From contig NZ_CP040089.1 in NCBI RefSeq assembly GCF_009617975.1, forward strand, positions 1 to 32,000: DNA of 32,000 nt, read 5' to 3'. The notes under the pieces were generated by a model. The model was not told the origin of the DNA. It searched no databases and saw only the letters and a list, made by a program, of their open reading frames with translations. The DNA is from Candidatus Nanohalobium constans. GTDB lineage: Archaea > Nanohalarchaeota > Nanosalinia > Nanosalinales > Nanosalinaceae. Below, one piece after another: positions 1-32,000 of the stretch (its first letter is position 1; each line of letters opens with the position of its first letter). Position numbers and translations under genes: made by a program.

Positions 1-158
1 ATGAAATCAGGGGGTGGGGGTGGTGTTCACCTTGGCTTCACATGGAAGGGATTATAAACCTTGGTTTCAGTTGGAATAAACACGGGCGAGGGGTAAAGCA
101 AAATGAATATATCTTTCAGCACGGGTGCATCACTTTGAGTCAAAGCAATCTCAAATCA
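1..158. promoter_or_regulatory. Origin-proximal non-coding region with ORB-like (origin recognition box) elements upstream of orc1/cdc6
   Basis: Three elements are visible. 1-25 ATGAAATCAGGGGGTGGGGGTGGTG looks like the distal half plus G-string of an archaeal ORB cut by the window edge. 37-47 TTCACATGGAA is a mini-ORB-like dyad. 66-94 TTCAGTTGGAATAAACACGGGCGAGGGGT resembles, from memory, the Pyrococcus/Sulfolobus ORB TTCCAGTGGAAA-N-GGGGT. The region lies immediately 5-prime of orc1/cdc6. Confidence 0.4.
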
Positions 159-1349
159 ATGTTTTCTAACTACGTCGATAAGGAATCAGTTTTCAAAAAC
201 AAGGATGCACTTACCACTAACTATAAGCCCGACAATATTCTGCATAGGGAACAGCAGATTAATGATTTAGGTTCTATTCTTGCACCTAGCCTGAAAGGAA
301 ACGATCCTAGTAATGTGTTTCTATACGGCTCTGTAGGTACAGGTAAGACTCTTATCGTAAAGCATGTTAAAGGAGAATTAAAGACGGTTGCAAAGGATAA
401 GGATATCGACCTGAATGTTCTGTATATTAACTGTAAGATGAAGAAGGTAGCAGACACAGAGTACCGGCTTCTAGCTAAACTAGCTAGACAGCTGGGAGAG
501 GATGTGCCTTCTACTGGTCTACCAACGGATGAAATCTATAATAGATTTTTCGAGGCTCTCAAGGAACAGAAAGGCGTCGTAATAATTGCACTGGACGAGA
601 TCGATGCTTTAGTCAAGAAGGTGGGGGATGAGTTCCTTTACAACCTTACCAGGATCAATGATGACTTAGATGAAACTAAGGTCTCTATTCTAGGTATTTC
701 CAATGATCTTAACTTCACTGAATATATGGATTCCAGAGTTAAGTCTTCTCTGTCGGAGGAAGAGATTATCTTCCCTCCTTACAATGCTATTGAACTCAGA
801 GAAATTTTGAAGGAGAGGACTGATAAGGCCTTTGTCGACGATGCACTGAAGGATGGAGTGATTTCCAAGTGTTCTGCACTGGCCGCTCAGGAGCACGGCG
901 ATGCTAGAAGAGCTCTTGACCTTCTCAGGGTCGCAGGAGAATTAGCTGAAAGATCGGAAACAGATCTTATCGAGAAAGAGCATGTGGATAGAGCACAGGA
1001 TAAGATCGAGAGAGATCGAGTTGTTGAGACTGTAAGAAGCCAGCCAAAACACTCCAAACTAGTATTATACACTATCCTAGATATGACAGAAGATGAGGAT
1101 AAAATTGCGACAGGAGATGTCTATTCAGAATATAAAGATCTCTGTACAGAAGTTGATGTCTCTGAGCTTACTCAAAGAAGGGTTTCAGGATTAATCTCTG
1201 AATTGGACATGCTTGGTGTTATCAATGCAAAAGTGATTAGCAAAGGTCGTTACGGTCGTACTCGACAGATAAGTGTTGATTTGTCTGAGAGTATTCGTGG
1301 GCAACTTGAGAAGATGGTAGAGGATAATTTCTACCTTGAAGATGAGTGA
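159..1349 (+). CDS. cdc6: Orc1/Cdc6 replication initiator (AAA+ ATPase plus C-terminal winged helix)
   Basis: Walker A LYGSVGTGKT and Walker B IIALDEID are present, along with the N-terminal YKPDNILHREQQ motif typical of Orc1/Cdc6. The open frame extends to 42, but ATG 159 (MFSNYVDKESVF...) gives the canonical N-terminal length and leaves the ORB-like elements non-coding. Confidence 0.95.
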   Translation: MFSNYVDKESVFKNKDALTTNYKPDNILHREQQINDLGSILAPSLKGNDPSNVFLYGSVGTGKTLIVKHVKGELKTVAKDKDIDLNVLYINCKMKKVADTEYRLLAKLARQLGEDVPSTGLPTDEIYNRFFEALKEQKGVVIIALDEIDALVKKVGDEFLYNLTRINDDLDETKVSILGISNDLNFTEYMDSRVKSSLSEEEIIFPPYNAIELREILKERTDKAFVDDALKDGVISKCSALAAQEHGDARRALDLLRVAGELAERSETDLIEKEHVDRAQDKIERDRVVETVRSQPKHSKLVLYTILDMTEDEDKIATGDVYSEYKDLCTEVDVSELTQRRVSGLISELDMLGVINAKVISKGRYGRTRQISVDLSESIRGQLEKMVEDNFYLEDE

Positions 1350-1391
1350 AGATGATTTTAAGGTTTTTGCCTTTTGGGAGGGGCTTGTTGA

Positions 1392-3077
1392 ATGAATGAA
1401 GAAGCAGTTAAACAGCTAACGAAGCAAGGTTGCATGGTTGAGAAGGATGCAGCTGAAAGTATATCTAAAGAAGATGTCGAGTTGATCGAACAGCTTGATG
1501 TTACTCCTATGTTTGTTTCTCGCAAGATGGTGGAGAACTTAAGAGAAAAAATGGAGACCAGTGTTTCAACTGGAAATAACGGTGTTAAAACAGTTCAGAA
1601 ACAAAAAATGGCTGTGAAACAAGGGGAGGGCACAAGTACAACAGAGACAGAACCTGAAGAAATACAGGAACATGAAGAAACTGTCTCACAAGAAAAAGAT
1701 GCTGAAGAATCTCCAAATACACAAACATCTTCTGAAGAAACAACTGAACCTGCTCCAGAAACCTCCGAAGAAATGAGTAAGGATCTGGAAGAAGAGTTTG
1801 AAACCAAGTCCTCATACTTCGACAAGAACAAGACGGTAGAAATCAAGGACACAGGTTCTAGGGATGAAAAAGATACTAAAGTCGAGATCATGGATGAGAA
1901 ACAGATTACTCAGGAGGAAAAAGATGTACCTGAGTTCCTAGGATACTACAATGATCGCTACGACAAGATGAAGAAGCTGCTGACTCGCAGACAGGAGATG
2001 AAGTCAGCTACAACCATCAACCGGTTAGAGGGAAGAAGTGAGGGTGAGGAAGCCACCACTATCGGATTCGTCAACGACAAGTACTCGACTAACTCTGGCA
2101 AGTATATTGTTGAGCTCGAGGATAAGACCGGGACTTTCAAGGCGCTCGTGGATGAAAGGGAGGGCGACAGATTGGTTCCAGATGAGGTGATTGGTGTCTC
2201 AGGTAGCATGGGTGGCGACATAATCTATGCCAACTCTGTGATACGGCCAGACCTCCCGATACCACAGGGCACCAACTCAACACAAGACAAAGTACAGGCA
2301 GCATACATCTCAGATCTCCACATGGGAAGCCAGGACACACTCCACAAAAGGCTTGACCGATTCGGAGACTGGCTGTCAACCGAAGAAGCCAAACATATCG
2401 GCTATCTTGTGATGCCCGGAGACCTAGTAGAAGGCGTAGGAGTATATCCAGGACAGAAGGAAGAACTAGAGGTAGAAGATATCTACAAACAGTACCAACT
2501 TTTCGAGGAATGGTTCCAGAAGATTCCAGAAGATATACAGGTAATTGTCGGACCAGGAAACCACGAAATAACCCGGTTAGCGGAGCCACAGCCACGACTG
2601 CCGAAAAAAGTCTTCCCGGACATCGATGACTACAACAACTTCCACAGAGTCCAAAATCCGCAGATGGTCCGACTTCACGCGATCAGAAGTAAGGGTATCA
2701 AGAACCTGATGTACCACGGTTACAGCTTCGACGACCATGTCGACAAAATCCAAGACCTGAGAGAAAAAGCATACGAAGAACCTCACCATGTCATGATAGA
2801 CCTACTCAAGAGAAGACATCTCGCGCCTACCTACGGCGATAACATGCTGAGCCCTGAGATGGAAGACCAGTTGGTAATCGAGGAGCAGCCGGATGTTATG
2901 GTTTCAGGCCACTTCCACAGCCACGCCAACACCACATACAAAGGAGTCAATGTCATCAACTCCTCCACATTCCAGGCACAGACCGACTTCCAGAAAAGAA
3001 TGGGCCACGAACCAGACCCCGGAAAAGTAACAATAGTGGACTACAAAACCCGAAAAACACAGGTAAAGCAGTTCTAA
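1392..3077 (+). CDS. polD1: DNA polymerase D (Pol II) small subunit DP1
   Basis: Calcineurin-like phosphoesterase motifs DLHMGS, GNHE and GHFH lie in the C-terminal half, preceded by an OB-like segment. The N-terminal domain is followed by a long E/T/S-rich acidic linker. The gene sits directly upstream of DP2. Confidence 0.93.
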   Translation: MNEEAVKQLTKQGCMVEKDAAESISKEDVELIEQLDVTPMFVSRKMVENLREKMETSVSTGNNGVKTVQKQKMAVKQGEGTSTTETEPEEIQEHEETVSQEKDAEESPNTQTSSEETTEPAPETSEEMSKDLEEEFETKSSYFDKNKTVEIKDTGSRDEKDTKVEIMDEKQITQEEKDVPEFLGYYNDRYDKMKKLLTRRQEMKSATTINRLEGRSEGEEATTIGFVNDKYSTNSGKYIVELEDKTGTFKALVDEREGDRLVPDEVIGVSGSMGGDIIYANSVIRPDLPIPQGTNSTQDKVQAAYISDLHMGSQDTLHKRLDRFGDWLSTEEAKHIGYLVMPGDLVEGVGVYPGQKEELEVEDIYKQYQLFEEWFQKIPEDIQVIVGPGNHEITRLAEPQPRLPKKVFPDIDDYNNFHRVQNPQMVRLHAIRSKGIKNLMYHGYSFDDHVDKIQDLREKAYEEPHHVMIDLLKRRHLAPTYGDNMLSPEMEDQLVIEEQPDVMVSGHFHSHANTTYKGVNVINSSTFQAQTDFQKRMGHEPDPGKVTIVDYKTRKTQVKQF

Positions 3078-3139
3078 GCCGCAGTTTCGCGACGAGAACA
3101 GAGCATTCAGAGAAAGCACCACAAGAGGCAAGAAAAACA

Positions 3140-6100
3140 ATGAAAGTAGAAAAATACTTTGAAAGAATCTCAGACGAGACAGATAAAGCCTATGAACTAG
3201 CTGAGAAAGCAAGAGAACAATCCAAGGATCCAGAGAGAAAGATTGATATCCCGGTTGCTACTGACCTCCCTGAGAAGGCTTCCAGCCTGGTTATAGCAGC
3301 TATGTTCGAAGAACTGGAGGATCAAGGTGTTCCTGAGAGAATCAGAGAACTTGAAGATGAGTACGGCAAGAACGATGAGAGAGTTGCCTTCCAGATCGCC
3401 CGTGAGATAGCTGAAGGAGATTTCTACGAGTTCGAAGATGTTGAGAGAGCCTGTGATGCAGGCATCAGGGTAGGAGCATCCTACATGACTGGAGGGATAA
3501 CTACAGCTCCTCTAGAAGGAATTGCAGATGTCAAGGTCAGAACCAACGATGATGGCTCTGAATACTTGGCAATGTATTATGCAGGACCTATCCGCTCGGC
3601 AGGAGGGACAGCCTCCGCAATGTCAGTGCTTCTAGCAGACTATGTAAGGATAGGAGTAGGTCTGGACAGGTTCAAGCCTTCTGACACAGTTGTCAAAAGA
3701 TATGCTACAGAGGTTGAGGATTACTACAACCGTGTCACAGCCAAACAATACAATCCTACTCGTGAGGAAACGAAGAAGATTGCGGAGAATGTCCCTGTAG
3801 AGGTCACAGGATCAGCTACGGAAGATTTAGATGTCTCAAACTATAAGGACCTCGACAGAGTAGAAACTAATGCTATCAGAGGCGGTATGTGCCTCGTCTA
3901 CCTTGATGGCCTGCCATTGAAGGCGTCAAAGATTGAGAAAAGAATCGAGAAATGGGGAGAAGACTTCGGATTAGAGCACTGGGACTGGGTTGAGGAATAC
4001 CTCAAACTACAGAAAGAAATACACAGCTCAGGAGACGATGACGACGATGAAGATGAGGAAAAAGAGAAAAAACCAGGTTACACTCCAAGCGACAAATACC
4101 TAGGATCTCTAACTGCTGGAAGGCCTATATTCGCCCATCCCGGAAAAAAAGGAGGTTTCCGACTGAGATACGGCCACTCAAGAACGAATGGATTAGCGGC
4201 TAACTCATTTCATCCTGCCACTATGGAGATTACAGAGCGTTTCATGGCCATAGGCACGCAGATGAAGATAGAGTATCCTGGAAAAGCAACGGTGGCAACG
4301 CCATGCGACAGCATTCATCCTCCTGTTGTCAGATTGGAAAACGGTGATGTGATCAAGGTAGAGACACGGGAAAAAGCCCGAGAACTAGAAAATGATATTG
4401 AAGAAATACTCTTCCTCGGCGACATGCTTGTAACTTATGGTGAATTCGTTGAAAACGGTAAAAAGCTGCTGCCATCGCCTTATGTAGAAGAATGGTGGGA
4501 AAAAGAACTGGAAAAAGAGCTTGAAGAACAGGATGTCAAGCTTGGCAAAGACTTCAGCGATAGAGAACCCACACCAAAAGAAGCATTCAAGATAAGCGAT
4601 GTACTTGGTATTCCGCTCCATCCAAGATGGCAATACCACTGGGACGAAACCAGTTCAGAAAAATTCCAGGCACTATATGAGGAAATCAATGATGGAGAGA
4701 TTCGAAGCCAGGAAGCAAAGAAATGTCTTGAGGACATACTAGTACAGCACAAGACCGGAGAAGACAAAATAAATGTTCCTGAAGACGACCTGAAAGTTCT
4801 GAAAAAACTTCTTGTAATGGAAGAAAGCCATACAGATAAGATTGAACAGCTAGAAAATGGAAATGAGATCCATAATTTTGTTCAGGAAATCTCAGGATAC
4901 GAGCTAAGAGATCAAGCACCTCATTATCTTGGTGCTAGGATGGGCCGACCGGAGAAAGCGGAGAGAAGAACTTTGAACGGAAAGCCTCAGCTGCTATTCC
5001 CTTGCGGAAAGCAGGAAGGCGGCAGGATGAGAAATCTTACAGCATCCTACAACTATGGAAGTGTCCAGGAAAATATTGTGGTTAACAAGGATCAGGAAAC
5101 AGGAGAGAAAACCTACTTTGCCTACAATCCTGATACAGGAAATCCTGCAGAACCTGTCTGGTACTGCACAGAATGTAGGGAGGAGTATGTGGAAGAGTCG
5201 GAGAGCTGCGATAGCTGCGGCAACGAAAGATTCCAGAGACACAAAAATGAGAATATAGACATCGAGAACCTGATGGACAACGCATTAGAGAACCTAGACA
5301 TGCCCAAGCCACCTGAACTACTGAAATCCTTCCGTGGAATGACCTCGGAACACAAACATGTAGAACCGATCGAAAAAGGCTTACTCAGAGAGAAACACGA
5401 CCTCTATGTTAACAAGGACGCAACAGTAAGATATGATGCATCAGACATCCCAATGACACACTTCAAACCAGAAGAAATCAGCGTCTCAGTCGAAAAACTC
5501 AACGAGATAGGCTATACTGAAGATCACAACGGAGAACCACTGGAAAGAAAAGACCAGGTAGTAGAGCTTAAGCCACAGGATATAATCATACCTGACAGCG
5601 ACAAAACACTCTCCGCAGCAGAATACATGATGAGAGTCTGCAACTTCACAGACGAACTACTAACAGAATTCTACGAAGTCGACCCATTCTACCAAGTAGA
5701 AGAAAAAGAAGACCTCGTAGGAGAACTAGTAATCGGACTAGCACCACACACCAGTGGAGGAACAGTAGGACGCATAATAGGCTTTACAGACGCCAAAGGA
5801 ATCTACGCACACCCATACTGGCACGCAGCGAAAAGAAGGAACGCGGATGGAGATGAGGACGCCATTCTGATGATGATGGATGGCTTACTGAATTTCTCAC
5901 GACAGTTCCTCCCGGACATGACAGGTGCAAGGACCATGGATGCGCCGTTAATTCTCTCTACTGTTTTGAATCCTGATGAGGTGGATGATGAGGCTTGGGC
6001 GGTTGAGACTGTTTCTGAGTATCCTTTGAGTTTTTATGAGGAGAGTTTGGAGTATAAGAAGCCGTGGAATTTGGATACTGATATTGAGATTGGTGAGGAT

Positions 6101-6625
6101 GTTGTTCATAGTGATGAGCCGTTTAAGCATGGTTTTACTCATGGTTGTACGGATGTTGAGGATGGTCCAAGCCAGTCTGAGTATGTTACATTGGATTCGA
6201 TGAGTGATAAGACTTCAGCACAGTTGGGTCTTGGTGAGAAGACCAAGGCTGCCGATGAGGATGCTACCGCCGAACTTCTCCTTCAGAAGCACTTCCTGCC
6301 AGATATCAGAGGTAACCTAAGAAGTTTCTCCAGCCAGGAGATGCGTTGTGTGGACTGTAACACCAAGTTCAGGCGTGTACCCTTGACAAATCAGACTATT
6401 GCGCCTTCTGGGAAGACTACTGCGCAGTGCCCTGAATGTGATGGAAAGGTTCTCCTGACAATTTCTTATGGTACGATTAAGAAGTATATGCAGCCGTCTA
6501 AGGATATAATTGATGAGTATGAGATCACTCCGTACCTCAGGCAGCAGGTAACAATGTTGAATGGTACGCTCCAGAGCTTGTTTGGGAAGGATGAAAGGCA
6601 GAGTGGTCTAGGACAGTTTACTTAG
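3140..6625 (+). CDS. polD2: DNA polymerase D (Pol II) large catalytic subunit DP2
   Basis: The product is 1161 aa. It carries the two-barrel catalytic acidic motif KRRNADGDEDA and zinc modules CTECREEYVEESESCDSCG and CVDCNTKF...CPECDG. No intein-like insertion is seen. Confidence 0.95.
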   Translation: MKVEKYFERISDETDKAYELAEKAREQSKDPERKIDIPVATDLPEKASSLVIAAMFEELEDQGVPERIRELEDEYGKNDERVAFQIAREIAEGDFYEFEDVERACDAGIRVGASYMTGGITTAPLEGIADVKVRTNDDGSEYLAMYYAGPIRSAGGTASAMSVLLADYVRIGVGLDRFKPSDTVVKRYATEVEDYYNRVTAKQYNPTREETKKIAENVPVEVTGSATEDLDVSNYKDLDRVETNAIRGGMCLVYLDGLPLKASKIEKRIEKWGEDFGLEHWDWVEEYLKLQKEIHSSGDDDDDEDEEKEKKPGYTPSDKYLGSLTAGRPIFAHPGKKGGFRLRYGHSRTNGLAANSFHPATMEITERFMAIGTQMKIEYPGKATVATPCDSIHPPVVRLENGDVIKVETREKARELENDIEEILFLGDMLVTYGEFVENGKKLLPSPYVEEWWEKELEKELEEQDVKLGKDFSDREPTPKEAFKISDVLGIPLHPRWQYHWDETSSEKFQALYEEINDGEIRSQEAKKCLEDILVQHKTGEDKINVPEDDLKVLKKLLVMEESHTDKIEQLENGNEIHNFVQEISGYELRDQAPHYLGARMGRPEKAERRTLNGKPQLLFPCGKQEGGRMRNLTASYNYGSVQENIVVNKDQETGEKTYFAYNPDTGNPAEPVWYCTECREEYVEESESCDSCGNERFQRHKNENIDIENLMDNALENLDMPKPPELLKSFRGMTSEHKHVEPIEKGLLREKHDLYVNKDATVRYDASDIPMTHFKPEEISVSVEKLNEIGYTEDHNGEPLERKDQVVELKPQDIIIPDSDKTLSAAEYMMRVCNFTDELLTEFYEVDPFYQVEEKEDLVGELVIGLAPHTSGGTVGRIIGFTDAKGIYAHPYWHAAKRRNADGDEDAILMMMDGLLNFSRQFLPDMTGARTMDAPLILSTVLNPDEVDDEAWAVETVSEYPLSFYEESLEYKKPWNLDTDIEIGEDVVHSDEPFKHGFTHGCTDVEDGPSQSEYVTLDSMSDKTSAQLGLGEKTKAADEDATAELLLQKHFLPDIRGNLRSFSSQEMRCVDCNTKFRRVPLTNQTIAPSGKTTAQCPECDGKVLLTISYGTIKKYMQPSKDIIDEYEITPYLRQQVTMLNGTLQSLFGKDERQSGLGQFT

Positions 6626-6684
6626 TTTTTCTGAGGTTTCTTGGTGCACAGGATTTTTAGTCGTGTGAGGTTAATTATTGTGTT

Positions 6685-7215
6685 ATGACAAATGAAGTTG
6701 AGATTTCGGACGTGATGACTGAGGGCGTTATTGCCGTTGAACAAGATAAATCTGTTGTTGAGGCAGCTCAGCTCCTTGAAGAGGAAGAGATCAGGGGTTT
6801 GGTGGTTGTCGATAATGGTGAGGCTGTTGGGATTGTTGTTTGTCGTGATATTGTTTACCAGCTTGTATCGGAAGGGAAGGATCCTTCTGGTCATCAGGTG
6901 AAGGATATTATGAGCAGTGATCTTATTGTCGCTGAGGAGGATGAAGTCCTTAATGATGTGGCGATGGCGATGGTCAGGAACAATGTCTCCCGTGTACCGG
7001 TTGTCAGGGGCGACATGCTTGTCGGCATATTGACTCAGAGTGATATCCTAAGAGCTTGGCCTGGATTTGCCGAGGTTATCGGTGAGGAAAGGGAGATGGA
7101 TGCTCCTGCCACACCTAATCCGGAGTCACAGGATGGTTACTGTGAGAGCTGTGAGAACTACAGTGAGGAGCTGGAGAACATCAATGGTATGATGGTATGC
7201 CCTGAGTGCAAGTAA
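6685..7215 (+). CDS. CBS-domain pair protein with C-terminal zinc ribbon
   Basis: Two CBS-like repeats are present (VMTEGVIAVEQD...GLVVVDNGEAVGIV and IMSSDLIVAEED...VSRVPVVRGDMLVGILT). The C-terminus is CESCEN-x17-CPEC. Confidence 0.85.
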   Translation: MTNEVEISDVMTEGVIAVEQDKSVVEAAQLLEEEEIRGLVVVDNGEAVGIVVCRDIVYQLVSEGKDPSGHQVKDIMSSDLIVAEEDEVLNDVAMAMVRNNVSRVPVVRGDMLVGILTQSDILRAWPGFAEVIGEEREMDAPATPNPESQDGYCESCENYSEELENINGMMVCPECK

Positions 7216-7216
7216 A

Positions 7217-7261
7217 TTTTTTCTATTCTCTTCTTTGAGCTTTTTTCTCCTAGGGTTTTTT
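7217..7261 (+). terminator. Three T6 tracts, a candidate archaeal oligo-T terminator after the CBS gene
   Basis: T6 runs occur at 7217-7222, 7241-7246 and 7256-7261, immediately after the stop at 7215. Confidence 0.4.
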
Positions 7262-7296
7262 AGCCGAGCCAACCTAATTTTTCTCTGAGTCGTTGT

Positions 7297-7752
7297 ATGA
7301 ATATTGTTGAGGAAGTTGATCGGCGCCGCCAAACCTTGAAGATCCGGGATCCGAGCAGAGCCTATGCTGAGTTAAAAGATCTTCTTGAGAACAGAATTGC
7401 TCTTGACGGCGCACATGAGGAGAAATACTTTAACGACCTGGAGAAGAACCAGATCAGAGCCAGAATCAACTGTGAGGAAGGTTTTGATGCCCATACAGCG
7501 GCTAAGTATGAGATTTATCTTACTATTGATGAGAAGAAGTCGGAGCTGGATATGCAGGTTAAAGCAAAGCTCGTAACAGAATATCCTACTGAAAAGGCAT
7601 GGCAGGGCACTCTCTGGTACTATGCCTACCGCTCACTATTCGACAAGTTCTTGTACGGTAGCGTCCGGCATGGTTTTGAGCATGCTGCTGAGGAAAAGCT
7701 TGATACTATAATGGAGAGGGTGCGTGAAACCCTGGAGACTAGCAGCTTATGA
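7297..7752 (+). CDS. Hypothetical protein, paralog 1 of a three-member tandem family
   Basis: The 151-aa acidic ORF has no signal peptide. It shares DPSRAYAELKDLL with paralog 2 (DPARIYRGLKDLL) and has a long C-terminal helix FDKFLYGSVRHGFEHAAEEKLDTIMERVRE. Confidence 0.75.
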   Translation: MNIVEEVDRRRQTLKIRDPSRAYAELKDLLENRIALDGAHEEKYFNDLEKNQIRARINCEEGFDAHTAAKYEIYLTIDEKKSELDMQVKAKLVTEYPTEKAWQGTLWYYAYRSLFDKFLYGSVRHGFEHAAEEKLDTIMERVRETLETSSL

Positions 7753-7789
7753 ATTATAAGCTGGTTTGTAGAAAATCGAGGCGATTTTC
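7743..7789 (+). promoter_or_regulatory. Two consecutive perfect hairpins filling the paralog1-paralog2 spacer
   Basis: CAGCTTAT-gaatt-ATAAGCTG (7743-7763) spans the paralog 1 stop codon. GAAAATCG-agg-CGATTTTC (7771-7789) ends 2 nt before the paralog 2 ATG. Confidence 0.4.
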
Positions 7790-7791
7790 GA

Positions 7792-8415
7792 ATGGTTAAG
7801 TTCGATCATGATGCTTTCAGTAAGCAGGACCACTTTTTTGTCAAGGATGATCCTGCTAGGATCTACAGAGGTTTGAAGGATCTCCTGGTTGAAGAGTTTG
7901 ATATGGATAGGATTGAAGAAGGAAAGTCCGAGTTCTCTGTTTCTAGCCCGAAGGACAAGATCCGTATGCATGCGTTTAAGGAGAAGTCTCCGCACACTGT
8001 TATTCATTATAATCTGCAGTTTCGTGTTAAGAGTCCTAAGAATATTTACAAGATGGAGCATGGTCAGGATATTTTGAAGGCGCGTGTATCAACATATGCT
8101 GAAGTGGTGTCTGTCTATCCGGGCGGAGAGGATATCGCCTGGCTTCCTAAAGGTCTTAGAGAAGAACCAACTTCTAACTGGGGTAGCATAACCGGTTTGG
8201 AGGCGGAGCACAAGTCTCGTTTCCAGCGCTCAAAGCTGTATGAGATAATCGTAGGCTTGTGGCACAACAAGTTTTATTCTAAGGAGTTCCATATGTATGA
8301 AGAGGAGGCTAAAGAGACCTGTCTTCACATCCATGATTTGATGAGGGAGAAGTTCGGTGTCGAAAAATCTATCGGAAGAACAGGCGCAGGTCACTACACG
8401 CCGCCATGGCAGTGA
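7792..8415 (+). CDS. Hypothetical protein, paralog 2 of the tandem family
   Basis: This is a 207-aa ORF. Shared motifs with paralog 1 are DPARIYRGLKDLL, VVSVYPGG versus LVTEYP, and the C-terminal helix WHNKFYSKEFHMYEEEAKETCLHIHDLMREKF. Confidence 0.75.
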   Translation: MVKFDHDAFSKQDHFFVKDDPARIYRGLKDLLVEEFDMDRIEEGKSEFSVSSPKDKIRMHAFKEKSPHTVIHYNLQFRVKSPKNIYKMEHGQDILKARVSTYAEVVSVYPGGEDIAWLPKGLREEPTSNWGSITGLEAEHKSRFQRSKLYEIIVGLWHNKFYSKEFHMYEEEAKETCLHIHDLMREKFGVEKSIGRTGAGHYTPPWQ

Positions 8416-8423
8416 TTTAAACA

Positions 8424-9137
8424 ATGTCAGACTCAGGTAAAGATAATAATGTTGGCTGGTTTTCTCGAAATATTCTTCCCTGGCTTCATACTCCGGACAC
8501 CTACAAGGTTGAGGGCAAAAATTTTGATGAAGAGGAAGCCTTTGAGAAAGGAGACAATGTGTGGCATGACTTCCACCTGTTCCATGGTGACTGGGTTGAG
8601 GTCGTGAATAAGAAGGAGTGGTATGATTCCCCGCATGTTCCACAGATATACGCGAACCATAAGAAGATTTTGAAACAGAACATGCAGTTAAACCGACCGT
8701 TCGAAGAATGGTATGCTGAAAAGATCGATAACGGCGATTTTGAGTCCCATATGTATGTTAATGGTGATGGTTTGCCGAGCGGCAACGGAGATTACAGAAT
8801 TTACATAGAAATAGACAGTGTCGGCGCTCCTTCCGGAGAGAACGATGCCTGCACAGTCGAATACTTCGTAAAAGGAAAACTCAAGTATGATAAAATTCCG
8901 GGAGGCATCGACTTCCTACCGCGTTTCATCGCCTACCCCTTAAACCGGTTTTTCAAATGGGCATACCTGGAAATGCTGGCAGAAGAACAAATCGAATACG
9001 ACGGAGAATACGTCAGAGAAAAAGTAAACGAATACTTCCAATACCTCAGAAAATACCACGGCGAAGAACCCCTACAAACCAAAAGCCGCCAAGCAGTATT
9101 CAAACCAGCAGTCGAAGACGGAGTCTTCTTCCAATAA
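8424..9137 (+). CDS. Hypothetical protein, probable distant paralog 3 of the tandem family
   Basis: This is a 237-aa ORF. It has the weaker motifs PQIYANHKKILKQ, KIPGG, and the C-terminal helix FFKWAYLEMLAEEQIEYDGEYVREKVNEYFQYLRKY in the same order as paralogs 1 and 2. The gap to paralog 2 is 8 nt. Confidence 0.7.
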   Translation: MSDSGKDNNVGWFSRNILPWLHTPDTYKVEGKNFDEEEAFEKGDNVWHDFHLFHGDWVEVVNKKEWYDSPHVPQIYANHKKILKQNMQLNRPFEEWYAEKIDNGDFESHMYVNGDGLPSGNGDYRIYIEIDSVGAPSGENDACTVEYFVKGKLKYDKIPGGIDFLPRFIAYPLNRFFKWAYLEMLAEEQIEYDGEYVREKVNEYFQYLRKYHGEEPLQTKSRQAVFKPAVEDGVFFQ

Positions 9138-9168
9138 AGTTATAACCTAACAAAGGATATAACATATC

Positions 9169-10416
9169 ATGAAATTTAGAACTTCTAAGGGGCAGTCTGC
9201 GATTGAGTATCTCACAACCTATGGTTGGATGCTTCTTGTAGTCGCTATTGTTGGTGGTGCTGTTTTTACAACTGTTCAAGGTGGTTCTAGTTTGGATTCT
9301 AGTGGTTTTGATGCTGGTAGTGGTGTTGCCTTTGTTGAAGGTGGTTTAACCAGCAGCAATAGTTTTCAAATGGCTTTACGTAACCAAGAAGCTGAGGAAA
9401 TACAGGTGGAAAAAATAACTTTAACCAATGAAGAAGGAAACAAGGTTGTTGCCCGACCAGACAAAACCTTGCCAGTTGGAGAAGAAAAAACATTTAATAC
9501 AATCGGCTTAGCTGAAACCAGTGGACAAAACAGTGTTAATGTTGAGATTACTTATGATAGTGGCGGTTTGGATAATTTAGCGGTTAACGGCAGTATCACC
9601 GGCGCCTTCTCTCTGGATACTGAACAAGCAGAACCTGGGAATGGCGAATGGGTGTTTGTTGATGTTTCTGAGGTTAATCAGTCGACTGTTGATACTAGTG
9701 GTATGTCTGATTTCTATATTATGAAGTATGAGGCTTCTCGGAGTGATGCGACTGATAGCAGCGAAGGTACAAGCGATGTTCCGGCTTCTCAACAGGGCGT
9801 TGTCCCGTGGACTGAGATAAGTATGAACTATGATTCCAGTAGGGCAGATCCGGGTACAGATCCTGGGGCTTTGGAGGCCTGTGAAGCAGCAGGCTTCAAT
9901 TTGCCAAGTAATAGGCAGTGGCAGGCTGCTACGATGGCGGAGATTGGTAATGAATCTTCTCAGCCTTTAGGTAACACAAACAATAATGAGGACAGTAATG
10001 GGGATCAGGGAACGATAGATCCAACAAGTCATGACTGGAACAATGATGGAGAGAAAGACAGAACATTAACCGGTTCTGGTCCGGATACATGGGCTAATAC
10101 TATTGGAGTTCATGATTTGAATGGTAATGTGTGGGAGTGGACATCTACTGTGGTTGACCAATCACATCCGATGCATAAAGGCGGTAGTGAGGGTCATGTC
10201 TCGTCTTGGAACAATAATGGTTACCCTGAATCTCTTGGTAGCAGTAATTCCGATTTCGGGGGTGACTACTACTGGTCTTCGAGTAATGATACTCGTGCCG
10301 TTCGGCGCGGTGGTTACGCGCGCAGTGGTGCGGACGCCGGCGTGTTCTCCATGATCCTGCGCGACGATCCTTCGGGCTCGGGCAGGGGCACCGGGTTCCG
10401 GTGTTCTTTGAGTTGA
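9169..10416 (+). CDS. Class III signal peptide (archaeal type IV pilin-like) protein fused to an FGE/SUMF1-family domain
   Basis: The N-terminus MKFRTSKG/QSAIEYLTTYGWMLLVVAIVGGAVF has a prepilin-peptidase-type KG/Q site, a Glu at +5 and a hydrophobic helix. From about residue 165 there are FGE-sulfatase motifs FYIMKYE, VVPWTEIS, LPSNRQWQAA, HDLNGNVWEWTS, VRRGG and GFRC. Confidence 0.85.
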   Translation: MKFRTSKGQSAIEYLTTYGWMLLVVAIVGGAVFTTVQGGSSLDSSGFDAGSGVAFVEGGLTSSNSFQMALRNQEAEEIQVEKITLTNEEGNKVVARPDKTLPVGEEKTFNTIGLAETSGQNSVNVEITYDSGGLDNLAVNGSITGAFSLDTEQAEPGNGEWVFVDVSEVNQSTVDTSGMSDFYIMKYEASRSDATDSSEGTSDVPASQQGVVPWTEISMNYDSSRADPGTDPGALEACEAAGFNLPSNRQWQAATMAEIGNESSQPLGNTNNNEDSNGDQGTIDPTSHDWNNDGEKDRTLTGSGPDTWANTIGVHDLNGNVWEWTSTVVDQSHPMHKGGSEGHVSSWNNNGYPESLGSSNSDFGGDYYWSSSNDTRAVRRGGYARSGADAGVFSMILRDDPSGSGRGTGFRCSLS

Positions 10417-10442
10417 AAACTCTGTAGGGTTTTCATGTCGCA

Positions 10443-10533
10443 GAAATTCTCCCAGAGAATTTCGAGTCCTGATTGCTGAGTGCTCGAAAATCACTGAGTG
10501 ATTTTCTGTGAATGCACAAAATCTTCGATTTTG
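10443..10533. repeat. Three perfect palindromes with 3-nt centres and a shared half-site GAAA(A/T)TC
   Basis: The palindromes are GAAATTCTC-cca-GAGAATTTC (10443-10463), GAAAATCAC-tga-GTGATTTTC (10486-10506) and CAAAATC-ttc-GATTTTG (10517-10533). An alternative 7-bp pairing, TTTCGAG (10460-10466) with CTCGAAA (10483-10489), overlaps the first two. Confidence 0.6.
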
Positions 10534-10643
10534 GAATGCTGGGTTGCGAGGTGATCAGAATGGGTGAAGTGGATTTTACTGGTTTGCAGCCCTGTGAGAA
10601 TTGGGTGTCTGTGTTCTTCCAATAAAAGGCTTCGGACATAACT

Positions 10644-10667
10644 TGTTTTTACTTGGTATTTTTTTTT
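10644..10667 (+). terminator. T5 plus T9 tracts, a candidate oligo-T terminator
   Basis: TTTTT lies within 10646-10650 and a T9 run at 10659-10667, about 240 nt after the pilin-FGE stop codon. Confidence 0.35.
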
Positions 10668-10751
10668 GGCTGCCTATTGGTCAGCAGGCATGACGGGAAA
10701 GGGACCCTGGATGAGTGCGTCTGTGTTACCAGGCAGCCAAATCTTGTTTTT
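10668..10751 (+). ncRNA. Candidate small structured RNA of unknown class
   Basis: An 8-bp closing stem GGCTGCCT (10668-10675) / AGGCAGCC (10731-10738) is extended by GGT/ACC and CAG/CTG and an inner CAGG/CCTG helix. It is followed by a T5 run at 10747-10751 and preceded by the T9 run. I recognise no known family. Confidence 0.2.
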
Positions 10752-10804
10752 GGTTTTGTGGTGTGTTGTAGTAATATAAACTATTTGATTCTATTGTTGT
10801 TTAG

Positions 10805-11134
10805 ATGGTAAGAAGATTTTATGGTTTGGCGGTGGTATTTTTGTTGGCTGTGGGCTTTTCTGGGTCTGCGGTGTCTGTTAGTTTGGAGTCTTCTGGTTCT
10901 GAGGTTTTGGATAATTATTCTGAGGGCTCCAGCAGGGATGTTGAGCAGGAGATTAAGGAGAGGGTTAATATTTCGTCCGAGTCTGAGAGTGTTAATGTGA
11001 CGGAGGAGATTGAGGAACGGACTAATGAGGAGATTAGGAAGATTAAGCAGGAAGAGTCTCAGAAGGTTACAGGTAAGGCTACGGAGCAAAAGTCTGAAGG
11101 GTTTTTATCTATGATAATGAGTCTTTTTGGTTGA
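10805..11134 (+). CDS. Small secreted or membrane-associated acidic protein
   Basis: The N-terminus MVRRFYGLAVVFLLAVGFSGSAVS has an RR plus a hydrophobic core and may be a Tat or Sec signal. The body is E/S-rich and the C-terminus has a short hydrophobic tail. Confidence 0.6.
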   Translation: MVRRFYGLAVVFLLAVGFSGSAVSVSLESSGSEVLDNYSEGSSRDVEQEIKERVNISSESESVNVTEEIEERTNEEIRKIKQEESQKVTGKATEQKSEGFLSMIMSLFG

Positions 11135-11138
11135 ATAA

Positions 11139-11384
11139 ATGGCAGAGTTCTATGTAAAGGTTGAACCAGGTTCTGAGTCTTTCAGCGTTGAGCAAGCATA
11201 TATTACGAAGGTTTCTCTTACTGAGCCTGCTGAGAATGGTAGAGCAAACGCCGAACTAATAAGAGAACTTGAGAGTATTCTAGGTGAGAAACCAGCGATA
11301 ATTTCTGGACATCGTTCTAGGAGGAAGAAGTTGAAGGTTGATATTTCTGAAGAAAAAGTAGAGGAAAAATTAAGGAGTTTTTAG
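11139..11384 (+). CDS. DUF167 / YggU-family protein
   Basis: The 81-aa product has VKVEPGSE...GRANAELIRELESILG...ISGHRSRRK, matching the YggU pattern (V.V.P.a...GKAN..L...L...I..G..S..K). Confidence 0.75.
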   Translation: MAEFYVKVEPGSESFSVEQAYITKVSLTEPAENGRANAELIRELESILGEKPAIISGHRSRRKKLKVDISEEKVEEKLRSF

Positions 11385-12124
11385 GCAATTGCTTGTTTGA
11401 TGAATGGTATTGCGTACATTATCGCTGTTCCTATGGTAAACATGACTAGGTGTGGTGCGATGTGTGTGTCTGATTCTTTGAACCTCGGTAGTAGGTCGCT
11501 TCCTGCGATGTAGATGAAGTTGCCGATGACTAGTGGAAGTAGTAGTGCTACTATGTTTCCTGAAACTGTTGAAAGAGCCAGGACTAGTCCTGCTCCTAGG
11601 AACATGAATAGGCTGACTAGTATGTTGGCTCCGATTGCTTTCTCTCTCGAGAATCCACCTTCTAGTAGTACTCCGAAGTCTCCTACTTCTTTCGGTACTT
11701 TGTGTGCAGCTATTGCTACCGTTGATGCGATCCCTGCAGACGTTGATGCCAGGAAACTGGTTGTAATCAAGATGCCATCCAAAACATTATGCACTCCATC
11801 TCCAGCCAGTAGTACGTAGCTGAATGGTTCTTCGTGTAGGTCTTGGTTGTGGCAGTGCCAGTGGACTGTTCTCTCCAGTATCAGTGAGAATGCTATTCCT
11901 GCCATTACGAGTAATCCGGTTTCTCGTGTGTAGCCGATTGGATTGGCTAGTCTGTAGATTAGGTGTATGAATACGCCTCCGAATATTGTGCCTGCTGAGA
12001 GGCTGATCAGGTATTCTACTAGGTTGTCTACTTTGTCTTTGCTGAGGAATAGGAAGAATGCTCCTATTGCTGAAAGTATGGAGGTAAGTAGTAATGCCGT
12101 GCCGATGTCAGTTAAAGTACTCAT
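11381..12124 (-). CDS. ZIP-family divalent metal transporter (ZupT/GufA-like)
   Basis: The protein is polytopic, with the ZIP signatures HNVLDGI and AAHKVPKEVGDFGVLL. It is divergent from a NikR-like regulator gene. Confidence 0.85.
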   Translation of the reverse strand: MSTLTDIGTALLLTSILSAIGAFFLFLSKDKVDNLVEYLISLSAGTIFGGVFIHLIYRLANPIGYTRETGLLVMAGIAFSLILERTVHWHCHNQDLHEEPFSYVLLAGDGVHNVLDGILITTSFLASTSAGIASTVAIAAHKVPKEVGDFGVLLEGGFSREKAIGANILVSLFMFLGAGLVLALSTVSGNIVALLLPLVIGNFIYIAGSDLLPRFKESDTHIAPHLVMFTIGTAIMYAIPFIKQAIA

Positions 12125-12142
12125 GTTAAAACATACATGTTA
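12122..12142. promoter_or_regulatory. Candidate operator in the ZIP/NikR divergent promoter
   Basis: The sequence CATGTTAAAACATACATGTTA contains CATGTTA twice (12122-12128 and 12136-12142). It also contains the inverted units ATGTT-aa-AACAT-ac-ATGTT. Confidence 0.25.
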
Positions 12143-12176
12143 TTAAGTTTTTGAAGTTTCCTATTAATTTAGTGTT

Positions 12177-12563
12177 ATGGAAATAATAAGTCTATCTCTG
12201 GATGAAGAAACATTGGAGAAAATCGATGAGATACAGGAGGAAGCTAGTTTCAATGGTCGTAGCGAACTTATCAGGAAGGCTGTTGAGAATCTGCATCAGG
12301 AAGTAGAGGATAACCAGAGTTTAGAGGGAGAGTTAAATGCTGTTATTGTGGTGAGGCATCCGCATAAGAAGGAGGAAAGGATTGCACATATTTCACATGA
12401 TTTTGATGATGTTGTAACCACGCAGCTCCACAGTAAGCTGGATGGTCAGGTATGTCTTGAGGTGTTCCATACTAATGGGAAAGCTGAGAGAGTGATTAAC
12501 TTCTATAACGAGCTGGAGGGCAGTAAGCATACGGAGTCGGTGAACATGCTGCCTCAGAATTAG
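12177..12563 (+). CDS. nikR: NikR-family ribbon-helix-helix metal-responsive regulator
   Basis: The N-terminal RHH is ISLSLDEETLEKIDE...GRSELIRKAVENL. The C-terminal ACT-like domain is His/Cys-rich (HPH, HISH, QLHSKLDGQVCLEVFH). Confidence 0.75.
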   Translation: MEIISLSLDEETLEKIDEIQEEASFNGRSELIRKAVENLHQEVEDNQSLEGELNAVIVVRHPHKKEERIAHISHDFDDVVTTQLHSKLDGQVCLEVFHTNGKAERVINFYNELEGSKHTESVNMLPQN

Positions 12564-12626
12564 TAGGTTTATTTTCAGTTTGTTGGGTTGTGAAAGAATA
12601 AAAAATCGGGATGTTATATTCTGGTT

Positions 12627-12947
12627 ATGGAGAATGAGCAAAAGTTGTTTGAGGCGATTGATAATTTGCAGTTTGCTGATGATGAGATTGTCCAGGTTGA
12701 AGGTGATTTGAGGGATGTGAAGAGTAGGGTTGCTCGGGCGTTTCAGCAGGCTGATAATCTTGCTAATGCGGAGACTGTTGAGGAGAAGCAGGAGGAGTTT
12801 GATACTATTGTGAGTGATATTGAGGATGCTGATCAGGAGCTTCAGCAGGTTGAGGAAGTTGTTGAGGATATTCGCCGCCAGTTAAGTGTTGTTTTTGGTG
12901 AGATTGAGCAGTGGAAGGAGTCTAGTGAGCTTTCTGATCTCAGGTAA
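12627..12947 (+). CDS. Hypothetical acidic coiled-coil protein
   Basis: The 106-aa ORF is very acidic and purine-rich on the coding strand, as real genes are here. No motif is recognised. Confidence 0.55.
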   Translation: MENEQKLFEAIDNLQFADDEIVQVEGDLRDVKSRVARAFQQADNLANAETVEEKQEEFDTIVSDIEDADQELQQVEEVVEDIRRQLSVVFGEIEQWKESSELSDLR

Positions 12948-13004
12948 GGATTATTTTTTCCCGCTTGGTTAGACTGATTAATCTTCAGATGCATATCTGT
13001 CTTT

Positions 13005-13373
13005 ATGAAGTTAGATCATACGATGCTGAGGGTTTCTAACCCGGAAAAGGTAATTGAGTTCTATGAAGAGGCTTTTGGATTTGAACTTGTTAGGGAATCT
13101 GAGAATGATACTTTCACACTGTACTTCCTGCGGATTCCGGGTCAGGATGAGGTGCTGGAGCTTACTTACAATCATGGTGTGGACGACCGGTATGAGAAGG
13201 GTGAAGGTTTCGGTCATATCGCCATTAGAACGGATGAGGGTCAGTCTCTAAAAGATGCCTATCGGAAGGCTGTTGATGCTGGCGGTGAGGACTACCGTCC
13301 GCCGGGGGAATGTCCTGGTAACTATGGTTTTGTCAAGGATCCGGAAGGGTATGAGGTTGAGATCTTGGGTTAG
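13005..13373 (+). CDS. gloA: Glyoxalase I / VOC-family lactoylglutathione lyase
   Basis: Motifs HTMLRV, LELTYNHG, GFGHIAI and FVKDPEGYEVEIL are present. Confidence 0.88.
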   Translation: MKLDHTMLRVSNPEKVIEFYEEAFGFELVRESENDTFTLYFLRIPGQDEVLELTYNHGVDDRYEKGEGFGHIAIRTDEGQSLKDAYRKAVDAGGEDYRPPGECPGNYGFVKDPEGYEVEILG

Positions 13374-13954
13374 TCTAGATGGCAGTATTCGATTATTTCT
13401 TCTCCCCATTCTTCGTCGGCGTTGTTCAGCAGCTGGTTGATTTCATCGTTGTTTACGTTGACTGTTTTGGGTTCTTCGTGTTTTCTGTCTTTGTATCCTT
13501 GTAGTGTCCAGTTTTCTTGGGTCTGGTTGTATGTGGCGAGGTATTGCTGTCCTGTATGTGGATGTAGTTCTTGTGTATCCGCAAGGTTATGTTCTTCGAC
13601 TATGGTGTTGTCGATGCCGTATGCTAGTCTGCATTCTTCCTGAAATTCTTGTTCGATCTGTTCTTGTCGCTTTTCTATGCTGTACGGGAATTTTTTGGTT
13701 TTGATATCTAGTTCTTTTAGTATGCTGGCGTCTACTACTGTAGTCCCTATTCCTGAAGCGCCTACTGCTACTAGAATGTTTCTTCTCCTTTTATTTACTT
13801 CTCCTTCTTCATCTTCGATTCCTAGGTGTTTGTATGTGCTGTGTCTTAGCTTGTTTCCTGCTTCCTTGATTTGGTTGTAGCCAGGTATTTTGGTGTTTTC
13901 ACTTGTTTTTTGTTCTGCCTGTCCTGTGAATTCTTCAGGGTCAGGTTTTTTCAC
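13370..13954 (-). CDS. Hypothetical bitopic membrane protein
   Basis: The GTG start overlaps the upstream stop as GTGA. KRRRN followed by ILVAVGASGIGTTVV at residues 55-75 suggests an N-in transmembrane anchor with a C-terminal domain of about 120 aa outside. There is no in-frame alternative start before the RRR. Confidence 0.6.
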   Translation of the reverse strand: MKKPDPEEFTGQAEQKTSENTKIPGYNQIKEAGNKLRHSTYKHLGIEDEEGEVNKRRRNILVAVGASGIGTTVVDASILKELDIKTKKFPYSIEKRQEQIEQEFQEECRLAYGIDNTIVEEHNLADTQELHPHTGQQYLATYNQTQENWTLQGYKDRKHEEPKTVNVNNDEINQLLNNADEEWGEEIIEYCHLD

Positions 13955-15045
13955 TGTGGTGCCACTGGTTTTGGGTCTTTGTCTGTTTTTGAGGGGTTTT
14001 TGTCGTTGAAGTAGTGTTCGGGGGATGTTTCTTCCGGTGTAAGTCCTTTGTTGACTGTGTCTGTCAGTGCTTCTTCAACTGTTTCGTAGTTGTTCTCGTT
14101 TACTACGTTTGAAAGCCCTTCCAGTCCTTGTTTCATTGCTTCTGCTCTTTCTGATGCGTTTGAAAGGTTTTGGTCGTCGAGGTAAGGTGTTGCGGTGTTG
14201 ACTAGTTTTTCCATGCTTTCTTGGTAGGAGTCTAGTTTGTCTAGATACTGTTTGACGAGTTTGGACTGTGCGCTTATTGCTTCTCCGCTTGTTTTTATTG
14301 CTGAGGACCGGTCGATTAACGTGTTGTTGTGGGTTTTTTCAAGCAGGTTTTGCCTTGAGTCTGCGATGTTTCTAAGTATGTCGAATTCACCTTCATTTGC
14401 TCTTGCGGTTCCTCCTAGCTGTTCTGATAGTTTTCGGGCGTCATCGTATATTTGCTGTGTGTACTGTTCGACGGCGCCTGATAGTTCCTCTTTGAGTGCG
14501 TTTGTTTCTGCTTCTAGTTGTGAGTTCTTTGTGTCGAGTATGCTTTTGGCGTTTGCTGATTGGACTACTGACTGAGCGTATGTGTCTGCTTCTTCTGCAC
14601 CTAGAAGTTCTCCAACTGTCTCTGAGCCGAATTCCTTTAGTGCTGCTTCGCTTCTCTCTATCTCTGATTCACGGGCAGTGATCTTCTCCCCTAGTTCATT
14701 GACGTAGTCTAACAGGTTGTCTGCCCCTATATTTATGGTGTCGCTCTCTGAGAAAAGTCCTTTGGTCAGTCCTTCTACGCCTCTGTTAACCTGTACGCCG
14801 GAAACGTCAATCTCCTCATCCTCAAGCGAGTAAGATTCCTCGCCAGGCTCAAGCATTTTTTCGTAAGCCCTCTCAGCCTTCAGCTCATATTTTTCGTTGA
14901 TGTCCTCAAACTTCTGGTTAATCTCATTTTCCTGTTCGAAAATGCTGTCAACAGCAGAATCTACCTGCTCAAAGTCGTTGCTGGAGCCTATACCTAGTTT
15001 TTCTTTCGCTTTGCCAACCAGATTTTTCGCATAGCTTAACACCAT
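13951..15045 (-). CDS. Hypothetical acidic coiled-coil protein
   Basis: The 364-aa ORF has no TM segment or signal peptide and contains long heptad-like E/Q/L/A-rich segments. It is translationally coupled to the downstream membrane protein. Confidence 0.7.
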   Translation of the reverse strand: MVLSYAKNLVGKAKEKLGIGSSNDFEQVDSAVDSIFEQENEINQKFEDINEKYELKAERAYEKMLEPGEESYSLEDEEIDVSGVQVNRGVEGLTKGLFSESDTINIGADNLLDYVNELGEKITARESEIERSEAALKEFGSETVGELLGAEEADTYAQSVVQSANAKSILDTKNSQLEAETNALKEELSGAVEQYTQQIYDDARKLSEQLGGTARANEGEFDILRNIADSRQNLLEKTHNNTLIDRSSAIKTSGEAISAQSKLVKQYLDKLDSYQESMEKLVNTATPYLDDQNLSNASERAEAMKQGLEGLSNVVNENNYETVEEALTDTVNKGLTPEETSPEHYFNDKNPSKTDKDPKPVAPQ

Positions 15046-15477
15046 TCTAATTACCTAACTTCAGATTCCAACTCTGTATAAAAACCATTTATTACGTTTC
15101 TAAAGCTGTAAAGAACTGAATAAGTGTTCTCAAATGTAACAAATTTTCATGTTTACTTTAGGACTTGTTAATTAACTCATTTTTCATTTTAATCTTTTTC
15201 TATAGGATTTGATACTATATATTTGTCTTTTTTCTGGTTAACGTCTTGATTTCAATTTTTTAGCTTGTTCTAAGAACTTGTGTTCCTTAAAGTATATTTT
15301 AAACGAAAAATATGGGTTTATAATCTGTAGCCGGTTTTATGTGTATGCTGATTTGGACTAGGTTTGATTTACTGGTTTTTTGTGAAAATCTGAGCTACGG
15401 GAGCGATGATTCCCAAGGGTTTCCTGTTAATTTCCTAATTAAACAGGGTTTCAGAACTAAGGAGGTGAATTTTTGAT

Positions 15478-16332
15478 ATGAATAGACAAGTTTTAGCTTC
15501 ATTCATTGCTATCGGTCTTATTGCTTCAATTACCGGTGTCGGTACTGTAGCTGCTTCGAACACTAGCTGGGATGATAAGAAGGCTGGTGACTATGACAAG
15601 CAGATGATGCAGGACCGCATTGAGGATCTTCGTGAGAAGCGCGATTCATTGAAGCAGACTCTCCAGGAGAAGAAGTCTACATCTTCTGAGTACAAGGATA
15701 AGTACCAGAAGATCAGCAAAGACTTTGAGGAGATGAAGAAAGAGCACGAGACAGCAGTTGAAGACGCTACTGAGTACAAGGACTTGTACGAAAAGCAGAA
15801 GCAGAAGACTCATGAGTACAAGGACAAGTACCAGAAGCAGAGCGATCAAGTTGAAGAGTACCGTGATAAGTACTTGAAACAGAAGCAGAAGGCTCAGACC
15901 TACAAACAGAAGTCAGAGCAGTCTCTCAACCATCTTCAAGAAGGTGCTGTAGAGTATTCAGTTGACTACAAGAAGACCTACAAGGACCACAAGAAGACTT
16001 CAGAAAGCGATTCTGAGAAGAGCGCTAACTCAAGCTCTTACAAGGAGAAAGATCATCAGAGTAACTCATCTGCAGATTCCAGCAGCAAGAAAGGCTACGA
16101 ATCTGGAGAGAGCGACAACAGAAGCAGTAAGAAGGAGAAAACCGATTACAAGTCAGAATCATCCGAGTATGAGAAAGAGAAAGAGAAAGAATCTGACTAC
16201 GAAAAGGACTCTGAGAAGAGTTACGAAGAAGGGAAGCACGAGAAAGAGTCAGAAAGTTCCAACGAAACAGAGAAAGACAGCAAAGATGAAGAAAAAGAAG
16301 AAGACGATGAACACAAGAAAGGGAAGAAGTAA
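15478..16332 (+). CDS. Secreted Lys-rich repeat protein
   Basis: A strong SD GGAGGTGA at 15461-15468 lies 9 nt before the ATG. The signal peptide is MNRQVLASFIAIGLIASITGVGTVAAS. Six 14-aa repeats of the EYKDKYQK type are followed by a K/E/S/D-rich tail. Confidence 0.8.
   Translation: MNRQVLASFIAIGLIASITGVGTVAASNTSWDDKKAGDYDKQMMQDRIEDLREKRDSLKQTLQEKKSTSSEYKDKYQKISKDFEEMKKEHETAVEDATEYKDLYEKQKQKTHEYKDKYQKQSDQVEEYRDKYLKQKQKAQTYKQKSEQSLNHLQEGAVEYSVDYKKTYKDHKKTSESDSEKSANSSSYKEKDHQSNSSADSSSKKGYESGESDNRSSKKEKTDYKSESSEYEKEKEKESDYEKDSEKSYEEGKHEKESESSNETEKDSKDEEKEEDDEHKKGKK
15688..15939 (+). repeat. In-frame tandem repeat, 6 x 42 nt (14 aa)
   Basis: GAGTAC(A/C)(A/G)GGA-type repeat starts occur at 15688, 15772, 15814 and 15856. 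The peptides are EYKDKYQKISKDFE / EMKKEHETAVEDAT / EYKDLYEKQKQKTH / EYKDKYQKQSDQVE / EYRDKYLKQKQKAQ / TYKQKSEQSLNHLQ. Confidence 0.8.
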
Positions 16333-16377
16333 CTGAGCGATGCTCAGCTACATGAGGAAGGGTTATTTCCTTCCTCA
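16333..16377 (+). terminator. Two perfect hairpins just after the Lys-rich gene, possibly a 3-prime end or terminator element
   Basis: The hairpins are CTGAGC-gat-GCTCAG (16333-16347) and TGAGGAAGG-gttattt-CCTTCCTCA (16353-16377). Confidence 0.35.
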
Positions 16378-16404
16378 CATCTTCCAACTTAAAGAGGATT
16401 TAGC

Positions 16405-16923
16405 ATGATGGAAAGAATGGAAATAGCTACGACACTGCTCATAGTATTGGTTGCTACGCCGCTTGTAGTATTCATAGTTCCACAGCTTCTGGGCTTAGAA
16501 GCCTACGTAGTTACCTCTGGTTCGATGGAACCTCGGGTTCCTGAAGGAGCAATACTGTACAACCAGAATTCTGAAACCTCACAACTCGAGGTAGGTGATA
16601 TAGTCACTTACGTGCCTAACCCCAATCAGAGCGATGCTGACAGAATCACACATAGAATAATACAGGTGAATCAAACAGAGAACTCACGCCAGTTCAAAAC
16701 TCAGGGAGACGCCAATGTCGACCCCGATCCCGGATGGGTATCAGACTACCAGGTAATAGGACAAGAACTATTCACAATACCATACCTAGGCTACATGGTA
16801 AAATTCCTATCATCCCCTATCACACTAATACTGCTCCTAATCGTTCCCTCAGCTATAATGCTCAAAACTCACATAGAGAAACTACATGAAGAACTAACCC
16901 AATCCAAACAATCCTTCAACTAA
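16405..16923 (+). CDS. Signal peptidase I, archaeal/Sec11 type (S26B)
   Basis: It has an N-terminal TM segment, the Ser motif VVTSGSMEP, the His motif ITHRII, GDAN..DP, and a C-terminal TM segment. Confidence 0.88.
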   Translation: MMERMEIATTLLIVLVATPLVVFIVPQLLGLEAYVVTSGSMEPRVPEGAILYNQNSETSQLEVGDIVTYVPNPNQSDADRITHRIIQVNQTENSRQFKTQGDANVDPDPGWVSDYQVIGQELFTIPYLGYMVKFLSSPITLILLLIVPSAIMLKTHIEKLHEELTQSKQSFN

Positions 16924-17266
16924 TTGAACCTGGTTCAAGCAGAGAACTCAAAGCATCAGTATTCACATACTCCAGAACGGATACATCCCATATAACTTCT
17001 TCATACTCTCCCCTACCCTCTCTCATATTCACACCATACAATTTTTCAACAGCACTCAGACCCAAACCTATCTCGGTAGAACTCAAGCAACAATCATTCT
17101 CCAACTCAGATGCAGACACATAGCCAGAATCCTCATCTTCCAGATACTTCTCACTTACATCCAAAACCAGGACACCGAACTTACGCAAATGCCACTTGTC
17201 CTCAGACTCCAAGCCCTCAAACATCTCCAACACCTGCTCATCAGAATACTCAACCCACATACTCAC
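16916..17266 (-). CDS. Hypothetical acidic protein
   Basis: The 116-aa ORF has the acidic composition and purine-rich coding strand typical of genes here. No motif is recognised. Confidence 0.55.
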   Translation of the reverse strand: MSMWVEYSDEQVLEMFEGLESEDKWHLRKFGVLVLDVSEKYLEDEDSGYVSASELENDCCLSSTEIGLGLSAVEKLYGVNMREGRGEYEEVIWDVSVLEYVNTDALSSLLEPGSIS

Positions 17267-17497
17267 TCATTAAACACCTCTGCTTATACACCCAGATGGA
17301 AAATACCCGTCAGAAGACTCACAAACAACTTATGACTGTTCGATATACACGAACAAACTTATGTTCAAAAAATACCAACATTCAACATATTTTAAAACCT
17401 TTTGTCGTTACTTTTCCATTAAAATTTAATTAGACGAGTGTTTTCTCTGAACGAACAACCTCTAACTTTGATTAATACCTGCTTCTAAACAGATACT

Positions 17498-17707
17498 GTG
17501 AGAATCACAAAGATCCAGGACGACGGAGAAAGATTCATCATACACGGCGACAGTCACTTATACCAAAAATTAAAGGAGGTATTCGACCAAATGGGCTTAG
17601 GCATCTCCGTAACCGAGTCTGATTCCGGGGTTGCCAATATACTCTACACTGAAAATAACCGAGATATAGTACTGAGAGTTCTTGATGAAAGAACAAATTC
17701 TACATAG
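17498..17707 (+). CDS. Hypothetical small protein (GTG start)
   Basis: The 69-aa ORF has protein-like acidic composition. It sits alone inside a low-coding-density region. Confidence 0.45.
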   Translation: MRITKIQDDGERFIIHGDSHLYQKLKEVFDQMGLGISVTESDSGVANILYTENNRDIVLRVLDERTNST

Positions 17708-17897
17708 ACAGAGTTTAATTGGTCCGTAAGACCCGTCATCAGTGGGTCGCACCTGTTTCTTGCTACTTCTATTTGCTTTAGGCTACCCCATGCAGCAAGG
17801 TTTTACTGACATTGTCGGATTTAAAGAAGTTCAATCTTTGCATTAGCAGGTTATGAAGGGAAGATAGTTTCCGATTTTTTGTACTCTGTCTTCAGGA

Positions 17898-18325
17898 AAC
17901 CATGAGTGTTTGCTATTATTGAACACTCATAGAACTCTGGCTCATTGTTTTTCCTTATACTAGAAAAACCTCATAATAAAGAAGGTATATCGCAAATGTC
18001 GGGGTATGTGGTTTTAGTATGTCGTTTGGGGTTTTAGCCAGGGGTCGCGATCCAGATAAGGTTCTAAATAAAGAAGGTATATTTTCACTGTGTGAACTGC
18101 CTGGCATGATTCACCCATTGCCTCACATACCTTCTTTGTGTTGGGGCGTTTTGCTTCTTCTGTCCTAAAACCACGAATGTTTGCCTTGTTTGAACACTCT
18201 TTTCTCCATGAGTGTTCTTTGATTTTACACACTCATTGAAGTTACTTGGTGGTAGTGTCGAAAGTTTTTAAAAAGGCATGAATGTTCGCTTAATATTAAC
18301 TGATGTGTGTATTTTTTGAACACTC
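17898..18325. repeat. Dyad-containing repeat family (ATGARTGTTYGC-N-GAACACTC), three copies
   Basis: Copy 1 (17898-17934) is aaaCCATGAGTGTTTGCTATTATTGAACACTCAT, with 9-bp inverted arms ATGAGTGTT/AACACTCAT. Copy 2 (18168-18199) is aaaCCACGAATGTTTGCCTTGTTTGAACACTC, followed by the inverted pair GAACACTC/GAGTGTTC (18192-18218). Copy 3 (18277-18325) is GCATGAATGTTCGC...GAACACTC. A degenerate copy, ACGAGTGTTTTCTCTGAACGAAC, lies at 17434-17456. Confidence 0.6.
17975..18137. repeat. 16-nt direct repeat AATAAAGAAGGTATAT (x2) plus an inverted partial copy
   Basis: Exact copies lie at 17975-17990 and 18067-18082. The inverted copy ACATACCTTCTTT at 18125-18137 can pair with the second direct copy to form a 13-bp stem with one mismatch. 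Confidence 0.6.
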
Positions 18326-18336
18326 TTTTTACGAGC

Positions 18337-18703
18337 CTAGGTGTTTTGGAGTACATGGAGTAGTTCGCTGAGAGGTTCAACTATCTTTTCTTCTTTGGGT
18401 GTGAGTTCTACTATCCTTTTTCTGCCTTCTTTGTGGGTCTTGACTGGGTCTGTTTCCCTCGGTTTCTGTATGACTTTTACGGTGTGTCTGTTAGTCGATT
18501 CTGTGTTGCTGTGAGTGTGAGGTATAGTGGTCTTCCCAGGAGGGTTGAGTTGGGCTAGAATGTGGCAGAGATTGAGGGGTGAAAAACTCCTCTATGTCTG
18601 TCAGTTTGGAAAGCTCTTGGGTTATATCGTGGTTCGGGTCATTAATTTGTTTTGAAGTGAAAATGTGAGTTGTCAAATAGGTTACTGGATGGTTATGCGG
18701 CAT
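18337..18703 (-). pseudogene. Possible frameshifted small ORF with a wHTH-like C-terminal segment
   Basis: The 70-aa ORF 18491-18703 stops at TAA. A second frame with no start codon stays open from about 18590 to the TAG at 18337-18339 and reads ...VKVIQKPRETDPVKTHKEGRKRIVELTPKEEKIVEPLSELLHVLQNT. The frames can be joined at the A5/T5 run at 18582-18586. Confidence 0.2.
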
Positions 18704-18709
18704 GATGGC

Positions 18710-18720
18710 TTTATTTAAAA
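18710..18720 (+). promoter_or_regulatory. TATA-box-like element upstream of the histone gene
   Basis: TTTATTTAAAA is centred about 37 nt upstream of ATG 18752. Confidence 0.3.
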
Positions 18721-18751
18721 CCGTTCCGGTCGAAAATTGTCTGTGGTAACA

Positions 18752-18949
18752 ATGGAATTCTCAGTATCTAAAATGAAGGAAATGATCAAAAGTCAGGGCA
18801 GCAAAAGAGTATCAGAAGACAGTGCAGAAGAACTAGCAGATGTACTAGAAACATTCGCAGGGGATGTATCAGAAGAAGCGATCGCAGTAGCAAATGACAA
18901 AGGAAGAAAAACTGTCCGTGGCGAAGACATCAGAGACGCCCTGAAATAA
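18752..18949 (+). CDS. Archaeal histone (histone-fold, HMf family)
   Basis: The 65-aa product is MEFSVSKMKEMIKSQGSKRVSEDSAEELADVLETFAGDVSEEAIAVANDKGRKTVRGEDIRDALK. The RVS..A...L and A.H.GRKTV...DI..A pattern is conserved. The ORF track begins at a TTG at 18737, but ATG 18752 fits the histone length. Confidence 0.88.
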   Translation: MEFSVSKMKEMIKSQGSKRVSEDSAEELADVLETFAGDVSEEAIAVANDKGRKTVRGEDIRDALK

Positions 18950-19145
18950 GAGCTACTTCTATTTTTCCACTATTTTTATTTCTCCTTGTACCGAACAGCA
19001 TATCATGTATAATATAATACCAATCACCTTGCTCCTCTGTTTAGAGCTGTAGAAAACCATTTCCGGCACCTATCAGCATCCGTATTCATGCTGCCGAAGG
19101 TCCAACTCCACCATGAATTTAATGATTACATCCGTCTTCTAATAC

Positions 19146-20147
19146 ATGAGTGCAGAGGAAGTCGTAGAGAAAATTGTCGACGAAACAGAGATGGACGAAG
19201 ACGAAGTACAGGAAAAACTGGAAGACAAGATGGAAGAATTCTCCGGACTAGTCAGCGAAGAAGGAGCATCACACCTAGTCGCAAAAGAACACGGCGTACA
19301 GATAGCAGAAGAGCAGAACGAAGACCTAAAAATAGATAATATAGTGCCGGACATGCGGAAAGTCCATGTCAAATCCAAAGTACTCAACATTTCCGATGTA
19401 AACACGTTTGAACGAGACGATGACGAGGAAGATGGAAGAGTTCAGAACATGGTGCTCGGTGATGAGACAGGTACGATCCGGGTAACACTCTGGGATGAAC
19501 AGACCGAGATTGCGGAAAAAATCGATGAAGGAAACGGAATCGAAATCGCAGGAGCATACACGGTAGAGGACAACCAAGGAGAAGCCGAACTCCGGCTTGG
19601 CGATGATGTACAGGTCAAGATGCTGGACGATGATGAAGTACCAGAGGTAGATGATTCAAGCTCAATGTCCACAAAGGAAGTATCCATCAAAGAAGTCAAC
19701 CAGGAAGGCAACTCGTACAGGGTTCGCGGCATGTTGATGAAGGTCTACACATCCAACCCGTTCTACAGAGTACACCCCGAAACAGGAGACACAGTCAGGG
19801 AGAATGATGACGGAGACTATGTCACCGATGACGGCGAGGAAGTCGAGGATCCGGAAGGAAGACTAGCGGTATCAGGAGTCATCGACGATGGAACAGAAAC
19901 CATCCGAACAGTATTCTTCGGAGACCAAGCACGAGAAGTACTAGAAGTCGACGAAGAAACAGAAAAAGAAATGGACACAGACACAGTAGAAGAAGCAGCT
20001 GTAGAAGCACAGGGCAAAGAACTTGTAATCGAAGGAAGAACACGATTCAACGACTACTTTGACCGACTGGAAATTCTATGCAACAGCCTGGAAGAAGTTG
20101 AAACCAAGGAAGAGATCGAGCGTATGCTCGAAGTCATGGAAGCATAA
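19146..20147 (+). CDS. rpa: RPA-like single-stranded DNA-binding protein (two OB folds)
   Basis: The N-terminal helical segment is ...LVSEEGASHLVAKEHGV. OB fold 1 is VHVKSKVLNISDVNTFER...LGDETGTIRVTLWDEQ. OB fold 2 is YRVRGMLMKVY...VIDDGTETIRTVFFGDQA. Confidence 0.85.
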   Translation: MSAEEVVEKIVDETEMDEDEVQEKLEDKMEEFSGLVSEEGASHLVAKEHGVQIAEEQNEDLKIDNIVPDMRKVHVKSKVLNISDVNTFERDDDEEDGRVQNMVLGDETGTIRVTLWDEQTEIAEKIDEGNGIEIAGAYTVEDNQGEAELRLGDDVQVKMLDDDEVPEVDDSSSMSTKEVSIKEVNQEGNSYRVRGMLMKVYTSNPFYRVHPETGDTVRENDDGDYVTDDGEEVEDPEGRLAVSGVIDDGTETIRTVFFGDQAREVLEVDEETEKEMDTDTVEEAAVEAQGKELVIEGRTRFNDYFDRLEILCNSLEEVETKEEIERMLEVMEA

Positions 20148-20167
20148 AAACGAGGTAATAGAATACT

Positions 20168-21124
20168 ATGAGCCAAGAACAAGAAGTTGACTTAGAAGAC
20201 TTGAAAGGAGTAGGAGGAAAAACCGCAGAAAGACTGAGAGACGAAGGCCTAGCCAATTTGATGGAGCTAGCTAACATGAAAGCCGGTGAACTCTCAGGAA
20301 AAGTCGATGGAATAGGAGAATCCGCAGCAGAATCAATTGTAAAATCGGCGAAAGAACACGCAGATGTCGGAGGCTTCGAAACAGCAACAGACAAGCGAGA
20401 AGCCCGTAAAGACATGCGGAAAATAGGGACAAACAGCGAACAGTTCAACGAACTGCTTGATGGTGGAATCGAAACACAGTGCATCACAGAACTCTACGGG
20501 GAGTTCGGAGCAGGAAAGACACAGATCGCACACCACCTCGCAGTAAACGTCCAGAAACCTGAAGAAGAAGGTGGAATGGGCAAAGGAGCAGTATACATCG
20601 ACACAGAAGACACTTTCATCCCGGAAAGAGTTGAACAGATGGCTGAAGAAGCAGGAATGGATGTAGACGAAGTACTTGACAACATCCACGTAGCAAGAGC
20701 ATTCAACTCAGACCACCAGATGCTTCTAGCCGAAGAAGCCAAACAGATCTGCCAAGACAACGACATCGGACTAATCATAGTCGACTCACTAATGGCACAC
20801 TTCCGATCAGAGTATGTAGGAAGAGGAGAACTAGCCAAGAGACAGCAAAAACTCAACAAACACATGGCAACACTCCTCAGAGTAGCCAACACCCACAACA
20901 CAGCAGTAGTAGTAACCAACCAGGTCATGGACAACCCAGACCAGATGTTCGGCGACCCAACCAAAGCGATCGGAGGAAACATCGTAGCACACAACTGCGC
21001 AGTCATAATCTACCTCAGAAAAGGCAAGAAAGACACAAGAGTCGCAAGACTAGAAGACTCACCATACCTGCCAGAAGGAGAAGCCGTCTACAGCATTGAG
21101 GACCAAGGAATTATCGACGGTTAA
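20168..21124 (+). CDS. radA: RadA recombinase
   Basis: The N-terminal HhH is LEDLKGVGGKTAERLRDEGL, Walker A is GEFGAGKTQ and Walker B is LIIVDSL. Confidence 0.95.
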   Translation: MSQEQEVDLEDLKGVGGKTAERLRDEGLANLMELANMKAGELSGKVDGIGESAAESIVKSAKEHADVGGFETATDKREARKDMRKIGTNSEQFNELLDGGIETQCITELYGEFGAGKTQIAHHLAVNVQKPEEEGGMGKGAVYIDTEDTFIPERVEQMAEEAGMDVDEVLDNIHVARAFNSDHQMLLAEEAKQICQDNDIGLIIVDSLMAHFRSEYVGRGELAKRQQKLNKHMATLLRVANTHNTAVVVTNQVMDNPDQMFGDPTKAIGGNIVAHNCAVIIYLRKGKKDTRVARLEDSPYLPEGEAVYSIEDQGIIDG

Positions 21125-21558
21125 TTTTCTAAGTAGGATTTTGGGGGAATTTCCTCCCTTAATTCATCTGTTACTTCCTCGAGCGCTTGGCTTACTTCTT
21201 CTTGTGAATCAGCTGCGTGTACGGTTCCATTAGCCTGTTCAAGGTACTCAATTGCATTCTCTGGAGGTGCACCGTTGATCGAGATTTCAAAGCTTTCTCT
21301 TACATCTTCTCCATCGTACATTGTAGGTCCTCCTACTGTGTAGAAATCTACTTCTTCACTGTCTCTGTTTATTTCCAGAACTTCTGCGCAATTATTGAAA
21401 TCGTAATGTTTTACAAATTTCAGACTGTCATCTGTCCAAAATAGCCTTGTGGCTATCTCACCTTCTTTGTTTTTTGATTCATATAGATGTGTAAATGGAT
21501 CTTCCTCTGATAATCTGGAGTAGTGACTGGAAAGGTTAAGTTCTGTCATGTTTACCAA
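21121..21558 (-). CDS. Hypothetical acidic protein
   Basis: The 145-aa ORF has typical composition. Its stop shares the palindrome TTAA (21121-21124) with the radA stop. Confidence 0.55.
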   Translation of the reverse strand: MVNMTELNLSSHYSRLSEEDPFTHLYESKNKEGEIATRLFWTDDSLKFVKHYDFNNCAEVLEINRDSEEVDFYTVGGPTMYDGEDVRESFEISINGAPPENAIEYLEQANGTVHAADSQEEVSQALEEVTDELREEIPPKSYLEN

Positions 21559-21636
21559 TTAGTAACAACAGAATATAAATGTTGTGGTTGAGAAATTGTA
21601 GATATCAATATGCCATAAGTAGTAGAAAAGTAGAAA

Positions 21637-21897
21637 TTATAGAATGTCGTCTTCGCTGACGATGACGAAGTCTCCTACGCTTCTGACTGCGGAGAATGGG
21701 ATTATGTTTCTGCCTTTTTTGTCGCTTTGGAGTTGTTCGTCGTCTAGGTGTTGGGTTGTATCTGTGACGAGCAGGTTCATTAGTTCGCCTGTGTCTCCGA
21801 CGAATGAGATGTCGTTGACTGTCCCGAATTTTTTACCGTGTTCTTCGGATACTACTGTTTTACCTGTGATCTCGCTTCCACGTGGTGTTGCTGGCAT
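21637..21897 (-). CDS. PRC-barrel domain protein
   Basis: The 86-aa product has ITGKTVVSEEHGKKFGTVNDISFVGDTGELMNLLV...IPFSAVRSVGDFVIV, typical of PRC-barrel proteins. Confidence 0.75.
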   Translation of the reverse strand: MPATPRGSEITGKTVVSEEHGKKFGTVNDISFVGDTGELMNLLVTDTTQHLDDEQLQSDKKGRNIIPFSAVRSVGDFVIVSEDDIL

Positions 21898-21952
21898 TGT
21901 TTTAGGGCACCTTTACAAGTGGTTTTTAGGGAGGGAGAGTTAAAAACTTTCC

Positions 21953-22486
21953 ATGCGTGTCTTCACCGCAGTCAACATAGAAAACGAAAAAGTACTAGAC
22001 AAACTGGAGGAGATGCAGAAGGAACTGGACTACGGCTTCAACAAAGTAAAACCAGGGAAAATGCATCTAACTCTCCAATTTTTCAAAAATGTTGATAGGA
22101 ATGAACTAGAAGAAATAAAGACAGGACTGAACAAAATTGAGATGGAGCCTTTCAAATTGAAGATTAAAGGCGTAGGCGTATTTCCGTCAAAAGACTATGT
22201 ACGAGTTGTCTGGGCAGGGATTGAGTCTGAAGAAGTATTCGAATTAAAGAACCAGGTTTCAAAACACTCGGTTGAAGAGGACAACGATCACAAGTTCCAT
22301 CCTCATATCACGTTATCCAGAGTAAAAAACATCGCCAGAAGAGACAAAAAAGATTTCAGAAGAAAACTTGAGAAACTGGAGGACGAGGAGATAGCTCAGA
22401 CGACCGTCAAATCAGTTAAACTATTCAAAAGCAAACATACCGGAAAAGCCATGGTTTACAGTGTATTGGAGGAGAAGGAGCTGTGA
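21953..22486 (+). CDS. thpR: RNA 2',3'-cyclic phosphodiesterase / 2'-5' RNA ligase (2H family, LigT/ThpR)
   Basis: Two HxT/Sx motifs are present, MHLTLQF and HPHITLSR, at the expected spacing in a 177-aa protein. Confidence 0.88.
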   Translation: MRVFTAVNIENEKVLDKLEEMQKELDYGFNKVKPGKMHLTLQFFKNVDRNELEEIKTGLNKIEMEPFKLKIKGVGVFPSKDYVRVVWAGIESEEVFELKNQVSKHSVEEDNDHKFHPHITLSRVKNIARRDKKDFRRKLEKLEDEEIAQTTVKSVKLFKSKHTGKAMVYSVLEEKEL

Positions 22487-22824
22487 ACAGAGAACGTTTT
22501 ACGTATCTATGTCTTTTTCTATCAGTTCTAGGTCTGGGAATTCTTCAGTTCTCAACCGCTCACCTCAAGCCTGATGTAACTGACATCAACTCTGTTGATA
22601 GTTCTAAAGTCGGTCAGATCGTCAAAGTAAAAGGCAATGTCTCAGGTTTTTACTCCACTGGTTCAGCATCTTTCTTCACTCTAACTGACTCCACAGACAA
22701 GATCCAGGTCACATCTTTCAACCAACCGGAAGTCAGTTCCGGAGACACCATTACTGTTCTGGGCAAAGCTGAACTCCATCAAGGCAGTTTACAGATTGTT
22801 TCGACTGAAATCGAACAGAACTAA
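22483..22824 (+). CDS. Membrane-anchored OB-fold protein
   Basis: The GTG start overlaps the thpR stop as GTGA. An N-terminal TM segment (LCLFLSVLGLGILQF) follows a basic stretch. The tRNA_anti-like OB pattern is VGQIVKVKGNVSG...FFTLTDSTDKIQVTSF...GDTITVLGKAELHQGSLQIV. Confidence 0.7.
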   Translation: MNRERFTYLCLFLSVLGLGILQFSTAHLKPDVTDINSVDSSKVGQIVKVKGNVSGFYSTGSASFFTLTDSTDKIQVTSFNQPEVSSGDTITVLGKAELHQGSLQIVSTEIEQN

Positions 22825-22862
22825 AGATTAATTTAAACGCTTCGGACTTCAAACTAAAACAC

Positions 22863-23564
22863 ATGCCGGCTATAACCCTGGAAAACGTAGAAAAAATATA
22901 CCAGCTAGGTGAAACTGAAGTAAAAGCACTGCGAGGCTCAGATGCAGAAATAGAAGAAGGAGAATTCGTAGCCATTATGGGACCATCAGGCTCAGGTAAA
23001 TCCACGTTGATGAACATGATCGGCGCACTAGACATACCGACAACCGGAGAAGTCAACGTAGGCGGAGAACAAATAGGAGGCATGACAGAAGACGAACTAG
23101 CACTACTAAGAAGCCGGAAAATAGGCTTTGTATTCCAAGAGTTCAACTTAATCAACTCAATGAATGCCTGGCAGAACGTAGCCCTTCCAATGGTATTCAG
23201 AGGCAAAAGCAAAGCTGAGAGAAAAGAAAGAGCAATAAAACTCCTCGAAGATGTCGGACTCGGCGACAGAACCGAACACAGACCAAGCGAACTTTCCGGA
23301 GGACAAAGACAGAGAGTATCAATAGCTAGATCCCTAGCAAATGATCCAGACATACTTCTAGCCGACGAACCAACAGGAAACCTGGACACAGAAACCGGCG
23401 GCAAAATAATGGATCTGCTTACAGACCTTAACGACCGAGGCAAAACCATAATCATGGTTACACACGATCCAAACGACGCAGAGTACGCTGACAGAACAAT
23501 TCAAATAGTAGACGGTGTAACAGACCCGAAAAAAGAAACAAACCAAGAAGAACTCGAAAATTGA
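22863..23564 (+). CDS. ABC transporter ATP-binding protein (MacB/LolD-type)
   Basis: Walker A is GPSGSGKST, the signature motif is LSGGQRQRVSIARSL, Walker B is LLADEPTGNLD and the H-loop is VTHD. Confidence 0.95.
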   Translation: MPAITLENVEKIYQLGETEVKALRGSDAEIEEGEFVAIMGPSGSGKSTLMNMIGALDIPTTGEVNVGGEQIGGMTEDELALLRSRKIGFVFQEFNLINSMNAWQNVALPMVFRGKSKAERKERAIKLLEDVGLGDRTEHRPSELSGGQRQRVSIARSLANDPDILLADEPTGNLDTETGGKIMDLLTDLNDRGKTIIMVTHDPNDAEYADRTIQIVDGVTDPKKETNQEELEN

Positions 23565-23570
23565 TATAAT

Positions 23571-24764
23571 ATGAAACAACTAGCACTAATCACAACACTT
23601 CTGCTGTTCCTATCATTCACAGCAGCACAGACATCATCAAACATCCAAATAGACCTAAAGAAAACAGAACCAGTACCCCTACAGACATCAGAATATGCCG
23701 ACATATGGCTCGAAGTAACCAACGAAGGCACAGCCAACGCAGACAACATAGAACTCACTTTTGAAGAAAACTATCCTTTCTCAGTTGAGAGAGGAGATAA
23801 GACCAACTGGACGATCGGAGAGATTATTCCGGGTGAAGAATACCAACTACATCTTCAGACAAGAGTCGACAGAAACGCACTACAAGGAAACAACACACTG
23901 AAATTCCGGGTAGAGACAGGAGACATGTCATACACAAAGGAAGTTCCTGTGGAAGTACGAAGCGACAGAAACGTACTATCCATAGAGGAGGTAAACTTCC
24001 CTGACAAAGCAGCCCCAGGAACAAGACAACAGATGCAGCTAAAACTAAGAAATCTAGCTGACTCACAACTCAAAAACATTCAAACAGGTCTAGACCTGTC
24101 CGGCGACATCCCAATGGCAACATCAGGCGCATCCGACAAAAACCTGGTAAGCATAGAAGCAGGACAGACACAAACCATCAACTACACATTAAACATCGAT
24201 GAATCAGCTGAAAACTCTGTATACAAACTGCCAATAGACATCAGCTTCGAAAATGAAGCAGGAACAGAATTCGAACAATCAACAACCACAGGAATAAACG
24301 TTGGAGGAAAACCAGACCTCAAAGTAGCCCTAGACACAGAAGACTCACTGACAGAAGGCAGAAAAGAACTAAACTTCCGCCTAGTCAACAAGGGACACGG
24401 ATCAGCAGACTTCGTCTCCATGGAGCTGCAGGAAACCGACAACATAGAAGTAATCGGCAGTAACGACGAATACATCGGATCCATGGACTCTGACGACTTC
24501 CAAACAGCATCATTCCAGACACACATCGAAGCAGAAACTGAAAGCATCAACGTAGACCAGCTAGAACTTCCCGTAACTCTTGAATACAATGACCAAGACG
24601 GCAAACAAACAAGCACACAGAACATAGCAGCAGAATTCTACACAAAAGAAGAAGCCAAGAAATACGGCCTAACCTCAAGTGGAAGCCCACTACCACTAAT
24701 CATCGTAGCTGTCCTACTCATTGGAGGAGGAATCTACTACTGGAGAAGAAAAAGAAAGGAGTAA
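23571..24764 (+). CDS. Surface protein with three CARDB/COG1361-like beta-sandwich repeats and a C-terminal TM anchor
   Basis: The signal peptide is MKQLALITTLLLFLSFTAAQ. Three modules of about 110 aa are present (LEVTNEGTANADNIEL / LKLRNLADSQLKNIQ / FRLVNKGHGSADFVSM). The C-terminus is PLPLIIVAVLLIGGGIYYWRRKRKE. Confidence 0.8.
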   Translation: MKQLALITTLLLFLSFTAAQTSSNIQIDLKKTEPVPLQTSEYADIWLEVTNEGTANADNIELTFEENYPFSVERGDKTNWTIGEIIPGEEYQLHLQTRVDRNALQGNNTLKFRVETGDMSYTKEVPVEVRSDRNVLSIEEVNFPDKAAPGTRQQMQLKLRNLADSQLKNIQTGLDLSGDIPMATSGASDKNLVSIEAGQTQTINYTLNIDESAENSVYKLPIDISFENEAGTEFEQSTTTGINVGGKPDLKVALDTEDSLTEGRKELNFRLVNKGHGSADFVSMELQETDNIEVIGSNDEYIGSMDSDDFQTASFQTHIEAETESINVDQLELPVTLEYNDQDGKQTSTQNIAAEFYTKEEAKKYGLTSSGSPLPLIIVAVLLIGGGIYYWRRKRKE

Positions 24765-24771
24765 CCACCCC

Positions 24772-25980
24772 ATGTTCCTCGACTTCTTCAGACTCTCAAT
24801 AAACAATCTGCGCCACAGAAAACGGCGTTCATGGCTCACCATAATAGGAACACTCATAGGAATAATGGCAGTAGTCTCACTGATATCAATAGGACAAGGA
24901 CTAGAAAACTCAGTAGCCTCAGAACTAGAAGAACTGGGAGGCAACAAACTATTCATATCCTCATCAGGAGGAGTATCAGGAAGATTCGCAGAAACAACCT
25001 TCGGACTAAACGAAGACGACAAACAAGCAATCGAAAGAGTCAAAGAAATAAAAGGAGTCGCAGGCGGAATATCAGGAGGAATAGACGCCAAATACAGAAG
25101 AGACACCGAAAAAACCAGCCTAAGAGGAATCACAACAGGAAGAAACGCAGATATAGCAAAAGAAATATACGATATAGAAGTTGTCGAGGGGAGATACCTT
25201 GCCACAGGAGACACAAGCTCGGTAGTGATAGCAGAAGACGCAAAAAACGACATATTTGAAGATGAAATAATACTAAACTCAAAAATAGATATCAACGGAA
25301 CCGACTACAAAGTTGTAGGAGTGATAAGCACCTCTCAGACAGTAGGAAACTTCCAGGGGCTTGTAGGGCCACTTGAAGAAACCAGAGACGTTCTGAACAG
25401 ACCAGAAGGATACGACTTCGTGACAGCCGAAGTCTCAGACGGAGAAACAACATCAGAAGTAGCAGAAAAAGTCAGGAAAGAGCTGAGAAACGAAAGAGGA
25501 ATAGAAAAAGGAGAGGAAACCTTCCAGATAGAAACCGCACAAGACATAATAGACTCATTCAAAAACCAGCTAAGCATAATAAGAGCAGTTCTACTAGGCA
25601 TAGGAGCAATATCACTGCTTGTAGGAGGTGTTGGAATAATGAACACCATGTACACCTCCGTCTCCGAACGTGAAAGAGAAATAGGAGTAATGAAAGCAAT
25701 AGGAGCGACCAAAAAACAGATACTTGCACTATTCATGATCGAATCCGGAATGGTAGGAATGATAGGAGGACTCCTCGGCGCAACAGTAGGAATAGGTCTC
25801 AGCTACGTCGCAGCAGCTCTCATAAAATCCTCAGTCTCTCTGCCATTCCAGCCTTACGTTTCACCAGAACTCGTGTTCGGAGCCATATTTTTCTCATTCA
25901 TCGTCGGCATGATCTCCGGAGCACTGCCAGCGAGAAAAGCATCTAAGAAAGAACCTGTGGAGGCGTTGAGATCAGGATGA
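24772..25980 (+). CDS. ABC transporter permease, MacB/FtsX family (paralog 1)
   Basis: The N-terminus is FRLSINNLRHRKRRSWLTIIGTLIGIMAVV, followed by a large extracytoplasmic domain and a C-terminal FtsX 3-TM bundle. I prefer ATG 24772 over the TTG at 24721, which would overlap the upstream gene. Confidence 0.9.
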   Translation: MFLDFFRLSINNLRHRKRRSWLTIIGTLIGIMAVVSLISIGQGLENSVASELEELGGNKLFISSSGGVSGRFAETTFGLNEDDKQAIERVKEIKGVAGGISGGIDAKYRRDTEKTSLRGITTGRNADIAKEIYDIEVVEGRYLATGDTSSVVIAEDAKNDIFEDEIILNSKIDINGTDYKVVGVISTSQTVGNFQGLVGPLEETRDVLNRPEGYDFVTAEVSDGETTSEVAEKVRKELRNERGIEKGEETFQIETAQDIIDSFKNQLSIIRAVLLGIGAISLLVGGVGIMNTMYTSVSEREREIGVMKAIGATKKQILALFMIESGMVGMIGGLLGATVGIGLSYVAAALIKSSVSLPFQPYVSPELVFGAIFFSFIVGMISGALPARKASKKEPVEALRSG

Positions 25981-27179
25981 TAAGAGACCTGTTCTACATC
26001 GCCTACCGCAACATACGCCACAGAGGCAGAAGATCATGGCTCACAGTGATAGGAGTATTCATAGGCATCGCAGCCGTTGTATCACTAGTCTCACTAGGAC
26101 AAGGACTCCAGACATCAGTCGAACAAGAGTTCGAGCAGATCGGCAGCGACAAACTCTTCATAAACTCAGCAGGAAGCGCCACATCAACATCGGCTGAAAG
26201 GCTCGACAACGATGATCTGCGTACAGTCAGAAGAAGCCAATCAGTAGGTACGGCGGACGGAGTAATCTTCGCCACAACCACTTCAAAATACAATGACCGA
26301 CAGGAGTTTGTCACAGTGCTTGGAACGCCGACAGGAGAGTCTCAGGACCTAATCAAGGAAAGCTGGGCGTTGGAGATAGAAGAAGGACGAGAAATACAGT
26401 CAACCGACACATCCAGCATAGTCATAGGAAGCCAGGTCGCGGAAAGACTCTTTGGAGAAGAAATCAGCCTCAGAAACAGTCTAACAGTGAATGGGAAAAA
26501 ATTCAGGGTTGTCGGAATCTACAAATCTACAGGAGATCCCAGCATTGACCAGGCGGTAGTAATGCCATACCAAACCTCAGCAGACCTTGTAGACAGAGAT
26601 GGAGAAACCTATGACTGGGTTTTCGCCCAGATACAGGAAGGATTTGAATCCGATGAAGCCAAAAAAGAAGTAGAGAAAAACCTGAGAAATGAAAGAGGAG
26701 TAGACGAAGGAGAGGAAAGCTTCTCAGTCTCCACGCAGGAAGACCTTGTCTCATCATTCAACAGCATACTCTCAATAGTCAGAGGGGTAGTAATCGGAAT
26801 AGCCTCGATCTCCCTCCTAGTCGGTGCCGTCAACATCATGAACACGATGTACACCTCAGTAACACAGAGAACAAGCGAAATAGGAGTGATGAAAGCAATA
26901 GGAGCCACCAGAAAACAGATAATGACGCTGTTTATCTTTGAAGCAGGCATAATAGGAATGATAGGCGGCATACTTGGCGTAACAGTAGGCGCAACACTCT
27001 CAACAATAGCATCCTACGCAGCAACACAGGCAATCGAAATACAGATCAATCCATACCTAGGACCAGAACTACTGATCGGAGCTACAGCATTCTCGTTCAT
27101 TGTAGGAATACTATCTGGTGTCTTGCCAGCTAGGAGAGCAGCTAAGATGCCTCCTGCAGAAGCACTAAGATATGAATAA
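25977..27179 (+). CDS. ABC transporter permease, MacB/FtsX family (paralog 2)
   Basis: An ATGA overlap joins it to paralog 1. It has the same architecture (YRNIRHRGRRSWLTVIGVFIGIAAVV ... EIGVMKAIGATRKQI). Confidence 0.9.
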   Translation: MIRDLFYIAYRNIRHRGRRSWLTVIGVFIGIAAVVSLVSLGQGLQTSVEQEFEQIGSDKLFINSAGSATSTSAERLDNDDLRTVRRSQSVGTADGVIFATTTSKYNDRQEFVTVLGTPTGESQDLIKESWALEIEEGREIQSTDTSSIVIGSQVAERLFGEEISLRNSLTVNGKKFRVVGIYKSTGDPSIDQAVVMPYQTSADLVDRDGETYDWVFAQIQEGFESDEAKKEVEKNLRNERGVDEGEESFSVSTQEDLVSSFNSILSIVRGVVIGIASISLLVGAVNIMNTMYTSVTQRTSEIGVMKAIGATRKQIMTLFIFEAGIIGMIGGILGVTVGATLSTIASYAATQAIEIQINPYLGPELLIGATAFSFIVGILSGVLPARRAAKMPPAEALRYE

Positions 27180-27186
27180 AGAAAAG

Positions 27187-28674
27187 TTAGAGGTTGTAGA
27201 GCTCGCTGTACTTCTCCTCAATATATTCTAAGAATGGTTCTGCGGTGGGTTTCTGTCCTGTTGCTTCTTCTACAAGTTCTTCTGTTTTGAGCAGTCTTCC
27301 TTTTTTGTGGATGTTTTCTCTCAGCCAGTTTAGAATTGGTTCGAAGTTTCCGTTCTCTATCTTGTTTTCCGGTTTTTCTATGTCTTCTTCTATTTTTTCG
27401 TAGAGCTGTGCTGATATCACGCTTCCCAGTGTATAGGTTGAGAAGTATCCGAAGGATCCCCACGCCCAGTGAATGTCCTGCATCACCCCTTCGGAATCTG
27501 TCTCCGGAGTTATACCTAGATATTTTTCCATCTTCTGATCCCAGATTTCTGGAAGTTCTTCTACCTCTATATCTCCGTTTATGAGTTTTCTACCTATCTC
27601 GAATCTGATTATGATATGCATATGGTAGGTTAGTTCATCAGCCTCTACACGGATCAGATTGTCATCATAGACCTGATTGAGTGATTCGTAGCAATCCTCT
27701 ACGGAAGTATCACTGAATTCTTCCGGGAACTTCTCCTCCAGTTTTGGAAGCAGATACTTGGAGAATGCCTTTGATCTTCCTACATGGTTTTCCCAAAGTC
27801 TAGACTGTGATTCATGGATTGAAAGCTCTCTTGGCTGGCCTCTAGGTGTTCCATAGAACTTTTCAGGCACTCCAAGGTTGTACAGTGCATGCCCTGCTTC
27901 GTGTATAGTAGGCATCAAAGAACCCGTTATATCGTTATCTTTAGTCCTCGTCGTTATCCTTGTGTCATATGAGTTTCCAACAGTGAAGGGATGTGCAGAG
28001 AAGTCCAAACGCCCTTTCTCATCAGGGAAGCCTAGTTCCTGGGCTATCTCCTTGTTGAACCTCATTTCCTTATCTTCTTCAAAACTGCCTTTGAAAGCAT
28101 CAGTACATAGATCTGGGTTACTCTCCTGTATCTCATCGATTAAAGGGTTTAACTCTTCTTTTAGCTTCTGTAGAATTTTTTCCATCCTTTCGAAGCTGAG
28201 GTAAGGTTCGTAATCCTTGTACAGAACCTTGTATGGTTCCTCACCTTCGTTAAGTGCTGCAGCATATTCTCTTTTTAGTTCAACTAGCTCTCTCAGTTCT
28301 TCTGCAAAACTTTCGAAATCATCTTCCTCTCTGGCTTTTTTCCAGACATCTACACACTCTGATTCCTTCTGAGAGATCTTTTCTATCAGTTTTCCTGGAA
28401 CCTTCAACATCTTCTCTCTTTCACGCTTTAACTCTCGCATATTTGCCTTTTGATCTTCGTCAAGCTCATTCTCATCAATCGAATCGATTATCTCTCCTAA
28501 ATTATCTGATGTAAGTTTTTCATGTCTAACTTTTGACAAGGTGCTTTTCTGCCTTGAACGAGGCATTACGCCGTTCTCAGGCATCATCACTTCTTCATCC
28601 CAGTTCAAGAACTTTGATGCTTCTTCAAGATTTGTTAAAGTCTTAACCTCATCCTCGAAATCAGAGTAGCTCAT
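27187..28674 (-). CDS. Carboxypeptidase Taq-type metallopeptidase (M32)
   Basis: Motifs HPF, HEAGHALY (HExxH), HESQSRLWEN, IRVEADELTY and DIHWAWGSFGYFSTYTLG are present. Confidence 0.93.
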   Translation of the reverse strand: MSYSDFEDEVKTLTNLEEASKFLNWDEEVMMPENGVMPRSRQKSTLSKVRHEKLTSDNLGEIIDSIDENELDEDQKANMRELKREREKMLKVPGKLIEKISQKESECVDVWKKAREEDDFESFAEELRELVELKREYAAALNEGEEPYKVLYKDYEPYLSFERMEKILQKLKEELNPLIDEIQESNPDLCTDAFKGSFEEDKEMRFNKEIAQELGFPDEKGRLDFSAHPFTVGNSYDTRITTRTKDNDITGSLMPTIHEAGHALYNLGVPEKFYGTPRGQPRELSIHESQSRLWENHVGRSKAFSKYLLPKLEEKFPEEFSDTSVEDCYESLNQVYDDNLIRVEADELTYHMHIIIRFEIGRKLINGDIEVEELPEIWDQKMEKYLGITPETDSEGVMQDIHWAWGSFGYFSTYTLGSVISAQLYEKIEEDIEKPENKIENGNFEPILNWLRENIHKKGRLLKTEELVEEATGQKPTAEPFLEYIEEKYSELYNL

Positions 28675-28730
28675 AATACGGTATTTTGCTGGTAACAGAA
28701 ATAAAACTTACAATGAGTAATTAGCTAAAC

Positions 28731-29840
28731 ATGAACGAAGAGGAACTGGAGAAGTTCGCAGAAACTATAGTCGAAAGATCTACAAAGATAGAAGAAGGAG
28801 ATTATGTCTACTTGAGTACTTATTCGACTGAAACACTTCCGCTATTCGAAAAAGTAAGAAACAAAATCATAGAGAAAGGAGCATTTCCACACGAACATCT
28901 GCTCTATGATTCTCAGCTCGGGAGAGCAGGAATGGATTATGAATGGATAACCAAAGCCTCGGATAAACAGCTTTCAGAAGTATCAGGTGCTAAAAAGAAA
29001 GAACTTGAGCAGATGGATGCCTACATATGTATCACTGGCCGCGAAAACGAAAATGAGCTTAACGGAGCCGACCCGGAAAAAATCTCTTTAAGGAAACAGG
29101 AGACGAAAGAACTCGCTGAGATCAGGAGAGATATGAAGTGGTCCCTAGTAACTTATCCAACAAATGGGAAAGCACAGAAAGCAGGTATGCCGACACAGAA
29201 ATTTACAGAGTTCTTCTTCGATGCAGCCAACATAGACTGGGAAAAACTTGAACAAAAGAACGAAAAAATCAAACAAAAGTTTGATGGCGGACAAGAAGTT
29301 AGGATTACATCAGAAAACACTGATCTAAGGTTCAGCATCAAAGGAAGAAAGGGAGTTCCATGTAACGGTGAGAAGAACTTGCCTGACGGAGAAGTATTCT
29401 ACACACCAGTCAAAGAATCAGTTGAAGGCCACATCCAGTTCACATATCCTGGTAGAAAACAGGGAAACGAAGTCACAGAAGTCTATCTGGAACTGGAGGA
29501 TGGAAAGGTTGTTGAATTCAGCGCAGAGAAGAACGAAGACTTCCTGAGAGAACAGCTCAACACGGACGAAGGCGCCCGTTACTTCGGAGAGTTTGGAATA
29601 GGAACAAATTGGCAGATAGATCGATTTACCAATGAATTAGCTCTTGATGAAAAAATTGGAGGCACAATACACCTGGCTCTCGGAAGTGCTTTTCCACAGG
29701 CCGTTCCCGAAGAAGTAGAGCCAAATGATTCATCTATTCATTGGGATATAGTCAAAGACCTTAGGAAACAAGAAGGAGACGGAGGCAAAATAATCCTGGA
29801 TGATGAAGTAGTTCAAGAAGGTGGAGAGTGGCAGTTCTAA
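28731..29840 (+). CDS. Aminopeptidase T / AmpS-type (M29)
   Basis: The 369-aa product has the motifs LPDGEVFYTP, GEFGIGTN, IHLALG and IHWDIV, typical of thermophilic metalloaminopeptidases. Confidence 0.85.
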   Translation: MNEEELEKFAETIVERSTKIEEGDYVYLSTYSTETLPLFEKVRNKIIEKGAFPHEHLLYDSQLGRAGMDYEWITKASDKQLSEVSGAKKKELEQMDAYICITGRENENELNGADPEKISLRKQETKELAEIRRDMKWSLVTYPTNGKAQKAGMPTQKFTEFFFDAANIDWEKLEQKNEKIKQKFDGGQEVRITSENTDLRFSIKGRKGVPCNGEKNLPDGEVFYTPVKESVEGHIQFTYPGRKQGNEVTEVYLELEDGKVVEFSAEKNEDFLREQLNTDEGARYFGEFGIGTNWQIDRFTNELALDEKIGGTIHLALGSAFPQAVPEEVEPNDSSIHWDIVKDLRKQEGDGGKIILDDEVVQEGGEWQF

Positions 29841-31618
29841 CTGTTTAACCGTTCCGCCCTCTCTAAATACTCTTCGTACTTTCCAAGCGCTTTCTCAATT
29901 GGCTCAGGTGAACTCATGTCTGCGCCAGCCTTCCTCAATGACTCGATGCTGTACTCGCTACTCCCTGTCCTCAGGAAGTTCAGGTAGTCTTCAGGCCCTT
30001 CATCCACTATTTTCTCCGCCAATGTGTTTCCTGCGCTGATCCCGGTTGCGTACTGATAGACATAGTAGTTATAGTAGAAGTGCGGTATCCTCATCCACTC
30101 CTTCTTAATCCTGTCATCTAATTCCAGGTTTGAATAATATCTGGACTTTAATTCTCCGTATTTCTGATCAGCTTTATCTGGAGTGATCGCATCTCCTTTT
30201 TCAAGTTCTCTGTGTAGCCAATGCTCGAACTCAGAGAACATTGTCTGCCGGAACAGTGTACTTCGGAAGTTTTCCAATGCATGACTCAAAACATGCTTTC
30301 TGAACTCTTCATCTTCAACAGTATCGAGCAGATGCCTTGTTAATAGTGCTTCATTGGTTGTGGAGGCAACTTCTGCCTGGAAGATGGTGTAGTCGCTGTA
30401 GTGATATGGCTGGGAGCTGTTGGTGTGGTGGCTGTGCATTGAATGTCCTAGTTCGTGGATTAAAGTGTACATCGAGCTCATGTCGTTCTGATAGTTCATC
30501 AGGGTGAACGGCCGGGAGTCGTAGCTACCTCCAGAGTATGCGCCGCTTCTTTTACCTTTGTTCTCATACACATCTACCCATCTTTCGTCTCCCAAAGCCT
30601 CTCTAACCTTTTCGACATAATCTTTGCCTAGAGGCTGTAATGCTTCAAGCACATGATCTTTCGCTTCCTCAAAACTGATTTCAGGGCTTTCAGTCTCAGT
30701 TACAGGCATATAGAGGTCGTAAGGAGTCAATTCTTCAAGTCCAAGGACTTTTTTCTTGAGCTCCGCATGCCTGTGTAGAAGATCGAGGTTATCTCTAACT
30801 GTTTCAACCAGGTTATCGTAAACCTCTCCAGGGATATTATCAGGTTTCATGGCAGATTCTCTAGCTGAATCAAAGCCTCTGATCTCAGCCATCCGCACAT
30901 TCTTCCTTATATTTTTCTGCAGGGTCGTTGTAATAGTGTTTCTATAGTTTCCGAAGGTGTCGTACATCTTCTCGTATGTTTCCTTCCGGAAATCTCTATC
31001 AGGATTCTGTTGGAACTTGGTGAAGTTGCTGGTCGTTAACTCTACTTCTTCGCCTGATGGTTTCTCAACCTTTGGGAATGTCAGATCGGCATTGGTAAAG
31101 GTAGAATAAGTCTCGTGCGGACTGTCTAGCACATCTCCAAGCCCTGCCAGCATTGATTCTTTATCAGCATCCAAGATATGTTCTTCCATGCGGAAGAGGT
31201 CCTCAAAGTAATGTTCAAATCTTTCAAGGCTTTCTTCCTCTTCAATAAACTGTTCTATCTTTTGTTTGCCGGCTTCAGCTATCTCTGGTCGTATAAATCC
31301 TGTTTTATTACTGATATCGGTACTTAAGGCATTCATATTTGCGACAAGTCTTTGAGCATCTTGATTTCTAGTGTCTTGGTCTTTTAACATGCTGGCAAAC
31401 CTGCTTAGATGCATCATTCGCCTTGAGATATCAAACTTCAACTCCAGAACTGCCGCCAGATTCTTGGCTGAACTTGTGACTTTGCCCTCATATTCCTCCA
31501 ATTTGCTTGCTTCTTCCTTGAGCTCTTCTGCTTCTCTCTCTGCTTCCTCTATTGAGGAAAACATGCTTTTGATGTCCCATTTGTATCTTTCTTCTATCTC
31601 ATTTCTTTCTTTAACCAT
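29837..31618 (-). CDS. pepF: Oligoendopeptidase F (M3B)
   Basis: The 593-aa product has the HELGHSMH zinc motif and an overall PepF-like layout. Its stop overlaps the M29 gene stop (CTAA). Confidence 0.92.
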   Translation of the reverse strand: MVKERNEIEERYKWDIKSMFSSIEEAEREAEELKEEASKLEEYEGKVTSSAKNLAAVLELKFDISRRMMHLSRFASMLKDQDTRNQDAQRLVANMNALSTDISNKTGFIRPEIAEAGKQKIEQFIEEEESLERFEHYFEDLFRMEEHILDADKESMLAGLGDVLDSPHETYSTFTNADLTFPKVEKPSGEEVELTTSNFTKFQQNPDRDFRKETYEKMYDTFGNYRNTITTTLQKNIRKNVRMAEIRGFDSARESAMKPDNIPGEVYDNLVETVRDNLDLLHRHAELKKKVLGLEELTPYDLYMPVTETESPEISFEEAKDHVLEALQPLGKDYVEKVREALGDERWVDVYENKGKRSGAYSGGSYDSRPFTLMNYQNDMSSMYTLIHELGHSMHSHHTNSSQPYHYSDYTIFQAEVASTTNEALLTRHLLDTVEDEEFRKHVLSHALENFRSTLFRQTMFSEFEHWLHRELEKGDAITPDKADQKYGELKSRYYSNLELDDRIKKEWMRIPHFYYNYYVYQYATGISAGNTLAEKIVDEGPEDYLNFLRTGSSEYSIESLRKAGADMSSPEPIEKALGKYEEYLERAERLNS

Positions 31619-31630
31619 TGCTTGATCTCC

Positions 31631-32000
31631 TCAGAAGTACTCCTCGAAGTTAGAAAATGTTTTATCCAGGAATTCTACTGCTTCCTCGGCATCAGACATC
31701 TTCAACACTTCTATGGCAGTGTGTAGGTGCCTGGTTGGTATAACTACTACGCCTGTCGGTATGCCTGAGTTACTGGTGTTGATGTGTCCGGCGTTGGTTA
31801 CTCCTTTGTTGTAGAGCTTTCTGTGGTAGTTGAAATCGTCTTCTGCATTTTCTATCAGCCAGTTCCGTACCTTTTCCGGTGTTATCACTCCTCTGCCGCT
31901 TGCTTCTATCATGGTTATGCCGAATCCGTCTCCGGTAAATTCGTCGGATTCATCCAGATCCATGTTCGGTGTGTCGCCTGCTCTGGCTGTTTCCAGCACT
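31631..32000 (-). CDS. M42-family (TET/FrvX-like) aminopeptidase, C-terminal part; the gene continues beyond the window
   Basis: The C-terminal motifs NAGHINTSNSGIPTGVVVIPTRHLHTAIEVLKMSD match the M42 P.RY.HS..E pattern. The frame is open to the window edge. Confidence 0.8.
   Translation of the reverse strand, partial: VLETARAGDTPNMDLDESDEFTGDGFGITMIEASGRGVITPEKVRNWLIENAEDDFNYHRKLYNKGVTNAGHINTSNSGIPTGVVVIPTRHLHTAIEVLKMSDAEEAVEFLDKTFSNFEEYF

Follow-up and report, generated by a model that had tools for sequence, protein, structure and literature searches.

Three consecutive genes from the origin-proximal region of Candidatus Nanohalobium constans LC1Nh, here named P1, P2 and P3, encode true, anciently diverged paralogs that belong to a protein family not described before. 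In the best reading, which we judge rather probable, this paralog triplet is a vertically inherited core operon whose products would form one cytoplasmic hetero-oligomer with a housekeeping role. The stretch of DNA that was analysed, hereafter the window, is 32,000 nt long; its gene order runs Orc1/Cdc6, PolD DP1, PolD DP2, a CBS protein, P1, P2 and P3, and its proteins are identical in sequence to N. constans QGA79913-79918. The features needed below are:

42-1349, + strand: Orc1/Cdc6 (Pfam hits)
1392-3077, + strand: PolD DP1 (Pfam hits)
3140-6625, + strand: PolD DP2 (Pfam hits)
6685-7215, + strand: CBS-pair protein, LC1Nh_0004, QGA79913 (PF00571 CBS, E 6e-26)
7256-7262, + strand: TATA-like box TTTTTTA, 34 nt 5' of the P1 ATG
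7275-7282, + strand: second TATA-like candidate, TAATTTTT, 5' of P1
7297-7752, + strand: P1, LC1Nh_0005, QGA79914, 151 aa
7792-8415, + strand: P2, LC1Nh_0006, QGA79915, 207 aa
8424-9137, + strand: P3, LC1Nh_0007, QGA79916, 237 aa
9140-9145, + strand: TATA-like hexamer TTATAA, 23 nt 5' of the P4 ATG
9169-10416, + strand: P4, LC1Nh_0008, QGA79917, 415 aa (pilin module and FGE domain)
10417-10804, no strand: non-coding stretch of 388 nt 3' of P4, with an oligo-T run at 10646-10667
10805-11134, + strand: LC1Nh_0009, small secreted acidic protein, 109 aa, with a signal-peptide-like N-terminus
11139-11384, + strand: DUF167/YggU-like protein (PF02594, E 2.8e-12)

An earlier note on this DNA had proposed a triplicated family on the basis of ordered motifs shared by the three ORFs. 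These motifs are there and fall in register when P1-P3 are aligned together; the ORF sizes and the intergenic gaps it gave (39 nt for P1-P2, 8 nt for P2-P3 and 31 nt for P3-P4) are correct, and the triplication itself was confirmed by profile comparison. An HMM of the P1 family, searched against the 353 six-frame ORFs of the window, retrieved P2 (E 3.6e-4) and P3 (E 7e-4), with the next match at E 1.1, while P1 was retrieved by the P2 HMM at E 1.3e-5 and by the P3 HMM at E 1.6e-3. With family alignments of 120 sequences each (Neff about 2-4), hhalign aligned P1 and P2 over 132 columns with a probability of 81% (E 1.2e-5). When two merged families were compared with the third, the probability was 89-95% (E 2e-6 to 7e-8, 129-159 columns), the merged (P1+P2) profile matching P3 at 89% (E 2.4e-6, 157 columns). 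Moreover, a bridging protein, L048_g3, is matched by all three HMMs (P3 4.5e-18, P2 6.5e-15, P1 2.4e-11), and the order of secondary-structure elements is common to the AF2 models of P1 and P3. Pairwise identity among the three proteins is 13-25%.

The three proteins, which the earlier note could not assign to a named family, match none: P1-P3 have no match in Pfam, NCBIfam, PHROGs or PADLOC, the last two having also been searched with four distant relatives, and no significant match among PDB sequences. When members of the P2 and P3 families and ten distant relatives were scanned against Pfam, no consistent match emerged, and no mention of the locus tags of P1-P3 was found in the literature. 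An HMM search of 1.84 billion proteins returned 78 cluster representatives at E<1e-3 and no more, the named ones being from Nanohaloarchaeota or Aenigmarchaeota; as far as this exhaustive search shows, the family appears confined to Nanohaloarchaeota and Aenigmarchaeota-type DPANN archaea.

P1 has 185 homologs (52-81% identity among the 120 listed), and those with names are from Nanohaloarchaea, bar one record labelled Aenigmatarchaeota. Its HMM matches Aenigmarchaeota proteins at E 1e-10 to 3e-20, and P1, nearest to the Aenigmarchaeota relatives, represents the family in its minimal core form. P2 (174 homologs of 201-212 aa, 56-77% identity, 68% mean column identity in the family) bears an insertion of about 40 aa ahead of the C-terminal helix and a conserved tail, ...GVEKxIxRTGxxHYxPPW. 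P3 (138 homologs) has an N-terminal extension of about 55 aa and its own conserved tail, RKYHGEEPxQTKxRQ...GxFFQ. Between N. constans and other genera the three proteins are 44-64% identical, which is comparable to DP1 (63%) and DUF167 (54-58%). None has an apparent signal peptide when the N-termini are read by eye, in agreement with the earlier note. The pI is 5.3 for P1, 6.9 (near neutral) for P2 and 5.0 for P3; it is 4.05-5.05 for the Orc1, DP1, DP2, CBS, P4 and RPA proteins of the window and 5.9 for DUF167, and the proteome median is 4.32 (PMC7443923). For the Aenigmarchaeota homologs the median pI is 8.9. The less acidic pI of the P proteins is suggestive at most for polyanion binding.

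The CBS-pair protein LC1Nh_0004 ends in a zinc ribbon (CxxC...CxxC), and the order of this gene, P1, P2 and P3 is kept in about 65 nanohaloarchaeal loci, that is, in all those long enough. It is found in 39 of the 40 loci of the genome set (34 GTDB species-representative loci and 6 others), the remaining locus, L023, beginning inside P1, and in 27 of 27 metagenomic loci with the full triplet. L048 and the deep-branching Nanohaloarchaeota QJJ-9 (L047) likewise have P1, P2 and P3 in this order. CBS orthologs with the same zinc ribbon adjoin P-family genes in L043/L044, L048, L099, L101, L105, L107, L111 and L121; the P-like gene begins about 4-10 nt past the CBS/Zn-ribbon frame in L043/L099, L101, L105, L107 and L111, and in L121 it starts before that frame has ended. 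No adjoining P gene was detectable for 34 of 40 distant CBS/Zn-ribbon orthologs. The number of P genes per locus is one (L043), two (L041, L045, L049, L050) or three, and Aenigmarchaeota possess one- and two-copy relatives, some directly 3' of the same CBS gene.

Across loci, the median estimated gaps are 1 nt (P1-P2) and -2 nt (P2-P3), with a P2-P3 overlap of 8 nt in many genomes, and frames that abut or overlap in this way suggest translational coupling. Of 36 loci, 35 have a TTT[TA]TA hexamer 22-39 nt (median 25) 5' of where P1 is estimated to start, and the TATA-like box at 7256-7262 probably drives the P1-P2-P3 operon. The earlier note had taken oligo-T tracts at 7217-7261 and 10646-10667 to bracket a single transcription unit from P1 to P4. 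The tracts are indeed there, but P4 has a TATA-like box of its own, and one four-gene unit is unlikely as the main arrangement; furthermore, the tract 5' of P1, as far as its sequence can tell, is not solely a terminator, since the conserved TATA-like box lies inside it.

We propose that in nanohaloarchaea P1-P2-P3 would be a vertically inherited core operon with its own TATA-like promoter. Tight linkage and copy-number variation suggest indirectly that its products most likely assemble into one cytoplasmic hetero-oligomer, descended from a homo-oligomer. The PCNA1-2-3 heterotrimer of Sulfolobus is an archaeal complex that evolved from a homo-oligomer by gene duplication. The P family is similar, by analogy only, in its one, two or three tandem paralogs according to lineage, its fixed order and its tight linkage; the fold differs. 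The CBS/Zn-ribbon protein would be a plausible adenosyl-ligand-sensing partner of the P complex, yet transcription of CBS could end at the oligo-T tract that separates it from P1, so that the CBS link may be a regulatory coincidence. As to activity, our best guess is that the partner bound by the complex would be a macromolecule or polyanion (nucleic acid or nucleoprotein complex), the main alternative being hydrophobic-ligand or lipid binding.

The AF2 models, built on shallow, low-diversity alignments of 62 sequences, predict for P1 (pLDDT 75, pTM 0.65) a strand (2-15), a helix (19-33), four strands (38-95) and helices (106-146), and for P3 (pLDDT 85, pTM 0.78) a strand (58-69), a helix (72-86), four strands (93-155), a helix (167-212) and a strand (218-223). 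Each protein is thus modelled as one compact beta-alpha-beta4-alpha domain with a long, aromatic-rich C-terminal helix. The order of elements would fit a helix-grip or a TBP-like fold, the assignment being uncertain.

The second of these folds bears on whether the triplet encodes a factor associated with replication or DNA, namely a TBP-like hetero-oligomer that would bind either DNA or a replisome component at or near the origin, a reading that we regard as possible but doubtful. The TBP-like fold is an S1-H1-S2-S3-S4-S5-H2 repeat, as in TATA-binding protein. P1 and the core of P3 have the identical order of elements, and duplicated or paralogous P units could likewise form a larger sheet. 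Such a factor would account for the place of the triplet between Orc1-PolD and DUF167-Toprim, a neighbourhood more loosely conserved in nanohaloarchaea. The Orc1/Cdc6-DP1-DP2 order is repeated in L003, L012, L020, L025, L040 and others, and placement of the triplet after it is conserved. Replication or recombination genes lie near P genes in three lineages, a further likeness to the TBP-like fold: Orc1, PolB and Hjc stand beside the single-copy gene of L043, and the L048 triplet has DP1, an Orc1-like gene, RadA and RPA around it. The near-neutral P2 and the basic Aenigmarchaeota homologs point the same way. However, the replication-gene neighbourhood is absent at four Aenigmarchaeota-type loci (L041, L045, L049, L050), and origin-proximal synteny may be mere inherited gene order. 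DNA-binding structures such as TBP, clamps or GINS do not occur among the top 50 Foldseek PDB matches; the one TBP-type match is a viral putative TBP (E 0.047, TM 0.20), and sequence similarity to TBP is absent.

Equally doubtful to us is a role for P1-P3 in carrying lipids or hydrophobic ligands in the manner of Bet v1/START proteins. The Foldseek comparison suggested by the earlier note returned only a weak Bet v1/START helix-grip similarity (E about 4e-4 to 8e-3, TM 0.15-0.38, rmsd 7-24 Å). Among the top 50 PDB matches of both independent models, a few are unnamed and all the named ones are Bet v1-like/SRPBCC proteins (PR-10, PYR/PYL, Ups1/PRELI, START, CoxG, aromatase/cyclase), with probabilities up to 0.98-1.0, and this superfamily is the best and sole consistent structural neighbour. 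In both, an N-terminal strand and a helix precede a series of long antiparallel strands, and the long C-terminal helix presents an aromatic/hydrophobic face; the conserved, very aromatic C-terminal helix of the P proteins (WYYAYRSLFDKFLYG) fits a pocket-lining helix. On the other hand, TM stays at 0.38 or below with a high rmsd even for the model of pLDDT 85; the P proteins have five strands instead of seven, one helix after strand 1 instead of two, and a much longer C-terminal helix (about 40-46 residues). They also differ in being encoded as a triplet of paralogs, and no profile match to SRPBCC Pfam families was found. Their conservation is unusually high for ligand carriers, and all three reside in the cytoplasm of a single-membrane cell. 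If they were lipid carriers, P1-P3 might handle host-derived lipids, the organism being unable to make its own.

It is improbable that each paralog works on its own, as a monomer or homo-oligomer whose function has diverged, and that the genes adjoin just through tandem duplication. Their high divergence (13-25% identity) and private extensions (the P3 N-terminal arm, the P2 insertion and the P2 and P3 tails) would agree with this, but none of about 65 complete loci has P1-P3 apart, the gene order is invariant, the genes abut or overlap, and conservation is strong to a similar degree in all three.

P4 carries, as the earlier note had recognised, a class III signal-peptide-like motif (KG|QSAIEYL, the only one in the window), with Glu at +5 as in archaeal type IV pilin-like proteins; a hydrophobic helix comes next. 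No pilin model of Pfam or NCBIfam matched it. Its C-terminal FGE/SUMF1-like domain, also recognised there, scores 37.8 bits with PF03781 (FGE-sulfatase; cut-off 23.3), and NCBI names P4 a SUMF1/EgtB/PvdO family enzyme. P4 has two Cys in all, both outside the RGG...C....C region, which we take to carry the FGE catalytic Cys pair, so the domain is probably a non-catalytic, binding-type fold as in GldK/PorK, which P4 weakly matches. The TTATAA at 9140-9145, inside the P3-P4 gap, is a probable independent promoter; the pilin genes that occupy the same slot in L027 and L018 likewise come with A/T-rich TATA-like elements, within longer intergenic regions.

The gap between P3 and DUF167 appears to be a variable slot that holds different secreted-protein genes in different genomes, and P4 a lineage-specific insertion outside the conserved triplet unit. 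DUF167 follows P3 directly, no more than 350 nt away, in most GTDB loci and in 22 of the 27 metagenomic ones, and a Toprim protein usually comes next. Apart from P4, the slot was seen to contain an S8 peptidase, a 1030-aa protein and small acidic ORFs; small secreted ORFs resembling LC1Nh_0009, which weakly matches that of L009, are found in L008, L009 and L017. The non-coding stretch 3' of P4 contains no Rfam family and no tRNA. We consider P4 and the small secreted ORF after it probably unrelated to the triplet.

The functional link to the pilin-like gene drawn in the earlier note did not hold: in the neighbourhood comparison this adjacency is not conserved (2 of the 40 genome-set loci, L018 and L027, and 3 of 27 metagenomic loci with enough downstream sequence; overall a pilin module in about 4 to 6 of some 60 loci), the triplet and the CBS gene being conserved instead. 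It is very improbable that P1-P3 serve a surface appendage, made of P4 or decorated with it, as its cytoplasmic chaperones, assembly factors or effectors, with all four genes in one operon: the genes are co-directional, no terminator-like site was found in the P3-P4 gap, and the pilin module (P4 aa 1-145, the only part in common) recurs in the same slot of L018/L086, L027 and L072/L073, but about 90% of loci lack it there while the triplet is always present, the FGE domain occurs at this slot in N. constans only, P4 has its own TATA-like box, the remaining occupants are unrelated secreted proteins, Aenigmarchaeota carry the triplet family with no called pilin gene alongside, and the 32 kb window encodes no pilus ATPase, platform protein or prepilin peptidase. 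As a rare local insertion, the pilin-like gene offers no evidence for a pilus-related system. What the locus does reveal in P1-P3 is an undescribed protein family that is present in every nanohaloarchaeon examined and has relatives in Aenigmarchaeota.

The Orc1/Cdc6 and PolD genes at the beginning of the window place it at the chromosome start, beside replication genes, and the genes considered here follow them directly:

42-1349, Orc1/Cdc6
1392-3077, PolD DP1
3140-6625, PolD DP2
6685-7215, + strand, CBS/Zn-ribbon protein, LC1Nh_0004 (QGA79913)
7297-7752, + strand, P1, LC1Nh_0005 (QGA79914)
7792-8415, + strand, P2, LC1Nh_0006 (QGA79915)
8424-9137, + strand, P3, LC1Nh_0007 (QGA79916)
9138-11138, variable slot between P3 and the DUF167 gene
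9140-9145, TTATAA, the TATA-like hexamer of P4 itself, 23 nt upstream of its ATG
9169-10416, + strand, P4, LC1Nh_0008 (QGA79917)
11139-11384, + strand, DUF167 gene

The protein sequences are identical to the accessions in brackets, as is that of the small ORF after P4 (LC1Nh_0009) to QGA79918. Inspection of the sequence confirmed the coordinates of the four ORFs P1 to P4 and their gaps of 39, 8 and 31 nt, and the motifs and oligo-T tracts described in the earlier note are present. Farther along the window, Pfam recognises a ZIP transporter, a NikR-like regulator, RPA, RadA, LigT, a MacB-type ABC transporter and peptidases, while searches for Rfam families and tRNA genes detected none in the window. 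The region 13370-16923 holds two adjoining minus-strand proteins (194 and 364 aa) that are acidic, coiled-coil-like and devoid of Pfam match, followed by a highly charged, repetitive, Lys/Glu/Ser-rich secreted protein of 284 aa and by an S26-type signal-peptidase-like protein (16405-16923).

The proposal that P1, P2 and P3 form a triplicated family is borne out. Pairwise BLASTP relates them weakly (P1-P2, E 3e-5; P1-P3, E 0.13; P2-P3, not significant), but family profiles, bridging sequences and structural models agree, which confirms paralogy. In HMM-HMM comparisons with hhalign, the P1 and P2 families align over 132 columns with a probability of 81%, and two merged families align to the third over 129-159 columns with probabilities of 89-95% (E 2e-6 to 7e-8). 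When the 353 six-frame ORFs of the window were searched, each family HMM retrieved the other members well above noise, the P1-family HMM giving P2 at E 3.6e-4, P3 at E 7e-4 and its next match at 1.1. Moreover, bridging sequences from other lineages match all three HMMs, such as the protein L048_g3 from a locus outside the nanohaloarchaea (4.5e-18 for P3, 6.5e-15 for P2 and 2.4e-11 for P1). AlphaFold2 models, computed for P1 (pLDDT 75, pTM 0.65) and P3 (pLDDT 85, pTM 0.78) as monomers from shallow alignments, share the same order of elements: a strand, a helix, four long strands and a long C-terminal helix. P1 is the minimal core of the family, to which P2 adds an insertion before the C-terminal helix and P3 an N-terminal extension. 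P2 and P3 have in common a C-terminal tail, G-x-E-x(3-4)-[KR]-[ST]-x(3)-[YF]-x-P, and their aromatic C-terminal ends are not conserved outside nanohaloarchaea.

The three proteins fit no named family, in agreement with the earlier note. All are called 'hypothetical protein' in the databases, they have no match in Pfam, NCBIfam, PHROGs or PADLOC, Pfam matched neither the members of the P2 and P3 families nor ten distant relatives consistently, three alignments used as profiles against PDB sequences returned nothing significant, and a literature search for their locus tags and accessions found no paper. A comparative-genomics article on Nanohaloarchaeota likewise contained nothing relevant. Homolog searches retrieved 138-185 homologs for each protein; among the matches listed, identity to the N. 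constans protein is 46-81%, and the organism-named ones are Nanohaloarchaea except for one short contig labelled Aenigmatarchaeota. A HMMER search of 1.84 billion cluster representatives with the merged profile gave 78 matches at E<1e-3, among them non-halophilic relatives of 160-200 aa that carry the motifs GPNPxxxY and TEYPQDTxWQxSxxYExxRxxWHxxFY and an IGRSxRExYxP tail. The named sources of these 78 matches are Candidatus Aenigmarchaeota and the deep-branching Nanohaloarchaeota QJJ-9. The family is thus a small one, confined on present sequence evidence to two related DPANN groups.

The gene order around the triplet was compared in six loci obtained through P2 homologs and in 34 loci of GTDB species representatives (together L001-L040). 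CBS-P1-P2-P3 is found in all of them wherever the contig extends far enough, usually with PolD DP2 before, and with DUF167 and then a Toprim protein (373-392 aa) after. The same order was found in 40 further nanohaloarchaeal metagenomic loci, identified through the CBS protein. In one of the compared loci (L002, 485-5929) PolD DP2 is 1814 aa long and contains an intein, recognised by Intein_splicing and faintly by LAGLIDADG, versus 1161 aa in N. constans, and in another (L005) three additional genes are inserted between DP2 and the CBS gene. Identities between N. constans and other genera are 44-64% for P1-P3, 63% for DP1 and 54-58% for DUF167.

The triplet also has a promoter-like element of its own. 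A conserved TATA-like element of the type TTTTTTA[CT]C lies in the CBS-P1 intergenic region of L001-L040 (TTTTTTA at 7256-7262 in the window), and in 35 of 36 loci a TTT[TA]TA hexamer precedes the estimated start of P1 by 22-39 nt (median 25). Such a spacing is typical of an archaeal TATA box that drives a leaderless or short-leader mRNA. The sequence thus suggests a strongly conserved promoter for a message of this kind. Within the triplet the reading frames are coupled: P1-P2 and P2-P3 abut or overlap, the estimated gaps having medians of 1 and -2 nt, and 8-nt overlaps are frequent in the annotations. A scan for sigma-70 promoters and intrinsic terminators, uninformative for archaea, gave counts not above those of shuffled controls. 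P4 has its own TATA-like hexamer, and the pilin genes at the same place in two other loci, L027 and L018, are preceded by A/T-rich spacers of 105-160 nt; transcriptional read-through from P3 into P4 may occur.

The earlier note had tentatively joined P1-P3 and P4 into a single pilus-linked four-gene system, and on this question the gene neighbourhood is decisive. Of the first 40 loci, just L018 and L027 have a P4-like gene behind P3, as do 3 of the 27 metagenomic loci whose sequence extends far enough downstream, so that the co-occurrence of the triplet with a class III signal peptide gene is not conserved across genomes. The triplet is always present, whether or not a pilin module follows P3. 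Furthermore, no assembly ATPase (PilB/FlaI), platform protein (PilC/FlaJ) or prepilin peptidase was detected among the 27 window proteins scanned with Pfam, which comprise most ORFs of 100 aa or more. The pilus-linked system is therefore not upheld, and nothing links P4 to P1-P3. The gap between P3 and DUF167 is empty in most genomes, and DUF167 lies at most 350 nt from P3 in 22 of the 27 metagenomic loci. Where it is filled (in the window and in L005/L006, L008, L009, L017, L018, L027, L072, L073 and L086), its occupants include an S8 peptidase of 1676 aa, a secreted protein of 1030 aa and small acidic secreted ORFs like LC1Nh_0009. Thus, given the rarity of pilin genes and the diversity of the other occupants, this gap is a variable slot for genes of secreted or surface proteins, of which P4 is one occasional occupant. 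The 388 nt after P4 (10417-10804) contain no convincing ORF but an oligo-T run at 10646-10667; they match neither Rfam nor tRNA models, nor the genes that come after the pilin module in L018 or L027, and may represent an RNA not yet annotated or some degraded remnant.

The description of P4 itself holds. A class III signal peptide consists of a short charged N-terminus, a [KR]G cleavage motif, a Glu at +5 and a hydrophobic helix of about 20 residues. P4 begins with MKFRTSKG, after which cleavage is predicted, followed by QSAIEYLTTYGWMLLVVAIVGGAVF; this start (MKFRTSKG/QSAIEYL, then a hydrophobic helix) is the only class III signal-peptide-like motif in the 353 six-frame ORFs of the window. The pilin module is conserved in L018 and L027, and P4 has no match to curated pilin HMMs in Pfam and NCBIfam. 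The P4-like genes found after P3 share with P4 no more than its first ~145 residues, comprising the signal peptide and the pilin module, at 39-41% identity; the C-terminal parts differ, and an FGE domain at the slot was found only in N. constans. This domain matches PF03781 (FGE-sulfatase) at residues 220-340 with 37.8 bits against a cut-off of 23.3, as the FGE-like assignment had anticipated. FGE enzymes carry a catalytic cysteine pair in a C-terminal RGGS..C....C region. P4 has two cysteines in total, in EACEAAGF and GFRCSLS, and on reading its RGGYARSGADAGVF stretch contains none. Since P4, read against this motif, differs from FGE/SUMF1 in having no cysteine pair in the catalytic region, its FGE-fold domain is more likely a binding module than an enzyme. 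P4 weakly resembles GldK/PorK and the uncharacterised PDB protein 5vf4. It is plausibly a surface protein that combines a type IV pilin-like N-terminus with an FGE-fold domain, and may be relevant to host contact.

Outside the nanohaloarchaea proper, the family occurs in one, two or three copies. In QJJ-9 (L047) the order is DP1-DP2-P1-P2-P3-DUF167-Toprim, and in L048 a triplet of P1, P2-like and P3 genes stands beside a CBS/Zn-ribbon gene, an Orc1-like gene, RadA and RPA. RPA, RadA and LigT closely flank the triplet in L048 (6064-10200) and lie about 10 kb downstream of it in N. constans (19146-22486), which suggests a larger ancestral replication and recombination neighbourhood spread apart by insertions. 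In L043 and L044 a single P1-like gene, near Orc1, PolB and Hjc, starts 10 nt after the orthologous CBS/Zn-ribbon gene, and in five more metagenomic loci a P-like reading frame starts 4 nt after that gene or overlaps it. Two tandem P1-like paralogs are present in each of four clusters of the Aenigmarchaeota type, two of them in named Aenigmarchaeota MAGs (L049 and L050):

2935-8009, cluster of L041
2163-7471, cluster of L049
2228-7090, cluster of L050
5727-7448, cluster of L045

In L045 and L049 a small protein comes after the pair, disordered at its N-terminus and ending in a coiled coil; on the opposite strand, L041, L049 and L050 encode two large proteins (566-648 aa) that lack a Pfam match, one of them giving a faint AP_endonuc_2 (xylose-isomerase-like TIM barrel) signal in L041; and L049 and L050 contain a two-TM protein of 56-57 aa. 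None of these neighbours has a homolog in the window, where homologs of the two large proteins were sought specifically. The CBS-pair protein with a C-terminal C[ED]xCxNYS...CxEC zinc ribbon belongs to a widespread archaeal family (6685-7215 in the window; L091-L130). A general coupling of this protein to the P family was rejected, as 34 of 40 distant orthologs have no P gene alongside. Outside the lineages that contain P genes, the gene after it usually encodes a protein of 265-320 aa with four CBS domains; in some cases a small Toprim-like protein, Rrp41 or seryl-tRNA synthetase follows. The link between the CBS gene and the P family is thus recurrent in a subset of lineages and not universal.

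P1-P3 form an orphan family of three ancient paralogs, vertically inherited and always together in fixed order. We think it reasonably probable that together they make up a core hetero-oligomeric module that has no relation to the pilin gene. Their products would form one cytoplasmic hetero-oligomer descended from a homo-oligomer, because different lineages have one, two or three copies; candidate sites of contact between them are the long amphipathic C-terminal helices and, for P2 and P3, the extra tail strand, and the CBS/Zn-ribbon protein is a plausible regulatory partner. As to what such a module would bind, our preferred guess, which we nevertheless consider unlikely as it stands, is a polyanionic macromolecule. 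This guess is preferred because the computed pI values are raised and because replication or recombination genes neighbour the P family in three lineages. P1, P2 and P3 have pI values of 5.3, 6.9 and 5.0, markedly less acidic than most neighbours (4.05-5.05; DUF167, 5.9) and than the reported N. constans proteome median of 4.32 (PMC7443923). The Aenigmarchaeota homologs have a median pI of 8.9. Its pI together with a net charge of -1 makes P2 (7792-8415) an unusual soluble protein for a salt-in halophile.

The main alternative, that P1-P3 are Bet v1/START-like binders of hydrophobic ligands or lipids, comes from the structural comparison and seems to us equally doubtful. In Foldseek searches of the PDB, the P1 and P3 monomer models independently matched almost exclusively Bet v1-like/SRPBCC helix-grip proteins (PR-10, PYR/PYL, Ups1, START, CoxG, aromatase/cyclase), with probabilities up to 0.98-1.0 and E-values of 4e-4 to 8e-3. 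The same matches superpose poorly (rmsd 7-24 Å), with TM of 0.15-0.38, where about 0.5 or more would indicate membership. Proteins of the Bet v1-like/SRPBCC fold have an antiparallel sheet of seven strands, a pair of short helices following strand 1 and a hydrophobic cavity inside. In the models of P1 and P3, DSSP recognises five core strands, with one helix of 15 residues behind strand 1; the corresponding numbers for Bet v1 are seven and two. Furthermore, no Pfam or NCBIfam family of the SRPBCC clan (Polyketide_cyc2, START, Bet_v_1, AHSA1, CoxG) matched P1-P3 at E up to 1. With the limit relaxed to E 5, the SRPBCC Pfam families matched none of 62 members of the P3 family and 65 of the P2 family, and ten distant relatives gave no such match either. 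Given the marginal Foldseek scores and the five strands with one helix, we do not regard SRPBCC membership of P1-P3 as demonstrated and speak instead, on these models, of a family whose elements follow a helix-grip or TBP-like order. Comparison with viral structures in BFVD gave weak, uninformative matches, and GINS, a PCNA-like clamp, RPA, prefoldin, longin/roadblock, PC4/Whirly, cystatin-like folds and proteasome-activator HbYX tails were set aside as no match in the top 50 Foldseek results supported them.

Nanohaloarchaea, like other DPANN archaea, live as obligate symbionts; their genomes are very small, and about half of the genes have no assigned function. No nanohaloarchaeon examined lacks the P family, and each carries it as an unvarying set of three tandem genes next to replication genes. 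This constant presence, the fixed tandem order and the promoter-like element dedicated to the triplet make it very likely that P1-P3 are important for basic cell biology. Of the earlier interpretation, the triplicated family without a name stands and the pilus-linked system does not: what emerges is a clearly defined family that spans the phylum, not a system of a new kind. This disposes of an attractive but mistaken lead, and host contact may depend more on the variable slot between P3 and DUF167 than on the triplet. P1-P3, whose conservation is similar to that of a DNA polymerase subunit, offer a definite target for structural and biochemical studies. Tentatively, and with less confidence than for the module itself, P1-P2-P3, probably with the CBS/Zn-ribbon protein, could be an unrecognised hetero-oligomeric complex confined to the Nanohaloarchaeota-Aenigmarchaeota part of DPANN, built on a new helix-grip/TBP-like variant and with an essential housekeeping role. 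If so, the complex would replace canonical factors that are not recognisable in these reduced genomes, in a task such as origin or chromatin handling, or the handling of host-derived lipids.
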